Shown piece after piece: positions 1 to 64,000 of a stretch of DNA of 64,000 bases. Positions within the stretch are counted from its first letter, which is position 1, and each line of letters opens with the position of its first letter. Both the position numbers and the translations under genes were made by a program. The DNA comes from a virus: IMG/VR virus record IMGVR_UViG_3300020192_000008, positions 32,001 through 96,000 of that record; one strand, 5' to 3'. Under the pieces are notes generated by a model. That model had not been told where the DNA came from. It ran no database searches and saw only the letters and a list, made by a program, of their open reading frames with translations.

Positions 1-442
1 TGGTCTGGAAGTCTCCCGTGCCCACCGTCTTGACGACGAAGGCAGTCGTACCGAAGACAACCGCCAGAGCTTCAGTCACGCCAGCCAGAGCGAACGCCCT
101 GTTGATCTGCGCGACCATGGAAGCGGGGGTGATGCTCGAGCCCGACAGGGTCACCGTGACATCTGGCCCGTGGTTGATCGACAGCACCAGCGTCAGGCCG
201 TCCAGACCGCCGTAGACGGGGGGCGAACCACCCGCTGCGTCAGCGCTGAACATAGCCGGAAGGCTGATGAGTGAGCTGCTGTTGAGTTGACTGCCGCCCG
301 CCGAAGACGGGACAACAACATCAACGATCTGCCTGCACAGGCCAACGATGCAGGGCACCAGGGTGGGTACCACAATAGTCGGACTCGTGGTCCTGAACTT
401 CTGAGTAACCTCTACCCCAGGGCGTGCGAGTTCTGCCGCCAT
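1..442 (-). CDS. Probable tail sheath protein, N-terminal part (runs off left edge)
   Basis: Not in the ORF track. ATG at 442 is preceded by AAGGAG and the frame is open to the edge (MAAELARPGVEVTQKFRTTSPTIVVPTLVPCIVG...). The PGVxV N-terminus is typical of contractile sheath proteins, and it follows the neck/tail-completion candidates. Confidence 0.6.
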   Translation of the reverse strand, partial: MAAELARPGVEVTQKFRTTSPTIVVPTLVPCIVGLCRQIVDVVVPSSAGGSQLNSSSLISLPAMFSADAAGGSPPVYGGLDGLTLVLSINHGPDVTVTLSGSSITPASMVAQINRAFALAGVTEALAVVFGTTAFVVKTVGTGDFQT

Positions 443-458
443 TGTGGTCTCCTTTTAG

Positions 459-1382
459 TCACACCTTGAACGTACCCGAGACAGAGTCCGACGAAGTCGA
501 TTCTTCCACGGTCTCTTGCTCTATGGGAAGAACACCACCAGTCTTACGAGGCAGAACTAGACGAGAGTTCGGCCTCGCAGGACGTACGGTGAGTGTCTTT
601 GCGGGGTTGCGTGGATCTGGAATCCTGCGCAAACCATCATCGTTAGAAGTACCCCTAAGGGTGGGATAGGTCTCGTTCTGTTGAAACGAGGGGTTGTGTA
701 TCCCAGCCGGGTTGTATTCCTGTTGAACACTTTGTAGAGCAGCCCTTGCCGCTTGATCGAACTGGATGCCGATGTTCTGAAGGATCTGAGCGGCCAGCGG
801 AGCGACCCTTGTCGTGCGCTGAAACTGGAAGGGGCTCTGGACAGAGGTAACGTACCACTCATCCGCTGAATCCCCAGCGACGACAGAGCCAGCAGGAGAA
901 GGAGAAGACACTACAAAGTTTCTTCCTATCTCGAAGAAGCCGCTTTGCATGAGTAGATCTCGGTGCGCCCAGATCATCTCAGCAATGACCCATGCGAGTT
1001 GTTCACTCACCAGGTCAACGCGAGAACAACAGTTGATGCTCATCGTGCCAGGCACGAGGATCGTCTTCGTCTTCGCACCAGTGTTGAACTGGTACGAGAG
1101 CATGTCGTCGATCCCGAAGTTGTACGACTGCACGGGACCACGAGTGAAGTTGATGGCGGGGCGTGAGCCGATGCGCCTGAGATGGATCGGGTTCTCGTCT
1201 GTGATGACGACCTCGGTCCTCTCTTCATCCTCGTCCCAGTGATAGCCGCTGCCAACCGGAGCAGCCTTGAACAGCCCCTGAACGAACGCTGCGTACAACG
1301 TGCGTACATGCTGAAGGGGCGTGTACTTGAAGGTGCTAACCGGAAGTTCATCAACCTCGTTTCCTGGAATCTTCGAGGACAC
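459..1382 (-). CDS. Virion structural protein, probable tail completion/terminator protein
   Basis: 307-aa ORF with GTG start. Lies between neck candidate and sheath; RPAINFTRG motif. Function is inferred from synteny. Confidence 0.45.
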   Translation of the reverse strand: MSSKIPGNEVDELPVSTFKYTPLQHVRTLYAAFVQGLFKAAPVGSGYHWDEDEERTEVVITDENPIHLRRIGSRPAINFTRGPVQSYNFGIDDMLSYQFNTGAKTKTILVPGTMSINCCSRVDLVSEQLAWVIAEMIWAHRDLLMQSGFFEIGRNFVVSSPSPAGSVVAGDSADEWYVTSVQSPFQFQRTTRVAPLAAQILQNIGIQFDQAARAALQSVQQEYNPAGIHNPSFQQNETYPTLRGTSNDDGLRRIPDPRNPAKTLTVRPARPNSRLVLPRKTGGVLPIEQETVEESTSSDSVSGTFKV

Positions 1383-1689
1383 GTCTCATCTCCTCCGACT
1401 GCCGAGCCTGGTGCAGAGCGTACGCTAGTCCGCTCGCACCACCCAGCAGGGGGGCTGCGACCGACAAGTACTTCTTCGGGATGCCAGGGGTTTTGGTGAT
1501 GTGCCCGTACAGCTTATCAGCCAGATGTGCGCCTCCTGCACCGGCCAACGTACCGACAGCCATGCCCCCAAGACCCGCCCCAGCGACCTCCAGGTTCTTA
1601 CGCATGGGGGACTTCTCCTCCACGCCGGCGATCTTGAGCAAGGACTCTCCGTGTACTGGGAGGTAGTCGAGAAGAAAGGGCAGGCTCAT
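1351..1689 (-). CDS. Small glycine-zipper virion protein
   Basis: 112 aa, with LLKIAG (KxA motif) and two Gly/Ala-rich hydrophobic segments. Confidence 0.6.
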   Translation of the reverse strand: MSLPFLLDYLPVHGESLLKIAGVEEKSPMRKNLEVAGAGLGGMAVGTLAGAGGAHLADKLYGHITKTPGIPKKYLSVAAPLLGGASGLAYALHQARQSEEMRRVLEDSRKRG

Positions 1690-2585
1690 TTGTCTGGGTC
1701 CGTGTACGTGGTGGGGTACAGGGAGAAGATACCGGGGATCTCTTCTCGCTCGAACGTCTCGAGGTTCATCGGGTTGGTGAAGTTCCTAGAGGGGCTAAGC
1801 GCCAGGTCCTTCAGCTCTTCCTGCAGGTTGATCGGGAAGGCGTACTCCACGTCTGAGGTGGGGATCTCATGGAGCTGTATCTCGTAGTGAACTGGGCTGC
1901 GGCCATGCTCAGTCTGGTTCACCGAGACCACACGCCACCGCTTGTTCTCCGCCTCGATGACCACATCCCTCGGCTTGAGCGGGCCGAAGTAAGCAACGCG
2001 GGCGTTGTTGTTCTGCTGCTGGGTGGGACCCGTGGCCGAGTTCTGTTCTCCCAGCATATCGTTGGTGTCGATCTGCATCCAGAGCTCGATGGGGCTCAGG
2101 TACCCACGGATGAAGCCCGTGTCGAAGCAGGTACGACAGCCTTGGCAGGTGCGCTTGGCCAGCGTCTTGTTCCACCGGGGGCAGCGCTGACCGAACGTAC
2201 GAACAGGTAGCAGCCACACCCTGCGCCCTGCAAACTCTCGCATCAGCAGCTGGAAGTGACGGCGGAGTTCGAGGGCCATGAGGTCAGCGTCTGGCTGAAC
2301 ATCAACGGGACCGAACTCCTCCGTCTCCTCCGTACTCTTCTTCGTGACGACGATCTTGTACTGGAGCTGGCGAGACGTGTGGAACGAGGGCTTCTGCCGG
2401 TCGAGGAAGAGGTACCTGTCCTCGAACGGAATGCTGATCGCCTCCCAAGGCCCGGCCATCGACTCCGACCTGAGGACTTGCAGGGTGTAGTCGAGGACAT
2501 CTTCAGAAGTGTCTTCGATCTCCCACGAGACCTCGTTGTAGTCGACGTCGAGTGACCGGACCTTGAGTTGGGCGATCTTGAGCAT
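1686..2585 (-). CDS. Probable neck/head-closure protein with Cys cluster
   Basis: 299 aa with an N-terminal Ig/FN3-like beta pattern and C..CxGCxxCFxTGF..GY motif. Located in the head-tail joining region; TGATG-coupled to the upstream gene. Confidence 0.45.
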   Translation of the reverse strand: MLKIAQLKVRSLDVDYNEVSWEIEDTSEDVLDYTLQVLRSESMAGPWEAISIPFEDRYLFLDRQKPSFHTSRQLQYKIVVTKKSTEETEEFGPVDVQPDADLMALELRRHFQLLMREFAGRRVWLLPVRTFGQRCPRWNKTLAKRTCQGCRTCFDTGFIRGYLSPIELWMQIDTNDMLGEQNSATGPTQQQNNNARVAYFGPLKPRDVVIEAENKRWRVVSVNQTEHGRSPVHYEIQLHEIPTSDVEYAFPINLQEELKDLALSPSRNFTNPMNLETFEREEIPGIFSLYPTTYTDPDK

Positions 2586-4177
2586 CAGGCGCTCGCAGCC
2601 TCAGGCTGAGCGTGAATGCCCGTGCGCTTCACGTCCATGAGATGAGACGACAGGTCCTTGTTACTGAAGCCGGCTGCACGACCCGTGTCCTTGATGCGCT
2701 TGTTCACGCCTGCCTTGAGAGCCTCAGCCACGCTCAAGCCAGGGGCCTTCTTCGCAATCCGGCGGGCGTCATGCGCGATGTGCCCGCCCAGGCCGATGGC
2801 ACCACCAGCTGCACCACCAAGCAGGCCGTGACCGATCGCCTTGCCCACGCTGCCATCAGGACCCGACATGCCTTCAGCTGCCCCGCCTGCAGCACCAACA
2901 GCCGCCCCGATGAGGGCCGGCTTGTTCTTCAGCAGACCCTTACCCAAACCACCAGCGACTCCTCGCACAGTGGCCATGTCGAGGGCCATCTTCGCCATGT
3001 CGCTGCGGGCCATCATCCGGCCCATCTGGTCAGCCGATGCGAACTTCTCACGGCTCACCATGTTCAGCGCCATGCTGGCCTTGGCCATCTGCGGAACGCC
3101 GCCCATCATTCCGCCCATCGCCCCGGTCATCGCCTGACGAGCTCGGCCCCACAGGCCCTTTGCTGCGCCGGCGACTGCCTGACCCGCACCCTGCAGCATG
3201 CCTTGCTGAGGAGCTGGGCGTGCAGGTGCTGCGGCCGGTGCAGGAGCACCGCCACCACCGAAGAAGCTTGCTGCTGCGGGGTGAGGTGCCGGTGCCGGAC
3301 CCCCGCCGCCACCGAAGAAGCTCGCAGCCGCAGGGTGGCTAGCCGCCGGAGAAGACGGGGCGTTATGAAGAGCATCAGGACTGCGAGGCTGAGGAGCAGC
3401 CCCCAACCGACCCATGGTGCTGTCCATCTGCTTGGTGTAGTGGCTGTCTATCTTCGCTTGAAACTGCTGAGGGGAGACGTTGAAGACCGACTTGGCGTGG
3501 TCGAGCGCACTGTTGGCGGGTTGGAAGGGAGCTGTCCGTGATGCCGGAGCTGCCGCGGCTGCAGCAGGAGCTGCTGCCGGAGCTGCCTTTGCAACGCCCC
3601 TACCCGTAAAGCCTCCGCGACCCCCCATGCCGCCTACGCGGCTACCGAAGCTGGCTCCACCGAAACCGAAGGAGACCTTGTCCATCCCTGCAAGGATGTG
3701 GGCGATCTTCGGGTTGGCAGACATGCCTGGGTCACCGGCCGGAGGGGGCGGGGGCGGAGCACCCTGGTCTGGCGGCGGAGGCCCGCCGGGATCTTCACCG
3801 CCTTCACCACCACCCGACTCCATCTCCATGAGCTTGAGATCGAGCATCTTCTTCTGGAGACGAAGGCTGTCCATCGTCTTCCAGTGAGACTGAGTGTCTT
3901 CCATCTGCCTCTTCTGCAGGTCAGCCACGTCCGCCTCGAGCTCCTGACGCTCGAGCGCAATGGCCTCCTCGAAGAGAGGCGTGTCCTTGAACTTCTCGAT
4001 CCACTCGTGGCTGCCACTACCAGAGTCGCAGTTGAGCATCGACGAGAGCTTCAGCTGCCCTGAAGCGATCTTCTCGAGGGTGCCCACTGGGAGCCGCTTG
4101 ATGAGCGAGACGATCTGCTCGTCCTGCCCGGCCTGCATGCTTTGGTCGTATGCGACCTTCAGGAACTCGTTCAGCAT
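2585..4177 (-). CDS. Putative internal head protein (KxA motifs, low complexity, glycine zippers)
   Basis: 530 aa with LKVAY, EKIAS, EKFAS and AKMAL motifs, Pro/Gly-rich linkers and a C-terminal GAAVGAAGG zipper. Confidence 0.65.
   Translation of the reverse strand: MLNEFLKVAYDQSMQAGQDEQIVSLIKRLPVGTLEKIASGQLKLSSMLNCDSGSGSHEWIEKFKDTPLFEEAIALERQELEADVADLQKRQMEDTQSHWKTMDSLRLQKKMLDLKLMEMESGGGEGGEDPGGPPPPDQGAPPPPPPAGDPGMSANPKIAHILAGMDKVSFGFGGASFGSRVGGMGGRGGFTGRGVAKAAPAAAPAAAAAAPASRTAPFQPANSALDHAKSVFNVSPQQFQAKIDSHYTKQMDSTMGRLGAAPQPRSPDALHNAPSSPAASHPAAASFFGGGGGPAPAPHPAAASFFGGGGAPAPAAAPARPAPQQGMLQGAGQAVAGAAKGLWGRARQAMTGAMGGMMGGVPQMAKASMALNMVSREKFASADQMGRMMARSDMAKMALDMATVRGVAGGLGKGLLKNKPALIGAAVGAAGGAAEGMSGPDGSVGKAIGHGLLGGAAGGAIGLGGHIAHDARRIAKKAPGLSVAEALKAGVNKRIKDTGRAAGFSNKDLSSHLMDVKRTGIHAQPEAASA
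3233..3337 (-). repeat. Imperfect 54-nt tandem duplication encoding HPAAASFFGGGG(G/A)PAPA twice
   Basis: His codons at 3335-3337 and 3281-3283. The protein repeat is conserved with synonymous differences. Confidence 0.8.
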
Positions 4178-4184
4178 CTCGCCC

Positions 4185-5696
4185 TCACTTCTTTCCGCGA
4201 CCCAGGATGTTCATGACGTCTTTGCCGAAGTGACCTCCGGCAGCCCCACTAACCGCGCCCATTCCAGCACCAATGGCCGTCGAAGCACCAGGGTGCTGCT
4301 TCGAGAAGTCCGCCATCCCAAGCCTCGCCTTTGACTGGGCAAGACTCAGAGACTCGGCAAACGACCGACTATCACCCTTGCTTTCGAGACCTTTGACCTT
4401 GTTCTTCAGGTCATCACCACCGCTGAACTGCTGGGCGTAACCAAGCCCACCACCGGCAAGAGCACCCAAGGCACCCCCAAGCAACTGCTCCTTCGAGACG
4501 CTGCCCATCTTCTGCTCACCACCTGGGGGAGCTGCTGGAGGAGGCGCTGCGGGGGGCTGACCTTGAGAAGCATCCTGTGGCGGTGCTTCTGCAGGAGGTG
4601 CCGCCGCCGGCGGAGCCCCACCAGGTGGCGCACCTTCAGGGGGTGGCCCACCTTGCGATGGGTTCTGAGGAGGCTGCGCTGCTGCATCCGCCGGGGCTTG
4701 CTGGTCCTGAGCCCCTGACTCCACGCCAGCTTCCTGGGTCGTGGCTGGAGGGGGAGGCTGCTGAGCCAGCTGCATGAGCGACTGCCGCATGGCCTGCATC
4801 GAGTCACGCATCTGGGCGGTGAGGCCCTGCTGCTGAATGAGCTCGTTGGAAGAAGCGAGTGTGCGCTGCATGGCCGACGTAGCAGCGGCCTGCGCTGCTT
4901 GAGCCGACTGCATGGCCTGCTGCTGAACCTGCTGAGCCTGCTGCATGCTGCTGTCGACGGTCTGCTGCAGCTGCTGGCTCTGCTGCGTCACCTGGTCGAG
5001 CTGCTGCTGCATGCCTTGGATCTGCTGGTCCTTGGACTGAGCTTCCTGCGAGGCCTGCTGGAACTTCTCCTTGTAGAACTCGCTTTGAGCCTGCTCAGCC
5101 CCGTCCGAACCAGCCTGCTCAGCAGCGAGGTACTGGCTGATGTCGCCCTGGGCACCGCCGGTGAGCTCGTCGAAGGCGCGCTTGAGCATCGCCGACGCCT
5201 TCTCGTGGTTCTTCTTGTAGGCGTAGGCATCTGCTTCACCGCCCACGTCCTTGCCGGCCTTACCACCAAGGTGCTGACCAAGAGCCGCTGCGGCTACCGT
5301 CGACAGGGCTCCGCCCTTGCCATGCTTGTGAGCTGCGTAGCCAGCACCGGCGCCCCCACCCAGACGACCCACCATCTCGAGCGCACGTTCGGCCCGAGTG
5401 TGGTCGTGGTGCTCGAACTTGGCCGCAAGAGAAGCCGTAGCCCGGCGCTTGCCAGTCTCGTACTCCTCATCTGAGGCGAGCTTGGTTCCGAGCTGCGTGG
5501 TGTAGTCGACACCCTCAGGGGTGTACGTCTTGGCCGGCAGACCGTTGAGCATCTGCAGCATGCGCTCGGAGTGGTAGCCCTCTGTGCCAGGCAGAACCTT
5601 CTCTGCGTAGGCAGGGGCTGCCTGCTTGACCATCAAGAAGTAAGCGGCTGCTTCTTCGAGAGGCAGTCCTTTGGAGAACATGTCGTCGAAGGTCAT
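4185..5696 (-). CDS. Putative internal head protein (Gln-rich coiled coil, glycine zippers, KxA motifs)
   Basis: 503 aa with VKQAA, TKLAS, EKASA and LKRAF motifs and a long Q-rich helix. Confidence 0.65.
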   Translation of the reverse strand: MTFDDMFSKGLPLEEAAAYFLMVKQAAPAYAEKVLPGTEGYHSERMLQMLNGLPAKTYTPEGVDYTTQLGTKLASDEEYETGKRRATASLAAKFEHHDHTRAERALEMVGRLGGGAGAGYAAHKHGKGGALSTVAAAALGQHLGGKAGKDVGGEADAYAYKKNHEKASAMLKRAFDELTGGAQGDISQYLAAEQAGSDGAEQAQSEFYKEKFQQASQEAQSKDQQIQGMQQQLDQVTQQSQQLQQTVDSSMQQAQQVQQQAMQSAQAAQAAATSAMQRTLASSNELIQQQGLTAQMRDSMQAMRQSLMQLAQQPPPPATTQEAGVESGAQDQQAPADAAAQPPQNPSQGGPPPEGAPPGGAPPAAAPPAEAPPQDASQGQPPAAPPPAAPPGGEQKMGSVSKEQLLGGALGALAGGGLGYAQQFSGGDDLKNKVKGLESKGDSRSFAESLSLAQSKARLGMADFSKQHPGASTAIGAGMGAVSGAAGGHFGKDVMNILGRGKK

Positions 5697-5699
5697 CGA

Positions 5700-6164
5700 T
5701 CACTCCTGGCAGATGGCCACGTGGGCGTTGTCGGGGGTCGTGTAAGCCTGCACCAGGAAGGGGGCAGCAGGAGCCACATAGGCGTTGCCGTAGACCAGCC
5801 CCACCACATGCCCATCTGCTGCACCATCGAAGCCGAGGTAGGCGCGAGCTGGTTCAGCTACAGCTGACCCGATGTCGACCCCGTTGGTAGGAACCGCCTC
5901 CCTGATGACCAGACGTCCATGGATGAGAGAGACATTCAGGCCAGCAACAGCCGCTTCGATCTGCGCTTTGATCTCCCCAAAGGGAAGAATGCTGTCGCCG
6001 CTGGTGCTTGGAAGGAAGGTCACCGAGCCGGCGGGGGTCGTGAAGGTGGCCGTCAGGCCAACGAGCCCGGCCAGGCCAGCGCTGCCGACCTGGGCTCCAA
6101 CGATGGCGCCGTTCAGGTGCAGCTCCATCTCGGCGATCGACTGGAACTTGTAGATCTTCAGCAT
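5700..6164 (-). CDS. Hypothetical virion protein
   Basis: 154 aa with GAGG RBS, in the structural operon. Confidence 0.6.
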   Translation of the reverse strand: MLKIYKFQSIAEMELHLNGAIVGAQVGSAGLAGLVGLTATFTTPAGSVTFLPSTSGDSILPFGEIKAQIEAAVAGLNVSLIHGRLVIREAVPTNGVDIGSAVAEPARAYLGFDGAADGHVVGLVYGNAYVAPAAPFLVQAYTTPDNAHVAICQE

Positions 6165-6173
6165 GGCTTGTCC

Positions 6174-6686
6174 TCAGTAACCAAAGCTCGCGTAGCTCTG
6201 GTTCGTTGACCAGTACTCAGAGTGAACGCCAGAATAGGCCGAGTTGAACATGGCACCAATGTTCATGGCCACCTTGACCTTCAGCTTCATCTGCTCTGTC
6301 GTAGACTGGAACTTCTGCAACCATCCCATCAGTTGAGGCGTCTTGTCGTTGACCCCGACGGTGATGTTGCCGTTCGTGTAGTTGATCTGGTTGCGAGTCT
6401 GCAGAAGACCCACGCTCTCGATGAGAGAGCAGCAGGTCATGCGCAGAAGAAGGGCCTGCTGGTTCATCCCCAGCATCCCTTCCAAGGAAGTGGTTCCCAG
6501 GAAGGGGGGCGTGCCATTGAAGTCACTGAGGGCATCGAGAATGGCCCAGGCAATCTGCCTGTCTGTGTTCTCGACACCCGCTGTGAGCCGATTGAGCTCA
6601 GGGAAGTCTCGAAGGTAGTTGCGGGTCATCTGAATGAAGGCCCGCGACATCGCACTCATCCCCGGGATGCCCTGAAGCGTCTCCAT
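6174..6686 (-). CDS. Probable head-tail adaptor (neck 1) protein
   Basis: 170-aa helical protein (ALSDFNGTPP) downstream of the capsid gene. Function is inferred from synteny. Confidence 0.45.
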   Translation of the reverse strand: METLQGIPGMSAMSRAFIQMTRNYLRDFPELNRLTAGVENTDRQIAWAILDALSDFNGTPPFLGTTSLEGMLGMNQQALLLRMTCCSLIESVGLLQTRNQINYTNGNITVGVNDKTPQLMGWLQKFQSTTEQMKLKVKVAMNIGAMFNSAYSGVHSEYWSTNQSYASFGY

Positions 6687-6687
6687 G

Positions 6688-6921
6688 TCAGCCCCTCTTC
6701 TTCTGTTCCTTCTTCACCACGTAGCTCGGTGGAAGGACGTTGACCGAGGCCATGCCGTCCTTCACGTACCCACGAAGAGCTCTTCGGACCTGGTCGGAGT
6801 CCTGCACCTCACAGCCCTCCCCTGGGTTGATGACCCAGCGGTGAACGATGATGGGCTGGTTCGACAGGCCTCGCTCCTTGAGCGCGGGCGTCTCGACGTC
6901 CGTCAGGTTGAAGATCTTCAC
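6688..6921 (-). CDS. Hypothetical protein
   Basis: 77 aa, GTGA-coupled to the upstream gene. Confidence 0.6.
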   Translation of the reverse strand: MKIFNLTDVETPALKERGLSNQPIIVHRWVINPGEGCEVQDSDQVRRALRGYVKDGMASVNVLPPSYVVKKEQKKRG

Positions 6922-7397
6922 CGGTTCTTCTTACCCTGGTGATGCTTGGGCAGGTCGTTCGTCGTCCTCTCGGACGGGAAGTCGATGGGAACGTCGATCG
7001 CAGCATCCGGAGGAGCCACGGGCATCGAGAAGTCGAAGGGTACCGGCTCGTCTTGGAGCAGAGGGCCCTTGAGCGTGGGCAGAACAGGATCGTTCTGGAC
7101 GCAGTCGACCTTCATGTCGGGAGCCTTGGGCTCGACAGAAGGGCTGGCTTCGAGTGTCTCGACATCGAAGGGGCGAAGGTCGAGGGTCGTGACCTCGAGT
7201 GTCCCACTCTTCACGCCGGCGCGGATCTCCTCGAGGTGAGTGAGAAGCATCTCCTCGTTGAGCTTCAGCGGCCTGCCACGGATGAGCCGGTGGTTGGCGT
7301 TGAGGACGTAGATACAGAGACCCTGGTGGGAGGCACGCGCTGCCCGGAGGTTGCGGTTAGCAATCGACCTGGAAGCATTATGCAGAAGTAGATCCAT
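6918..7397 (-). CDS. Hypothetical protein
   Basis: Start moved to ATG 7397 (MDLLLHN), which has an AGGAG RBS. The track's longer start lies inside the terminator hairpin. Confidence 0.65.
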   Translation of the reverse strand: MDLLLHNASRSIANRNLRAARASHQGLCIYVLNANHRLIRGRPLKLNEEMLLTHLEEIRAGVKSGTLEVTTLDLRPFDVETLEASPSVEPKAPDMKVDCVQNDPVLPTLKGPLLQDEPVPFDFSMPVAPPDAAIDVPIDFPSERTTNDLPKHHQGKKNR

Positions 7398-7411
7398 GAG
7401 TTTTGTCTCCT

Positions 7412-7453
7412 GAAAGCCAAAGGGCGCCGGCACCACCCGGCACCGGCGCCCTT
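7412..7453 (-). terminator. Intrinsic terminator after major capsid gene
   Basis: Inverted repeat AAGGGCGCCGG (7420-7430)/CCGGCGCCCTT (7443-7453), followed on the minus strand by TGGCTTTC. Confidence 0.65.
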
Positions 7454-7481
7454 CGTCCTGGCTAGGACCAGCCTACCAGAC

Positions 7482-8603
7482 TCAGTAGGTCGTGATCTGC
7501 GGGAACCGCAGGCCCTGCTCGACCTTGTTGTTCACGGCGCCGATCGCATCCTCGGAGACCGGGATGAAGTTCTGCAGCAGCGAGTTGCTGTCCGTCACGG
7601 GGTTCGCATCGCCCGAGTACAGCTCGAGCTTGCGGACGGCCGCGATGTTGATCACGCCCATGCCGATGTCTTCCCAGGCCTGGAACGTGATGACGTTCGC
7701 GATCTTGTCGATGTAGAACTTCGTGTTGTTCAACACGTAGAACTTCCCGAAGAACTCAGGCTTGGTGAAGCAGTAGATGTTGCCCGGACGGAGGATGTCC
7801 GTCTTGATCGTGCGGATGTACGCACGGCCGAGCAGCGTGTTGTACTTGTAGCCATCGACCGTGGTCTCCGACTGCAGACGATCGCCGAAGTCCTCGACCG
7901 TCCACTGCAGGAGATCGTCCCAGTCGGTCTCCGTCATCAGCAGACGCTCAGCCCGCAGGCGGTTGCCGTCGAGCATCTTGAACAGGTTCACGATGTCGGG
8001 GCGCTGCACGGGGCGAACCACCGCGTTGTTGGCACCAGCCGTACGCGCGAGCTCACCCTTGCGGATCGAGAACTCGGCAACGGTGCCAGCGTTCGTGCTG
8101 GTGTAGTTGAGGGCAGTGGGGGTACCACCGTTGGCCTCGGTCTGAAGCGCTTGGCAAGCCGCCTCGATGTGGATCGTGAACTCGCGGTCCTCGATCTCCT
8201 GGATGTCCTTCACCGAGTTCTCCTCGATGATCTTCGTGATCGGCATCTCGTAGGCGAGCAGCTCCTGCTCGGTCTTCTGGAAGACCTCCGAGGCGATCGT
8301 GAAGAAGGCAATCTCTGCCTTCGGACCACGGATGAACCGTGCCGTGGGCTGGCCACGGAAGCTGATGCTCATGGCACGCGAGCGGGGCTCGACGTCCACG
8401 ATCTTCACCAGGGTGTCATGGTTGACGGACCGCTGACAGTCCGTGCGGGTGACCTGCTCCGGCGGCAGAACCTTGCGGGCGTAGCTGACTTCGCGCAGAC
8501 GGTCACGGATGTACGAACCGCCGTACTCCGCCACCTTCTCGCGACCTTCAGCCGACCCGAGCTTCGCCGTGAAGAGCTCATTCAGAACTCGTGCGGGGAC
8601 CAT
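7482..8603 (-). CDS. Major capsid protein (HK97-fold, probable)
   Basis: 373 aa with strong AAGGAG RBS and highly biased codons, followed by a terminator. Gene order is protease, scaffold, decoration, MCP. EKVAE near the N-terminus is a possible cleavage site. Confidence 0.8.
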   Translation of the reverse strand: MVPARVLNELFTAKLGSAEGREKVAEYGGSYIRDRLREVSYARKVLPPEQVTRTDCQRSVNHDTLVKIVDVEPRSRAMSISFRGQPTARFIRGPKAEIAFFTIASEVFQKTEQELLAYEMPITKIIEENSVKDIQEIEDREFTIHIEAACQALQTEANGGTPTALNYTSTNAGTVAEFSIRKGELARTAGANNAVVRPVQRPDIVNLFKMLDGNRLRAERLLMTETDWDDLLQWTVEDFGDRLQSETTVDGYKYNTLLGRAYIRTIKTDILRPGNIYCFTKPEFFGKFYVLNNTKFYIDKIANVITFQAWEDIGMGVINIAAVRKLELYSGDANPVTDSNSLLQNFIPVSEDAIGAVNNKVEQGLRFPQITTY

Positions 8604-8636
8604 ATTAGTTCTCCTTGTCCTTCTTCTTCTGGCAGC

Positions 8637-9194
8637 TCAGGTCGTGCCGTTACGGACGGCCCAACCCTGCATGAAACGCAGCTGACCGCTCGAGGGCAGC
8701 TTGGTGACGTATCCGACGACCGGGCCGTTGCTCGCGTAGCTCGAGCCGACGAGGCCCGAGAACTTGCGCGTGCCGCCCTCGGCCAGAGCGAGCGTGATGG
8801 TGCACACGCGCAGCGGCTGGAACAGCGTGGTGATGGCAGCGCCACCAGCCGCGCTCGACGCATCGTAGATGCGGGTGTTCCACTCGTACTGACCGAGCAT
8901 CAGCACGGGAACCTTCTTCTCGGCCGACGCCTGGATGTCGTACCGACCACGCTCAGCCCACAGGGGCATCGCGATGACAGTGGCCAGGGCGTCAGCAACG
9001 GTGACGTCGGTGGCGCGCTTGGCCTTGCCCTGCGAAGTACCCGGAGTCGAGTCGAGTGTGAGCCATTCGCCGTCGACAAGGCAAAGGGCGTTCATGGGGT
9101 TGACCAGCGTCGCATCAGCGAGCATCCAGTCACGACGGTGAGCCAGGTTGACGTCAGTCACAGGCTCGAAGTTGACCCTCTGGACAGTGGACAT
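8637..9194 (-). CDS. Probable capsid decoration/cement protein
   Basis: 185 aa, beta-rich, immediately upstream of MCP, with AGGAGA RBS. Confidence 0.5.
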   Translation of the reverse strand: MSTVQRVNFEPVTDVNLAHRRDWMLADATLVNPMNALCLVDGEWLTLDSTPGTSQGKAKRATDVTVADALATVIAMPLWAERGRYDIQASAEKKVPVLMLGQYEWNTRIYDASSAAGGAAITTLFQPLRVCTITLALAEGGTRKFSGLVGSSYASNGPVVGYVTKLPSSGQLRFMQGWAVRNGTT

Positions 9195-9232
9195 AGTATC
9201 TCTCCTGTTGAACTAGGCTTGGCTTCGAGCCG

Positions 9233-9604
9233 TAAGCCGATGGTTCCGTGAAGGAACCGAATGAAGTCGGACGCCCCTTCGGGCGCCTGCGTGTCGTTGT
9301 TACCGCCGACCAGATGGCCGATCTTCTCGCCCATGTTCGGGCCCACGAGATCAACCGCCGCAGCGATCTTCTCGAGCTTGCCCTCCTCGGCCGCCTTCTC
9401 CATCTGGGCGACTAGGCTCTCGTAGGGGACATCCGACTGGATGCCCTTCTCGTGCATCGCCGAAGCGACCTTCTCGGCCTCTTCGTGACGCATGCGGGCC
9501 TGGGCTTCCTTCTTCCAGAAGTCCCTTTCCCCGGCGAGTTGGGTGATCGCGGAAGCGCTCTTGGTGAGGAGGTCCTGGACCTGCGCGCTGCTCAGCTTGT
9601 TCAT
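9233..9604 (-). CDS. Small helical scaffold-like protein; ends at TTA (9233-9235)
   Basis: ATG 9604 with GGGGAG RBS; EKVAS, EKAAE and EKIAA motifs. In-frame TTA follows ...FLHGTIG. Reading it as Leu runs through the next gene's RBS and start. Confidence 0.65.
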
Positions 9605-9606
9605 GT

Positions 9607-11064
9607 TCAGCACTCCCCGCCGTCGAAGGCGTTCTTCTCGCGCCTGGGCGAATCTTTGCGCGTCTCTTTGTCCGCCTCGGAGGCGATCTTCTGGAGAAGC
9701 ATCTGGGCTGCCGCTTGCGCCGTCTGGTCAGAGGCGAGCTTGTGGCCAGCCTCTCCCGAGTGGGCGAACGCCTGCTGCAGCGTGGTGTCGGTGGCCTGCG
9801 TGAGAGCAGGCTCGTTGAAGTACTTGCCCAGCTCCGCTTTGCGGAGGCTGTAAGCCGAGTTGCGCTTGAGGTTGATGGCCGCCTCGTTCGAGGAGATCAT
9901 CGAGGTCTGGCTGCCGTAGCCGCCGGCGACAGGCTGACCGCCAGGCTCACCCGAGGCAGACGACTGGGGAGGCGTTGCCGCACCGCCGCCAGAGATCTGA
10001 GCCGGGTTGATGGCGTCTTCTGCCTGCTTGCGGAGACCGATGAGAGCATTGGCGAGAGACGCGCTCGCTGCCTTCTCCTCGGGCATCTCTTCATGGCGAG
10101 CGTTGAACGCCGTGTGGCCACCGAGAGCGCCAAGTGCGGTGTTGAGACCAACGCCGCCCTTGAGTGCGCCCATCGCAGCTTCACGAAGGTTGCCAGCACC
10201 CTGCATGCCCCGAAGAGCACCGATTGCCGAACCACCGAGAGCACCACGAGCAGCTGCGCCATCAGCCGAGTCAGCTCCGTAGCCGGCAAGAGCACCAGCC
10301 CCGCCGTATGCGAGACCCTTGCCGAGACCAGCAGCGGCACCACCGAGACCACCGAGTGCAGCTCCACCAGCTCCGCCCATGGCACCACGGCCAAGCATCG
10401 AAGCCTCGCTGCCCATCAGTCTCTCACCAAGAGCGCTGCCTGCTCCGCCCATGGCACCGAGGGCGCCACCTGCGAGAGCTCCACCACCAGCCCCGAGAGC
10501 GGCAGTCGTACCAGCTGAACGCATCACCGCGTTACGGAGACGCTCCGAGTCTTCCATCGCCTCTGGGTCTTCTTCCGCAACCTTCGACAGGGCGCGAGCA
10601 ACCTTCAGCTTCGCCGATGCGGTCTTGCCGCCACCGGAGAGAGCTGTCTGCTGCTGACCAGAACCGCCGGGGGGCGAGTCCATGGTGTTCTGCATCTGGT
10701 TGGCAGGGCCCGTGTTGGACGCCTGCATCCCCGGGTTCATCGGGGGCTGAGCGTGACCCTTGCCCTGGCCACCGGGGCCGGGGGGAGACTCACCACTCGT
10801 CGACTGGGAGACAGCGAGCGCGTTCGGGCCGGTACCAGGACCGATGTCCGAAGCCTGCTTGATCTGACCAGCCGCCCAGGCACATGCCTCCGCCAGCTTC
10901 TCAGCGTAGTCGGTGGGGATGCTCTGGTTGTCCTGCGTGTTGATGGGGGCAGCGGAAGCAGTCTTCTCGTGCCGAGCTGCCTCTGAGCGAACCATCCGCT
11001 CAGTAGCCCCTGCCATCGCTTCCTTGACGAGGTCTTGGAGCAGACCGCGATTGTGGGTTGGCAT
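9607..11064 (-). CDS. Putative scaffold/internal head protein with glycine-zipper insert
   Basis: 485 aa with at least 9 KxA motifs (EKTAS, EKLAE, IKQAS, GKTAS, SKVAE, EKAAS, RKQAE, HKLAS, QKIAS). Confidence 0.65.
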   Translation of the reverse strand: MPTHNRGLLQDLVKEAMAGATERMVRSEAARHEKTASAAPINTQDNQSIPTDYAEKLAEACAWAAGQIKQASDIGPGTGPNALAVSQSTSGESPPGPGGQGKGHAQPPMNPGMQASNTGPANQMQNTMDSPPGGSGQQQTALSGGGKTASAKLKVARALSKVAEEDPEAMEDSERLRNAVMRSAGTTAALGAGGGALAGGALGAMGGAGSALGERLMGSEASMLGRGAMGGAGGAALGGLGGAAAGLGKGLAYGGAGALAGYGADSADGAAARGALGGSAIGALRGMQGAGNLREAAMGALKGGVGLNTALGALGGHTAFNARHEEMPEEKAASASLANALIGLRKQAEDAINPAQISGGGAATPPQSSASGEPGGQPVAGGYGSQTSMISSNEAAINLKRNSAYSLRKAELGKYFNEPALTQATDTTLQQAFAHSGEAGHKLASDQTAQAAAQMLLQKIASEADKETRKDSPRREKNAFDGGEC

Positions 11065-11110
11065 TATTGATTCCTCTGAAGAAGTAGAGCGACGGTGGGG
11101 GGAGGTGGAG

Positions 11111-11140
11111 GAAGGGGCCGGGCTTTCACCCGGCCCCCTC
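11111..11140 (-). terminator. GC-rich hairpin with GAAA loop, weak terminator or processing site
   Basis: GGGGCCGGG (11114-11122)/CCCGGCCCC (11129-11137). The tail is C/U-rich rather than poly-U. Confidence 0.45.
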
Positions 11141-11148
11141 CTGGTCGA

Positions 11149-12003
11149 TCACTCGTTCCAGGTGACCGGGTAGCCGGCAGCCTCGAGCAGCTCGATCGAG
11201 CGGACATCAACCGCCGACTCGAGGTCGGGAGCCGAAGCCACCTTCACGCTGTCGCTCTCCGAGACGCCGAGGGTCAGCACCGAGAAGACACGCTGAGCGG
11301 CCTCGTCGGCATCCCAACCAGCCGACGCGGCCTTCTCGACCGCCAGCTCACTGGCCAGATCGTCGAGAGCCGAGCCCTCTTTGACCTTGTCGTGAACCTT
11401 CTTCGCGCCGTAGGCCGCACCGCCAGCAGCTGCTGCACCAGCGGCGTGAATAGCTGCACCAACCGCCTTGGACTTGCCCTCACTCGCTTTCCAGCCGGCC
11501 TTGTGGGACGTGCGGTCGGCTGCGTTCATCGCACGGCGACCAGTGGCCTCCATGTGCGTGGAGACCCCCTCGCTGACCCTCTTGCCGATGTGGCTGAGAG
11601 GCGCCTTGAGGCGATCGATGAACTTCGATCCGTCTGCTGGGGCCTTGCCGGCGATCTTGGTGAGCTCCTGGACGTAGGCATGAGCCATCACGCGACCGAG
11701 GTAGTCGGCTTCGGCAACCTTCGCCATGGCCTCCTTCTTCTCCTCGTGCTCTTCCTTCGCCTTCTCGACCTTCTCCTCTTTCTCCTCTTTCTCGCCCTCG
11801 TCCTCGGCGAGCTTGTTCATGTTCTCGACCCACTGGCCGTAGATGCCACGAACCTGGGCATCGGGCATCGAGTTGAGGTCGAGGCCATTGGCCTCTGCCG
11901 TCTTGACGAAGAGGTCGACGGAAGCGTCCTTCTCGAAGGCTTCCTGCTGGGCGCTGGAGTTGCCGGTTCCGTAGTGGGCGGCGAGGAGTTCGTTCATGCT
12001 CAT
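11149..12003 (-). CDS. Probable capsid scaffolding protein
   Basis: 284 aa with an acidic/charged helical tract (EGEKEEKEEKVEK) and many KxA motifs, directly downstream of the protease. Confidence 0.55.
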   Translation of the reverse strand: MSMNELLAAHYGTGNSSAQQEAFEKDASVDLFVKTAEANGLDLNSMPDAQVRGIYGQWVENMNKLAEDEGEKEEKEEKVEKAKEEHEEKKEAMAKVAEADYLGRVMAHAYVQELTKIAGKAPADGSKFIDRLKAPLSHIGKRVSEGVSTHMEATGRRAMNAADRTSHKAGWKASEGKSKAVGAAIHAAGAAAAGGAAYGAKKVHDKVKEGSALDDLASELAVEKAASAGWDADEAAQRVFSVLTLGVSESDSVKVASAPDLESAVDVRSIELLEAAGYPVTWNE

Positions 12004-12093
12004 GGTGGTGTCCCTTGGTTCTTGATCAGTTGAGGATTACGCGCTGCGTGTTCCTCGAGGGGGAACCCCTCTCCACGCCGGCTTTCGCCCGAG

Positions 12094-13743
12094 TTACAGA
12101 AGGCCCCCGTAGATGTCAGCGCCCAACTCGTCCCAGAAAGCGTCCCGCAGATAGTGGACCGTGAGGGGAGTGAAGAGCTGATCAACTGGTGCCGACGCCA
12201 GCTTACTGAACTCACTACCCCTTGGGGCAGATGCGTTCAGAAGTCCTTGTGCGCCGCTCACCAGATCCATGAGAGTTGTTCGGTACCCGTTGTAGGCAGC
12301 TCCTATCTTACGCAGCACTTCTGAGGGATGGGAAGAAGAGGCCCTCTTCTCACCCCCGTCGCTCTTCTTCATCACAAGTACACGATGCTCAATCGCAGGC
12401 GCGAGAGCAGAGCGTGATTCCATGAGAGGGAGAAGAAGTCTTGCAAGTGAAGGAAGGAAGGAAGCGTGGCCGAGAGACATACTCTCAGTATCTTTCGATC
12501 TGGGGAAGACGATGTTCCGACGATCAAAGTCGTCAGCCATGTCTCTCCGTCCGATCTGAATCAAGACGATACGCTGAAACTCCCTGGGACGAAGAACGAT
12601 GCCCAAACCACCAGAAGTAGACAGGGAGCTGGGCAGGTCATGTTTCCCGAGTGCATCAAGCACATCATCAGGCAAATCTTCTTCTTCTCTCGACAGAGTG
12701 GCCACCGCCTTGCCAGCGAACTGGCTCGGCACAATGTCCTTGATGATCTCACTCTTCTTGAGCTTCGCGTCCTTGTATTGGAACGCTTCCTTGAAGATTG
12801 ACTCGTTGAGAGAAGCCGTCTTTTCCCCAACGGTCATCTCGTCGTAGCCGAGCTTCTCCGCCTCATAGGCAGAAGAGCCGAACGAATAGACGCGCCCCTC
12901 AGACGCGATCTTCATCATCGTCTTGGCTGTCTTGTCAGCCCCGATGAAGACGAAAGAGATGTCGAAGAACTTCGGGAAGTCGTTGTAGACGTACACCTTC
13001 CGGCCATCGGCCAGAATCTTGTTCATCTGATTGCGAGCGTGCTCGCAATAGTCCTTCCGAGTGATCGACACGCCCCGGATAGGGGTCTTCTTATGGATGG
13101 CGAGGATGGCCTGGCCCGGAGACGCGTGCTTCTTCGGGTCGAAGGTGGCAGCCGCCTCGTGGTACCGCTTCCAATCGAGGCAGATGGAGCACGTATCGAA
13201 GGGCACCTTGCAGCCCATCGAGACATCCGGAAACATGCCCTGGCTGAGCTTGTCCCAGACCTGCGTGCCCCCGTACTCCTGGCACTTGAGCTTATCGACC
13301 CGAGTAACGAGCTCGACGCGCTTGAGCCTCGGGTGCCAGACAGCCAGCTCCACCTCACCGAAGGCGCGGCCTGCGTCCTTGTTGCGATGGTGGGCGTAGG
13401 GGTGGGCTGAATAGAAGGTCGGGTAGCCGTACGCCCAATCCTTCGCCTTGATCTTGTCGAGCAAAGGGTTGCCCGTCCAATCATCAGGGCGATGGATCAG
13501 GGCAGCTTCTGGGAAGTGATCGCCGTTGACATTGGAGCCGAAGAACTCTCCGGCCCCCATGGCATTGACGAGGTTGTACGCTGCATCATTCCGGGGCCTG
13601 AGCGACTCGATATACTTGACGACGTCAGGAAGAAGTGTGGCTGATGCGGTCTTCTCGAAGTACGCATCAGACGCTTTGTTGAAGAGCGGGATGACCGTTG
13701 GGCCAGTCTCGCTCTCACCCCAGTATGTGCAGAGCTTGTACAT
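12094..13743 (-). CDS. Prohead maturation protease
   Basis: 549 aa with NGDHF, HH.NKD..RAFG, DVSMGC.V...CSIC and FFDISFVFIGAD motifs, matching the His/Ser HK97-type prohead protease layout. KxA sites flank the domain. Ends at TAA. Confidence 0.75.
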   Translation of the reverse strand: MYKLCTYWGESETGPTVIPLFNKASDAYFEKTASATLLPDVVKYIESLRPRNDAAYNLVNAMGAGEFFGSNVNGDHFPEAALIHRPDDWTGNPLLDKIKAKDWAYGYPTFYSAHPYAHHRNKDAGRAFGEVELAVWHPRLKRVELVTRVDKLKCQEYGGTQVWDKLSQGMFPDVSMGCKVPFDTCSICLDWKRYHEAAATFDPKKHASPGQAILAIHKKTPIRGVSITRKDYCEHARNQMNKILADGRKVYVYNDFPKFFDISFVFIGADKTAKTMMKIASEGRVYSFGSSAYEAEKLGYDEMTVGEKTASLNESIFKEAFQYKDAKLKKSEIIKDIVPSQFAGKAVATLSREEEDLPDDVLDALGKHDLPSSLSTSGGLGIVLRPREFQRIVLIQIGRRDMADDFDRRNIVFPRSKDTESMSLGHASFLPSLARLLLPLMESRSALAPAIEHRVLVMKKSDGGEKRASSSHPSEVLRKIGAAYNGYRTTLMDLVSGAQGLLNASAPRGSEFSKLASAPVDQLFTPLTVHYLRDAFWDELGADIYGGLL

Positions 13744-14282
13744 AAGGGGCCCTGACCGCCCTTGTTGTTGCGGCGCTGGTAGGGCTTGGCGACGACCTTG
13801 GGCTTGAGCGACTCGGCGAACGAGTTACCTGCGTGCTCACCACCCCTACGCCACGAATCAGCCATGGGGGACTTGAACTTGTCGGAGGCCGACAGGCTCT
13901 CGGTGAGGATGCCACCGGCTGACATGGGGTTGTCGGCCATGCGGCGCAGATAGGTCCCGGCGACGATCGGGTCCTTGGCGAAGTTCGGATTCATGTTCCG
14001 AAGCGACGAGTACATCTGGTTGAACATCTTCGGGTCGCGCTCGTGATGCTCATGCAGGTCCGGGTTCAGTTCCAAGATCTGCTTGAAGTCGTGCGACTTG
14101 GTGGCCGCATCGTAGATCTTGCCAGCGGCCATGCCGGCGCCGGCGAAGGCAACTCCGGCAGCAGCCATCCCAAGACCCTGCGTCATCGCATGGCCGAAGC
14201 CCTTGGCAGCTTCACCACCGAAGGCGACCTTCTCCTGGGGCTCGCCGTACTGGGCGTAGAAGTCATCGAGGGGGTTAGACAT
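13743..14282 (-). CDS. Virion protein (179 aa); ends at TTA overlapping the protease ATG
   Basis: EKVAF plus a hydrophobic segment. In-frame TTA at 13743-13745 forms TTATG with the next start. Confidence 0.65.
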
Positions 14283-15478
14283 CAGCCGCCTCCGCTCTGG
14301 AGCATCTGCTCGAGGTAGTTGTGCTCTTGCGTCCCAGGGATGGCGGCCAGCGTTTGGTACTTCGCCTTCTGGAACGTGGGGTCGTACTTGAGGTTCCGGC
14401 GGTAGGCCTCGTGGGCCAAGACAGCGGGGGCAGCGACAGCGCCGACTTGGGCTGCAGTGCCGAAGCCCTGGCCTTTGCCCTTACCCATGAGCACTTCACC
14501 GACAGCCCTGCCCCCCTTGCCCGCGTACTCGACGCCCTTCTTGGCAGCGTTGACGCCCTTCATGAGCAGGCCTTCACTGGCTGCTCGCTTCACGAAGGAG
14601 GTGAGCACGTCGAGGTTGTCCTTGACGTAGTCGCGCTCTGTTCGGAGGGAGGCCACCTTGGTCAGCACTTCGCAGTAGTCCTGGAAGTCTTTGATCAGAG
14701 GGTGCTCGGGGTTGGGGTTACCAACCGAGGCCGTCTTCTCGATCGACTCGACCATGTCTACCTGCGAGCGGAAGACACCGTTCTCCATCAGCTCCGGGAG
14801 GACCTGACGGAAGGCGACCTTCACGTACTCACCCGTAGGCGCGAAGTTCTCCCAGATCTGAGCGACCTCGCCGAGGCTGTGACCAGAGAGGGCAGCCTGC
14901 TTGACGTTGTAGAAGTTCCTCGTTCGGAGGTCGTCGTACATCGTCTCGAGGCCGGAGATATGAGCGGTCAGGCTCTCGTAGGAGGAGGCGAGCTTGTCGC
15001 GCAGGGCAATAGCATCACCGAGGGGGTTCTCGTCTGGCAGGGCACTGGCCTCCTTGCCGAACATGTCCTCGAGCTCTCGCTCATGAAAACGCGATGCCTT
15101 CTTCTCCTTGGCAGGAGGGGGCTGGCTGTAGTCGCTCGAGCCACGGCTGAAGTGGGCAACGCCGGCGCTCTTGTTGAGCTCCTGCAGAACGTACCCAGGG
15201 CTCGCCGGCTCCTGGCCGCCGAAGTCCACGACCTTGTGGCCAGCCTCGCCGGCTTTGGAGAACTCGGTGAGGTAGGCGTCCGTGTTGGCGAACTCAACAA
15301 CACGCTTGATCTGTTCGGCCGACAGACTCGCTGTCTTCACGGTCTGTACGACCGCCTCGTTGAGAGTGGAGTATCGCCCCTCGGACCAGCGCGCAGCCGC
15401 GTGCTTGCCCAGAACCTGGAGCTGCTCGCCGTCCATTCGGCGAGCCTTCATCTGCTGCAGCAAACCGTGGTCTGACAT
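14282..15478 (-). CDS. Putative internal head protein
   Basis: 398 aa with about 10 KxA motifs and AAGGAG RBS. First gene of this minus-strand unit. Confidence 0.65.
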   Translation of the reverse strand: MSDHGLLQQMKARRMDGEQLQVLGKHAAARWSEGRYSTLNEAVVQTVKTASLSAEQIKRVVEFANTDAYLTEFSKAGEAGHKVVDFGGQEPASPGYVLQELNKSAGVAHFSRGSSDYSQPPPAKEKKASRFHERELEDMFGKEASALPDENPLGDAIALRDKLASSYESLTAHISGLETMYDDLRTRNFYNVKQAALSGHSLGEVAQIWENFAPTGEYVKVAFRQVLPELMENGVFRSQVDMVESIEKTASVGNPNPEHPLIKDFQDYCEVLTKVASLRTERDYVKDNLDVLTSFVKRAASEGLLMKGVNAAKKGVEYAGKGGRAVGEVLMGKGKGQGFGTAAQVGAVAAPAVLAHEAYRRNLKYDPTFQKAKYQTLAAIPGTQEHNYLEQMLQSGGG

Positions 15479-15514
15479 TCACTGCTCCTTCAAGAATCCG
15501 TTACAAGAAGTACC

Positions 15515-16210
15515 ATGGATAAAAAACTCATGGGAAGCTGGCCCCGGCTGGTCTCCGTGCTGGAAGCAGCCGAGATGCTTTCGGTTTCTGTCGATCAAGT
15601 CCATCGCTGGAACCGGGATGGTCTACTAGAGGCTGAGTACCCAGAGGGAAGAAGAGGGGGGAAGTACTTCCAGACGGAAGACATCCAGACCCTCATAGAA
15701 GCTCGGGCCAGCAAGACGCTCTCTGACCATGATGTGAAGATTCTAGCCCTTCAGTCTCTGGTCTCCTCCAAGAGGGCAGAACGAAAACTCGATGAGCTGC
15801 TTGGGATGCTCGGTGTTTCGGACGTGAAGCTCGGTACCTCGAGGGAGGAGGTCTTGGCTTTCTTCGTCGAGGTAGAGGACGAGATCAAGGAGGGTGAGCC
15901 GCTCCTACCCGAGGAGGCGATCGGCTGGGCCAAGCGGATGCTGGGCATCACCGAGGAGTACCTGGAGCTAGTGAAGGAGCACACGTTCATGCTCGAGCCC
16001 TGGGTCCCGTACATGCAGCTCTCCAAGAAGCTGCACGACAAGTTCCCAGCAGGGCAGGCAGGGGCCTACCTCTCTCACGCCATCCGTAATCTTCGGCACA
16101 CGGCGTACTTCTACGTGCGTCGGGCGGATGGGGTGAGAGAGGCGACGAAGCGCTTTCCCGAGGGTGGCGTGACGAGCCAGCTCCTCGGGATCATGTTTCC
16201 GAAGAGCTAA
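15515..16210 (+). CDS. MerR/excisionase-type HTH DNA-binding protein
   Basis: LVSVLEAAEMLSVSVDQVHRWNRDGLL...F..EDI is a typical MerR/HTH_17 signature. Lone plus-strand gene in the virion module; the start may be ATG 15530. Confidence 0.7.
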   Translation: MDKKLMGSWPRLVSVLEAAEMLSVSVDQVHRWNRDGLLEAEYPEGRRGGKYFQTEDIQTLIEARASKTLSDHDVKILALQSLVSSKRAERKLDELLGMLGVSDVKLGTSREEVLAFFVEVEDEIKEGEPLLPEEAIGWAKRMLGITEEYLELVKEHTFMLEPWVPYMQLSKKLHDKFPAGQAGAYLSHAIRNLRHTAYFYVRRADGVREATKRFPEGGVTSQLLGIMFPKS

Positions 16211-19108
16211 CCCTTGGTTCGTTGGCCCCGAGTAACCGCCGAGGTTGGGGCCACCGCTCCGAGCGTTCTCTTTCTTCGGGGTGATGATGTCCGGCCTGGG
16301 GTGGATGATCATCGAGCCAACGAAGCAGTAGATGATAGAGTGCAACGCATCATCAGGCCGATCGGGCCTGTGCTGGTACTGGATCATGTGAAGAGACTGG
16401 TTGTACTCTGTGAAGATGTTCAGGATGTCTTGCCCGAACGGCTCACGGAACTCTTCCCACCTGGGGAACATGATCTGCTTGCGCTTGATGGCCGTGAAGA
16501 CATCGCTCACGACTTCCGTCTTGTGCACCTTCCAACGCTGCAGCTTACCGTCCCACTCGACCTTCTTCTTGTTACGGGCCATGTACTGGAAGCGGTGCAC
16601 GCGCTGGGTGCCGAAGCGACGGATCAAGTAGGCGTTGTTGTTGAAGCCACCGCCGTAGTCGCACCCGATGATGCGGACGTTGTACGCATGCAGGATGCGC
16701 TTGATCTTCTCGAGCTGGATCTCAGGGTCCGTGTCTTCACCCGTGAAGCGGTGGATGAAGAAGATCTTGAACTTCATCCCGTCGTAGTAGCCGAGACTCA
16801 TGACCGTGTAGCTGTTCTCGCCCGTGTTACCTTGGTACGCGATGCTTCCGTTACGCTCTGTGACGATGTACCCCGAAGGCACGGCGCAGCAGTACACCTT
16901 GCCCGCATAGGGGACGTGCTTCACCGCCGTGGAGGGGGTGTTGAACTGGTAGTCTCGGCCCTCCGACCACAAGGCTCTCCAGCGCGTCTTCCGGTTCCCC
17001 TCCGCAGGCTTGTGCAGCTTCACGGAGCACCGAAGACCGAGCTTTATGCAGATCTCCTGGAAGTCCTCGCACAGCCCTTTTGACGTCGAATAGAAGGCCC
17101 CTCCTGTGCAGCCCTCCCGAGGGTCCGTGTAACCGTCTCCGTCTACCAGGGCCTGAAACAAGATCCGAAGCTGCCTTTGGCCGAGGCCGAGGAACTCCCG
17201 TGGGATACGCTTCTCGTCCCCTTCGACCCCTACGTTCTGGGCGTACCACGCCCAGTACTGCTTGCCGTAAATGGTCCAGTTGACGTCCCCAGTCTTTGGG
17301 TTCGGGAACGCCTTGAACGAGACCCCCACCCGGTCGAGAGACGCCTGCATCTTGAGGTAGGTCTCGTGGTTGACCGTCTCCCTCTGCGACATCTTGAGGC
17401 AGGACGGGCGGCCCCCATCAAAGCAGACCCCGCCCTCTGTCACGAGATAGCCGAGTAGCTCCAACCAGTCGTCCATGGGGACGGTCTTGTCCTCAGAGCC
17501 CTTGTACCCAGGGCTCGTCGGCAGCCCCGGCAGCGTGAAGGCCTGCTTCTCCTCTCCTTGCCAGTCGACGTAGCCCACGAACTTGACGTTGCCGCCCCGT
17601 TCTACGAGTTCGCCCGCCGACTCGGTGAGCCACCGCTCTCCCTGGGAAGTCCCGACACGCATGCGGTGCGTATGGGTGATCATCAGATCGAGCCCCCCCT
17701 TGGTCTCGAAGTGTAGAAGTGGCTGGTCCCAGTCGCGTACCGTACGAACCTTCGGAGCCACGAAGGTCATCGCACGCGTTTCTGGATCCCACTGGGCTAC
17801 CTTGTCTTCGTCGGTGAGATCACAGAAGTACTTGAAGCCAGACTGCGTAAGAATGCGTGTCTTGTCATCGTGACAGCCCCAGTCGATGCCAGCGAAGATG
17901 TTGCCGGCGGTAGCCGTCTTGCGGATCTTCTCGAGGGCCGTGGGGTGCATCGTCAGCTTGGGGTCGCATGACTCCTTCAGCTGGCCCATGGTGATGGGCC
18001 GGAGGCCTGAGTCGTAAGACATCCCCAAGACTTCGTTGTAGAACTTGTCGCGGGGGTACCGCTCGTAGTCGAGCAGGATTTCCTCCCACGACCGCCAAGG
18101 CACCATCAGCTGGGGGATGCGGTAGCTCTCGAAGACCCCGTCACGGACCTGGTTGATCCACTTCGAGTCCTTGTGCATGGGGTCGATCTTCCCCCCGCAC
18201 TTCTCGCAGATGAGGCTCTTCTTACCGATGTTCTTCTCGCAGAGGATGTTCCAGTGCCGGCCAGCACCGCCACCAACGGAGGACCCGCAGTGGTCGCACG
18301 GCACCATCCACTCACCCTGCGTCGACATCGGGCGGCCCTTGGCCACGCCTGACCGGTAGAACTCGATGGGGTTGTCGAGCCCTTTGGGTGTGCCGGCGTA
18401 GATGAAGCGCTTGAACTTCTCCGGAGCGTGGCTTGTGCACTGCTCGATGACGGGGATGTTGTCGGCGAGAATGTCTTGGAGCTCGTCGAGGGTGAGCAGC
18501 CAGGCTGGGATGCCTCGGGTACGGTCGGCGTTGAGGAACGCATACCTCAAGGTGATCTTCGCCCGGTTGACGAACTGCTTCTCGAAGATGTTCTGCGACA
18601 GCATGGTCGTCGTGAACGTCTTCAAGACCTGGCTCGTCTCGATGGGCTCCTTGATACGGTCGACCGAGAAGACCTTCGTCTGCGTGGCTGACGGGCTCAC
18701 GTACAGCGTCTTGTACGCCGGCACGACGCACGAGTACGAGAGCATGATGTTGCCGATCATGGTCGACTTCTCGACCTGCCGGCCACAGAACAGGAGCACG
18801 CGCCTGGCTGGGGTGTTGTAGGGGCGGCGCATGTGCCGACGCCCCTCAAACGTGAAGTTCTCGTACCCCATACCGTCCTGCCGAGGCATCCGGAAGGCGA
18901 ACTCGGTGAACTGGCTGGGCAGGACAGCGGGGATCTTGACCGCTGCCCTGCGCTTCTCCTCTATCTCCCAGAAGTCCTCGAAGGGCTCTGGCTCAGGGAG
19001 CCAGGGCTTGCCGTTGTGCATCCTTCGGAGTTCTTCGTCTGTGAACTCTTCAGGCTCGAGGTCCTCTTCAGAAGGGACCGTGACGGGGTCAGGCTGGAAG
19101 CTGCTCAC
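16208..19108 (-). CDS. terL: Terminase large subunit (lambda GpA-like) with intein; ends at TTA
   Basis: GRQVEKST (Walker A variant), LTLDELQD (Walker B), GTP motif, CxxC...CxxC, GIDWG nuclease motif and C-terminal PDDALH. In-frame TTA at 16208-16210. Confidence 0.85.
16826..17875 (-). mobile_element. Intein with LAGLIDADG homing endonuclease in TerL (350 aa)
   Basis: Junctions GIDWG|CHDDKTRILT ... NGSIAYQGN|TGEN. Block B THTHRM; LAGLIDADG motifs LLGYLVTEGG and FQALVDGDG. Confidence 0.88.
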
Positions 19109-19527
19109 AGGCTCTTGATCTTCGCTTCGATGGCTTCGTCGAGCTTCTCGAGGAACTTGTCAGCGTAAGCATCGAGGTCGAGGATGTGCCCGAAGCCATC
19201 AGCCTGAAACCACCAAGAGTCGACTTCTTGCGTGTAGGCCGCACGCAGCCGTGGGTAGGCTGCGTTGAAGAACTCCATGGACGCATCCGAGAGCACCTCG
19301 GGGAAGAGGTACCTCCAGTAGTACCCCACCCTCGCGCCCAGATGCTGGATGTCTTTCACCTGGTAGAAGTGGAAGATAAGGCTTCCCTCGTGGATGCAGA
19401 CTTCTCCGATGAAGGTCGTGTAGTCCTCGACCTTACGGAAGGTCTTCGCCCTCACCCCCTGCTCCTCCTCCATCGAGAGGCGACCCTTCGCTTCCGTCTC
19501 CGTCATCTGCTCCGGCTGGTAGTTCAT
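19105..19527 (-). CDS. Hypothetical protein
   Basis: Up to 140 aa, GTGA-coupled to terL. The true start may be a later Met. Confidence 0.6.
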   Translation of the reverse strand: MNYQPEQMTETEAKGRLSMEEEQGVRAKTFRKVEDYTTFIGEVCIHEGSLIFHFYQVKDIQHLGARVGYYWRYLFPEVLSDASMEFFNAAYPRLRAAYTQEVDSWWFQADGFGHILDLDAYADKFLEKLDEAIEAKIKSL

Positions 19528-20443
19528 GGTGTTCCTCGAGGAGGTTCATATCCATCGTGTGGTTGCCCTGCGTCACGTCATCGACGAAGGGCAGCTCAGC
19601 CGTGTCGTTACGAAGGGCGATGGAAGCAAGCTGCTCCCTGAGATCCTCGTCTGGCTTGACGATGGCTTCCAACGTGTCGGTGATCTTGGCGACACCGTTG
19701 GTGTAGTTGATGTACTTTTCCGAATCCTTCGGACCGTTGTTGTACGCCGACTCGAACGCTCTGAGGGCACCGATGTACCTGCCTGCTTCAAGAATCTTGG
19801 CCAAGTCGAGCTTGGAAGGCATCGTCCCAAGACGCATCTGGGACAGCAGGGCTGATAGAGGCGAGAAGGGCAGGTCAGCTGCAGTCCTTCTGGCATCTGT
19901 GTAGAACGCGCGCTTGAGCGAGTCGTGCTGGCTGCGAATGCCCTCTTCAGTGTGGCTGGCTACCTGGTCTACCTCGAACTGCAGAAGAGCTCGCATCTCG
20001 GTAGAGTCGAGCAGGTCCACATCCCAGAAGAAGAACTTGTAGCGGGCTACCTCCTGCTCGGTGCAGGCGAAGCCCTTCTGCCTGGTGAGGGCGTGGGCGA
20101 TAGCAGCAGGCGGGGCCGATGAGAGAATCATCGCCTCGGTGAACTCTTTGATCCTCGGCGACTTGAGGATGCCCATGGCACCCATCACCGACTGGTCTGG
20201 ATGGAAGAGCGTGTAGAGCCCGTTCTTCAGTAGCCACCGCACAGACAAGGGATGGTTCTTGTCGTGCGGGAAGAACTGAGGAGGAGGCTTGAGCTCTCCA
20301 CGCAGACGATCGAGGTACCAGAAGCCCAGACTGGAGATCTGAGCGAACTGGCACATCACGATGATCTGATCGTTCGTGTACTTCTTGCCATGGCAGAGCA
20401 GGTACTTGAGGTACCTCTCTGCCGGCGAGCGCCTGATGATCAC
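19433..20443 (-). CDS. Hypothetical protein, candidate terminase small subunit
   Basis: 336-aa helical protein just upstream of terL, GTG start. Function is inferred from position only. Confidence 0.45.
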   Translation of the reverse strand: MIIRRSPAERYLKYLLCHGKKYTNDQIIVMCQFAQISSLGFWYLDRLRGELKPPPQFFPHDKNHPLSVRWLLKNGLYTLFHPDQSVMGAMGILKSPRIKEFTEAMILSSAPPAAIAHALTRQKGFACTEQEVARYKFFFWDVDLLDSTEMRALLQFEVDQVASHTEEGIRSQHDSLKRAFYTDARRTAADLPFSPLSALLSQMRLGTMPSKLDLAKILEAGRYIGALRAFESAYNNGPKDSEKYINYTNGVAKITDTLEAIVKPDEDLREQLASIALRNDTAELPFVDDVTQGNHTMDMNLLEEHHELPAGADDGDGSEGSPLDGGGAGGEGEDLP

Positions 20444-20450
20444 CTAAGGC

Positions 20451-22628
20451 TAACGCCTGCTGGAACGCCAGCGTCTTGAGACCCTCGATGACATCCTCGA
20501 GGTACTTCACGCACTTCTCGAGAGGGCCCTGGGGGATTTTCGAGAGCCCGAGCCTCGACGACATCAGCAGCTCACAGAGCTTCGCCTGCGTGCTGTTGAT
20601 CTCCGGCAGGTAGGAGACGAACGTGTGGATGTTCTCGGGGTTCACGAAGCCGATGGAGAGGATCGTGTCGACCGAGGTGGGGTCGGGGATGAAGGCCGCC
20701 TCCTTGAAGAGGTTGCGCTTGAGGTCGAAGGCGGGGCTCGAAGCGAGCTTCTCCTGGGACTTCCTGCGCGAGGCCATCTTCACCGACTCGGCAGGCTGGA
20801 TGTGCCGGCCCACCCGGACGTCGACCGGCATGCCATGGGCAATCGCCTGGGCAAGCTTCGTCTGGGCGTAGCCGAGGTCTGTACCCAGGCCACCCAACAG
20901 GAAGAGCGAGTCGTCGAACGACAGGAAGTGCTTCTCGTCAGACGCCAGCTTGTCGATGGGGAAGCCCTCGAACGAGAAGCTGTTGACGCCCCCCGCCCTC
21001 ACGGTCACCGAAGCAAGCTTCCGCTGGGCGTGCGCCACCTTGTTCCCGCCCTCAGGGGCGCTCACCAGGACAACGCTTTCGGCCTTGCCCATGCCCATCC
21101 ACTTGTAGTCCTTGGGCAGGAGGAACGTACCCTCATCAGCCTGGGTGGGCTTCTGGATGTTGGGCTGCAGAGAGACTGTGCACTCGCGACCATCGTAGGT
21201 CTCGACGTGCAGCTTCTGCTCCCCGTCCGTGACCTTCCCCTTGATGGTCATGGGGATGGTCGCCTCTGTCTCGTCACCACTCTGACGAACGAACACGCCG
21301 GTGCCCGTGGGGGAACCGAACATGAGCTCGCCGTTGGTGCTCTGCAGGCTACCGGCGATCTCCGGCTGCACAGCCGCCGCCGACCCGTTCGTGAACAGGG
21401 CGATGGGCAGAACTGTGCCGTCGAGGTCAGTCAGGTTGGGGAATACGAGCCCCATCATCTCGGTGCCCTCCTCGTTCTGCACCTTGTACGTGCCGAACTC
21501 GGTGATGGGCTTGAGGTCTGCCAGCGGGGCGCCTTCACCCACGGCATCGTCAGTGACGGTGACCGAGCCATGCTCATCGGCATCCTGGGCGAGCTTCACC
21601 CCGAAGTGCTTGATGATGTCGCCTCGGCTGACGGAGTGAGCCTCCTTGACCTGCCAGTACTTGTGGTTCGCCTCCTTGACCCGGTAGCCCACGTTCTCCT
21701 TCGAGACCTGGATGACCGAGGGGCGGATGGCGCTCTCCATCGAGGAAGCCACCTTCTCGCTGGTCACCTGGTTGGTGTTCCAGATCTTGTTGATGGAGGG
21801 GAGGGTGGCGTGGGCGTTCTTCACGTACGCCTGTTGAACCCCAACGTCCTTCATCTCGTGGGCGAAGGAAGTAAGGTCGGAGCTCAGTGCTGTCGGAAGG
21901 ATGGCCTCGAGCAGAGAGGCTGACTTCTCCACACCAGTCAGGTCATGACCCGAGGTCTTGAGGTCAGACTCGTTCGGGTCCTTCTTGAAGCCCTTGAGCT
22001 TCTTGGCATCGACACCAAGCACCTTCGACAGGCGCTCTGCGAACTGCGCCTTGTTCTTGTCTTCGGCCGTCTTGGTCTCAACGTGCAGCTGCTCACGCAG
22101 GTAGTACTCGAGATCTGAGCTGGTCTTGCCCATCATCCCGCCGGCGCCACCCATGCCGCTGCCATCCCGGTGGGGCGGGTAGATCTGACTGGCCATCGAC
22201 GTGTCACCTGGCGTCTTGCTGGTGACATCGAAGGTCTGTGGGCGGAAGAGGGCTTCCTTCAGACGCCGCTCGGTGAGGGGAAGAACCTTCGAGTCACCAG
22301 TAACGATGAGGTCGAGGGGCTGAAGCTTCTTGTCCTTGACCACCACCGGGATGCGAACCGACTTCACGCCCACGGCGTCCTTGGCCTGGTCGCTTGCGCC
22401 TTGCTGCAGCTCGGTCTTGTTGGAGATCTCAATGTGGCCGAATGCAAAGCCACGCTCACCATCGATTCGATCCATCACCGTGTGAGGCTCGAAGTCCGAG
22501 ATGAAGGGGATCTGCTTGTACGCTTCCTGCAAGATCTCCTGCGACCACTGGTTCGGGTCTTCAGGAAGAACAGTCTCAGCGGCCGTCTTCTGGATCGGCA
22601 GGATGGAGTCGAGGTAGAGGTTCGTCAT
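20451..22628 (-). CDS. Large virion protein with many KxA motifs (725 aa); ends at TTA
   Basis: Two in-frame TTA codons (20451-20453, 20445-20447) lie just before the next GTG start at 20443. The standard code gives a ~500-nt overlap. Confidence 0.7.
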
Positions 22629-22638
22629 CGTTCTTCTC

Positions 22639-23292
22639 TCAGGTTCCTGTCGCCAGGGTGGCCTTCATGGCTGCCCATGCGGTTGGGCTCTTAGTAACGA
22701 GAATAATACCGGAGCATACCTCGGTAGGGGCAATGCTGTACGGGCCGTAAGAAAGGCCTCCGGTGAAGCTACCGCTGATCGACGAGCCAGCTGAAGACAG
22801 CATTACGTCCTCGAACGAGAGCAAGAACACCGGTCCTGCGCTCAGGCTTGCGGCCAGTTGAGCTGCAAAAGACACGGCCGGAAGCTTCACTGCAAGAGAG
22901 CCCTGGATGAGTGCTTCAAGTCCGCCGATCTGAATGGCAAGAGCTGCAGCCAGGGAAGCCATGGCGGAGATCTGCCCAGTGGCTTCAACAGAGATGGTCG
23001 GGATAGCGCCCGATAGAGCCAGGGCAATCTGAGCTTGTAGAGCTGCGATGCCAGCGAGAGCAATCTGAAACCCGAGGAACGGGTTGGAGATGTTCAAGCC
23101 GATGTCAAAGCTTGCCTGCAGGGCTGCTGAGAGCTGCGCCTGGAAGTTGGCCTGCAGGGCCCCAAGACCCAGTGAGCCAAACAGGGCGAAGTCGATCTGA
23201 GCAAGCAACGGGTTCAGGGCCAGGAGAGATGCCTGGGCTGACACGTTGATGGAGCCCAAGGGGGCAGCGAATATGACGCCGTTGTAAGCCAT
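22639..23292 (-). CDS. Ala/Leu-rich hydrophobic protein, probably baseplate-associated
   Basis: 217 aa with almost no charged residues; follows the spike gene. Confidence 0.5.
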   Translation of the reverse strand: MAYNGVIFAAPLGSINVSAQASLLALNPLLAQIDFALFGSLGLGALQANFQAQLSAALQASFDIGLNISNPFLGFQIALAGIAALQAQIALALSGAIPTISVEATGQISAMASLAAALAIQIGGLEALIQGSLAVKLPAVSFAAQLAASLSAGPVFLLSFEDVMLSSAGSSISGSFTGGLSYGPYSIAPTEVCSGIILVTKSPTAWAAMKATLATGT

Positions 23293-23295
23293 GGT

Positions 23296-24492
23296 TCAAA
23301 CGAGGCACGATGCTTCGCCCGTGAGGATCATCCCGAAGAGAACAAGGGGAGGACTTCCAGGAACGGGTACTGGCGTAAAGGGGAAAGTGAGTTGCACCAA
23401 TGCCCCCTGAGCAGCCACGGGCTTGGAGCCCTTGCCCAGGCGAACAATGCTTCCCTTGACGTGGGCCAGAGCTCCGCCATCGAGAACCATACCGTTCTTG
23501 GCCTTCATCAAGATCTGATTCTCGCTCTCGAGAGTCAGGTCTTCTTTGCTCTTGATGTAGATCTTCTTCTTCGAGGTGAGAGCCACGTTGCCCTGCGCCC
23601 TGAGGAAGACGCCACCAGCCTTGTCGAAGAAGAACCTCATGACAACCTTGTCACGGGTCTTGTTGTCGATGGGGTCCCCTGTGTCTGCGTTGAATCCCTT
23701 GGGGGCTATCACGCACTCAACCACGATCTGCTCCTTACCGATGCTGAGCAAGTCGAGCAGGCCCTGCTCACCACCATCACCCGATGGCTCGATGATGGGG
23801 TCATGAATCTTGCCCACCTTCACCCGAACATCTGCCTCTTCATCATTGGCCAGGATGCGAAAGGTGTGGGTGTACTCGCTGGGTAGGTCCTGGTAAGCCG
23901 GGCCTTCTTGGATGCCCCAAAGAACAGACCCACCGTGGTTGTGGTGGGCATAGTTCTTCGTCATCTGCATCAACGTATCGGTGAGCGGGATGTAGATGCT
24001 CTGGCAGATCTCCGAGCAGCCGATCTGCAATACACCGCCCCGATGAAGGATAACGAAGTTGCCATCCCTCGTACGGAACCAGATGTCACCCGGCTTGGCC
24101 TTGGGCCTACCCCCTGAGAAAGTCGCGCTAGTCGAGCTCTTGTTCGGCTGGTTGTTCGACTGCGTTCCCTTGGGCGCGTCCGGAGCTGCCTGGTCGTTGT
24201 ACTCAACCGGCATGATGAACGAGCTCACGTAAGGGGGTGAGCTGTCGGAGGGGACGGTGACCATGCACTTGGCACCAACCTCGGGGAAGACGTAAGCGCC
24301 CTCCCCGTTGTTGTAGTGCAAGTACATGCTGCCTACTTGGATGCCAGCAAACCTATGCCGGTCGAACTGGCTGATGACATCCACCGTCCAGTTCGCCAGG
24401 TTGACGCCGACGATCTTCCCTTGAAGAACGTACGACTCAACGTTCCCCTCCATGAAGGTGAACGAGGTGCGGAAGCGTTGGATGCCTTGCAT
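23296..24492 (-). CDS. Baseplate central spike (gp5/gpV-like)
   Basis: N-terminal OB-fold-like pattern (PEVGAKCMV), beta-repeat C-terminal half and a tip-like end (RLG..SKPVA..G...G.I.TG). Confidence 0.55.
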   Translation of the reverse strand: MQGIQRFRTSFTFMEGNVESYVLQGKIVGVNLANWTVDVISQFDRHRFAGIQVGSMYLHYNNGEGAYVFPEVGAKCMVTVPSDSSPPYVSSFIMPVEYNDQAAPDAPKGTQSNNQPNKSSTSATFSGGRPKAKPGDIWFRTRDGNFVILHRGGVLQIGCSEICQSIYIPLTDTLMQMTKNYAHHNHGGSVLWGIQEGPAYQDLPSEYTHTFRILANDEEADVRVKVGKIHDPIIEPSGDGGEQGLLDLLSIGKEQIVVECVIAPKGFNADTGDPIDNKTRDKVVMRFFFDKAGGVFLRAQGNVALTSKKKIYIKSKEDLTLESENQILMKAKNGMVLDGGALAHVKGSIVRLGKGSKPVAAQGALVQLTFPFTPVPVPGSPPLVLFGMILTGEASCLV

Positions 24493-27400
24493 CAGTAGCT
24501 GTGCTCCGACACGTTCTCGAGGTGCTTGTAGCCAGGCAGCTTCGACTGGTTCTTGTTCAGACCAAACTCAGCGCCGTAGGCAATCGCGGGGATCGGGTGG
24601 CTGCCGTGCAAGTTGCTCTTCGACCGCATGGCTGCGCCCTCGGCGATGGTGTCGCGGAGGTTGCGGTGCTGCAGCTTCGCCATCCAGTCTTCCTGCAGTT
24701 CGAGGGGCATCATGTTGACGCCCTTCAGAACAGGGGTGTGCTCGATGGGCTTCTTGCCCGCTTTGGCCAGGTCGTTGTTCATCTTCTGCACCATGCTCAG
24801 GGGCTGGAACTCGCCGCGCAGAATGCCCTCTGAGTCCCCAGGATGCACGACCTTCGTGAGGTTTGACATGGCTTTGACGACTACTTCGACATGGCGGCGC
24901 TTGATGCCCTCGTCCTTGTAGAGGGAGTACATCTCGCTTACGAGGTGGTTCTGCACCTTGTCGATGGAGCCAGTGGCCTTGTAGAGGTCGTGCGGGTTGA
25001 GCACGGTTCGGTGGGGGTCGGACAGAGACTGCCCAGCCTCGATGTGGTCACCGATCTTGGGGGGCGCCCAGCTGAGCAGGTTCTCCTGGCCTGGCAGCAG
25101 GTGGTGCAGAGGCATGCCTGTCTGGTCCTTGCCGACATGGTGAGGGCGCTTGCCGACCCACACGTTCACGCCCGTCGCTGTGTTCTCCACCTTCTCCACC
25201 TTGCCCGAGACCATGGCCAGGGAGGCCGCGTTGGGGATCTTCTGGGGGAGCATGGCGAGCTGCTCGAAGCGGCCGAAGCCCGACACAGCGGCTGAGGCAC
25301 CACCGGCGACACCGCCAGTGTGGAACTCCTTCATGGTGAGCTGCACGGCTCGCTCACCGAGCGTGTGGCTTGAGAGCACCCCGATGTTGTCGCCGATGTT
25401 GTGCATGTGGCCAGTTGAAGACAGGCCTACGCACTTCTGGCAGATGCCCTTCTCATGCTCACACCGCAGCGGGCTACGCACCACGATCTTGGCATTCTTA
25501 TCGGCGGCCTTGATCTGCGCGACCTTGTCGGGGGTGAGCAGCTCCCCGGCCTTGATGTGTACGTGCCCAGCCTTGAAGTCGGAAGCCAGCAGGCGATCGT
25601 GTACATCCTTCTCGTTGATGTGCAGAGAGATGCCCCTGGTCGTCCCGCAGTCGGGCTGGGTCACGAGGATGTCCATCGTGTTGTTCTGCAGCAGCTTGGA
25701 CATGTAGCCAGGTTCCTGGGTCTCCTGAACCTTCATGACCGAGCCCCTGCGAGCTCCGTGCATCTGCGTCCAGTACCCGGCCATATCGAGGCCTTCGGAG
25801 TAGCTCTTCGTAACAGGCAGCGGGATGACCCTGTTGTTCGCGTCCGTGAGCAGCATGGGCGCAATCTTCATCTGCTTGTACTGAGCCCACGACGGCTTAG
25901 CCCCAGCCTTGTACATGATGTACAAGTTGTCCATCTTCTTGTCGGCTTCGATCTTGTGGGCGTCGCCGATCTCCTTGTCGGCCTTCATGTAGATGTCAAC
26001 GATACGACGCTCCTTGTCGTTCTTGTTGACCCTACTAGCCCGAACAGCATCCGCCTCCTTGTGAGCGCCGACGAGCACCTTGTCTCGACCGATCTTGTCC
26101 GTCTGGAAGTCGGCAAGAGAGAGCGTGTGCATGCCCGTGGGTACGAAGATGTTCTTCTTCGGATCGTTGATGTTGTGAACACCAACGTTAGGCATGGGCA
26201 CGGTCACCGTGCCGAAAGCCGAGTGGTTGCCCACGTCCTTCAACATGTTGACTGACTTGTCGAACTGATCCTTGTGGTCTTTGCCGAGCTTGGTGAGCAG
26301 TGACTCAAGGCCCTTCTTATCGATACGCATCTCCAGGTTGTGGAGAAGGTCTGCTTGCATGCCGAGCGGCATGGTAGTAGCGAGAAGAACCCGGCCAGCG
26401 GTCGTCTTCTTACCGTTGAGAGAGACCACGTCGTTGTAGTGGAACTTGCCCCCTCGCACGGCGTCAAGGATGTCGCCAGGAGTCTTGAACGTATGGCTCG
26501 TTTCTTTACCAACCATCGAAAGCTTGTAGAGCCCGATGGCCGAGTCGAGGGTGGGGATGAACGCCACCCGCCCCGTGTTCTCCATGAAGATATTGTTCGA
26601 CGGCTTCATGCGGTGCGCTTCGGCAACCGCGTCCCTGTGGATGGGGACGAAGACGCTCATGGTGTCTCCGTCGAAGTCGGCGTTGAACCCACCGCAGACA
26701 AGCGGATGGATCTTGATGGCGTTGCCCTCTACACGCTTAGCCTGAAATCCCTGCACGTTGTACTTGTGAAGGGCGGGGTCACGCTTGAGCAGGATAGGTC
26801 GCTCTTCCATCACGGAGTCGAGGGCCTTGATGACGCTGGGATGATCTTTCTTCGTAAGGAGCTTCTGCGCGTCGAGAGGGTTCGATGCCGCACCCATCTC
26901 CTGAAGCTTCTTGACGATGAAGGGGCGAAACAGATCAAGCGCGTGGTCCTTCGGGAGACCGACCTCATCAAGCCCCAGCGAGGGCTCTGGGACGATGGTC
27001 GAGCGCATGGTCAGGTCCTGCCGCTTCTGGACGACGGACTTCTGGAAGTACCCGTTCTTCGGGGAGGCACCGGAAATCTGATGAAGGAGCCCCTTGTGCT
27101 TTGCCTGAGCGTAGGGGACGTGTATCCCGATGACAGCCTTGACGCCGTCGTAGTAGTTCTGACGAAGCTCCTTCTTCATCTCGTCGGTCAAGTGCCGCGC
27201 CAGCGTCGGGTCCTTGAGCTTATCGTTGACAAGGGCGAACTCCGAGTACAGCTGGTTGATGTCGGCGTACTTGATGTTGCCATCAGCCATCGGGGACGCC
27301 GGCCGAAGGACTGGTGGGATGATGGGCATCTTCGTCATTACGTAGGCTTCTGATGCGCCTACGCCCAACTGATCGAGAGCCCTGAGGTACTTCACCTTCT

Positions 27401-30400
27401 TCAAGACCGGGTCAACCTTGGCCATGGGAACGGAGTTGAGCTCCTTCATCCCGGCGGCCAGGTCCTTCTTCACGTCGACCTTCGAGAGCAGGTGCTGGAT
27501 GGCCCGACCACCGGTGTGGGCTGCGTCCTTGAGCTCGACGATCTTCCCCTGGTGGTTGATGCCCGACTCGCCGTGAACGATGGCGTCGAAGTCCTTCTGG
27601 GTCAGGCCCGTGAGACTGCGGATGGGGGCCTCGAACACTGGGTTCGGCACCGGCTCTGCGAGATCGATGTGGCTCCACTTGATGCCGCCGTGCCCACCGG
27701 TGAGCTTCTCATCAAAGAGACCACCAGGCCTGGGCTTGAGCTCACCGGACTTGTCGACCTTGGCTTCGAGGCGTTCAGCTGGCTTGGGCAGGGCCCTGCC
27801 AGCCGAGAGCTCCATCACATGCTTGTCCGTCAGGGGCGAGAGGATGAGCTCGTGGCCCTTCTTCTCGATGTTCACCCCTGAGCCCTTGAGCATGTCCTCG
27901 AACTTCTTGAAGGCGAAGGTGCTCTTGGGCGTGGGCAGAGGAGCGCCTGTCTGGATGGCGTTCCACACCTGCAGGTGCTGGCTTGGCCACTTCTTGCTCT
28001 CGTTGGTCTGGGGGTCTTCACCCTCCCCCTTCCACGTCTGCATCTCCCGGATGTTCGCCTTCGCCCCGTGGGCAAGCAGGGCGTACATACCGAGTGAACC
28101 GATGCGCTGACCTGAGCCGGGCTGCAGGTTCTGGTCATAGCGGTCACGGTTGGGTTGACCTGGAAGGCCCATGCCCGAAGCCACGGTGACCTTCTTGTCG
28201 ACCTGGTGAACCAGCTTGAGGATGTGCTGGTGACCCGTCATGGCATGCCCCAGTGATTGCCCCGTGACCGGGTCGATGAGCTCCTCGGTGTCGTGCAGGC
28301 CGTGGCTCTTCAGCTCCGCCTGCACCTTCGCCACCATGTCGACGTCCTTCTGAAAGGCCTGAACGACGTAGGGCTTACCCGTCTTGATGGCGATCTTCGA
28401 CGCTGCCGTCTCGAGCAGTTGGCTCACATTCATACGACCAGGCACGCCCGTGGGGTTGAGCGCTACCTCGATGGGCTTGCCATCCTTGCTGTGGGGCATC
28501 TCATGGTCGGGCAGAACCATGGTGACAATGCCCTTGTTGCCGTACCGACCGGCGAGCTTGTCGCCTGACTGCATGGGCTCGTGCGTCTTGACGTGTACCT
28601 GCAGGCCACCCTTGCCATTGGTGACAGAGACAACTTCCCCCTCAACCTCTCCCTCCCAGCGCAGGGACTTGTCGGCATGGCTGCCGGCCAGAGACTTGCG
28701 GATGGCCGAGACACCCGTCCTGTCCTTGAGCTCGAAGGGCTTCATGGCCAGGGCCAGGGGATCTCCAGGGGTGACCTTGGAGCCAACCTTGATGACGCCG
28801 TCGTCACCGAAGTTGACCAGCTGCTCCTTCTTGTAGACCCCGGGGTGTTGGATCTGAAACTTGCGGGTGCTCAGGATGGTGTCGGTGTCGACGGGCACCG
28901 TGTGCTTGTGCAAGTGCATCGAGGCGAGCTTCTTGGAAGCCGTCTCGCTGATGACAACGCCGTCCTCGAAGTTGTACCCCTTGAAGGGGATGAAGGCGAC
29001 GCGCAGGTTTGAGCCAAGCGCGAGAACGCCATCCTTCGAGTAGTTGGTGTCAGCGACTGTCTCGCCCTTCTTCACCTTGTCACCCACCTTCACAAGAGCG
29101 CTCGAGTGGAGCACGCTCTTCGTGTCATTGGTCGGGTAGTGGTTGTAGAGAGGGACGTCGTGCTTGTCGCCGTTCTTGTCCTTGATGACGATGTTGTCAG
29201 CGTGGATTGAATGCACGACACCATCAGCCGTTGCTTGGTGCGAAGCCTGGCTGCCAAGCACGGCCTCGAAGCTCTGAAGGCCTGGCGTGTAGACGCCGGT
29301 GCCCACCTGAACGAGAGGCGCTTCTCGGTTGACGAGGGAGATAGACTGCTCGATGTGGCGGGTGGCCATCGACACGCGGTTGCCCGAGCAGTTGTTCATG
29401 AACGGCACGAGGTTCGATGTCATGTTGAACACCTGGCTCGAGTGCTTCATGACGTAGTGGGCATCCTTGAAGGGGATGGGGCCCATGTCGTTGTCGTCTT
29501 GGGCGGCCTGCACCGTCTTGCTCAGTGGGACCGGCTTGCCGTTCTCCCACTTCACCTGGTCTGCCAGCACCACGCTTGACTTCATGAACAGAGCAGGGGG
29601 GACCAAGTCCATCTTGCCCGTCTTGAGGTTGTACAGGGGGACAACAGGATCGTTACCCAGCTTCCGTACACCGAGAGGCAAGCGCAACGTCACGCCAGTC
29701 TTCGAGCCTTCGGGCGTGTTCACGGGATCGAGAAAGCCGAAGTGGCTCTTGTTGAGCATCTTCGCTTCGTTGGTGACAGCCTGCTCACTCTGGATGCCGC
29801 CCGAACCCATGATGGTAGTCTGCATTGCAGAGCTCATCATCTCGACCGGGTTGATCTGAGAAGCCACACGAGCTGCAGAGTTCTTGTGGAACGACTGCTT
29901 GATCGGCTCGTTGAACATCTCGAGCTTTACGATCTCCCTGATGTCGCTCTTCGAGTTGATGTTCCTCGATGCCTTCATGGCGATGGTTCGACCAGCCGCC
30001 TTGATCTTGTCGTGGGCGAAGTCTCCAGCTGAACGCAGGTCCTTGAAGATGAGGCTGTCCCGGTCATCCTCTGGGTGACCCGCCTGCACCTTGAGCATCT
30101 TCTGCGTCGCCAGGTGCAAGGCCTCACCACTCACGTGATCGATGGGCTTGCCCAGCGTGACGGACGTAGCGTCAGTACGCATCTTCGAGTTCTGCATCGC
30201 CTCGAAGAAGTGCGTCTCAGCAACCTCCTTCGAGATAGGTGCCTCTTTGCGGTCTGACTTGTAGAAGCGCTCGAGCGTACCGGCGGCACCACGGGCATTC
30301 TTGTTGGCCGCGAAGATCTCTTTGCCCCAGCTCTTCTCGAGATCGTCGTCAGAGATGCCCATCGTCTTGATGAGCGGATAGAGCGGCAGTTTGCTCTTGT

Positions 30401-30872
30401 TGTACTCCATGTAGAACTGCTTCGACTTCTCATCGAAGAGCACATCGAATGGAGCCTTGCCCTGAACGTTGAAGCGTGTCTCGAGCTCACCGTTCTGACG
30501 ACGACGCGTGTAGGCACCGGGCTTGAGTTGCCACTGATTGTCGACCTGGTACTCCTGCCCATCCATGATGTAGGAGTAGCGCTGAGTCTGACGGGGGATC
30601 TCCGCGATGCGTACGCGGCGTTGATCCACCACTTTGCCAGTGGCGTTATCAACGAGACGCATGTGCCCGTAGACTGGAGCAGAGAAGCTGCCGCCGTTGA
30701 TCTTCGCCTTGTGTTGGACCCTCAAGTCATCGGGGTGTAGCTCATCCTTTACTTCAAGCTTGTCAAGGTGAAGGGTCTGCACCTTCCCCTTCATAGGGAA
30801 GTTCGTCTGGATGCCTTCCAGCGTTCTATCGCGGAAGTGCTCGAACGCTTCTTGAGGGTCTAGATGAGCCAT
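24492..30872 (-). CDS. rpoBC: Phage-encoded RNA polymerase, fused beta-beta' single polypeptide (2126 aa)
   Basis: Beta motifs DPVNTPEG, GYNFEDG, GDKLAGRYGNKG, NPTGVPGRMN and GQRIG. Beta' motifs GGLFDE, RSTIVP, KRDPALH, catalytic NADFDGD, GERAVQLTMKEFHTGG and RHVEVVV. No stop between the halves. Confidence 0.95.
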   Translation of the reverse strand: MAHLDPQEAFEHFRDRTLEGIQTNFPMKGKVQTLHLDKLEVKDELHPDDLRVQHKAKINGGSFSAPVYGHMRLVDNATGKVVDQRRVRIAEIPRQTQRYSYIMDGQEYQVDNQWQLKPGAYTRRRQNGELETRFNVQGKAPFDVLFDEKSKQFYMEYNKSKLPLYPLIKTMGISDDDLEKSWGKEIFAANKNARGAAGTLERFYKSDRKEAPISKEVAETHFFEAMQNSKMRTDATSVTLGKPIDHVSGEALHLATQKMLKVQAGHPEDDRDSLIFKDLRSAGDFAHDKIKAAGRTIAMKASRNINSKSDIREIVKLEMFNEPIKQSFHKNSAARVASQINPVEMMSSAMQTTIMGSGGIQSEQAVTNEAKMLNKSHFGFLDPVNTPEGSKTGVTLRLPLGVRKLGNDPVVPLYNLKTGKMDLVPPALFMKSSVVLADQVKWENGKPVPLSKTVQAAQDDNDMGPIPFKDAHYVMKHSSQVFNMTSNLVPFMNNCSGNRVSMATRHIEQSISLVNREAPLVQVGTGVYTPGLQSFEAVLGSQASHQATADGVVHSIHADNIVIKDKNGDKHDVPLYNHYPTNDTKSVLHSSALVKVGDKVKKGETVADTNYSKDGVLALGSNLRVAFIPFKGYNFEDGVVISETASKKLASMHLHKHTVPVDTDTILSTRKFQIQHPGVYKKEQLVNFGDDGVIKVGSKVTPGDPLALAMKPFELKDRTGVSAIRKSLAGSHADKSLRWEGEVEGEVVSVTNGKGGLQVHVKTHEPMQSGDKLAGRYGNKGIVTMVLPDHEMPHSKDGKPIEVALNPTGVPGRMNVSQLLETAASKIAIKTGKPYVVQAFQKDVDMVAKVQAELKSHGLHDTEELIDPVTGQSLGHAMTGHQHILKLVHQVDKKVTVASGMGLPGQPNRDRYDQNLQPGSGQRIGSLGMYALLAHGAKANIREMQTWKGEGEDPQTNESKKWPSQHLQVWNAIQTGAPLPTPKSTFAFKKFEDMLKGSGVNIEKKGHELILSPLTDKHVMELSAGRALPKPAERLEAKVDKSGELKPRPGGLFDEKLTGGHGGIKWSHIDLAEPVPNPVFEAPIRSLTGLTQKDFDAIVHGESGINHQGKIVELKDAAHTGGRAIQHLLSKVDVKKDLAAGMKELNSVPMAKVDPVLKKVKYLRALDQLGVGASEAYVMTKMPIIPPVLRPASPMADGNIKYADINQLYSEFALVNDKLKDPTLARHLTDEMKKELRQNYYDGVKAVIGIHVPYAQAKHKGLLHQISGASPKNGYFQKSVVQKRQDLTMRSTIVPEPSLGLDEVGLPKDHALDLFRPFIVKKLQEMGAASNPLDAQKLLTKKDHPSVIKALDSVMEERPILLKRDPALHKYNVQGFQAKRVEGNAIKIHPLVCGGFNADFDGDTMSVFVPIHRDAVAEAHRMKPSNNIFMENTGRVAFIPTLDSAIGLYKLSMVGKETSHTFKTPGDILDAVRGGKFHYNDVVSLNGKKTTAGRVLLATTMPLGMQADLLHNLEMRIDKKGLESLLTKLGKDHKDQFDKSVNMLKDVGNHSAFGTVTVPMPNVGVHNINDPKKNIFVPTGMHTLSLADFQTDKIGRDKVLVGAHKEADAVRASRVNKNDKERRIVDIYMKADKEIGDAHKIEADKKMDNLYIMYKAGAKPSWAQYKQMKIAPMLLTDANNRVIPLPVTKSYSEGLDMAGYWTQMHGARRGSVMKVQETQEPGYMSKLLQNNTMDILVTQPDCGTTRGISLHINEKDVHDRLLASDFKAGHVHIKAGELLTPDKVAQIKAADKNAKIVVRSPLRCEHEKGICQKCVGLSSTGHMHNIGDNIGVLSSHTLGERAVQLTMKEFHTGGVAGGASAAVSGFGRFEQLAMLPQKIPNAASLAMVSGKVEKVENTATGVNVWVGKRPHHVGKDQTGMPLHHLLPGQENLLSWAPPKIGDHIEAGQSLSDPHRTVLNPHDLYKATGSIDKVQNHLVSEMYSLYKDEGIKRRHVEVVVKAMSNLTKVVHPGDSEGILRGEFQPLSMVQKMNNDLAKAGKKPIEHTPVLKGVNMMPLELQEDWMAKLQHRNLRDTIAEGAAMRSKSNLHGSHPIPAIAYGAEFGLNKNQSKLPGYKHLENVSEHSY

Positions 30873-30933
30873 CTTTGTGTCTCTGGTGAGGGTACTCCAC
30901 GCGCAAGAGTCGGTGCAAGGTACGCTTTTTCAG

Positions 30934-30942
30934 CGGCATAAG
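30934..30942 (+). promoter_or_regulatory. Candidate phage promoter element CGGCATAAG
   Basis: In the divergent intergenic region. Identical 9-mer at 57020-57028 and related GGGATAAAG at 40554-40562. Confidence 0.35.
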
Positions 30943-30987
30943 GACTTTGATTGGGCACTAGCGCTCAGTCTCAAGGAGATGCGAAGC

Positions 30988-31080
30988 ATGAGCGACAAGA
31001 AAGAGCCAACCAAGGGAAAGTCCTTCGAGAAGAAGGTCGAAGAACTCTACGGAAGCGCAGGAGCAAAGAAGAAGACCTGA
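30988..31080 (+). CDS. Small Lys-rich peptide (30 aa)
   Basis: AAGGAG RBS; MSDKKEPTKG...; TGATG-coupled to the next ORF. Confidence 0.5.
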   Translation: MSDKKEPTKGKSFEKKVEELYGSAGAKKKT

Positions 31081-31259
31081 TGTTCGCGGTCTTCCTAACC
31101 GGGGCCATCGCCGGCTTCTTCAACGGCGTGTACCTGTGGGCGACCACGAAACTTCGTTATGCTGATTCACCCATTCCTGCAGAAAGAGAAGCTGAGGGTA
31201 CACCAGGGAACGAGGCTCCTCCAGGAGACTCTGGGCCTGGTCGGCAGGGCCCTGTTTGA
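31080..31259 (+). CDS. Small membrane protein (59 aa)
   Basis: Hydrophobic N-terminus MFAVFLTGAIAGFFNGVYLW; TGATG coupling; overlaps the next ORF. Confidence 0.4.
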   Translation: MFAVFLTGAIAGFFNGVYLWATTKLRYADSPIPAEREAEGTPGNEAPPGDSGPGRQGPV

Positions 31260-31752
31260 TCCGCTAGAGAAGTCGAGACTCTGGCAGATAGAAGCCCTGT
31301 TCGCCCCTATCGCCGGCCGTACTTTGGGGGGAGTACGTGCCAAACTAGTTGATGAAAAGAACTTCGTCACCTTCATCAACCAAATGGATCTAGAGGTACT
31401 CCTTGGGCTAGTGAAGCCTGGGATGAAGTGCCACTGGTCTGGCAGATCGTACTCAGGCCCAGGTGACCGGGACTGGTACGGCTTGTGTGTCGACGATGAC
31501 GACCTGATCGACGATCTCTACGGCCGTGAACTCATGCTCAGATCTGAATACAACTATCAGAGGCTGCCTGAGGGTCTAGAGATATACCGCCGAGTACACC
31601 ACGAAGAGAAGGTCGACAAAGAAGAACTCCATCTTCTCATCGGCGATTACGACAGAGAGACAGGCGTCTGCCCCGATCCTCGGATGGAGACCATCGAGAA
31701 CCGGTGGGTTCGGGCAGACAGCACGAGGGTCATATGGGAGGCCATTTTCTAA
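31159..31752 (+). CDS. Hypothetical protein
   Basis: 197-aa ORF ending at TAA. Confidence 0.6.
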   Translation: MLIHPFLQKEKLRVHQGTRLLQETLGLVGRALFDPLEKSRLWQIEALFAPIAGRTLGGVRAKLVDEKNFVTFINQMDLEVLLGLVKPGMKCHWSGRSYSGPGDRDWYGLCVDDDDLIDDLYGRELMLRSEYNYQRLPEGLEIYRRVHHEEKVDKEELHLLIGDYDRETGVCPDPRMETIENRWVRADSTRVIWEAIF

Positions 31753-32327
31753 GGCTTCTCCCGGGTGCACAGGACGACGAGGAAGAGACCGTCAGTGACG
31801 CTGAGCCTGAGTTCGACTCAGGCCAGCGTTGCTCTATCTGCGGCGAAGCCCTCCTCCTCACCGAGGAGGTCTTCTGTCTTGAGCTCAGGCAAGCCTGGGT
31901 TGAAGGCGGCGAGCTGCAGACCTTCCCCCTTCTTGACGCCGACGGAGAACCGGAGTTCACCTCGTACATCTTTCACTTCGAGTGCTGGGAGAGCGCTACG
32001 CATGAGCTCGGAGAACAAGTCGAGGACATCCCAGCCCTCACTTCCCTCGAGAAGCTTCTCGAATGCACGGAGTGTGGCAACAGCATCACTGCCTGGGACC
32101 CGTACTGCGCCGTCACCTTTGGAGAACTACATGCCTCCAAAAGGCGACCGTCTGGAGCGCCGGCGGTTCACTTCACGGGCCTATCGAGGCCACTTCCGCT
32201 CTGCTTGGTCTGCGTGGCCAGGCTGATCGATGAATGTTTCGACGACTGGGAAGACGGCGTCATGGAGCGTCTTCCGATGATTGAACACCTGTACCAACAG
32301 TACATCGCCGGAGAACAAGAAGAATGA
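31734..32327 (+). CDS. Double zinc-finger-like protein
   Basis: CSIC...HFEC and CTEC...CLVC tandem modules; ATGA-coupled to the MoxR gene. Confidence 0.55.
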   Translation: MGGHFLRLLPGAQDDEEETVSDAEPEFDSGQRCSICGEALLLTEEVFCLELRQAWVEGGELQTFPLLDADGEPEFTSYIFHFECWESATHELGEQVEDIPALTSLEKLLECTECGNSITAWDPYCAVTFGELHASKRRPSGAPAVHFTGLSRPLPLCLVCVARLIDECFDDWEDGVMERLPMIEHLYQQYIAGEQEE

Positions 32328-33580
32328 GCGTATCTCTCGAGACCATCCTCTCCACGTCCTTCCTCGTCCCCCTCGGGGACCCGCTCAAGCCCAACTGCTA
32401 CTGGGGCCTGAACGTCATGCTCTGGGGCAGCCCCGGCATCGGCAAGAGCGCACGCGTCAGGTCTGCTGCCGCCAAGGCGGGTCTGCCCACCGAGGTTGTC
32501 ATCGCCGCAACGCGCCAGCCCGAGGACGTGTCGGGCGCTGCCTTCCCCGACGGCCAGGGCGGCGTGAACATCAAGACCCTGCTGCCAGGCGTCCAGCGCC
32601 TCATCAAGGACGAGCAGGGCGTGCTCTTCCTCGACGAGCTCTCCTGCGCCAGGCCCGCTGTGCAGGCAGCCTTCCTCGGCGTCGTACTCGATCGCAGGGT
32701 CGGTGACGACATGCTGCCCCCAGGCATCCGCGTTCTCGCTGCTGCCAACCCCCCCGAAGAAGCCGCCGGCGGCTGGGACCTCGAGCCCCCCATGGCCAAC
32801 CGGTTCTGCCACGTCAACGTCCCCGCCCCCGTCGTTGCCGAGTGGACGGCCTGGTTCCTCAGCCAGTCGAGCGGCAGGGTCGAAGACGTCGAGATGGGTG
32901 AGAAGAAGGTCCAGGAAGGCTGGGGTGAGAACTGGCCGGCTGTGCAGGGCCTCGTCTCAGGCTTCCTGCAGGACCGCTCGTCGGCTCTCTACAGCATGCC
33001 CAAGGAGGGCTCGAAGGACCGCTCGAGGGCCTGGCCTTCCCCACGCACCTGGGAGATGGCCGCTCGCAGCATGGCCACCGTGCGCTGCCTCTTCCCCCTG
33101 CCCACCGGCAAGCCCCTCTCCGATGAGCAGAAGAAGGAGCACGCTCGCAAGACCGCTACCCACGACATCCTCATGTCCACCCTGCTCGAGGGCTGCATCG
33201 GTCGCGGCGTTGCCGCTGAGTTCATCAACTGGGTCAAGGCAGCTGACCTCCCCAGCCCCTCCGATGTCCTCAAGTTCGGCTACGTCGTCGACAAGCGCCG
33301 GCTCGACATCGCCATGGCTGCCTACAGCTCCATGATCTCCTACGTCCTCACCAAGCCCACGCGCGATGAGAAGGTCGCCCTCGCCTCCCTCGCCTGGACC
33401 CGACTCCATGAGCTCAGCAAGCAGGGCCTGGCCGACATGGCCATCCCCAACATCCAGGCCATGATCTCCAACGACCTCGGCACCCGCGCTGGCAAGAAGG
33501 AAGTGAACGATGCCATGCGGCCTCTGCTCATGGACTTCATCAAGCGCGGCCTCGAGAAGTACATGATCGAGGATAAGTGA
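32324..33580 (+). CDS. MoxR-like AAA+ ATPase
   Basis: GSPGIGKS Walker A, LFLDE Walker B, AAANP sensor, PMANRF arginine finger and SPRTW. Confidence 0.88.
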   Translation: MSVSLETILSTSFLVPLGDPLKPNCYWGLNVMLWGSPGIGKSARVRSAAAKAGLPTEVVIAATRQPEDVSGAAFPDGQGGVNIKTLLPGVQRLIKDEQGVLFLDELSCARPAVQAAFLGVVLDRRVGDDMLPPGIRVLAAANPPEEAAGGWDLEPPMANRFCHVNVPAPVVAEWTAWFLSQSSGRVEDVEMGEKKVQEGWGENWPAVQGLVSGFLQDRSSALYSMPKEGSKDRSRAWPSPRTWEMAARSMATVRCLFPLPTGKPLSDEQKKEHARKTATHDILMSTLLEGCIGRGVAAEFINWVKAADLPSPSDVLKFGYVVDKRRLDIAMAAYSSMISYVLTKPTRDEKVALASLAWTRLHELSKQGLADMAIPNIQAMISNDLGTRAGKKEVNDAMRPLLMDFIKRGLEKYMIEDK

Positions 33581-34885
33581 ATGGCTCTCTCTTCCTCCCT
33601 CTCCTCAACTGAGCGCGCTGAAACGCTCATGGCTGAGGCTCGGGCCCTCATCCACAAACAAACCCCCTACCTGATGAGCCTCGTCTACTCATTCATCCCC
33701 AGGGAAGCTCCCGAGCTCCAGACCATGGGCATCACCAAGGGGCTCGTCCTGTACTACGGCCCCGAGTGGCTGCTCAAGTGCACGCCAGAACAGGTTGCTG
33801 CTGCTCTCGTTCATGAGTGCCTGCACATCCTGCGAGACCACCTGCCTCGCATCGCTGCATGCGCTGACAAGGAGAAGGGCAACGTCGCCGCCGACCTGGC
33901 CATCAACCCGGCCGTCGAGGAGATGAAGTACAAGCTGCCTCACGGCGTCTTCCCCAAGGACTTCAAGCTCCCCAACGAGCTCACCCTGGGGGAGTACTAC
34001 GACAAGATCCCCGCCTCCGCGATGGACAAGATGCGGCAGGGTCAAGGCCAAGGTCAGGGCCAAGGCACCCCCGGCAAAGGCCCCCCAGGCCAGGGCCAAG
34101 GGATGGGTATCGGCAGCGGCTCTTGCGGGGGTATCGCCGGCAACGCCGATGACCAAGAGTTCGAGGACGCCCTCGATCAAGAGCTGGGCGGCAAGACCGA
34201 GACGGAAGTCAAAGCCGCTCGGAACAAGACGATCGACAGCATCAAGAAGTGGGCTGAGGCAAAGGGCCGGGGCAATATGCCTGGCTCCTTCCAACAGTTC
34301 ATCGACATGGACCTGAATGAAGCGGCTCATGTGCCGTGGCAGCAGGTCCTCAAGTCCGTCCTCAAGCGCTGCTGCGGTCGTCTCGAATCGGGTGGTCAAG
34401 ACTTCTCTCGGACCCATCCGTCCAAGCGAAGCTACGCCCGGGGGATGATCATCCCAGGCATGGTCGACTACCAGCCGGAGGTCGCGTTCATCCTCGATAC
34501 CTCGGGGTCCATGAGTGACAAGGACATCCAGGAGTGCTTGCGGGAAGCCATCGGCGTCTTGAAGTCACTCAACATCGAGACAGCCTGGCTTCTGCAGGCT
34601 GACATGTCCGTTGCCACGGCCCCGAAGAAGGTTCGTGTCAAAGACATCAAGGCTGGTCTCACCATCCACGGCCGTGGTGGGACTGACTTCGATGACGCCT
34701 TTCGCAAGGTCGACAGGCTCAAGCCGAGGCCAGACCTGGTGATCTATCTCACCGACGGTGACGGTGGCGTCACCTACCAGCCGAAGATGGAAGTCATCTG
34801 GTGTCTTGTGAGCAACCACAGAACAACAGCACCTGCTTCCTGGGGGTACCCCGTCTTCGTAAGGCAAGATGAACATGGTAGGTAA
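33581..34885 (+). CDS. Metallopeptidase-VWA domain protein (DUF2201-like)
   Basis: HECLH HExxH, ADLAIN, MIDAS DTSGS, GRGGTDF and YLTDG; adjacent to MoxR. Confidence 0.85.
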   Translation: MALSSSLSSTERAETLMAEARALIHKQTPYLMSLVYSFIPREAPELQTMGITKGLVLYYGPEWLLKCTPEQVAAALVHECLHILRDHLPRIAACADKEKGNVAADLAINPAVEEMKYKLPHGVFPKDFKLPNELTLGEYYDKIPASAMDKMRQGQGQGQGQGTPGKGPPGQGQGMGIGSGSCGGIAGNADDQEFEDALDQELGGKTETEVKAARNKTIDSIKKWAEAKGRGNMPGSFQQFIDMDLNEAAHVPWQQVLKSVLKRCCGRLESGGQDFSRTHPSKRSYARGMIIPGMVDYQPEVAFILDTSGSMSDKDIQECLREAIGVLKSLNIETAWLLQADMSVATAPKKVRVKDIKAGLTIHGRGGTDFDDAFRKVDRLKPRPDLVIYLTDGDGGVTYQPKMEVIWCLVSNHRTTAPASWGYPVFVRQDEHGR

Positions 34886-34889
34886 AACC

Positions 34890-35066
34890 ATGGACATCGA
34901 TGACTTGATCGACGCGGCGAGAGTTCACGGGGAGCAGTCGGAAGCTGAACATGAGCTAGGAGACCTGCAGACGATTCTGCGGGCCTGCTGGGAGATCATG
35001 GACAGCGGACAGAAGCGTGAGCTGGTAGAGGAGTTCGAGGAACTCGTCGACGAGTGGCAGGAGTGA
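34890..35066 (+). CDS. Small acidic hypothetical protein
   Basis: MDIDDLIDAARVHGE..., 58 aa, followed by a terminator. Confidence 0.6.
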   Translation: MDIDDLIDAARVHGEQSEAEHELGDLQTILRACWEIMDSGQKRELVEEFEELVDEWQE

Positions 35067-35070
35067 GATG

Positions 35071-35104
35071 AAGAAGGGGCCCGATAAGGCCCCTTCTTTT
35101 AGCT
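35071..35104. terminator. Intrinsic terminator between convergent genes
   Basis: AAGAAGGGGCC/GGCCCCTTCTT stem followed by TTAGCT. Confidence 0.8.
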
Positions 35105-35110
35105 CCTACT

Positions 35111-37132
35111 TCAGACTGCTGCCTGAGCTCTCCTGGGGGGAAGCTTCTCGGGCAATGGCGTCATGTTGACGGCGGGTTGAGCTGCCTGTCCCGGGCCTGT
35201 GGCGATGCCCATCTTGGCGAGCATCTGCCGGACCATGTCTGCGAGTTCGGGGCTTTGCGCTTCGAGGTTCGAGAGAGCTGCCTGCTGTTGGTCAGCGGGC
35301 ATGCTGGAGATCATCTGGGCTTGCTGGTAGGCGATGGTGGGCAGGTCCATCTGTCCGCCTGGGGGCATCTGCTGGCCGGCGTTGAGGGGGGATTGGGTCT
35401 GGCTCATGGGGTCAGGCTGGCCACCCTGGGGGTTGGCTTGTGATTGCTGGCCTGGCGACTGACCCGGGGCTGCCTCGGCCGGCATGCCCTGCTCTTGCCC
35501 GCCTGGGGTGCCTTGACCCATGGCGTCTTGTCCGCCTGGCTCTCCAGGGGCAGGGCCCTGGGCCATGTCCTGCTGTTGAGCCTGTTGCGCCTTGGCCTGG
35601 TACTTCCCCATGATGAGCTGCTGCTGACCTTGAAGGTCTGCCGTAGCAAGCTGCTGAGCCCGGGTAGCCTCGATACGGCTGGCCGTCTCTTTCTTCATGA
35701 TGGCGTTCTCCTCTTCCTGAGAGAGGTCAGCGTCAGCAAGAAGGGTGGTGTCGGAGATCTTCTGGCCCTGGTTGAGCTGGAAGAGGTAGGCCTTGCGCTG
35801 CAGGTCGTCGGCCATCTTGAAGGGCTTGAACCTGATGTTCACCTTCGGCCATTGCATGAAGGCGGCGACCTCGTTCATCACCCACTTGACCATGGCCTTG
35901 TGGCGCAGGATGTAGCCGATGAACGCGTTCTCGAGCATCCGCATCGACACGTTCGTGCCGGCGTAACTCATGCCGCCGAGGAGGAACTCCCTCGGCACAC
36001 CCATGCCCGTGATGATCTGCTCCGACCACTGCTGGATTTCTCCAGTGAGGAGGAGAGCCCGTCCATCGCCGCCCACGGTCTGGTTGCCGAGGGGCAGAGG
36101 CATGATGGGGATGTAGTTCTGGTCCCACCTCCACTTCGCAATCTCACCGGCGACGTGCTCACGCCACTCGACCAGGTTGATGGTGGTGTAGGGGTCTGAA
36201 GTACCCGAGCCTGCCTGAGGGAACAGGATGCGCAGAGGGACAATGTGCTCGAGGAGGATGGCCTCCTGCGCTTTCTTCATCACCTGCAGGTAGAAGACGT
36301 CCTTGAGGACGGGCATGAGCAGGGGGATGCCCCAGCCACGGTCTTGTGTTGCCAGGGTAGGCCGGCGCAGGTGGAAGAAGTTGTCCTTGGAGAAGACAAT
36401 GCCCTTCGCTTCTTTCAGCGCCGCAATGAAGACCTGCGGCACTCCTTCAACGACTTCCTTCTTGCCGATGAGGATGTCGTTCTTCACCTGCGGAGGGATC
36501 GTATAGAAGTAGGTGTACTCCCCGGTGACGTCGTTGTACTGGACCTCGACGTCTTCAGGGTTCCACCTGATGAGCTTGATGCCTGCGGCGTTGCGGATGT
36601 AGAAGTCCTGCGCAACGGCGTCAGCTGTGGTGCCGCACTTGGGGCACGTCATCCGGAAGGCGTAGTTGGTGATGACCCAGCTGTTGCGGGTCTTCTTGGC
36701 AGGGGCCGAGAACTGGCAACTCGAGCACTTGAGGTACTTGGTGAACGGGTAGCTGATCGACACCATCCCGTTGCCGTAGCAGTTGTAGTCGAGGCCAACC
36801 TCGATCTGAAACGCACGGTAGCGCAGGTGGTCCTGGAAGTAGTCGGTCCACTTCCGCACGACTTCCGGGTCTTCGTGATCGATGATGAGGTCAGTGACAG
36901 GGTACTCACTGAGCTTGAACACCGTCGCGTTGATGAGCGGGTTCGTCAGGAAGTAGTACCGGCACCACTGGAACATCTTCTTCATCGTCTGCGGCAGCCA
37001 TGTCTGCGCGACGTCAAAGAAGGGGCTGGGGTAGCTGACGCTATTCGCCATAGCCCCCTGCATCCTGCCCCGGGACATTGTCCTCATCCCAGGACCCGCC
37101 CCACCACCACCCGGATTACCGATCATACTCAT
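35111..37132 (-). CDS. Portal protein
   Basis: 673 aa with YFLTNPLIN, DYNCYGNG, FFHLRR..GWGIP and I.TGMGVP.EFL.GG..YA portal-type motifs, a CxxC...CxxC insert and a Q/P-rich tail. Confidence 0.75.
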   Translation of the reverse strand: MSMIGNPGGGGAGPGMRTMSRGRMQGAMANSVSYPSPFFDVAQTWLPQTMKKMFQWCRYYFLTNPLINATVFKLSEYPVTDLIIDHEDPEVVRKWTDYFQDHLRYRAFQIEVGLDYNCYGNGMVSISYPFTKYLKCSSCQFSAPAKKTRNSWVITNYAFRMTCPKCGTTADAVAQDFYIRNAAGIKLIRWNPEDVEVQYNDVTGEYTYFYTIPPQVKNDILIGKKEVVEGVPQVFIAALKEAKGIVFSKDNFFHLRRPTLATQDRGWGIPLLMPVLKDVFYLQVMKKAQEAILLEHIVPLRILFPQAGSGTSDPYTTINLVEWREHVAGEIAKWRWDQNYIPIMPLPLGNQTVGGDGRALLLTGEIQQWSEQIITGMGVPREFLLGGMSYAGTNVSMRMLENAFIGYILRHKAMVKWVMNEVAAFMQWPKVNIRFKPFKMADDLQRKAYLFQLNQGQKISDTTLLADADLSQEEENAIMKKETASRIEATRAQQLATADLQGQQQLIMGKYQAKAQQAQQQDMAQGPAPGEPGGQDAMGQGTPGGQEQGMPAEAAPGQSPGQQSQANPQGGQPDPMSQTQSPLNAGQQMPPGGQMDLPTIAYQQAQMISSMPADQQQAALSNLEAQSPELADMVRQMLAKMGIATGPGQAAQPAVNMTPLPEKLPPRRAQAAV

Positions 37133-37133
37133 G

Positions 37134-38216
37134 TCACGTGCCCTCCGGCGCAGGGTAACCCGGAGGAGGCAGAACGCCTCGAATCTTCTTCTGCACCTTG
37201 TCTACCGCTCCACCAAGGGCTCCGCCGGCAGCGTTGAGCCCTGTGCCGAGGAGCATCTGGCTACCCATGGGCAAGGGAGAAAGCAGGGTGCCGCCCACGG
37301 CCCCAGCAAGGCTTGAACCAATGTGACGCGCCCTCGAGCCTGTACCGTCGTCTTCTGAAGACGCATTGATGGCCAGGTCAGCGATCGGCATGCCGATGGT
37401 GAGCGCCTTCATGGCTGGTGATGTGCCATGCCACTGGTCACCGAGGGTCTTCTTGAGGGTGTCGAGACGCTGGCCTGGTGTAGACAGACCTCGGATGACA
37501 CCGGGCAGACTGGTCAGTCCTGCTTCTTCTGCAGCATGCCCAGCCATGTATGACTTGCCCTGGTCTGCGGCCTGAGCTCGCAGCTTGTCTACATGAAGCT
37601 GGTCGATCAAGTCTTTAGGGCTCTTCTTATTGAAGCCCATGAAGCCACTAGGCGGTTCAATCTTGGCCTCTTCAAAAGACTTACCGATCGATTTGTCCGC
37701 TGATGCGGCTGCTCTCTCGGCATCGTTCCACCCCTTGAGTCGGGGGGCTGCGCCCATGCCGATGGAGCCAAGGCCTTCCTTGGGCGTGGCACCCGTGAGG
37801 CCATGGATCTGCCGCTGACCGAAGTTGGCGAAGGTGTTGACCCCCTTCGTGTTGGTCAGAGCCACACGCGCCTTCTCCGCCATCTCTGGGGCAATGGCCC
37901 CAGCCCCGGCTCCAAGCAGCTTGCCGCCCAGAGCTCCAACGCCGGCGCCCACAACAGCGCCCTTGGCGCCGCTGGTCAGGCCAGCCGAGAGGGCAGAGCG
38001 GGTGTCGGCTCCTTGCTCTTTGGCGTCCTTGTAGCCTCGGTAGCCTTTGACCCCTGCACCAACGAGAGCGCCAGCTCCCACCCCAACACCTCCCATAGCG
38101 CCGCCCAAACCAAGAGCGGAAGCCACGCGAGGGTTCTTGATGACGTCGAAGTAGCCCGCATGTTTCTTGAGCTCGTCACGGAAGCCCTCAAGTACGTCCG
38201 AAGTGATGTAGTCCAT
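37134..38216 (-). CDS. Glycine-zipper virion protein
   Basis: 360 aa with an FRDELKKHAG leader and several GxxxG hydrophobic helices. Confidence 0.6.
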   Translation of the reverse strand: MDYITSDVLEGFRDELKKHAGYFDVIKNPRVASALGLGGAMGGVGVGAGALVGAGVKGYRGYKDAKEQGADTRSALSAGLTSGAKGAVVGAGVGALGGKLLGAGAGAIAPEMAEKARVALTNTKGVNTFANFGQRQIHGLTGATPKEGLGSIGMGAAPRLKGWNDAERAAASADKSIGKSFEEAKIEPPSGFMGFNKKSPKDLIDQLHVDKLRAQAADQGKSYMAGHAAEEAGLTSLPGVIRGLSTPGQRLDTLKKTLGDQWHGTSPAMKALTIGMPIADLAINASSEDDGTGSRARHIGSSLAGAVGGTLLSPLPMGSQMLLGTGLNAAGGALGGAVDKVQKKIRGVLPPPGYPAPEGT

Positions 38217-38982
38217 GGCCCACCAGAGGGAGTTGAGAGCGAAGAAGAAGCCGACTGTGGTCGAGAGCCTTCTCGACGCGCAGCATACGCCGGAGCTGCT
38301 CGCCTTCGACTGAGTCTTCGCTTGGTTCTTGACCTGATGCTTTCACACCGGGCCAGCGCTTCTTTATATCTTCCACATCCAGGGGGAAACCCTCGACGTC
38401 GGGCTGAGCAAAGCTGATGGGAGAAGAGACGACGAGCAGACCGTCGAACTTCACAGACTGCCGAGCGAACTCTTCAACCTCTGAAGACCAAGGGACGTCA
38501 TCTCGTATGCGGTTGGAGATGTCGACGGCAATGGAGATGTCCATGGCCGTGGGGGCCTGCATGATGTCGAAGTCCGGGAACATTCCGTTGAGGGCAACGG
38601 TGCACCAGGAGAAGACTTCCCACCGCTCCCAGAAGGTATCGACGAGGTGCAGCGTCTTGCACGCCATCACCTTCTGGAGGTTGATGTCACTACTTCCACC
38701 AAAGTCCCGGTTGATGTGGGCCTCTAGCGTCTCAGGTTCCCAAGTAAGCCATTCGACCCCGTACTTCTGGAGGAGGGAGAGATCGAGGGCGATGGGATGG
38801 GCATCGGGGTGACGGAAGAGGTTCTGCCGGGTCACCTGACCCGGCTGCCCTTCTACCCTTGCCTTGGGCTCTTCATCCTTGTCGCCGAAGACTTCGAGCT
38901 CCTCTGTCGGATCTTCTGGCAGGTCTTTCGACGCCAGCTTGACCCGACCACGGATGATGTCGAGCAGCTCGTCAGCGTCCAT
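38188..38982 (-). CDS. Hypothetical virion protein
   Basis: 264 aa with VKLAS near the N-terminus; TGATG-coupled. Confidence 0.6.
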   Translation of the reverse strand: MDADELLDIIRGRVKLASKDLPEDPTEELEVFGDKDEEPKARVEGQPGQVTRQNLFRHPDAHPIALDLSLLQKYGVEWLTWEPETLEAHINRDFGGSSDINLQKVMACKTLHLVDTFWERWEVFSWCTVALNGMFPDFDIMQAPTAMDISIAVDISNRIRDDVPWSSEVEEFARQSVKFDGLLVVSSPISFAQPDVEGFPLDVEDIKKRWPGVKASGQEPSEDSVEGEQLRRMLRVEKALDHSRLLLRSQLPLVGHGLHHFGRT

Positions 38983-40499
38983 CAGATGTTCTGCTCCGAC
39001 CCTGGTGCGTTCTCGGTGGCCATGCGGATGATCATCTTCTTCTGATCTACCGGCAAAGACTTGTAGATGGCAATGGGGTCCTTGATGAACTCATTGGCCA
39101 TGTCACCACCGAAGATGCCCTTGACCTGCTTGTACTCGGTGGCAGCGAAGGCAGCGAGCTGTTTGCCCGTGACGTACAGGTTGCCGATGATGTCACTGAA
39201 CTCCTCGACCGAGTCTTCATCCGACGCCGTCTTCACCTGACCGTAGGTCGAGTAGAAGGGGTCGTAGACAGCCTCGTCGTAGAGGTGGTCGATGCCGGCG
39301 ATCTTGTCGAACTCACCGAGAAGACCACGCAGCAGCTCGGGGTCGATCTTGCCGTAGTAGCCCGCCACCTTCTGGAGCAGGACGGCCTTCTCATCGGAGT
39401 CGAGGACGTTGCGGCGCATGTCGATGGCGGCCTGGAACTCGCTTGGTGAGGCGAGCTTCTCCGAGCCGTACTTCATGATGTTGACGGGCAGCATGACCCG
39501 CATGTCTCGCGCCCGCTTGACCAGGTTCGAGCAGTACTCGTGCCGGTCGCCTGGCTCGAGACGCTCACCGTACTCCTCGAAGTAGGCGCTCGCCTGCTTG
39601 ACCTGCTCATAGCTATCGAGCGGGTAGCGGCTGCCGAGGGCGTAGTGCGTGGCCCTCAGCTCTTCAGACCGAACAGATGCCTCCTTGTGGGTCACATCCA
39701 CGTGGGGCTCCATGTTCTTCATCTGCGGCTGCGAGGGAGGCTGCGCGCTGTACTGGCCGTTGGGGTTGCCTGGATCGGGGGCGTCATCGTTCGAGTGACC
39801 GGGGACCTTGCGGCCCATGGTCGTTGCCGCCGTCTTCTGCACAGCAGCAAGCGAAGACTTGGCGCCCTCTCCCTTACCCATCGAGGCGCTCAGGGGCATG
39901 GTGCTCGAGCCGGTGAGCTCGCCCTGCTTACCCATGAACGAGTGCAGGTCTGGCATGCCAGCCACCGCGTCATGGCTTGCCTCCTCCAGGTGCGAGAGGT
40001 TCTTGCCGACGTTGGATGCCGTCCCCTTGATGAGGCTCGGCATGGCCGCGTACTGAATGAGCTTGAGCGGGTCTTTGGCGAGGCTCGTGGCCTTGCTCTC
40101 GATGTACCTGCCGCCCATACGAGCCGCGCCGCCCGCCAGGCCTGCCACCTTCTCGAGCTCCTCGGGTACATCGAGCTCGTACCACTCGCAGGCGATCTTC
40201 AGGTTCTCGGCCGTCTTGACTTGCGCCTCGACGGGGAGCTTCTCTGCGTTCTTCAGGAAGTACAGCACCGAGAGGGCGGTGTTGCCCTCATCGACGCAGG
40301 CAAACTTCCGGAGCTTCTCTTCACCGTTGATCATGACGAGCGCGAAGGCATCGTCAGGCAGGTGGTCGAGACTCTCTGGTGACAGGCCAGAGGCCTGCTT
40401 CACGAAATCTGGGACGATGTTGGAGGTAGGGAACATGCCCTTGAAAAGAGTCCCACCGACATCGTCATAGAAGTCGAGGACAAGGCCGCTAGTACGCAT
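38982..40499 (-). CDS. Putative head/internal protein with many KxA motifs
   Basis: 505 aa with AAGGAG RBS and about 10 KxA motifs. First gene of the portal operon. Confidence 0.65.
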   Translation of the reverse strand: MRTSGLVLDFYDDVGGTLFKGMFPTSNIVPDFVKQASGLSPESLDHLPDDAFALVMINGEEKLRKFACVDEGNTALSVLYFLKNAEKLPVEAQVKTAENLKIACEWYELDVPEELEKVAGLAGGAARMGGRYIESKATSLAKDPLKLIQYAAMPSLIKGTASNVGKNLSHLEEASHDAVAGMPDLHSFMGKQGELTGSSTMPLSASMGKGEGAKSSLAAVQKTAATTMGRKVPGHSNDDAPDPGNPNGQYSAQPPSQPQMKNMEPHVDVTHKEASVRSEELRATHYALGSRYPLDSYEQVKQASAYFEEYGERLEPGDRHEYCSNLVKRARDMRVMLPVNIMKYGSEKLASPSEFQAAIDMRRNVLDSDEKAVLLQKVAGYYGKIDPELLRGLLGEFDKIAGIDHLYDEAVYDPFYSTYGQVKTASDEDSVEEFSDIIGNLYVTGKQLAAFAATEYKQVKGIFGGDMANEFIKDPIAIYKSLPVDQKKMIIRMATENAPGSEQNI

Positions 40500-40604
40500 C
40501 TGATGGGCTCCTTCTTCTTGTTCTTCTAGAACGGCAAGACTAGGCCGACCTCGGGGATAAAGGAAACGAGGGGCGGAACCTATCTCTGCTCCGAGGAGAA
40601 TACC

Positions 40605-41216
40605 ATGGCGGATGAGACACCACCTTGCTTTGGCAAGGAGTGGGATGGCAACAACTCAGAGTGCCGGGGCGGCTACGAGCACGGCTACATCAACCCTATC
40701 AACGGGTCGAACTCGAGAGATCAGTGCATCTTCTTCCGGTCTTGCGGGGCCCATACGCAGGCGGCCCGCGTGGGTCAGGCCCGCCTGGTTCCCACCCAGA
40801 ACCTCGTGAGGCTGCCGCCGGCGGCGCCCTCGGCGCCGGTGCAGGCACCGATGCAGACGATGGCCACGCAGTTTGGCCAGGTGCAGCAACAGCAGCGTCC
40901 GCTGCCACCACAGGCGCCAGTGCCTCAGCCCGTTTACCAGCAGCAACAGCAGCCGATGGTGCAGCAGGTGCCTTACGGCTACCAGCAGATGCAGCCGGTG
41001 AACTACCAGATGCCCGGGTACCTGACGACGCCGCAGATGCAGCAACCGAACGAGTCCTTCGCTTCGATGCTGGCGAAGAACCTGATGCGTTCGATGGCCA
41101 AGGCTGCCGGGCACAGCTTCAGCCACGTCTTCGACGTCACGCCTTTGGGCGACATCTGGGGCGGCGGCAACAACGGCAACAACCAGGGGGGACAGGGAAA
41201 CCCCGGGGGGAAGTAG
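40605..41216 (+). CDS. Cys-motif, Gln/Pro-rich hypothetical protein
   Basis: GAGGAG RBS, N-terminal C..C..C..C cluster and Q/P-rich centre. Confidence 0.65.
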   Translation: MADETPPCFGKEWDGNNSECRGGYEHGYINPINGSNSRDQCIFFRSCGAHTQAARVGQARLVPTQNLVRLPPAAPSAPVQAPMQTMATQFGQVQQQQRPLPPQAPVPQPVYQQQQQPMVQQVPYGYQQMQPVNYQMPGYLTTPQMQQPNESFASMLAKNLMRSMAKAAGHSFSHVFDVTPLGDIWGGGNNGNNQGGQGNPGGK

Positions 41217-41248
41217 ACCTTCGCCACCCTCAAGGGTAGAGATCGACC

Positions 41249-42949
41249 ATGCGTCTTGTGAAGCGCGAGCCTGACAGGGGGTACCTGGATTCACACCTCT
41301 GGGTACCCAAGTCCCTCATCAACGTTGAGGGTACGAAGAACACCCTCTCGTTCAAGTTCGAGAACGAGAAGGGTGAGCGTTACGTCTTCCTCTATGAGGA
41401 GACAGAGCATCACCTCATTGTGCCGCGTGCCTTCTGGAAGCCCGGAGATCTTGAGTTCCCCGTCGTTGACTGCAGGCCGCTGAGCTACCCGCACATCGAT
41501 GTAACAAGCAAGATCGTCCTGGACCTGAAGAACCCGGGCAAGACGCTGCAACGAGACGCGGTCAACGCCCTCCTCAAGGCTGAGGGGGGCGTGTTGCAGT
41601 TGGCCTGCGGTAAGGGAAAGACCGTATGTGCCCTTGAACTACTTGCCCTCATCAAGCAGCCGACGGTCATCGCCGTAGACAACAACCAACTACTCAGCCA
41701 ATGGCTCGAAGAGATCCACAAGTGGCTCGTCGTACCAGGGGGCGTGGAAGTAGTAAGGGGGTCGAAGGGGGACTGGAACAAGAGCATCATCCTCACGACG
41801 TACAAGACGCTGGGGGATATATCTGATTCTCTACCTCCCGAGATTCGGGCCCGCTTCGGTCTCTTCATCGGTGACGAGGGCCATCACATAGCAGCCCCCA
41901 CGTACTCGAGAGCAGCGGGCTTGTTCTTCGGCAAGAGGATCGCCCTGACGGCCACGCCTGAGCGGGTAGACGGGATGCACGTCATCACCGACTTCCACAT
42001 CGGCACCGTGCTCTACAAGGACCTCATCCAGGAGCTGCGACCGAGGATCTGCTTCGTCTGGACTGGCTTTCAAGTAGATCCGCTTGACCGCTCTGTGGCC
42101 AGCGAAGTCTGCGACATCAACGGAGAGTTGCACCTCTCCAAACTCGCTACCTTCTTCGGCAGGTGGAGAGAACGGCTTGAGTTCCTCATCGGTGAGTTCA
42201 GGAAAGCTGAAGCCGTGGGCCGGCGCATCCTTGTGCTCTCGAACTCTATCGAGGAGCTTGTGGGTCTGCTTGCTCTATGGAACAAGGAGCCAGAGCTGTA
42301 CTTCGAGAAGCCCAAGGTCACGCCGCAAGACGTGGGTGAGACGCTACCTCCTGTGGAAGTAGACGAGCGAAGGATTCGCCATCTCACGGGGAAGTACCAC
42401 GAGCTGAAGAAGCTTCTGCAGAGCAATCTCAACCCTGCCAAGAAGCACCAGACACAGCTCATGTTCGATGGGGTCTCCAAGGAGCTCAAGCAGCACGAGG
42501 TCTGGAAGAAGGTCTCGGCTGAAGAGACGCGAAGGTTCAGGGTGTACATCGAAGGGGTGCTTAGCAAGCCCAGCAACGCCGGCGTGATGATGGGGTCGAT
42601 GAAGCCCGACCAGCGGCAGCACGTTCTGAAGACGAAGCAGATCGTGTTCGCCATCACGAAGTACGGGCGAGAGGGGCTAGATAACCCAGATCTCGATACG
42701 GTCTTTACGTGCGAGCCGATGAGCCAACGGAACGGCTTGCAGCAGTTCATGGGTCGTGTTCTAAGGAACAAGGCGGGCAAGAAGTCTCCGCTGGTTGTGA
42801 TCTTCGAGGACGACATCGGCCCCATGAAGGGCATGTGCGAGAACCTCCGTCGACACCTACGTACATGGCCGGTAGAAGAGGGGGGGCCGTATGAGTTTGA
42901 GTTCGTCGGTCACCCAAAGAAAGGGATCAAGAAACCATGGCTGATCTGA
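41249..42949 (+). CDS. Superfamily 2 helicase (XPB/UvsW-like)
   Basis: CGKGKT, DEGHH, TATP, EGLD and QFMGRVLR motifs. Confidence 0.88.
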   Translation: MRLVKREPDRGYLDSHLWVPKSLINVEGTKNTLSFKFENEKGERYVFLYEETEHHLIVPRAFWKPGDLEFPVVDCRPLSYPHIDVTSKIVLDLKNPGKTLQRDAVNALLKAEGGVLQLACGKGKTVCALELLALIKQPTVIAVDNNQLLSQWLEEIHKWLVVPGGVEVVRGSKGDWNKSIILTTYKTLGDISDSLPPEIRARFGLFIGDEGHHIAAPTYSRAAGLFFGKRIALTATPERVDGMHVITDFHIGTVLYKDLIQELRPRICFVWTGFQVDPLDRSVASEVCDINGELHLSKLATFFGRWRERLEFLIGEFRKAEAVGRRILVLSNSIEELVGLLALWNKEPELYFEKPKVTPQDVGETLPPVEVDERRIRHLTGKYHELKKLLQSNLNPAKKHQTQLMFDGVSKELKQHEVWKKVSAEETRRFRVYIEGVLSKPSNAGVMMGSMKPDQRQHVLKTKQIVFAITKYGREGLDNPDLDTVFTCEPMSQRNGLQQFMGRVLRNKAGKKSPLVVIFEDDIGPMKGMCENLRRHLRTWPVEEGGPYEFEFVGHPKKGIKKPWLI

Positions 42950-43347
42950 TTCAGTTGCCCAAGGCAGCACAAGGCAAAGAGTCCGTGAACATCGACCAGT
43001 GGTGCATCGCCACCAACGGGCCCACGAAGTTCTTGGCCTGGTTCGACTGCTCCAAGGAGATGCTGCTGGAGCTCATCAAGGAAGGGGAGGTCGTGGTCTT
43101 CAACCTCGCTTTCGACTTCATGTCGCCGCTGCGGATGGCTGGTCCTGGCCGGTACGCTCGCGACCCCGTGGTGATGCCGTACGACTTCACCTCTGCTCCT
43201 ACGAACATCTACATGCTCGTGCAGACGATCGCGTTCTGCGTGGACATGCAAAAGGAGGACAAGAAGACGTATAAGGAGATCGTCGAGCAGACCCTAGAAC
43301 TGACTCGCCGCATGAAGCTGCAGCAGGAGTCGGGCATCCAGCTCTGA
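42937..43347 (+). CDS. Hypothetical protein
   Basis: 136-aa ORF within the operon. Confidence 0.6.
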   Translation: MADLIQLPKAAQGKESVNIDQWCIATNGPTKFLAWFDCSKEMLLELIKEGEVVVFNLAFDFMSPLRMAGPGRYARDPVVMPYDFTSAPTNIYMLVQTIAFCVDMQKEDKKTYKEIVEQTLELTRRMKLQQESGIQL

Positions 43348-43355
43348 GGTCAAAC

Positions 43356-44216
43356 ATGGTGGACTTCCGCAAGACGCTCCCCGTCCTTCAAGAGGAATGG
43401 GAAGACTGCACGAAGTGCTTCCTTGGAGAGAGACGAGCCGCCATGCGTGGCTCGTTTGTCTTTGGGGAGGGCTACAACAGGGGCATCCTTTTCCTTGGAG
43501 AAGGCCCTGGACGAGAAGAAGAACGAGAAGGCAGGCCCTTCGTGGGACCTGGCGGGGTACTGCTCCGGGCAGTCTTGGAGAAGTACAACTTCGACAACTG
43601 CTTCTTCACCGACATCGTTGCCTGCCGGTCCTGCGAACCGATGCTCGATGCTGACGGCAAGCAGGTGATGGGCAAGAGCTGGAAGGGCAAGCCTCCTGAG
43701 CCCGAGTTCAGGGACAAGCTGCCGATACCGACGGAGATCGAGGCCTGTAATCCCAGGCTATTCGAGACGATCTATCTCGCAGACCCCATCGTCATCGTTC
43801 CTCTCGGTCCTGTTGCAGCTCAGGCGTTGCTTGGCAGGCCGGTGCAGATGGGTGAGCGGGGCAAGCCCGCTGTTCTTCGCCTCCCCGGGGCGACGTACCG
43901 AGCTGAGCTCACAGAGAAGAAGAACCAGTGGCTACGGCGCACAGGCGAAGGTATGCGGCAGCCGGTCAGTCAGAACTTGGTCGAGTACCTTGTTCTGCCG
44001 ACCTACCCCACCTACTTCGTTCTGCGCAAGGAAGGAGACTCAGGCAAGGGCAGTCCGATGCACCTGTTCGTCTCCGACATCAAGCTCGCCATCGCTCTCT
44101 TCAACCGGTACCAGAACGATGCTCTGGGTGTACCGATGACCGCACAAGAAGTACAGACGTCATCCGACGAGGCAGAAGAGTTTGCCAAGGGGTACATCTA
44201 TGAAAACCAAGACTGA
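43356..44216 (+). CDS. Family-4 uracil-DNA glycosylase-like protein (divergent)
   Basis: CTKC.L Fe-S motif, GEGPG.EE...G.PFVG, IVAC, EIEAC and PLG..A. Confidence 0.8.
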   Translation: MVDFRKTLPVLQEEWEDCTKCFLGERRAAMRGSFVFGEGYNRGILFLGEGPGREEEREGRPFVGPGGVLLRAVLEKYNFDNCFFTDIVACRSCEPMLDADGKQVMGKSWKGKPPEPEFRDKLPIPTEIEACNPRLFETIYLADPIVIVPLGPVAAQALLGRPVQMGERGKPAVLRLPGATYRAELTEKKNQWLRRTGEGMRQPVSQNLVEYLVLPTYPTYFVLRKEGDSGKGSPMHLFVSDIKLAIALFNRYQNDALGVPMTAQEVQTSSDEAEEFAKGYIYENQD

Positions 44217-44622
44217 AGAAGTCCCGCACGAAGTGAAAGAGTTCCTTGAGGCTCAGGACCGCATCATCCGCTACCGGGAGGCTCACCCCGATGTCTTCGA
44301 GACGTACGAGGAGCTTGCCTCCACGTACAACGACAAGCTCGAGGCAGCTGACAAGGTCGTCCGGGGCGGGGCGCTGAGCGTGGGGCCCTTCGAGAAGTAC
44401 CAGGTCCAGAACAGCTACGACGCCGACAAGCTGTTCGAGGAAGTGGGTATGGAGAAGTTCCTGGCCATGGGTGGCACCATCAAGACGAAGGCTGTCTACG
44501 AGGTGGACCCCAACCGCCTCAAGGCCGCCATTGCTCAGGGCACTGTGCCAGCTGACGTGGTGAAGAAGGTGCACAAGGAGACACCGAAGTACCACAAGCC
44601 ACAGAAGCTGGTGGTCAGGTGA
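44200..44622 (+). CDS. Hypothetical protein
   Basis: ATG 44200 (MKTKTEEV), strongly biased codons. Confidence 0.65.
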   Translation: MKTKTEEVPHEVKEFLEAQDRIIRYREAHPDVFETYEELASTYNDKLEAADKVVRGGALSVGPFEKYQVQNSYDADKLFEEVGMEKFLAMGGTIKTKAVYEVDPNRLKAAIAQGTVPADVVKKVHKETPKYHKPQKLVVR

Positions 44623-44942
44623 GGACGGCGAAGTTCAACGCGCTCTCCGTCAAGGAGCTTTCTGCCAACTTCATCAGCTCTGACCCAGCGCTTGAGGGCA
44701 AAGCAGCCTTCGTCAGCACGCTGACGCAGAAGACGCATGGTCAGACCATTGGCAAGGTCTGGAGCAAGGACACCCTCGACTTGCTCACCCAGCTCAAGGC
44801 CTCGATGGAAGCAGACCTCGAGACGGTTCACTTCGCTGACGGGCCGACCAGTTCTTCCATCAACCAGCAACCTCGTCAGATCGACGAGGCTTTTGAGGGT
44901 GGGGGCATAGGCGAACACATCGGTGGTGAACGTCAAGTGTTA
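44619..44942 (+). CDS. Hypothetical protein; in-frame TTA at 44940-44942 (TGA four codons later)
   Basis: GTGA-coupled start; 107 aa up to TTA. Confidence 0.6.
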
Positions 44943-44997
44943 CCCCGATGTTGACAGCTTGAGGTGGCTCTTGCAGCGTTGCATCCACCTACCCAGG

Positions 44998-45024
44998 AAG
45001 CCAGGCCCTACCCGCCTGGCTTTT
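44998..45024 (+). terminator. Intrinsic terminator upstream of the DnaB-like gene
   Basis: AAGCCAGGC/GCCTGGCTT stem followed by TT. Confidence 0.55.
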
Positions 45025-45047
45025 CGTTACCCGCGCTCGGAGGATGA

Positions 45048-46430
45048 ATGGCTAGCAGCGAGCACCAGCTCATTTCCCTGATCATGAAGACAGGGGATTT
45101 GAAGACAGTACTCGAGTGGGGGATCACCGAAGACGATCTCCTGATGAACGACACGAACTCGGCGTTCAAGATCTTGATGTCGGTGTACACGAGCCCCGAT
45201 TCAAGGGGCGCTGTACTTGGGCCGTCATCAGCACTTGAGAGGTACCTGCCCGCGTGGCAGTTCGAGGTTGATGCGGGCATGACGCTCAACTTCCTTTGCA
45301 GCGAGGTGCGCAAGCGCAGGCTGTCGAAGGAGCTGAAACTCAAGGCACAGGCCTGCATCGAGTACGCAGACCTCAACCCTGAGGAGGCATTCAACCAGTT
45401 GAACGAGGCAGTGACCCTCTACCGCAACATCGATGCCGGCAAGTCAACAGACGTTGACCTGGCAACGGGCATGAAGAAGGTCATCGCGAAGTACAACAAG
45501 GCCAAGAACGGGCAGAGCATCGGCCGGTTCATGTGGCCTTGGAAGCCTCTGCAAGAGGCTACTGGTGGTGTGGCTGACGATGAGTTCGCCGTCTTCTACG
45601 GCAGGCCCAAGAGCATGAAGTCTTGGATCTTGATGTACCTCATCACCTTCGCCTTCGAGATGAACCAGAAGGTTCTCTTCTACACCAAGGAGATGACCGA
45701 CGAGCAGTGCTACCAGCGGATGGCCGCCATCATGGTCGGCGCTCTCTACCAGGACCTGCGCCTGGGCAAGCTGCCTGCCTTCCAGGAAGAGCAGCTGCAC
45801 GTCATCCAGCAGGTGGCCGAGGAGATGGCCTCGAAGAACAGGATGATCTGCCTCACGGCCAAGGACGTCGCTGGCAGGGACACCCCCAGCTGGCTGCGAG
45901 GCAAGATCGAGAAGTACCACCCCGACGTTGTCTTCGTCGACGGTCTGTACCTGATGAGCCCCGAGGCTCGCCGTAAGACGATGCAAGACCACGAGCGTGT
46001 TCGGGAGATCTCCCGTGACGTTCGACGCATCGTTCTCGAAGAGAAGGTCCCGCTGATGGCCACCATGCAGGCCAACCGGCAGGCAGCGAAGCACTCTGAA
46101 GGCAACCTTGATGAGATCGCCTTCTCTGACTCGCTCTCGCAAGACTGCACCATGGCTTGCCGGGTGATGTCCGACAAGCACCAGCCCACCATCAGCCTCG
46201 TGATGGCCGGCTCTCGTGAGTGGACGCTCGACGGGTTCCGGGTGCACGGCATCCCAGCGAGCAACTTCAGCTTCCACTCGGTTCTGACCAGCAAGGAGAT
46301 CGAACAGGTCAGGAAGAACGACGAAGAGGAGGACGAGCCGAAGGACAAGAAGCCCGTACGTCAGCCCCGCACGTTGGGGGCAGAGAAGCCTGCTCCCAAC
46401 TACAAGAAGACGCTCGAGAACATGCCGTTA
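45048..46430 (+). CDS. dnaB: DnaB-like replicative helicase; ends at TTA overlapping the primase ATG
   Basis: GGAGG RBS; GRPKSMKS Walker A, FVDGLYLM Walker B, MQANR and SDSLSQD. In-frame TTA at 46428-46430. Confidence 0.82.
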
Positions 46431-47398
46431 TGGACAGGCACTCGGAGGTACTTGCTATCGCACAGAAGTACCTTCACAAGGTCAAGAAGAGCGGGCCAGA
46501 CAACGTCATGGCGTTCTGCCCCTTCCACGACAACGTGAACACCCCGGCGTTCACGATGTCGTTGACCAAGGGCATCTGGTTCTGTTTCTCATGCCACGCC
46601 AAGGGAACACTCAAGATGTTCCTCAAGGCGATGGGCATAGGCGAGGGTCTTGTTCAGACGCACTACGGCTCGCTCATCGACGCCCTACGCAAGAACGTAG
46701 ACCCGGCCTTTGATCCCAACAAGCCTGGGGTCATCTGCCAAGAGCCTCTCGACGAAGCCATCCTCGGGTTCTTTCACGAGTGCCCGATGGATCTAATCAA
46801 CGAGGGCTTCACCGAGGAAACCCTGCTCCACTTTGGGGTGGGGTTCGACAAGAAGCACAACCGCATCACGTACCCCATCCGAGACTTCACGGGGAACCTG
46901 GTCGGCATCAGCGGGCGCACTGTTACAGGTGCCTACCCGAAGTACAAGGTCTACGACCTGGAGTACAAGGACTTCGGTCTGGGCGTCTACCACACCGACA
47001 AGTCTCGGTACCTCTGGAACTCGAGCGAGGTCTACCCTCAAGTCTACTTCTCAAGGGGCGAGAAGGTCGTGCTCGTTGAGGGCTTCAAGGCCTGCATGTG
47101 GGCCTGGCAAGCGGGTATAAAGAATGTGCTAGCCCTTCTAGGCTCATCAATGTCAGCCCAACAGAAGTGGGTGCTTGAGCGTCTAGGCGCACCGGTGTAC
47201 CTCTGGCTAGACAACGACGACGCCGGCCGTAATGGCACGAAGAAGATTGGCGATGATCTGTCCAAGTCCTTGGACGTGTTTGTCATCGGCTACGAAGAAG
47301 CGCAACCGAGTGATCTCGCCCTTGAAGATGTCCAGAGTAAAGTCGCCTCCGCGACGGACTATCACCTGTGGGCAGTAAGAAAGTACCTGAAAGGTTTA
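46430..47398 (+). CDS. dnaG: DnaG-like primase
   Basis: CPFH...CFSC zinc finger, GR...KY, and TOPRIM motifs VEGF and DNDDAG. Starts at a TTATG and ends TTA TGA. Confidence 0.88.
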
Positions 47399-48555
47399 TG
47401 AACATGGGCTCCTACGGCAAGACTGATATGAAGAACGCCCCGACCACCTTCCGCCAGTCGGTGGCCAGCCAGCAGAAACAGAAGCCCGAGAAGACTGGTG
47501 CTGGCGGGGGGAACGTCCCCTACTTCGTCAACCAGTTCAAACCCTCGACGGAAGAGCCAGACGTGGTGCGCCTCCTCAAGGGGGAGTACCCGGTCCAGCT
47601 GGCTGGGCAGAACGGTGAGCTGGTCGAGCAGACGCTCGCCTACTACATCTACCGCGAGCACTTCGATGGCCGTACCAACAAGAGCGCCATCTGCTCAGCG
47701 GGACCGTTCGCGATGGACCGCAAGAAGCGCCAGCCCTGCGATGGCTGCGACATCTACTGGGAGGAGCGGTCTGCGGGCAAGAAGCAGAACAACCGCATGT
47801 CCAACCGGGAGATGTACGTCTTCTCGATGCTTCATCACGCCAACTACGTGAAGACCGAGCAGCTCGACCGCAACACCGGCGCCGTGAAGGTGAACGATGA
47901 CGGCCAGCCGTACATGAACTGGGTACGGATGATGGCCCACGAGCGTGGGAAGTTCGCTGGCAAGGAGATGAAGGACGCCAACGCCCTTCACTGGGCCATG
48001 GGCTTCAACCACTTCAACGTCATCCGCGAGTACGACAAGCAGATCGGCAAGTCGTGCAGGGCGTGTGGTGTGAAGGCTGGGCGCAAGGGCGCTCACGAGG
48101 TCGGGGTCAAGAGCGAGGCGTGGTGTTGCCAGGGCTGCGGGGAGGCGCTCATCGAGGTCGACTCAACGGAGCTGGCGCCCAAGCAGATCGACGAGATCAC
48201 GTCTGACGTGGTCGAGTGCGCTGTGTGCAAGCGTGTCGGCTACCTGCAGGAGATGGTGTCCTGCACCGAGTGCTCGGATGGAACGCGCTCGGAGATCTTC
48301 GACGTGGACCTGGAGGTTCAGCGGGTGAAGCCTGCTGATGGTGGCAACCAGACGGTGCTGGCCATTGTGGGCTGGGCGAACCCGCACCCCATCGACCCTC
48401 GGCATGTGGAGATTGCCAGGCCGCTGGAGCTGCCGAAGATCTACGCGCCTACCCCGCTCGAGCGTCAGCACGAGCTCTTCGGTAGCTCGGGGAGGCAGCC
48501 GGTCACCGCTGGCAGCAAGCCCTACGGCGGGCCTCCGACTCTCGGCGGCAAGTTA
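47398..48555 (+). CDS. Probable ssDNA-binding protein with Cys clusters; ends at TTA
   Basis: Lies between primase and polymerase, with a gp32-like H..C..C..C pattern. TTA 48553-48555 immediately precedes a terminator. Confidence 0.5.
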
Positions 48556-48559
48556 GCAA

Positions 48560-48598
48560 AAAGGGGGAGCGGGTGATGAGCCCGCTCCCCCTTTCTCT
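48560..48598 (+). terminator. Intrinsic terminator
   Basis: 14-bp stem AAAGGGGGAGCGGG/CCCGCTCCCCCTTT with a pyrimidine tail. Confidence 0.75.
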
Positions 48599-48630
48599 AT
48601 CTACCCTACCGCCTACCCGGAGCGCCCTAC

Positions 48631-51024
48631 ATGGCCTGGAAAGTCGATATCCCAGACGCAGAGTTTTACACCCTCCAAGACCCCCGTCTAGAGGCAATCG
48701 TTCGAGAGGTCTGCGATCAGAAGATCGTTGCCATCGACACCGAGACCACGGGTCTCATCATCTGGCGAGACATGCCCCTGTTCTGGTCCCTCTCTTGGGG
48801 ACGCCGGCGCATCTGCATGCCCGCTGACACGCTGCACAGGTTCATGTCGGCCTTCGAGGATTACGACAAGACCTGGGTCTTCGCCAACGCGAAGTACGAC
48901 ATGCACATCCTGGCTAACGTCGGCATCACCCTCAAGGGGAAGATCGTCGACACCCAGGTGATGCACTGCTTGCTCTACGAGGAGCAGCCACACCGACTCG
49001 ACTACATGGGCAAGCAGCTCCTGGGTTGGGAGTGGAAGGACATGTTCGATGGCTGGGACAAGCGCAAGCAGCCCAACATCGGCGACTTCATCATGGACCT
49101 GTACCGCAACGATCCACGCAAGCTCATCGAGTACGCGTCGAACGATGCCTACGGCACCATGCAGATATACGACAAGCTCAAGGTGGAGCTCGAAGAGTCG
49201 TGGGTCTACAGCCTCTACCCCGAGCACTACAAGACGCTCTGGGACATCTTCATCAAGACCGAGGCGCCGTTTACCAAGGTCCTGTGGAAGTGCGAGAGGG
49301 CAGGCATCTACGTAGACAAGGAGTTCCTCCTCACTCTCGAAGGGCCCGTGGCTAGGGAGATCAACGACCTGAAGAAGGAGCTGAACGCGCTCTACCAGGC
49401 GTATCAGCCGGGCGTCCTGTTCAACCCGAACAGCACCCTGCAGAAGCGCGACTGGTTCTTCAACTTCGAGGGTCTCAAGGCCGTGAAGCTGGGCAAGGCT
49501 GGGGCGAAGACGGGGGTACGCAACCCTTCATGCGACGCCGAGTTCCTTGACCACTACAAGGGCGAATCGAAGATGGCCAAGCTCCTCCTGAGGTTTGCCG
49601 AGCTCGACAAGCTGCACGGTACCTACCTGGTGGGCCTTCGAGAGTCAGACTCGATCGATAGCCAGGGCTTCATCCACACCCGGTACAACCAGGACGTGGC
49701 TCGTACAGGACGCCTGTCCTGCGTAGCCGGCTGGACGCCCGTTCGGACCACCCGTGGTGCCGTTGCCATGGAGAATATTCGACCGGGCGATTCTGTCTGG
49801 ACCCACAAGGGGCGTTGGCAGCAGGTGACGGCGTTCCTTCCGCAGGGAGAAAGGCACGTTTACGACGTTAGGCTTAGCAACGGGTATGTTTTGACGTGCA
49901 CAACCGACCACAGGCTGCTGCTCTCCGATGGGTGCACGTGGGCCACGATTGAGGAGGTGACTGATGGCGTTCTCGAAGACCTGGACCAGCAACCCGAAGA
50001 ACAACGCGCTCGACAACCTCGCGGTTGTGACGCGGCAGGGCCACAAGACCGTTCACTTCTTGCAGGTGAAGGACACGGGCTCGTTGTCGTTGAAGCGATC
50101 GACTATCGCGGCGTGCTTGAGGTCTACGACATCAGCGTAGACGGGGACGAGAGCTACGAAGCCTGCGGAGTATTCGCGCACAACTGCTCTGACCCGAACC
50201 TGCAGAACATGCCGAACCCTGAGCGGGACAAGTTCAAGACCCGCAAAGCGTTCCGCCCCAAGCCCAGCACGAAGCGCAAGCTGATTGCCGCCGACTATGA
50301 CCAGCTCGAGATGCGTCTTCTGGCTTGCGCTGCGATGGAGCCACCCATGATCGACATCTTCCTCCAGGGGAAAGACATCCACATAGGCAACGCTTCACTC
50401 GTCTTCGGACTGCCCTATGACGATATCAAGGCAGCGAAGGATAAGGAGAAGAACGAACTCAACGACTACGATCACACGTGCCTTCTTGCACGGCAGAACG
50501 TCAAGGCCATTGGTTACGGGCTCAACTACGGAATGAAGGAGTTCAAACTCGCTTCGGATCTGGGAATCCGTGTTGAGGAAGCCAAGGCCCTCATGGACAA
50601 GTATATGTCGGCTTATCCGGCTGTCGAGAGGTTCTTCGCAGAAGCTGTCGATAATGCTCGGATCACCGGGTACTCGTTCACCGTCATGGGGCGGAGGAGG
50701 TTCTTGCCGGAGATCATCTCCAGGAGAAACCAAGAGAGGAGCAAGGCAGAACGACAAGCGGGCAACTTTGAGATCCAAGGGTCAGCCGCTGACGTTGTAC
50801 GCATGGCGATGATCCTTCTGGATGACGCCCAGCTAGACAAGAGGTTCGACTGCATCATGCGCCTTCAGGTGCACGACGAGTTGGTCTTCGACTGCCCTGA
50901 AGAGACGCTCACTCCTGCGATGGGGGAGATCGTCGAGTGGATGGAGCATGCGCTTCACACCGACCTGCCGGTGCCCTTGAAGGTCTCGGCCAAGGCTGCC
51001 GACAACTGGGCGGACGCACACTGA
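48631..51024 (+). CDS. polA: Family A DNA polymerase (3'-5' exo + pol) with mini-intein
   Basis: DTETTG exo I, TGRLS..PNLQN, DYDQLEMR motif A, K...YG.NYG motif B and QVHDE motif C. Confidence 0.93.
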   Translation: MAWKVDIPDAEFYTLQDPRLEAIVREVCDQKIVAIDTETTGLIIWRDMPLFWSLSWGRRRICMPADTLHRFMSAFEDYDKTWVFANAKYDMHILANVGITLKGKIVDTQVMHCLLYEEQPHRLDYMGKQLLGWEWKDMFDGWDKRKQPNIGDFIMDLYRNDPRKLIEYASNDAYGTMQIYDKLKVELEESWVYSLYPEHYKTLWDIFIKTEAPFTKVLWKCERAGIYVDKEFLLTLEGPVAREINDLKKELNALYQAYQPGVLFNPNSTLQKRDWFFNFEGLKAVKLGKAGAKTGVRNPSCDAEFLDHYKGESKMAKLLLRFAELDKLHGTYLVGLRESDSIDSQGFIHTRYNQDVARTGRLSCVAGWTPVRTTRGAVAMENIRPGDSVWTHKGRWQQVTAFLPQGERHVYDVRLSNGYVLTCTTDHRLLLSDGCTWATIEEVTDGVLEDLDQQPEEQRARQPRGCDAAGPQDRSLLAGEGHGLVVVEAIDYRGVLEVYDISVDGDESYEACGVFAHNCSDPNLQNMPNPERDKFKTRKAFRPKPSTKRKLIAADYDQLEMRLLACAAMEPPMIDIFLQGKDIHIGNASLVFGLPYDDIKAAKDKEKNELNDYDHTCLLARQNVKAIGYGLNYGMKEFKLASDLGIRVEEAKALMDKYMSAYPAVERFFAEAVDNARITGYSFTVMGRRRFLPEIISRRNQERSKAERQAGNFEIQGSAADVVRMAMILLDDAQLDKRFDCIMRLQVHDELVFDCPEETLTPAMGEIVEWMEHALHTDLPVPLKVSAKAADNWADAH
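49720..50184 (+). mobile_element. Mini-intein in PolA (155 aa)
   Basis: Junctions TGRLS|CVAGWTPV ... VYDISV...FAHN|CSDPNLQN; block B CTTDH. Confidence 0.9.
49964..50140 (+). pseudogene. Remnant HNH endonuclease ORF nested in the +1 frame of the PolA intein
   Basis: GAGGAGGTG RBS. The 58-aa product MAFSKTWTSNPKNNALDNLAVVTRQGHKTVH... keeps the NN..DNL...H...H half of an HNH motif. Confidence 0.6.
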
Positions 51025-51134
51025 TGGCCAAGAAGAAGAGGAAGCATATGTATGGCCTTCCTGCGGGTTCAACAGTAACGAAGGAGCAGTGGGAGAGCGC
51101 TCTCCAGAAACACCGAACCTCAAAGGACGAGTAG
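51024..51134 (+). CDS. Small basic protein (36 aa)
   Basis: TGATG-coupled; MAKKKRKH...; abuts the next ATG. Confidence 0.5.
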   Translation: MAKKKRKHMYGLPAGSTVTKEQWESALQKHRTSKDE

Positions 51135-51476
51135 ATGAACAAGATCGCGCGCAAGTATGACCTGGACCAGCTCGTTGCGTCGCGACTAGGGCTAAAGCCG
51201 AAGGAGGTGAGGGGCATCACCAAGGTCTTCATAGAGGCCTTGATGGAGTCCCTTGCAGAGCTGAGCGAGGTCCACCTCGATGGCTTTGGCCAGTTTCACG
51301 TCACCAAGGAGGCGGCTCCGAGGGTGACCACCCTTACCCAGGGCACGCTCAAGCTTGGGGAGGGGAAGAAGATCGAGGTGCTCATCCCGCACAAGATGCG
51401 CGTACACTTCCGAAAGGCCCTGCCATTCCGTCGCCTACTTCAGGCGAAGCACGGCAAGGGTCAGAAGAAGGATTGA
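51135..51476 (+). CDS. HU/IHF-family DNA-binding protein
   Basis: V.LDGFGQF.V...IP...RV.FR....R pattern. Confidence 0.85.
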   Translation: MNKIARKYDLDQLVASRLGLKPKEVRGITKVFIEALMESLAELSEVHLDGFGQFHVTKEAAPRVTTLTQGTLKLGEGKKIEVLIPHKMRVHFRKALPFRRLLQAKHGKGQKKD

Positions 51477-51481
51477 GCACC

Positions 51482-51673
51482 ATGGACAAGTACGCTGTAG
51501 ACGAAGGCAAAGACCAGGAGCAGCTCGAGAAGGCGGCATCGCAAGGCTGCCCAAGCTGTGGAGCGCCCGCTGGGCAGCTTCAGCAGCATGGGTCAGTCTT
51601 GATATGCCCCCACTGTGGGTCTGCTCCGTTCGAGTCGAACGGGAGCTCACGTGGCAGGACAACCAGTCGATAA
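51482..51673 (+). CDS. Small zinc-ribbon protein
   Basis: CPSCG...CPHCG; contains EKAAS. Confidence 0.6.
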   Translation: MDKYAVDEGKDQEQLEKAASQGCPSCGAPAGQLQQHGSVLICPHCGSAPFESNGSSRGRTTSR

Positions 51674-52865
51674 CCGTAAGAGCGACATCAACACGATCGT
51701 TGCGAAGATCAACAAGGCCGCCAAGCGCACCATCATTGGTACGGCCGACAAGCTTCGTAACAGCTACTTCCTCCGCCGGCCGTCGGGCATCATGCAGCTC
51801 GACATAGACACCGGTGGGGGGCTGCCCGCTGGAGGTCTGGCCTGTGTGTCAGGCCTCGACGGCGCCGGCAAGACCCACCTCATGTACAAGTACATGGCCA
51901 TGCATCAGCGGATGTACGGCGATGAGGCAACGATAGCGCTTGCCTGCACTGAGGCGCCCATCGACCACTTCTACCTGCGGAAGCTGGGCATCATCGTCTC
52001 GGTGCCTGATGAGGCCATCGAGGAGCGGACGAAGTACCGCAAGGACCTTGGGTTTGCTCCCTTCACCAAGGAGGAGATCAAGGAGATGAAGCGGAGCGTG
52101 GGGTGCTTCTACCCCATCGTGGCCGACTACATGGAGCAGATGCTGGACGTGGTTCTCGAGCTTGTCTCGTGCGACCTCGTGAACATCATCGGCATCGACT
52201 CCATCACGGCAGCGCAGCCCAAGGCGTTCGCTGAGCTCGAGAAGATCGAGGAGGAGGCTCGTCAGGGCGCGCATGCCACGGCGCTCAAGAAGTTCCTCAT
52301 CGACTACTTCCCGATGACGGTCTCGTTCAACGAGGTCCCGAACAAGACGACCATCATCATGACGCAACAGATGGTCTCAAACCGGAAGAAGAGCGAAGCT
52401 CCCTCCTACATCCAGAAGTACCTGCCCGACAGCGTTCCTTCGATGGGCTCGCACAGCCTCAAGCACGGCAAGCTCATCGACATCCTGCTCACCAATGGTG
52501 CCGGTGAGAAGGAGAAGAACGAGACGGGTAAGAAGGAGACCAAGAGCAAGATGCTCGAGTGGGAGATCAAGAAGGGCAAGGCCGGCGTGCACGAAGGCGT
52601 GCGTGGCGAGTCCGAGTTCATCTTCGACGAAGGAGGCATCGACAACGCCCGCACCATCCTGGCCTCTGGCATCAAGTGCGGCTTCATCCAGGAAGCCTCG
52701 GGGCTCATCACGATCCTCGACCCCAAGACCAAGGAGCCCTCGCCCAAGGTCAACCGCATGCCGGCCAAGGAGTTCATCGCCATGCTCAACGATGACCCGA
52801 GGTTCGACGCCCAGGTAAGGGCGCACATCCTCGCTGAAGAAGGCATTCAGTGCCGCTTCGTGTGA
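51651..52865 (+). CDS. recA: RecA/UvsX-like recombinase
   Basis: SGIMQLDIDTGGGLP.G, GLDGAGKT and IGIDSI; GTG 51651 with GGGAG RBS. Confidence 0.85.
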   Translation: MAGQPVDNRKSDINTIVAKINKAAKRTIIGTADKLRNSYFLRRPSGIMQLDIDTGGGLPAGGLACVSGLDGAGKTHLMYKYMAMHQRMYGDEATIALACTEAPIDHFYLRKLGIIVSVPDEAIEERTKYRKDLGFAPFTKEEIKEMKRSVGCFYPIVADYMEQMLDVVLELVSCDLVNIIGIDSITAAQPKAFAELEKIEEEARQGAHATALKKFLIDYFPMTVSFNEVPNKTTIIMTQQMVSNRKKSEAPSYIQKYLPDSVPSMGSHSLKHGKLIDILLTNGAGEKEKNETGKKETKSKMLEWEIKKGKAGVHEGVRGESEFIFDEGGIDNARTILASGIKCGFIQEASGLITILDPKTKEPSPKVNRMPAKEFIAMLNDDPRFDAQVRAHILAEEGIQCRFV

Positions 52866-52866
52866 C

Positions 52867-53364
52867 ATGAAAACCATCAGGCTCGTCCCCCAGGTCAACG
52901 AGGCCGGGGACGTCCACCTGAAGGTCTCGGCTGTCGGCTTCCAAGATGACGAGGTAGGGCCCCTGGTCGATGGCCAGGAGCTCGTTGCCATCTTGGAAGA
53001 CGAGCCCGAACCGGGCAACAGGCACACGGCCAAGACTCTTCGTAAGCGAAGCACGAAGGCCGAGCGAGTCCTTGCCAAGCAGGTGGGCGGCAAACTCCAA
53101 CCCGGCTCAGGTTGCCTACCCAAGTACAAGAGCGATGTTCTTGTGAAAGGCAAGACACGCCTCGAACACAAGTTCACCCAGGCCAAGAGCTACACCCTGA
53201 AGTTCTATGACCTACTGAAGCTTCTCGGTGAATGCGAAGACGGGGAAGATCCAGTATTCGTCGTTGAGTTTCAAGAGCGAGGCACGCTCAAGACTCTGGC
53301 GAAGTATGCCATCGTCCCCTTCGAGGACTGGGAGAAAGCACATGACATCGATTCTGACGATTGA
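52867..53364 (+). CDS. PD-(D/E)XK Holliday-junction-resolvase-like nuclease
   Basis: E...AK..GG..QPGSG....KSDV......EHK motif. Confidence 0.65.
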   Translation: MKTIRLVPQVNEAGDVHLKVSAVGFQDDEVGPLVDGQELVAILEDEPEPGNRHTAKTLRKRSTKAERVLAKQVGGKLQPGSGCLPKYKSDVLVKGKTRLEHKFTQAKSYTLKFYDLLKLLGECEDGEDPVFVVEFQERGTLKTLAKYAIVPFEDWEKAHDIDSDD

Positions 53365-54169
53365 AGACTTCCTCAAGGCACCGGAAGAACAGAAGAAGCA
53401 GATCCAAGACGAGGCTGCTCAGATCTCCGTGAGCTTTGAAGAACACCTCGCCAAGGACAAGGGCGACTCGCACATCCGTGCCCCCGGCATCCACGCTTCT
53501 GAAGTGCATGGCTGCGAGAGAAAGATGGTCTACAGCCTTCTTGGTACCGAGCGCAAAGAGAAGCTCGACAACACCTGGAAGAAGCGCTTCATGGTTGGCC
53601 ACGCTCTCCACGCCATGCTCCAGACTCAGTTCGAGCAGATGGCAGGAGGGCCCTTCGTCTCCACCTTTCAGTCTGAGGTGAAGATCTCCCCTGAGCTCCA
53701 GCCTGTGGCAGCTGCATGGAACATCCAGTCCCATTGCGACGGCCTCTTTCAGCTGCGTCGCCCAGGCGAACCTGACCCCTTTGCTCGCGTCGTCCTGGAG
53801 ATCAAGACGGCGAGCCCAGGGGAGTACGACAAGCTCAAGGCTCCCAAGCCTGAGCACGTAGAGCAAGCGCACGTGTACATGGGGTGTCTCGATACGCCGT
53901 TCACATGGTTCCTTTACTGGAACAAGGGCAACCAGAACTACACGGGCAGCAACAACCCGAGCTTCTTCACTGTGTTCAACCCAGACACCTGGATGGGCCT
54001 GTTGAAGAAGTTCGAGCGTGGCCACATAGCGGCCGACACCAACCAGCTCCCTGACCGCCTCGAAGGCGTGGGGTGCGACTTCTGTGCGTTCTCCTGGACG
54101 TGTAAGCCCCAGTACCTGCAGCGCAGGAGTGGGACGCACGTTCCTCACGGCAGATGGGTAAGCAAATGA
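53342..54169 (+). CDS. Cas4/RecB-like exonuclease
   Basis: HASE..GC.R, G.ALH, CDG...EIKT, Q...YM and C-terminal CxxCxxxxxC. Confidence 0.78.
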   Translation: MTSILTIEDFLKAPEEQKKQIQDEAAQISVSFEEHLAKDKGDSHIRAPGIHASEVHGCERKMVYSLLGTERKEKLDNTWKKRFMVGHALHAMLQTQFEQMAGGPFVSTFQSEVKISPELQPVAAAWNIQSHCDGLFQLRRPGEPDPFARVVLEIKTASPGEYDKLKAPKPEHVEQAHVYMGCLDTPFTWFLYWNKGNQNYTGSNNPSFFTVFNPDTWMGLLKKFERGHIAADTNQLPDRLEGVGCDFCAFSWTCKPQYLQRRSGTHVPHGRWVSK

Positions 54170-54840
54170 CTGAAGGCAAGTCGATACGCATCCCGAGAAC
54201 ACTTGGCCCGGGTGGCCAGGTTATCGATCACCCTCCGGAAGAAGGACGCGGTCTCAAGGTCGACAAGGCAGCCCCTATCGGCGTCACAGCCGAGCAGAAG
54301 AAGTCTCTTCAAGAGCACTGGAACACCGCCAGTGAAAGCGAGAAGCTCTACGAGAAGGAAGGCTTCGGGGAGATCAAGAAGCCGACCTTCAACTGCCCTG
54401 AAGTTGATGAGCAGGTCGTCACCAACCCCGACAGCACCGAGTTCACCACCGTCTACGTTCACCTGCTCGGCTGGTACTCCTACTGCGCCGAGCTTCTCGC
54501 CAAGGTAGACGTCTACATCCTTCAGTACGAGAACCTCCTCGATGTACTGGGGGCTGAGACCCGTGACGTCGCTCGTAAGCAGCACGCTGAAGGCAAGAAG
54601 CCCACGGTCGACGAACTCAAAGACCGCCTTCTTCTCAACCCCCGCTACCTCGAGACCCTGCACGAGCTGCAGAAGTACCAGCAGCACAAGAAGCTGCTTG
54701 CGTCCCGCCTCGAATCCATCGATAGGAGCCTCAAGGTGATCTCCAGGCAGGTCACCATCAGGACCCTCGACATGGAAGCGCAGCGCACAGGCTCCAACCT
54801 CCCAGGACGCGGCTCACCCAACCGCTCTAGGTTCGGATGA
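54166..54840 (+). CDS. Coiled-coil protein, possible UvsY-like recombination mediator
   Basis: Helical, ends SRQVTIR. Function is inferred from recombination-gene context. Confidence 0.4.
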   Translation: MTEGKSIRIPRTLGPGGQVIDHPPEEGRGLKVDKAAPIGVTAEQKKSLQEHWNTASESEKLYEKEGFGEIKKPTFNCPEVDEQVVTNPDSTEFTTVYVHLLGWYSYCAELLAKVDVYILQYENLLDVLGAETRDVARKQHAEGKKPTVDELKDRLLLNPRYLETLHELQKYQQHKKLLASRLESIDRSLKVISRQVTIRTLDMEAQRTGSNLPGRGSPNRSRFG

Positions 54841-55280
54841 TTCGCCTCTCTGTCCCGTCGCTGCCCCCCTCTTCCAACAACGCCTACTTCAACAGGCCAG
54901 GAGGGGGCAGGTCCCTTACCAAGATCGGTGAGGGCTACAAGAACATCACCAAGGCGCATCTGCAGCAGAACTACCGAAGGGAGCTCATGGAGTTTCGGCC
55001 CAACAGGCCATACCTCATCGCAGTCACCTTCTACTTCCTCGACCTGCAGAACAAGACTTGGCCAAAAACAGCCGAGTCTCGGTATAAGCGACTTGACACA
55101 AGCAATAGGATCAAACTCCTAGAAGACGTGCTGAAGGACGTGAGCGGAGTCGATGACTCAAACACGCTCACGCTCATTCTCACAAAGACCATCGGTTCTC
55201 CTGAACGGACTGAGCTGGCCGTTTGGGACCTTGAGAAAGAAGAGAGCCCTTTCGATGTCCTCCTCAATACGCTCTTTTGA
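54837..55280 (+). CDS. RusA-like Holliday junction resolvase
   Basis: PPSSN..Y and D.SNRIKLLED.L......DD motif. Confidence 0.75.
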   Translation: MIRLSVPSLPPSSNNAYFNRPGGGRSLTKIGEGYKNITKAHLQQNYRRELMEFRPNRPYLIAVTFYFLDLQNKTWPKTAESRYKRLDTSNRIKLLEDVLKDVSGVDDSNTLTLILTKTIGSPERTELAVWDLEKEESPFDVLLNTLF

Positions 55281-55620
55281 GGAACTGCTCGGGGCCTGCA
55301 ACCACACCGAGCTGCACCAGATCTGCAGGCGTATGGACATCCATGTCAGACCGACCGCAAGCCGGGAAGACATGATCGACTACATCTGCGGGAATGATGA
55401 ACCCCCTCCGCCATGGCACGGCATCAATGCCTGGCGACATGCCCTCATGGGCTTCGTTCTCGACAACTGGGAACTCATACGTTCTCAGATCTCCTGCCCG
55501 GCTAAGTCTGGTGACCCGCGTGCCTGCTTCGGTTGTACCGATACGCAGGTGATGTTCTGTGTTGTCGACAATCACGACAACGAGTCTCTCATCCAGCTGC
55601 ACAAGAAGGATCAACCATGA
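55255..55620 (+). CDS. Cys-rich hypothetical protein
   Basis: 121 aa with an N-terminal Rho-N/HeH-like helix pair and CP.....C..C......C. Confidence 0.55.
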   Translation: MSSSIRSFEELLGACNHTELHQICRRMDIHVRPTASREDMIDYICGNDEPPPPWHGINAWRHALMGFVLDNWELIRSQISCPAKSGDPRACFGCTDTQVMFCVVDNHDNESLIQLHKKDQP

Positions 55621-56324
55621 ACGCTCCCGCAACCACGATGCCCAGCCCCGAGACCGCTCCCCGCACGCCCGAGGAGCTGACGAAGATGACCGTCTTCCTC
55701 CAGCGCAGGCTGGCCGAGCAGCTCAACTCGTCGGGCTTCCCGGTCTGGACGAGCGAGCCGGAGAAGACGGCCTTCATCACCGAGACCAGCGAGAAGCGCG
55801 GGATGATCTTGGCCGAGAAGCTGGCCGCCTTCGACAAGGCCCGTGGCGGTGCTCCCGCCGCTGCAGCTCCGGTGGCTACGGTGACCCCCATCACCCCGCC
55901 GACGGAGGCAACGCCGGCGCCCGCCACGGCCAGCAAGCGTCAGCCCAAGACGCAGGCGGCTGCACCTCCTCCGGCAGCTGCCCCCGCTGTCAGCGGTGAG
56001 CAGGGGGTGCTCTCGTCCGAGGTCGTCAACCTGCTCAAGACGGTCTCGACCGACCTGAAGAACCTGCACGGGATGACCGATGCGAGGATCGAAGGGGTGG
56101 AGAACCGTCTCGATGGCGGCAAACTCGTCACCAAGGGCGACCTCGTGGAGCTCAAGGACATGCTCACGGCGTCGATGCGCGTGCAGCAGGCCACGCTCGG
56201 GGTGCTCTGCCTGTTCGGGCAGGAGGTGCTCAAGGCCTCCACCCGTGACGTGATGGGTCCGGCGATCGAGGAGGCGAACAACGCCCTCGACGCTCTGGAG
56301 GAACTGGGCAAGGGAAAAGCATTA
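55617..56324 (+). CDS. Hypothetical protein (235 aa) ending at TTA; -1 frameshift product extends to TAA 56509
   Basis: AAGGA RBS and ATGA coupling. G_GGA_AAA at 56312-56318, TTA at 56322-56324 and hairpin at 56329-56353. Confidence 0.7.
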
Positions 56325-56507
56325 GCCAGACGCGGCCCTGGCCGGGCTGCGTCCCGCTGTCTTCTTCTGATGTCTTCCATCTCCCTGACGACCTTACCCA
56401 GGTCCCGACCGATGAGCTTGTACGAGCACTTGCCGCTTGCGGCGTGCGTCTCAAGGGCACGGTCACGAGGGAGCAGCTAGTTCAGACGGTCAAGCGTCTG
56501 AGCATCT

Positions 56508-56544
56508 AAAGACGGGGCCCTTCGGGGCCCCCTTCTTTTTAGCT
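56508..56544. terminator. Intrinsic terminator with UUCG loop
   Basis: GGGGCCC-TTCG-GGGCCCC then CTTCTTTTTAGCT, between convergent genes. Confidence 0.85.
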
Positions 56545-56545
56545 A

Positions 56546-57025
56546 CTACTTGGCTGCATGAAGAGCGAACGCGCCGAGGCTGACAGCCAGGGTGGTGGTG
56601 AGCACACCGAGGGCAGCCCCGAACCACACCGAGCTGTACCAAGGGGGGTTCTTGATCTCAGCCTCAAGCTCTTGAATCTTCGTCTGCTGCAGTGCGGAGC
56701 GGGTCTGGTAGTCCTGCGTGACGGCCGCGTATTTGTCCTTCTCAATCTGGAGGAGCTGCTTCACAAAGCCGACTTCCACCTCAGAGAGTTTCTTCTGCTG
56801 CTCGACGTCGATCTTGAGACGAAGCTTGTACTGCTGCAGCCAGTTAGCCCATCGAAGGGCCGTCTGCTGATCGAAAAGCTGCCCTGTGAAGGGCGACTTG
56901 TCTCCCTCTCGAACGGAGACGATCTTGTCCTCACCGGGGGGAATCGTCTGAACGTCCTGAGCTAGAGCTCGGGTCGTCATCGTGAGCAGGAGAAGGGGGA
57001 GCAAGAAGCGGGCTGATCTCGGCAT
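56546..57025 (-). CDS. Exported coiled-coil protein with C-terminal TM helix (spanin-like candidate)
   Basis: Signal peptide MPRSARFLLPLLLL...ALA, coiled coil, then PPWY and a hydrophobic tail. Confidence 0.55.
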   Translation of the reverse strand: MPRSARFLLPLLLLTMTTRALAQDVQTIPPGEDKIVSVREGDKSPFTGQLFDQQTALRWANWLQQYKLRLKIDVEQQKKLSEVEVGFVKQLLQIEKDKYAAVTQDYQTRSALQQTKIQELEAEIKNPPWYSSVWFGAALGVLTTTLAVSLGAFALHAAK

Positions 57026-57130
57026 AAGAGTGACGGTAGATCTATACCCCCCGATTGGCGAAGCCACGTCGGGCGATGACAGTAAATGCCCGTTGTAGGG
57101 CACAGAATCTGATCTACGTCAGGAGCAACC

Positions 57131-58087
57131 ATGATCGACACTCTCGTTTACCAAGGCACCGACATCTCTTTCGAGGCCGAGCAGCTCAACCTGACCGATA
57201 TGTGGCGGGCCGCTGGGGGCGACCTGTCCAAGCAGCCGGCCAAGTGGCGGGCGCTTCCCAGCGCTCAAGAGTTCATCACGCACGTGGCAGAGGTCATCCT
57301 CCGAAAATCAGAGGATGAGCTTTTTACCGTGATTCGTGGTGGTTTGACCCGCTTTTCGGCTACCTGGGCTCACTGGCAGATTGCCATGGCCTACGCGAAG
57401 TACCTCAGCGCCCCCTTTCACGCCTGGTGCAACGACGTGGTGAGGGCCCGCTTCGTCGAGTCCAAGGGGGCGTCTGTTCAGCTCCCGGAGACCATCGACT
57501 CGCCCATTCACCGCCTCGACAAGCTCGAGATCCAGGTGGACAAGCTCGTGAAGGCGGGTCGTATCACCGAGCTGCAAGCTCTCGACGCCATGACGCTCGC
57601 CATCAAGAAGGAGCTTGGCTACGACCTGACTGCCATCCCAACCCTCGAATACAAGCAGATCATCGCGAGCACCAGCAGCGTTCAGCTCTCTGGCCCTGCA
57701 GTGATCATCCCTCAGAAGGAGAAGAGGGGCACCTTCTCAGCCAGGCACCTGACCCGTGAGAACGGCCTGCCCTCTGGCTTCGTTACCGAGCTCGCAGCCA
57801 AGCTCGGTCTCATCGGCGATGAGAACTACACCGAGGCTGACGATCTCGGCTCCGCTCACCACGGGGCTATTGGCGTGAACTACCGCTACAACAAGGCGGC
57901 AGTCGAGGTCATGGTGCCCTACTTCAAGAAGTACAACGAGGCGAAGGACCTGCTCAAGGAGGCGAAGACCAAGAAGTTCGCTGAGGCAGCTCAGGCCCAG
58001 GTCCTCTCCACCATCACCGAGAAGGTGGGCACGGGGACGCTGACGTCGGCGACGACTATCTTCCACCCGACGAACGCCCCCAAATGA
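57131..58087 (+). CDS. KilA-N domain DNA-binding protein
   Basis: LNLTDMWRAAG, P..W..L, TWAHWQIA..YA.YLS..F..W; AGGAG RBS. Confidence 0.88.
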   Translation: MIDTLVYQGTDISFEAEQLNLTDMWRAAGGDLSKQPAKWRALPSAQEFITHVAEVILRKSEDELFTVIRGGLTRFSATWAHWQIAMAYAKYLSAPFHAWCNDVVRARFVESKGASVQLPETIDSPIHRLDKLEIQVDKLVKAGRITELQALDAMTLAIKKELGYDLTAIPTLEYKQIIASTSSVQLSGPAVIIPQKEKRGTFSARHLTRENGLPSGFVTELAAKLGLIGDENYTEADDLGSAHHGAIGVNYRYNKAAVEVMVPYFKKYNEAKDLLKEAKTKKFAEAAQAQVLSTITEKVGTGTLTSATTIFHPTNAPK

Positions 58088-58092
58088 ACTGA

Positions 58093-58150
58093 GGAGCTAG
58101 AAAAGAAGAAGGGCGGGTCTCTTACGAGGCCCGCCCTTTTCTTTAGCTCC
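58093..58150. terminator. Bidirectional intrinsic terminator
   Basis: AAGGGCGGGTCTC/GAGGCCCGCCCTT stem, with U-rich tails ending TAGCTCC on both strands. Confidence 0.85.
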
Positions 58151-58156
58151 TGCTTA

Positions 58157-58459
58157 TCAGGGCAGGTGAATCTCTTCGACGATCTCCCCCGCTGCGTTGA
58201 CCTTGTGCCAGACGGGGCAGAACCTCGGCCTTGCATGCCCGTCTGGCCAGGTCACGAACTCGTAGAACTCTGAGAGCTCTCTCACATACTCGGGGCTCAC
58301 GAGCTCGTCGTTGATCGCAAGATACCTGACCATGGTCGTGTACCCTGCCCCGTTGGTAGCGTTCTTCACAGCACCGAGGACGAGGTAGTACTCGCCCTTC
58401 TTGTGCTTGTGCAGGCCCTTGATGGGCATCTCTACTTCAAGGGTCTTGTCGTGTTCCAT
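58157..58459 (-). CDS. DUF1653-like small protein
   Basis: G.HKH.KG..Y.V.G......MV.Y...YVR...EF...RF pattern. Confidence 0.65.
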   Translation of the reverse strand: MEHDKTLEVEMPIKGLHKHKKGEYYLVLGAVKNATNGAGYTTMVRYLAINDELVSPEYVRELSEFYEFVTWPDGHARPRFCPVWHKVNAAGEIVEEIHLP

Positions 58460-58466
58460 TGTACTT

Positions 58467-60395
58467 CTATCTGACCGGGCAGGCACCCCCGGCGCAATCG
58501 TCGATGTCCAGTGTACCATCACGGGTCAACGTGGCTGTAGTGTCGATACCCCGGCTGAGTTCTTCAAACCGAGAACGGCTGATGCTCTCGTACGGCGGCT
58601 GGGTGTAGCCGTGCTCTGTCGGAAGAACTGACGTGCTCTTCAGACGAGGCGCGTACTCACGCAGACAATCCGCAAGCTCCTTGGGATTGTCTTTGTTGAA
58701 CGAGATGGTGCTCGAGACAGCGTTGTCAGCCCAGTTGTCCTGGACCATGAGCTGCCTCTGGAACTGGTCCTTCACTGTCTCTGTCTGCACCGTGATGCGC
58801 GTGTGCTTGGCTTTCATGGGGAACATGAAGGCAAGCGTGCGACCGCTCTTGTCGTAGTTGCAGTACTCGAACGGCACGCCTGCCTCGACCAGAGCCACGG
58901 CCATCGCATCGTTCTGAGCGATGCGCGTACGACGGATGTAGTACTCATCGAAGGGGGCGTGCAGCCCGGGGGAGCTGCCGTTGAGCAGGCTGATGGTGCC
59001 CGAGGGCTTGACCGTGGTGACCGTCAGAGGCCGAGCTACCCCGAGGCTGTCGGCGTAGCTGTTGGCCTCTTCACGGACCACGCGGAAGTAACGCTGCAGA
59101 ACCTCAGCTGAGCAGGGGAAGTCGCAGATGCCCCCGATGCCCACGCCGATCCTCATGTTCTTGGTGCGGGTAGCTTCCGCCCTGGGCTCGTGCAGCACGT
59201 CGAGGCGCTGACGAATGCAGTAGCGAGCCACCAACTTGAATACATCTTCCACTGGCACAGAGCCGTCGCACATAGCCGGGAAGACCTCGGCCAGGTTGCA
59301 CGCCTCGAAGTCGTGGAGCAGCTGCTCGCCGCAGGGGTTGACCCCCATGGCCTCAGGGTCTGTCAGACGGCCCAGCACCAGGTTGAGGATGCCAGGCTCG
59401 CCGAAGCTGATGTTGTCGTTGACCAGGTTGTCCCAGTTGAAGTTGTCGAACTCGCTCCACTTGCGAAACACGAGCGAGTTGTTCGACGTATGACGGTGGC
59501 TCTCCACCGCCTTCCAGTCCTTCTTCGCGTCCCTGAACTCCTGGTCGTGTGGGTCACCCAGAGCGATGAGCGCGGACCTACGAACGTTGCCGCTCTTGAT
59601 GCACTTGCCGATGTGGTTGGTGACATCGAGGCAGTCGACTGAGCTCATCTTCCTGCCGGCTGCTGACCTCACGATAGCCCACACAGCCCGCAGCAGCTCG
59701 ACCAGGGGCCCAGGGCCCGAGGCGATGCCGCCGAAGGTCTTGATGAGCGAGCCACGGCACCGAACGTAGGAGACGTCGATGAACAGCGGCTTGCCCTCGA
59801 AGGCGTGCTTGAGGGTGAGAAGAAGGGCGTGCACCCAGCCCTGCCTCGAGTCGTCGACGAAGTAGTGGTTGTCCGGGTGCTTGGCAAGCTGCAGCTCGCC
59901 TTCCGTCTCGTTGGTATCCGGGTTCACTTCAACGAAGTCACCATGAGACTTCGAGCAGTGAACAGAGAGCTCAACAGCGTTGTTAGAGACGTATGGCAGA
60001 AGACCAATGTCCCCCAGGCCCACACCTACGCCGCCACCGAGCATGAGCATCTCAGCGACCCAGCCCCAGTCGTTGTAGTCGCGGATGGTCGCGTACCAGC
60101 AGTTGTAGCGAGCAGCCGCAGGGATGCCCGGCACGCCACCCGTCCACAGACCACGACCCGGAGGCAGGCCTTGCATCGTCCAGAAGACATGGAACAGAAG
60201 CTCCATCTCCTTCTGCGTTACCGAGGGATCGAGAGCGCAGTTGCCGATGACACAACGAAGTATCGTATCGGACCACACCTCCTTGTTCCTCGAGTACTTG
60301 TTCATGTACGTACTGCGGCTCATGAGATTCGGGAAGCAATCGCCGCGCTTGTAGTACGGCGCCAGAAACTCTTGAGTCAGACCCTTGGTGGCCAT
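58467..60395 (-). CDS. nrdJ: Class II (adenosylcobalamin-dependent) ribonucleotide reductase, monomeric type
   Basis: PPGRGLW, YNC, MLGGGVG, GNVRRSA, NPCGEQ, TTVKPSGT and C-terminal CAGGACP. Confidence 0.9.
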   Translation of the reverse strand: MATKGLTQEFLAPYYKRGDCFPNLMSRSTYMNKYSRNKEVWSDTILRCVIGNCALDPSVTQKEMELLFHVFWTMQGLPPGRGLWTGGVPGIPAAARYNCWYATIRDYNDWGWVAEMLMLGGGVGVGLGDIGLLPYVSNNAVELSVHCSKSHGDFVEVNPDTNETEGELQLAKHPDNHYFVDDSRQGWVHALLLTLKHAFEGKPLFIDVSYVRCRGSLIKTFGGIASGPGPLVELLRAVWAIVRSAAGRKMSSVDCLDVTNHIGKCIKSGNVRRSALIALGDPHDQEFRDAKKDWKAVESHRHTSNNSLVFRKWSEFDNFNWDNLVNDNISFGEPGILNLVLGRLTDPEAMGVNPCGEQLLHDFEACNLAEVFPAMCDGSVPVEDVFKLVARYCIRQRLDVLHEPRAEATRTKNMRIGVGIGGICDFPCSAEVLQRYFRVVREEANSYADSLGVARPLTVTTVKPSGTISLLNGSSPGLHAPFDEYYIRRTRIAQNDAMAVALVEAGVPFEYCNYDKSGRTLAFMFPMKAKHTRITVQTETVKDQFQRQLMVQDNWADNAVSSTISFNKDNPKELADCLREYAPRLKSTSVLPTEHGYTQPPYESISRSRFEELSRGIDTTATLTRDGTLDIDDCAGGACPVR

Positions 60396-60568
60396 CAGAA
60401 CCTCGCTGCGCAGAGACAGAAAAGCCGGGCATGGGCGTGGGAACCCAGCACGGCTCAGTGAATGATGCGGACTACTGCCTACCCCTCCCCCGTCCGTTTG
60501 CCGCGAGACGAGGGGAGAGACAGGAAGAAGCCCATCACGGTATCAGGCTAGCATGGGGTGTCTACCCC

Positions 60569-61183
60569 TCACGAAACCTTGCCCGTACGCACAGGTTCTT
60601 CTGCAGCCTTCTCATCGGGCTTTATGCGGGCGTGCGTGATGCCACGCTGCCCCTGATATTTGCCCTTGCGGTCTGCGTACGAAGTCCGTGGCTGTTCTCC
60701 CTCGAAGAAGAGCACCTGCATGATGCCTTCGCCCGGGTAGACCCGCACAGGGAGCCTCGTCCCGTTGGAGATTTCGATGGTGATGTGGCCCTCCCAGCCA
60801 GCCTCGAGCGGCGTCACGTTCACGTGGATGCCACAACGTGCGTAGGTGCTCTTACCGACGCACACCCCCGTCACGTTGCGAGGCATCTTGATGTACTCAA
60901 GGCTCGACGTCAGCGCGTAGCTGTTCGGAGGGATCTTGATGTAGTTCCCCTTCGAGGCCGTAACGGTACGGCACTGAAAGCAACCCGGATCGATGTTCTT
61001 CGGGTCGATCTCCCCGCAGTAGATGTCGGTGAAGATCTGCCAGTCTTGGCTTGCACGGATGTCGTAGCCGAAGCTGGTCTGCCCGTAGGAGATGACGCCT
61101 GCTTCGCAGAGGCCATCGTGGTAGGGCTCGATCATCTTCTGTTCGAGCGCCATCTTCTTGATCCAGTCGTCGTTCTTGATCAT
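60569..61183 (-). CDS. dcd: dCTP deaminase
   Basis: ISYG..SFGYD, GKSTYARCG, TPLEAGWEG, YPGEG..Q and KYQGQ. Confidence 0.93.
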   Translation of the reverse strand: MIKNDDWIKKMALEQKMIEPYHDGLCEAGVISYGQTSFGYDIRASQDWQIFTDIYCGEIDPKNIDPGCFQCRTVTASKGNYIKIPPNSYALTSSLEYIKMPRNVTGVCVGKSTYARCGIHVNVTPLEAGWEGHITIEISNGTRLPVRVYPGEGIMQVLFFEGEQPRTSYADRKGKYQGQRGITHARIKPDEKAAEEPVRTGKVS

Positions 61184-61193
61184 GGCGTGTTCT

Positions 61194-61547
61194 TCACGGT
61201 GGGAGGAAATATCTGACGCATGAAACCCGGCGTATTGAGGCGTTACACCTTCTGATGAGGTCAGCAGAGGCTGTAGCAAGAGCATCTCTTTCTAGTCGAG
61301 ACTCCTCTTTCAAACGAGGGATCTCGTACTCGATGTACATGCTCCAAGCGTAGGCCAGTCGCTCTTGGAACTTGTCGATCGTCTTCTGGGGGACGCCGTA
61401 GCCACCGTTGAGGATGGCGGTGATCGTACTCCAGTTCAGGCGCAGGATTCGGTTGAGGCGATAGTCGCCGGCGACACCGTGGACGAACGTGAGCGTTCTG
61501 TACGTCTTGAACAGGTTCTTACAGGTGACCTTGTCGAGCTTTCTCAA
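61194..61547 (-). CDS. Hypothetical protein, possible HTH
   Basis: 117-aa ORF in the operon; TTG start uncertain. Confidence 0.4.
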   Translation of the reverse strand: MRKLDKVTCKNLFKTYRTLTFVHGVAGDYRLNRILRLNWSTITAILNGGYGVPQKTIDKFQERLAYAWSMYIEYEIPRLKEESRLERDALATASADLIRRCNASIRRVSCVRYFLPP

Positions 61548-61759
61548 TCGAGCACCAGGGGAATGTGAGATGGCTTGGGGAAGTGGGAGATCCCCTTCAC
61601 AATCTCTTCAACGTATTGAAGAGACATCTTGGACATGCGCTTGCGGATGCGCTCTGCCGTTCTTGAGCTGATACCACCAAGTGGTCTCTCATCCTCTTGA
61701 GGAGAGCCTGCTCATAGTCGTAGAGCCGTCCTTGCCAGGGCTTGAGCTTCTTGGTCATG

Positions 61760-62113
61760 TAAGAAGGAGTTCACATCAGGGAAGCTGGGGTTGATCTTCG
61801 TGCCCGCGAATGAGTACTTCAAACCTTCTTCGATGACCCAGATGCTCAGGTCACCCAGCGCCTTGCGGATCTTGTAGAGACTCGACTTGCTCACCCCGTT
61901 GTTAGGTCCGTGATACCCCCGGGCCATCTCGAGGGTGATGGGCTGAATCTTGTACCGGTAGGTGAACTCGTAATAGGGACTGCCGCCAAGCTTCTTGATG
62001 GCCTCCCAGAGCTTCTCGTACGTCTCCTTGTCTTCGGCGCTGAGCCGGTACTTCTGCGAAGGCTTCACCTTCTTGGTGCCTTCGTAGAACCTGCGCAGTC
62101 TTCGGAGGCTCAT
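61760..62113 (-). CDS. Hypothetical basic protein; ends at TTA (61760-61762)
   Basis: ATGA-coupled start. The in-frame TTA is followed 1 nt later by ATG of a short ORF (MTKKLKPWQG...). Confidence 0.5.
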
Positions 62114-62319
62114 GGCATGGCTTTCCGAGCGTGAGGTTTGATGCGAGCTACTAGCTCAGCCCCCACTGTTGTACCGCTTTCTATCGAAGACCTGCGGGCC
62201 TCTGCAACGAGCTGTTCTACCTGCTGCAGACACCACTGGTAGGCGGGCTTTTCATACGCCCCGTCCTCGGCGATGGTCCGCTGTACGTGCCGTGCGTAAG
62301 CACGAAACTCGTGGGCCAT
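62110..62319 (-). CDS. Small hypothetical protein (MAHEFRAY...)
   Basis: 69 aa; C-terminal portion of the 243-aa track ORF. Confidence 0.5.
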   Translation of the reverse strand: MAHEFRAYARHVQRTIAEDGAYEKPAYQWCLQQVEQLVAEARRSSIESGTTVGAELVARIKPHARKAMP

Positions 62320-62866
62320 TGTGCTTCGCGTAGTAGATGACGTCCTTCCAGTCGCCGGTACGGAAGTAGTCCGTCTCGGCGTTGTACGGCTGCGCCCAGA
62401 CGATGCCGAGGCCATCAGGATGGTGGTCCATCCACTCGATGATGTGGCTCTCCTTGTCGTCAACGAGGATGTCCCCCTTGCAGACGTACTTGGCGTGGGT
62501 CTGGATGACCTTGTTCTGGCGGAAGCCGAAGTGCTTGTAGAGCCACTCGCCCCGCTCGTACGCCCAGTGCCGGCTGCTGTGAGGGGCCGTGACCACGTAG
62601 ACGTCAGCCACCTCAAGCAGCTTGGGGATGCCCTCGAGTGCGGCCTGGTAGGGCTCGATGCCAAGGACCACACCAGGCGTCTCGTGGATGTAGCCCCAGA
62701 AGTCCTTCTCGATGAGGTCCCCGTGCTTGCTGAACAGGTCCCACATGTCGAGCTCCTCTTCCTTGAGCTCCTTGCCCGTCTTCTCGGAGATCCATCCAAG
62801 GGCAAGCTTGACGAAGTTCGCCAGCACACCATCACAGTCAACCAGCACGCGCTTACGTGGTCCCAT
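62297..62866 (-). CDS. HAD-family 5'(3')-deoxyribonucleotidase; ends at TTA
   Basis: DCDGVL, VVTAP, W...HF, K....GDILVDD and PYN motifs; AAGGAG RBS. Confidence 0.85.
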
Positions 62867-62954
62867 CTTCAACTCCTTCTCCCAGCTTCTCTAGCTCGGC
62901 TTTCGCATCATCCATCTCTCGCTGAAACCACGGCTTGCTGTTTTCATCCGCCAT
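62853..62954 (-). CDS. Small acidic peptide (33 aa) starting in a TTATG overlap
   Basis: AAGGAG RBS 5 nt upstream; MADENSKPWFQREMDDAKAELEKLGEGVEDGTT; TAA stop. Confidence 0.55.
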   Translation of the reverse strand: MADENSKPWFQREMDDAKAELEKLGEGVEDGTT

Positions 62955-64000
62955 AACGACTCCTTGATGAGTGCGAAGTTGTGTTCACCGGGGATGGTCT
63001 TGCGATGCTGGACCCACCCCTGGACATTGCCCAGGAAGTGCGTGCAACGATCGACGTCTATCCACGCCTTGTTGAGCTCATCCCACTCGTAGACGGGCTG
63101 GTAGAACATCTCGAGCTCCTTCTCCGTCATGGGCCTGCACGGGTGCTCGAGGGGGCTCATGTGCCCAGGCTTCACGAGCCTGTCGTAGAGCTCGAGGTCC
63201 TTGGAGATGTCGCGCTTGCCATCGTGGGCGAGGGCAGAGACGCGGGCGCAGCGGGCTGCGGAGACCTTCACCAGCTCAAGCCGTACCTCAGTCGTCGTGT
63301 CGCTCCAGGAGTAGTAGCTTGCGTCGCCACCGTCGACGTACGGCAGGTGCCACTCACCGTGCTTGAGCTGCTTGGGCTCGCTCTTGTCGTAGACATCCTT
63401 CATCATCCCCGCGACCATCTGCATCTCGGGTTGAGCGTTGGGGTCGCAACGCAGGGCGAAGAAGTTGTCCCACTCGGTCGCGGTACAGATCACAGTCTGC
63501 CAGCCCCACGGCTCGAGCAGGCGGTTGGCATGCTGCTTGTGTACAGCGAGGTTGAACAGGCCCTGAGCTGCACGGACGCACGCATCAAGCGCATCCGTCC
63601 AGTGCTTGGACGCTTCGTGGTTGGAGAGCTCGCTCATGACCTCGGTTGCCTGCATCCCCTTCTGGTTCTTGGTGAAGGCGATGGGTACGAAGGGGTTGGC
63701 CTTGACGCGCTCGATGTTCTTCTCGACGGGGATGGCCCTCGAGGAAGCTGAGTTACGGCTGTTGTGCACGACGACCCCATTCGCGAGGAAGTTGGGGTAC
63801 TTCCCCACGATCTCGAGGTCGTAGGTTGGCTCTTGGCCCCGCGAGACGATCTCGTCGATCCGTGCGAGAGACCCGTACAGATACGTGCCGCCCTGCCAGC
63901 CCTGCTTCTCGTGCATCGCGCAGTGGCAGTCGTCGCACAAGAGCGTGACGTTAGTCTCTTCCAGAGCCAGAGAAGGATCCTGATGCACCGGAACGACGTG
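62954..64000 (-). CDS. thyX: Flavin-dependent thymidylate synthase, C-terminal part with intein; ends at TTA
   Basis: SRNSASSRAIP, HKQ.ANRLLEP, NFF.LR....AQPE, SAARCARVS and H.SPLEH motifs; 5' end lies beyond the window. Confidence 0.82.
63761..64000 (-). mobile_element. C-terminal part of an HNH-containing intein in ThyX
   Basis: H..PV...N..LLC..CH...H HNH motif, then TYDLEI...NFLANGVVVHN|S splice junction. Confidence 0.85.

Follow-up and report, generated by a model that had tools for sequence, protein, structure and literature searches.

The window is a stretch of 64,000 nt from G000, a 107-kb record of an uncultured phage with a GC content of 60%. CheckV puts the completeness of G000 at 58%; the remaining 42% of the genome lies outside the record, and the full size is estimated at ~185 kb. 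At the locus, genes for a DnaB-like replicative helicase, a DnaG-type primase and a predicted gp32-like single-stranded-DNA-binding protein (SSB) follow one another on the plus strand and lead into a terminator-like hairpin (Table 1). A first-pass annotation had proposed that all three genes end in TTA, and the triplets at 46428, 47396 and 48553 do lie in the respective frames. A search of the window against Rfam gave no match, and PHROGs supplied no name for eight of its proteins.

Table 1. Genes and features of the window discussed in the text, with the position of the TTA proposed to end each gene.
Feature	Coordinates	Strand	Remarks
126-codon virion-module gene	9233..9613	-	TTA 9233-9235, then RBS and ATG of the next gene
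179-codon virion-module gene	13743..14282	-	TTA 13743-13745, overlapping the next ATG (TTATG)
Large terminase gene	16208..19108	-	TTA 16208-16210; Pfam GpA_ATPase
725-codon virion gene	20451..22628	-	TTA 20451-20453; second TTA two codons later
Small gene upstream of DnaB	44619..44942	+	TTA 44940-44942; standard stop three codons on; replication module
DnaB-like replicative helicase gene	45048..46430	+	460 codons, closing TTA 46428-46430
DnaB-frame tail under the standard code	46431..46538	+	35 codons, non-coding in the DnaB frame
DnaG-type primase gene	46430..47401	+	Zn_ribbon_DnaG and Toprim domains
gp32-like SSB gene (predicted)	47398..48555	+	Start 47398 or 47404; putative closing TTA 48553-48555
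Terminator-like hairpin	48560..48594	+	15-bp stem, 5-nt loop, five bases past the SSB TTA
263-codon gene, early/replication block	55533..56324	+	TTA 56322-56324; tail without coding periodicity
117-codon gene, nucleotide-metabolism module	61760..62113	-	TTA 61760-61762, one base before the next ATG (TTAcATG)
NT5C-type 5'-nucleotidase gene	62297..62872	-	TTA 62297-62299
ThyX gene, runs off the window	62954..64000	-	TTA 62954-62956, overlapping the next ATG (TTATG); Pfam Thy1

The identity of the helicase is given by Pfam DnaB_C (PF03796; E = 3e-18, 66.5 bits against a cut-off of 27). Under the standard code its reading frame passes in phase through the TTA and extends from 45048 to 46538. Homologs at E ≤ 1e-20 number 168, and the C-terminal ends of 39 aligned homologs fall 0-3 residues from the TTA. 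In G001, a relative with 50-84% identity, the orthologous protein ends ...ANM and is followed by TGA, whereas that of G000 ends ...ENMP and is followed by TTA. No DnaB homolog aligns with the 35-residue tail, nor does the tail find a match among 1.84 billion representatives. Furthermore, the GC content by codon position is 0.28/0.81/0.56 in the tail as against 0.54/0.41/0.81 in the gene, and the periodicity of the tail is that of the primase frame. Judged by these sequence comparisons, the DnaB TTA is a strong site. Homologs bearing the same tail, which the first-pass annotation had set beforehand as evidence against its reading, were not found, and the reading stands unrefuted.

The primase ATG at 46430 has its A in common with the DnaB TTA (TTATG). 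The protein carries a CHC2 zinc ribbon, Zn_ribbon_DnaG (PF01807, 42.4 bits), from residue 5 and Toprim (PF13155, 40.6 bits), and its N-terminus aligns with that of the G001 primase, which starts with a GTG overlapping the DnaB TGA. At the other end of the gene an in-frame TTA (47396-47398) is followed directly by TGA (47399-47401), giving TTATGA. Because of this TGA the site decides nothing: the TTA may be a final sense codon or the leading member of a tandem pair of stops.

With an in-frame ATG at 47398, the third gene encodes a protein without a match in Pfam or PHROG. An AlphaFold2 model (pLDDT 86) was superposed with VIA-align on the cores of T4 and RB69 gp32 with Z 10.1 and an rmsd of 4.2-4.4 Å over 189-192 residues, the next unrelated row having Z 3.1; the gp32 rows were 1gpc and 2a1k_B, with a Foldseek probability of 0.96-0.97 at an E of only ~0.01. 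As modelled, the product has the gp32 core fold, an OB fold with a zinc site. The likeness to gp32 of T4 and RB69 (PDB 1gpc, 2a1k) comprises this core, over ~190 aligned residues, and the position of the gene between those for primase and DNA polymerase. The G000 protein differs in its 12-13% identity, and in ~150 extra residues bearing additional conserved CxxC pairs.

The standard-code stop of the SSB gene is a TGA at 48574-48576, only 7 residues beyond the TTA. Homologs end 0-5 residues past an aligned G-K position, three of them right at G-K. Since these short ends vary, the TTA at 48553 fits a stop without proving one, and we take it to be possibly the end of the gene. The hairpin behind it folds with -33.7 kcal/mol (z -5.07), and 0 of 200 shuffles were as stable; its short T run kept it from being called in a consensus terminator scan. 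G001 has a hairpin at the same place, past its TAG. The first-pass annotation had described this hairpin with a 14-bp stem and the standard stop in the loop; the hairpin is there, but the stem measures 15 bp and the TGA sits at the border of stem and loop. Among the three gene ends on which that annotation relied, DnaB thus carries the weight, while the primase and SSB sites do not discriminate by themselves.

Further TTA-ended genes were found throughout the window. Of the homologs of the small gene preceding DnaB, two end at the TTA and none runs across it. The TTA of the large terminase is, on the opposite strand, the TAA stop of a convergent gene (15515-16210, plus strand); 44 terminase homologs end at the TTA, and the G001 protein ends ...QG before TAG where that of G000 ends ...QG before TTA. 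For the 126-codon gene, 49 homologs end at the TTA and 0 span it, G001 has TGA there, and the orthologs in contigs L103, L052 and L053 end in TTA as well. Read by the standard code, the 179-codon gene would overlap its neighbour by 247 nt. A sense reading of the TTA at 13743 was considered and rejected, as it rested on two low-identity alignments through a variable tail that amount to noise. The 725-codon gene would gain a tail of 167 codons, whereas the last residue of its G001 ortholog (788 aa) corresponds exactly to the one that precedes the TTA. The Pfam NT5C match covers residues 9-178 of 191 and profile positions 4-170 of 180. In all, TTA stands where homologs have standard stops in the DnaB, terminase, 725-aa and 126-aa genes, and in three genes G001 has TGA or TAG exactly at the G000 TTA.

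The first-pass annotation had argued from the replication genes against a switch confined to late expression. TTA does end replication genes (those closing at 44940, 46428 and 56322, and possibly the SSB gene at 48553), and it also ends virion genes (9233, 13743, 16208, 20451) and nucleotide-metabolism genes (61760, 62297, 62954). The polA gene of a TTA-stop relative (G409) ends in TTA as well. Taken together, these ends show no restriction to late genes, and that argument was borne out.

Across G000, with the classification of reading frames restricted to GC3-supported genes, TTA is the rarest codon: it occurs in frame 22 times among the 31,801 codons of 115 ORFs. Every one of the 22 lies in a C-terminal tail without coding periodicity or upstream of a likely true start, and none is spanned by a genuine homolog alignment; conserved interior positions with an in-frame TTA number 0 in ~31,800 codons. 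The median relative position within the ORF is 0.84 for TTA as against 0.50-0.59 for the rare codons ATA, TAT and CTA. TTG, by comparison, occurs 211 times in gene bodies, and neither UUG nor UCA is affected. In standard-code relatives of 58-64.5% GC, homology-supported sense TTA occurs at 0.219 per 1000 codons, from which 7.0 interior TTAs would be expected in G000 whereas 0 were observed (Poisson P = 9e-4). The ends of 118 genes divide into 70 TGA, 16 TAA, 14 TAG and 18 TTA (~15%, about 1 in 7), and the TTA-ended genes are distributed over the virion, replication and nucleotide-metabolism modules.

Gene layout agrees with this division. Large overlaps under the standard code (144, 157, 243 and 247 nt) vanish with a four-stop code; TTATG junctions were found five times and TTAcATG once, and three convergent gene pairs have one TAA/TTA triplet in common. 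A point against a stop function is that the standard-code tails beyond TTA (0-167 codons) resemble random frames in length and are not enriched in backup stops, and so give no sign of selection against read-through. Long uninterrupted ORFs are present under table 11 (an RNA polymerase of 2126 aa and a PolA of 797 aa, for example), and in-frame standard stops within conserved genes, the feature of stop-to-sense recoding, were not found in G000. On the sequence evidence, the functional C-termini of the proteins lie at TTA.

These observations bear on the alternative that the standard code applies, with TTA read as leucine, and that tails of 35 residues on DnaB and up to 167 elsewhere are made and tolerated. 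The frames are indeed open, and the 7-residue SSB tail lies within the length range of its homologs. We nevertheless consider it very improbable: the tails lack coding periodicity and homologs, and the placing of the rarest codon in 18 genes exactly at the stops of relatives and the starts of next genes would be coincidence. In addition, two relatives (G409 and G410) conserve the TTA ends of orthologous genes although the tail lengths differ.

A related concern is that systematic miscalls or edited sequence have turned real stops into TTA. Close relatives for a base-by-base comparison are wanting, as no retrieved relative of G000 exceeds 60% DnaB identity. With 45048-51024 as nucleotide query the phage collection gave no match, all tblastn matches of DnaB were below 25% identity, and a metagenome scan with the DnaB alignment returned no relative above 51% identity among the matches listed. 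Sequencing errors, however, are never frame-aware: TAA, TGA and TAG stops are intact in 100 other genes, and off-frame trinucleotides are plentiful (107 TTA and 90 TAA on the plus strand). Moreover, the read-through DnaB of 496 aa occurs on 2 contigs of a public protein collection, and four other records from other samples, together with an NCBI MAG contig, have the same habit. An artefact is accordingly a highly improbable source of the pattern. A DnaB of 59% identity (P0002) was also present among the proteins found.

Least credible of all, to the point of being scarcely tenable, is that UUA triggers frameshifting or bypassing and so joins frames, for example into a DnaB-primase fusion, as proposed for the phiHau3 terminase. 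Coding gaps that begin with UUA have been described for terminase genes of actinophages (PMC10732093), and at 6 of the 18 sites the TTA is followed by G, which gives a TAG in the +1 frame. However, the flanking genes are separate and complete in relatives, with ordinary stops at the same place, and no conserved gene is interrupted in G000, where the proteins are complete at the TTA at which relatives stop. A +1 frameshift in particular was rejected, as TTAG occurs at only 6 of 18 sites and the +1 TAG is absent at the other 12.

Within the clade most members use TTA as leucine. In these standard-code phages TTA lies in conserved blocks and is spanned by up to 63 homologs, which shows that the method distinguishes sense from stop. 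The TTA-stop habit recurs in at least four further phage records of the clade, obtained from other samples: G409 and G410 contain 20 and 13 in-frame TTAs, none of them spanned by a homolog, and G411, L056 and the NCBI MAG contig L103 behave as G000 does. On a capsid tree G000 does not group with the other TTA-stop phages, and G001, which is more closely related to it, retains the standard code.

The best explanation, which we hold to be reasonably probable, is that UUA serves this phage as a fourth stop codon beside UGA, UAA and UAG. Translation of DnaB would then end at 46428, that of the primase at 47396 or the following TGA, and that of the gp32-like SSB at 48553. UUAUG junctions would couple termination to re-initiation in the manner of UGAUG or UAAUG. 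The reading of UUA would fall to a class I release factor, most probably a host RF2 variant, and the host cell would presumably be devoid of a UUA-decoding tRNA-Leu. We infer these last two elements because the sampled phage and its relatives lack a release factor gene, the phage lacks tRNA genes, and the codon is used both early and late: no RF-1 domain was detected in the 107-kb G000 record or in nine relatives (including five complete 185-196-kb clade genomes and G409-G412), and no tRNA gene in G000, G409 or G410.

The same absences could be accommodated if UUA were instead an unassigned, "hungry" codon, the host lacking or withholding tRNA-Leu(UAA), as Streptomyces does with bldA, and the peptide being freed from the stalled ribosome by rescue factors (of the ArfB type, or tmRNA) or by drop-off rather than by a release factor specific to the codon. 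Many high-GC members of the clade avoid TTA even with standard stops, the sampled phage DNA encodes neither release factor nor tRNA, and control by rare UUA is established in actinomycetes and their phages (PMC10732093). This would, on the other hand, place ~15% of genes, terminase, DnaB and ThyX included, on a slow rescue in which products are usually tagged for degradation. Stalling on UUAUG would also mask the next start, yet the junctions copy ordinary coupled stop/start overlaps, and the TTA TGA and TTA TAG tandems resemble ordinary double stops. We regard a hungry codon as unlikely.

Phages recoded at stop codons have been reported to carry release factors of their own. A change made by the phage, through a release-factor-like protein or other factor acting in a leucine-reading host, might likewise originate in the 42% that was not sampled or arrive with the virion. 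In its favour are the 58% completeness and the large RNA polymerase gene situated within the virion operon, which suggests that protein delivery at injection may occur. Against it are the lack of an RF-1 domain in the genomes listed above and the TTA ends of replication genes, which would require the factor from the first minutes of infection. To our minds this is quite unlikely.

A fourth stop read by the host's own machinery is favoured by the absence of RF-1 domains and tRNA genes, by the position of G000 apart from the other TTA-stop phages in the capsid phylogeny and by the standard code of G001. Furthermore, the trait touches replication and virion genes alike; the new reading would have to apply as soon as infection begins, which points to the host cell. 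The host-level step of the first-pass annotation is thus likely but unproven. The unsampled 42% of the genome, the lack of a TTA-stop host among the bacterial genomes examined and the bin of L103, with sense TTA and a normal RF2, speak against it.

Because clade phages turn up in Myxococcota bins, this phylum suggests itself as a source of hosts. Two Myxococcota bins holding clade phage contigs have TTA inside genes or no sign of TTA stops, and their RF2 loops keep SPF; the MAG with the TTA-stop contig L103 has a normal RF2 loop (SPF...RRHTSF) and uses TTA mid-gene. RF2 was further surveyed in an even sample of 400 Myxococcota genomes, which yielded the loop variants SPFGK..R[QE]TSF, SPYGK.RRETSF and SKFSGRRETSF, none of them tied to TTA stops in the Myxococcota genomes examined. 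TTA is sense in three of these genomes (G169, G094, G067), and in three others (G309, G200, G046) the few TTAs lie in ORFs without Pfam support. TTA confined to gene ends was seen in no bacterial genome examined. We give about even chances to the broader proposal that a free-living bacterial lineage, possibly within the Myxococcota, terminates at UUA with an altered release factor, and that several unrelated phage groups infecting it, among them that of G000, have taken up UUA stops in genes of every class. Were it true, it would be the first sense-to-stop code change in cellular, non-organellar translation and would form a barrier to gene flow between hosts.

To our knowledge, the code variants so far reported in bacteria and phages run from stop to sense or swap one amino acid for another. 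Termination at UUA would add to them a sense-to-stop change. It would also mean that standard gene callers are wrong for ~15% of the genes of such phages, through false C-terminal tails, fusions between neighbours and long overlaps. Closely related phages that differ in the trait are naturally suited to the study of codon reassignment and of how a code difference restricts host range and gene exchange.

In crAss-like, Lak and other stop-codon-recoded phages, TAG or TGA encodes an amino acid. G000 resembles these in that genes are mis-called under table 11 and that the code difference separates the phage from close relatives. It differs in the direction of the change, which is from sense to stop with the three standard stops still ending genes; in addition, genes for a suppressor tRNA or a release factor were not found in G000, nor was a late-gene bias.

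The labyrinthulean (Thraustochytrium) mitochondrial code is NCBI table 23. UUA is a stop in labyrinthulean (Thraustochytrium) mitochondria, in peDinoflagellate plastids and in the mitochondria of Marsupiomonadales and Pycnococcus, and has been tied to a change in RF2 in the first two (PMC12574857). As in G000, UUA is there absent from gene bodies, stands at the stop positions of homologs beside standard stops, and has no encoded cognate tRNA. Those, however, are very small organelle genomes whose own mutated RF2 or RF1 is known (Ser204 substitution), whereas G000 belongs to a ~185-kb phage dependent on a bacterial translation system, and the searches described above yielded neither an altered release factor tied to TTA stops nor a host. 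No report of UUA as a stop outside organelles was found in the literature.

A further parallel is the control by rare UUA through bldA in Streptomyces and the bypass gaps that UUA heads in the phiHau3 phage terminase (PMC10732093). As in G000, UUA is there nearly unused in a high-GC system and then appears at special positions in phage genes. There the UUA lies within the gene, and translation resumes past a short gap or waits for the tRNA; in G000, by contrast, UUA closes complete proteins, and the sequence beyond it is no part of them.

The case that TTA acts as a stop codon in G000, the phage under study (a record of 107,272 bases, 60% GC and 58% complete by CheckV, of which the window comprises bases 32001-96000), is carried by its genome-wide pattern. 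Among 115 ORFs picked by GC3 periodicity (31,801 codons), TTA was the rarest codon (n = 22), with a median relative position of 0.84, compared with 0.50-0.59 for ATA, TAT and CTA in the same ORFs. Every in-frame TTA either began a C-terminal tail of 0-167 codons lacking coding periodicity or lay among the opening codons of an ORF, ahead of what is evidently the true start (a signal peptide, the ThyX N-terminus). Five TTAs overlapped the ATG of the next gene as TTATG and another stood one base before an ATG. In 3 of 14 convergent pairs a single triplet closed both genes, as TAA for the plus-strand gene and as TTA for its minus-strand partner. Under a four-stop code including TTA, 18 of 118 genes terminated in TTA, and standard-code gene overlaps of 144, 157, 243 and 247 nt disappeared. 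In 53 standard-code relatives of similar GC, homology-supported sense TTA occurred at 0.219 per 1000 codons, so that seven interior TTAs were expected in G000; none was observed (P = 9e-4). We consider it very probable that TTA is the real end of these genes. They span the virion, replication and nucleotide-metabolism modules, which supports the proposal of the first-pass annotation that the recoding is not confined to late genes.

Features of the phage G000 and a relative (window coordinates unless indicated)
Feature	Coordinates	Strand	Remarks
DnaB ORF	45048-46538	+	table 11; in-frame TTA 46428-46430
Primase frame end	47396-47398	+	TTA, final codon ahead of TGA 47399-47401
Third gene (SSB candidate) end	48553-48555	+	in-frame TTA, 5 bases ahead of hairpin
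Hairpin	48560-48594	+	-33.7 kcal/mol, z -5.1
Shared convergent triplet	16208-16210		TAA plus, TTA minus
Shared convergent triplets	genome 7990-7992, 21914-21916		outside window; TAA plus, TTA minus
Terminase	16208-19108
2126-codon ORF	24492-30872		inside virion operon; zero TTA
Family A DNA polymerase	48631-51024
ThyX	62954-65224		runs off window
Tandem tRNA-like genes of relative G411	L219:272-503

The same annotation had singled out three consecutive replication genes ending in TTA, and all three triplets were found exactly where it had placed them. Pfam identified a DnaB C-terminal domain in the first product, a DnaG-type zinc ribbon and Toprim in the primase, beginning five residues past the ATG at 46430 (which has its A in common with the DnaB TTA), and a family A polymerase encoded downstream of the three genes. 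Of the three sites, the DnaB TTA is the one with strong evidence for being the gene end. Among the 119 homologs listed, coverage of the 496-residue standard ORF reached at most 94%, and all of the best 39, when aligned, ended 0-3 residues from the TTA column. The annotation had named DnaB homologs with the same tail as the observation that would count against it; none of the 39 carried the 35-residue tail, and in G001, the closest relative retrieved, which uses the standard code, DnaB (51% identical) ends ...ANM-TGA where G000 has ...ENMP-TTA, so this test did not refute the claim. The G001 primase start likewise falls on the DnaB stop codon. The GC periodicity of the tail is that of the primase frame, unlike that of DnaB. 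As sole query against 1.84 billion representative proteins the tail gave no match, a 36-residue query having low power.

The primase TTA, with TGA directly behind it, may encode a final leucine or open a tandem pair of stops; it gives its A to the in-frame ATG of the downstream gene. Homologs of the SSB candidate end 0-5 residues past the aligned G-K position, three of them exactly there, and both the TTA end and the standard end, 7 residues longer, would lie within the range of the family. The hairpin described behind this gene is present, with a stem of 15 rather than 14 bp and the standard TGA at the stem/loop border rather than in the loop. No family match was obtained for the third protein. 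Against the gp32 cores of T4 and RB69, its AlphaFold2 model (pLDDT 86) scored Z 10.1 across ~190 aligned residues (next row Z 3.1), so the predicted SSB assignment holds at fold level.

G000 belongs to a large clade, defined by capsid protein, whose members have genomes of about 185-195 kb; IMG/VR contains 248 relatives. In three G001 orthologs (terminase, ...QG; a 725-residue virion protein; a 126-residue protein), TAG or TGA comes right after the residue preceding the G000 TTA, and the G001 terminase convergent pair overlaps via a CTAG palindrome, giving TAG on each strand. Clade-wide, 44 terminase homologs and 49 of the 126-residue protein ended at the G000 TTA. Most clade members read TTA as leucine. 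Conserved blocks of low- and mid-GC members contain TTAs that as many as 63 homologs span; in G001 a single TTA within such a block aligns to methionine, and one relative carries a TTA within DnaB itself.

A minority of the clade shows the same habit as G000. The in-frame TTAs of G409 (94 kb, n = 20) and G410 (75 kb, n = 13) were spanned by no homolog, and at several of them dozens of homologs end. These two records have TTA ends common to orthologous genes with tails of unequal length; the G409 polymerase gene ends in TTA, so that a replication gene is again affected. The G410 ortholog of the 2126-codon ORF terminates TTA TGA. The habit recurs in G411, L056 and L103 (an NCBI MAG contig), among which an apparent 359-residue fusion is two genes parted by TTA, an RBS and ATG. 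A local assembly fault as the cause was excluded, since the TTA-stop records come from separate samples and assemblies. A quick capsid tree placed five TTA-stop records in one supported clade (SH-aLRT 98) and G000 outside it, in a part of the tree with poor resolution. This topology requires two changes of state; the branches against a single origin are not well supported, and a single origin may still apply.

No RF-1 domain was found in the 107,272 bases of G000, five complete clade genomes or G409-G412, and no tRNA genes in G000, G409 or G410. Given these results and the TTA ends in all three modules, the simplest reading is a host-level UUA stop, in which, we infer, the host termination machinery would recognise UUA and the host would have no tRNA decoding it. 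A host-level code is likely; the whole mechanism, with a host release factor reading UUA, we somewhat favour. Stalling is a rival at the UUAUG junctions; these argue for true termination, since the start codon of the following gene would be hidden under a ribosome stalled there. Separately, G411 contains three tandem tRNA-like genes (Rfam tRNA, 42-57 bits) with abnormal anticodon arms (one 4-nt GAAA loop, one 8-9-nt loop, one 17-nt insert), none with a readable normal anticodon.

Known recoded phages turn stop into sense, with suppressor tRNAs or release factors of their own and a late-gene bias. G000, by contrast, would turn sense into stop, with no suppressor tRNA or release factor found and no late-gene bias. 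Among known systems, the organellar codes of labyrinthulean mitochondria and peDinoflagellate plastids come closest: UUA is a stop in them, and a substitution in RF2 is held responsible (PMC12574857). There UUA is recognised and no tRNA reads it, an arrangement that by analogy may obtain in the host of G000; G000, however, is a large phage translated by bacterial ribosomes, and the searches of it and its relatives found no release factor. In Streptomyces phage terminases, UUA-headed bypass gaps interrupt genes (PMC10732093), whereas G000 genes are complete at TTA. Full-text literature searches turned up no phage or bacterium for which a sense-to-stop change has been described.

Two bins, one labelled Myxococcales and the other Deltaproteobacteria, contained clade contigs. 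The bin holding L103 has TTA inside genes and an ordinary RF2 loop. L102 (CALFEQ010000011), a 72.7-kb contig of a Myxococcales MAG (bin 70% GC, 8.6 Mb), has a capsid gene that nearly matches the one in standard-code G001; its binning, and that only, hints at Myxococcota as hosts of the clade. Across 400 genomes sampled evenly from this phylum, the RF2 codon-recognition loop showed the variants SPFGK(A/P)IRQTSF, SPYGK(Q/G)RRETSF and SKFSGRRETSF (genes L164, L183, L170, L174 and L186), with no link to TTA stops in the stretches sampled. In the myxococcotal genome G169 (L150-L159, 64-68% GC), the RF2 loop is SPFGKGTRETSF in place of SPFD..RRHTSF; TTA accounts for 129 of 52,629 codons, against 87 for CTA, and is spread over the whole length of genes, with G as a very frequent next base.

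The family A polymerase of G000 has an intein (Pfam Intein_splicing and Hint, residues 364-518) between its exonuclease and polymerase parts. ThyX is broken by an intein-like insert whose translation begins C-L-A-G-D, ends V-V-V-H-N-S and contains an HNH-like Cys/His cluster, and residues 648-719 of the terminase match LAGLIDADG weakly.

Follow-up and report, generated by a model that had tools for sequence, protein, structure and literature searches.

The locus discussed here raises a double question: how is an open frame translated that overlaps the 3' end of a phage gene in the -1 register and has no start codon ahead of its conserved motif, and where does that gene end in its own frame when the codon at the place where its relatives carry a stop is TTA? 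The window – the whole stretch of DNA analysed, 64,000 nucleotides long – comes from a 107-kb IMG/VR virus fragment estimated to be 58% complete. The answer to the first part is very probably programmed -1 frameshifting by the ribosome, conserved in a family of large, uncultivated phages; this assessment rests on comparative sequence evidence, the trans-frame product being unobserved, with no protein or ribosome-profiling data. The answer to the second, held with distinctly less assurance, is that translation ends at the TTA.

Near its 3' end, gene 55617 reads ...CTG GGC AAG GGA AAA GCA TTA GCC... in the zero frame. The heptamer G_GGA_AAA lies within it in the register of canonical shift sites, its zero-frame codons being GGA (56313-15) and AAA (56316-18), and the TTA (56322-24) is the second codon past it. 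Of 49,474 codon positions in the long ORFs of this genome, 6 have GGGAAAN in this register. Open as far back as 56249, the -1 frame ends at a TAA at 56507-09 and yields 65 residues when read from the heptamer; it contains no ATG, GTG or TTG ahead of the WPGC motif, and its first canonical start is a GTG about 21 codons before the TAA. In these respects the first-pass annotation of this DNA was accurate, as it had placed the heptamer in register at 56312-56318, the TTA two codons further on, and a -1 frame without an ATG that stays open to this TAA and is followed directly by a terminator (Table 1); all of them are borne out at the positions given. GC3 periodicity does not separate the frames past the heptamer. 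The same annotation had also called the TTA the zero-frame stop, which is less straightforward: under the standard code, the zero frame continues for 52 codons past it, rich in Arg, Ser, Leu and Cys, to a TAG at 56478-80, giving a protein of 287 aa (P0001), but comparative evidence, set out below, backs an end at the TTA.

Table 1. Positions, in window coordinates, of the genes, signals and predicted elements of the locus
Feature	Coordinates	Strand	Basis
RusA-like Holliday junction resolvase, left neighbour of the gene pair	54837..55280	+	Pfam RusA E 3.6e-9; PHROG 140 E 8.6e-10
Partner gene, with N-terminal SAP-like motif and CPAKSGD...CFGC cysteine motif	55255..55620	+	Fusions; bait loci
Zero-frame ORF	55617..56324	+	ATG 55617; 236 aa if TTA 56322-24 terminates; ends ...GKGKA
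Shine-Dalgarno-like GGAGGA, possible dnaX-type upstream stimulator	56297..56302	+	Sequence; 9 nt upstream of heptamer
Slippery heptamer G_GGA_AAA, putative -1 shift site	56312..56318	+	X_XXY_YYZ register
-1 frame extension, 63 residues past GK, predicted trans-frame product 297 aa	56312..56509	+	Translation; no start codon; tail alignment; pN/pS
Zero-frame TTA at the position of relatives' TGA/TAG/TAA, probable zero-frame terminator	56322..56324	+	+1 codon from heptamer; next standard stop +53
Downstream hairpin, putative stimulator	56324..56358	+	10-bp core 56329-56353, loop TGGCC, plus 3 flanking pairs
WPGC motif codons of the tail, near-invariant, overlapping hairpin loop and 3' arm	56339..56350	+	Alignment
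Predicted SAP/HeH-like helix-extended loop-helix domain, tail residues 27-65	56390..56506	+	AlphaFold2; VIA-align
Intrinsic terminator directly 3' of the tail ORF, closing the transcription unit	56514..56540	+	Stem of 7 G-C pairs, then T run

The protein encoded upstream of the heptamer belongs to a family whose members are consistently recorded without the tail. A HMMER search, run exhaustively with the 234-aa body as query, finds 65 homologues, most of them 215-260 aa long, and nearly all of the matches stop no more than a few residues short of the C-terminus. C-terminal extensions are absent from all 65 database homologues, and 29 of 31 aligned homologues end in GK (GN in one case) followed by 0-3 residues, the exceptions being P0029 and P0041. 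As these database proteins stop at or near GK, without the tail, current annotation of the family misses the SAP-like domain described below. Four homologues are longer (P0025, P0031, P0032 and P0033), and in each of them the partner protein is fused in frame at the N-terminus. AlphaFold2 models the body (pLDDT 79) as a confident four-helix N-terminal domain (residues 10-78) that a disordered Pro/Ala linker separates from three long helices; it is a helical, probably oligomeric protein of unknown function. Pfam, PHROGs, the PDB and the ESM Atlas, together with Foldseek and VIA-align, provide no relative and no function for the body, just generic helical hairpins, and tblastn against GenBank phages gives no match for the body and chance matches only for the tail.

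At the DNA level, baits taken from the frameshift gene itself recovered no relatives from viral, metagenome or genome contigs. The partner gene used as bait led to 64 loci (7 in IMG/VR and 57 in metagenomes), of which 54 carry the family gene, 46 with a complete copy, from independent metagenomes. The first-pass annotation had proposed, as checks on its reading, that both the heptamer and the -1 frame be conserved, and they are. The comparison shows the signal to be kept: 43 of the 46 complete relatives have GGGAAAA or GGGAAAC in register close to the 3' end of the gene, and all 46 possess a -1 ORF of 47-76 codons that encodes the conserved domain. In L041, L052 and L065, the -1 tail is present and the slip site is degenerate, with no canonical heptamer. 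Among 37 distinct relative cassettes, 28 have GGGAAAA and 9 GGGAAAC, and the most constant neighbour of the heptamer is the adjacent zero-frame stop, found 0 (11 cassettes), 1 (18), 2 (6), 3 (1) or 7 (1) codons past it. Codon choice at the site is equally constrained: the Gly codon is always GGA, although GGA makes up 20% of the Gly codons in the family genes; the base before it is always G; and the next codon is AAA or AAC, never AAG, which supplies 75% of the Lys codons. Given a G-K dipeptide, the chance of meeting the heptamer is about 7%.

Selection on the -1 product is also demonstrable from the relatives. In the tail, pN/pS for the -1 frame is 0.13-0.47 within two clades of close relatives and 0.60 in the diverged pair L002/L025, against 0.7-2.3 for the zero frame and 1.0-5.7 for the +1 frame over all 13 pairs; judged by these ratios, the tail region is under purifying selection in the -1 frame only.

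What is conserved is recognisable as a protein. An alignment of 38 distinct tails (that of the window included) starts with GK and, after a variable stretch of 5-15 residues, reaches the block WPGC..P...D..E, in which the W and P of WPGC are conserved in at least 90% of the tails; the block is followed by L..L....L..LA..LG, about 8 residues and R..L..RI+R. With this alignment as input, AlphaFold2 predicts helices at tail residues 33-42 and 53-63 (pLDDT 86). VIA-align superposes the model on the SAP domains of CDNF (Z 4.5, rmsd 1.5 Å) and MANF (Z 4.1, rmsd 1.4 Å) over 37-39 residues, on the Rho N-domain 1a62 (Z 4.3, rmsd 2.1 Å) and on the SAP-type domains LEM, SF3B2, Hcc-1, SLX4 and Ku70 (Z 2.7-3.7), the Z-score staying below 5 throughout, a ceiling for so small a domain. 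Low-rmsd Foldseek matches to the tail include the SAP domains of MANF and CDNF and, lower in the list, that of Hcc-1, with E-values that are not significant. None of the tails matches Pfam SAP, HeH or Rho_N above threshold (below threshold, Rho_N appears in 2 of 38, best E 0.042, and HeH in 1 of 38, E 0.047), and the tail profile finds nothing significant among PDB sequences. The likeness to an HeH/SAP/Rho-N helix pair that the first-pass annotation had proposed thus finds some, weak support in the modelled helix-extended loop-helix and in the identity of its best low-rmsd matches – SAP, Rho-N and LEM – but none in a Pfam match above threshold. Because the Z-scores remain below 5 and the Pfam matches below threshold, we describe the tail as SAP/HeH-like by fold only, a model-based likeness with weak scores, and not as a proven member of the family. 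It probably binds DNA or a partner protein; there are no binding data.

A conserved tail could in principle reach the cell by other routes, of which translation as a separate small protein, improbable as we judge it to be, survives best. The tail would then be made by restart after termination, or from a non-canonical start such as the ATT at 56321-23, which overlaps the TTA (ATTA). This fits a zero-frame stop that is never more than a few codons away from where the tail frame starts; in L004, a TAATG overlap even supplies the tail with its own ATG, and a canonical start between heptamer and WPG is found in 4 of the 38 distinct cassettes. In 27 of the 38, however, there is no ATG, GTG or TTG anywhere in the open -1 frame before WPG, and reinitiation leaves unexplained why an in-register GGGAAAA or GGGAAAC should be fixed, its GGA invariant and AAG avoided. 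In L053, L038 and L045, the open -1 frame reaches back only to 0, 1 and 3 codons ahead of the heptamer, respectively, and ribosomes must therefore enter it at the heptamer.

Slippage of RNA polymerase on the short A run, which would give a minority of mRNAs one additional A and produce the long isoform by standard translation, is less likely still. There is indeed an A run at the shift site, and an extra A would encode the same protein as a -1 shift, but the run is only 4 A long (3 A in the GGGAAAC sites, 9 of the 37 distinct relative cassettes), and known polymerase slippage sites need much longer ones. Both the GGG triplet, which is conserved, and the codon register are, moreover, marks of tRNA re-pairing rather than of polymerase slippage.

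An assembly or sequencing indel that splits one plain fused gene has next to nothing left in its favour beyond the homopolymer at the junction, where one extra A would join the frames: the two-frame layout with its zero-frame stop is kept in 46 relatives from many independent assemblies, no database homologue is extended at the C-terminus, and word-based protein searches with the tail gave no match of similar or greater length – weak evidence, admittedly, against fused forms. An extra A fusing the two frames was what the first-pass annotation had named as refuting its reading, and independent assemblies from many samples exclude it. Equally hard to credit is an untranslated region past the heptamer, a 3' UTR or regulatory RNA whose hairpin serves as a minus-strand terminator, because the terminator-like score of the minus-strand hairpin with the complement of the A run is set against -1-frame-specific purifying selection, a conserved protein motif with a confidently predicted fold and a real terminator 200 nt downstream. 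The comparative evidence, then, counts strongly against an indel introduced by assembly, a 3' region left untranslated and a separate gene of the ordinary kind, and it is the programmed -1 frameshift that we carry forward.

Such a shift may be stimulated by RNA on either side of the heptamer. The hairpin that the first-pass annotation had drawn at 56329-56353 folds as predicted, with the core GACGCGGCCC / TGGCC / GGGCTGCGTC, and with its flanking pairs the helix begins 5 nt past the heptamer. With RNAfold, a stretch of 96 nt has a folding energy of -36.6 kcal/mol (z -2.2), and the 50 nt downstream of the heptamer score z -3.8 against dinucleotide shuffles. Conservation of the hairpin, a further check proposed there, holds in part: downstream structure is enriched in the family (mean z -0.72 against -0.07 in controls, p = 0.003), but it is not universal, and neither the position nor the form of the hairpin is kept. 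The strongest hairpins are those of the window phage, L013, L010 and L039, and most GGGAAAC cassettes have no significant structure. The motif TGGCC is visible in nearly all cassettes, but lineages differ in whether the loop, the 5' arm or the 3' arm contains it; for this reason the idea of a single conserved RNA structure was dropped and no covariance model was built.

On the upstream side, the duplex energy with the anti-Shine-Dalgarno sequence in the -20 to -4 window averages -5.3 kcal/mol in the family against -2.8 kcal/mol in gene-body controls (p = 6e-7), and pairing at -6 kcal/mol or below is seen in 50% of the family against 13% of the controls. A confounder has to be kept in mind, in that acidic codons alone may account for this enrichment.

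Because the TTA decides what the zero-frame product is, its possible role as a terminator was examined in its own right. Its position, one codon on from the heptamer, is the commonest stop position in relatives (18 of the 37 distinct cassettes). Throughout the long ORFs of the window phage genome, TTA is rare (25 of 32,726 codons) and lies towards gene ends, with 16 of the 25 in the last fifth of the ORF (KS p = 3e-5), whereas CTA, ATA and TTG are uniformly spread. In the related genomes G002-G004, TTA is uniformly spread; G001 has hardly any (0.22 per 1000), and there it shows no 3' skew. Set against the stops of homologues in at least one of the four related genomes, TTA stands at offset 0 in TerL, a 725-aa virion gene, the helicase (in G001 only, the TTA being 3-16 codons off in the other three) and gene 9158-9613, and it falls within 1-2 codons of the homologues' stop in four further genes. 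In both sets, the next standard stop follows 13-250 codons on. About nine genes, the frameshift gene included, thus have an in-frame TTA at the stop position of their homologues, and comparison with the four related genomes revealed no TTA inside the conserved alignment of a real gene.

A sequencing artefact that converts TAA to TTA, through base modification or a particular motif, was considered and dropped, as the sites share no context motif and both TGA and TAA are abundant. The 287-aa read-through protein is present in a public protein collection, and the TTA is accordingly taken as present in the deposited sequence. No gene with an RF-1/RF-2 domain and no tRNA gene was found in the 107-kb fragment, 58% complete as it is, and the host has not been identified. 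A comparison of how genes overlap under one code and the other, made with crude gene picking, proved uninformative. Change of UUA to a stop is documented in organelles only, namely thraustochytrid mitochondria (NCBI table 23) and peDinoflagellate plastids, where it is linked to changes in RF2 or RF1 (PMC12574857), and the literature searched contains no report of a UUA or TTA terminator in a phage or bacterium. On balance, we incline to the view that UUA is no longer a leucine codon in this phage and ends translation, an inference from codon positions that leaves undecided whether a release factor has been reassigned or ribosomes stall at an unassigned codon. If UUA is a stop, the frameshift cassette uses the TTA at 56322-24 as its zero-frame stop, and the locus, which lends codon-level support to TTA termination in this genome, would be the cleanest single test of it. 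A sense-to-stop change of UUA so far known only from organelles would then extend to a phage, and the TTA coincidence could be categorically new.

As to what the two products might do, the surroundings offer some guidance. The genes upstream are, in order, a Cas4-like exonuclease, a gene of unknown function, RusA and the partner gene, whose stop codon shares an ATGA with the start codon of the frameshift gene; 3' of the tail ORF, the terminator is followed by a convergent gene. The recombination operon of the first-pass annotation is thus a fair description of the setting, with a Cas4-like exonuclease, RusA and a SAP-like/Cys4 partner as neighbours in a DNA-metabolism module. The N-terminal motif of the partner aligns to the tail profile in hhalign with E 6.8e-5 and a probability of 63%. 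A gene resembling RusA by eye lies immediately 5' of the partner gene in L002-L008. From the conservation of this trio – RusA, partner and frameshift gene – together with the partner fusions, we argue that the partner and the frameshift gene act together; for a part of the latter in DNA metabolism, gene context is the sole ground.

The mechanism that we propose can be outlined as follows. Most ribosomes on gene 55617 would end in the zero frame after ...GKGK, at the TTA, and release a protein of about 236 aa (under the standard code, the zero-frame product would instead have 287 aa). A minority would slip back by one base at the heptamer, tRNA-Gly in the P site re-pairing from GGA to GGG and tRNA-Lys in the A site from AAA to AAA, probably aided by the upstream GGAGGA and by the 10-13-bp hairpin that begins 5 nt downstream. 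Having slipped, these ribosomes would read 63 codons to the TAA at 56507 and complete an inferred isoform of 297 aa, the extension of which consists of the WPGC linker and then the predicted SAP/HeH-like helix-loop-helix domain. A pause at UUA, as the first-pass annotation had it, could conceivably adjust how much of each isoform is made. Because the body is probably oligomeric, lies beside RusA and the SAP-like/Cys4 partner and is fused to this partner in some phages, we suggest that the frameshift fixes the proportion in which subunits that bear the SAP domain and subunits that lack it enter a single DNA-metabolism complex.

The absence of AAG from the signal would fit hosts that have tRNA-Lys(CUU), in which A_AAG is not shifty, although this remains an inference; both G_GGA_AAG and G_GGA_AAC are established shifty heptamers (PMC5009743). 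Neither that review of frameshifting nor the PRFect paper (PMC10885494) nor the full-text literature searched describes the present family. As far as sequences alone can establish it, this is a new and deeply conserved -1 frameshift family, situated in a phage DNA-metabolism module and distinct from the tail chaperones. It extends recoding in tailed phages beyond the structural genes, to a module linked to RusA, and its AAA-or-AAC-but-never-AAG signal offers ready-made natural material from which to learn what governs frameshifting in high-GC hosts. A complex with set proportions of its subunits, open to bench tests, is suggested by the two inferred isoforms together with the fusions and the partner that bears a SAP-like motif.

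Several known systems resemble parts of this arrangement. In dnaX, the signal for tau and gamma comprises a Shine-Dalgarno-like element about 10 nt before the heptamer and a hairpin about 5 nt after it, and through the frameshift a single DNA-metabolism protein is made as two isoforms, their ratio being set. The -1 frame of dnaX stops at once, so that the shift removes domains. The layout of Shine-Dalgarno-like element, heptamer and putative stimulatory hairpin looks alike in the window phage, as does the proposed outcome of two isoforms of a DNA-metabolism protein, but the shift would add a domain, through 63 codons, the heptamer is a different one and the proteins are not homologous. The added domain has its own likely parallels in the SAP, HeH, LEM and Rho-N folds: in the model, tail residues 27-65 superpose on SAP, LEM and Rho-N domains, and the tail has the L..L...L..LA..LG pattern, whereas the sub-threshold Pfam scores, Z-scores below 5 and a WPGC-containing linker ahead of the domain set it apart.

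The TTA finds its counterpart in the organelles in which UUA has become a stop, where likewise the codon occupies the stop positions of homologues and is absent from the interiors of conserved genes (PMC12574857). Here, however, the genome is that of a bacteriophage, no modified RF2 has been identified, and the standard TAA, TAG and TGA are still used.

With the G/GT system of lambda there is no protein homology, and the frameshift gene matches no chaperone in PHROGs or Pfam; rather than between tail genes, it lies downstream of a Cas4-like exonuclease, RusA and a SAP/Cys4 partner and ahead of a terminator, its added domain is SAP/HeH-like instead of a T domain, and the third codon of its signal is AAA or AAC, never AAG. 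Yet the two systems have the same plan: a -1 shift on G_GGA_AAN near the 3' end of a phage gene, a zero-frame stop a few codons further on, a minority product – predicted in our case – with an extra C-terminal domain, and an arrangement conserved across distant phages (PMC5009743).

Whether UUA ends translation in the window's phage, as at the TTA at 56322-56324 in the frameshift gene, is addressed by codon usage over the whole 107-kb record (G000). In-frame TTA is very rare there (25 of 32.7k codons) and is concentrated at the 3′ ends of ORFs, a skew specific both to TTA among codons and to this genome. In about nine genes, alignment to related phages places the in-frame TTA at the stop-codon position of the homologues, with the next standard stop lying 13–250 codons downstream. 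Two convergent gene pairs also have ends that share a single triplet, read as TAA on one strand and TTA on the other. The primase ORF is uninformative either way on TTA as a stop, because its terminal TTA is directly followed by TGA (TTATGA).

Across the whole genome of one related phage (G001, the record of locus L003; 61% GC), TTA codons are nearly absent (0.22 per 1000) and TAA stops are scarce (3 of 126). This scarcity would be consistent with a clade in which UUA is hardly decoded by the hosts, itself a plausible origin of the TTA usage in the window's phage.

The large terminase carries an insertion of ~350 aa (residues about 412–761), common to the related phage G004; the terminases of G001–G003 do without it, their flanking parts being contiguous. 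One possibility for this insertion is an intein or something similar.

Features of the window's record and of relatives
Feature	Location	Detail
Shared end triplet, convergent pair 1	window 16208-16210
Shared end triplet, convergent pair 2	G000 27634-27636	window coordinate about -4366..-4364
In-frame TTA examples	window 16208-16210, 20451-20459, 46428-46430, 9233-9235, 62954-62956
Large terminase	window 15971-19108	- strand
Primase ORF	window 46220-47401	+ strand
Tail-frame ATG overlap	L004:5466-5621	TAATG
Non-canonical site	L041, gene end 3700	CTGGGGGAA
Non-canonical site	L052, gene end 3641	GCAAAAACC
Non-canonical site	L065, gene end 1022	GGAGAAAAC
Partner–frameshift gene fusion	L002:3980-5047	also P0025, P0031, P0032, P0033 (database proteins)

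Among relative loci, three (L041, L052 and L065) retain the -1 tail without a canonical heptamer, and may rely on P-site-only slippage or on less efficient sites. In L004, the tail-frame ATG overlaps the zero-frame TAA, so that the tail could additionally be produced on its own, through translational coupling. Finally, the SAP/Cys4 partner, encoded directly upstream of the frameshift gene, forms a single fused ORF with it in several relatives, an arrangement which argues for the two proteins functioning together.
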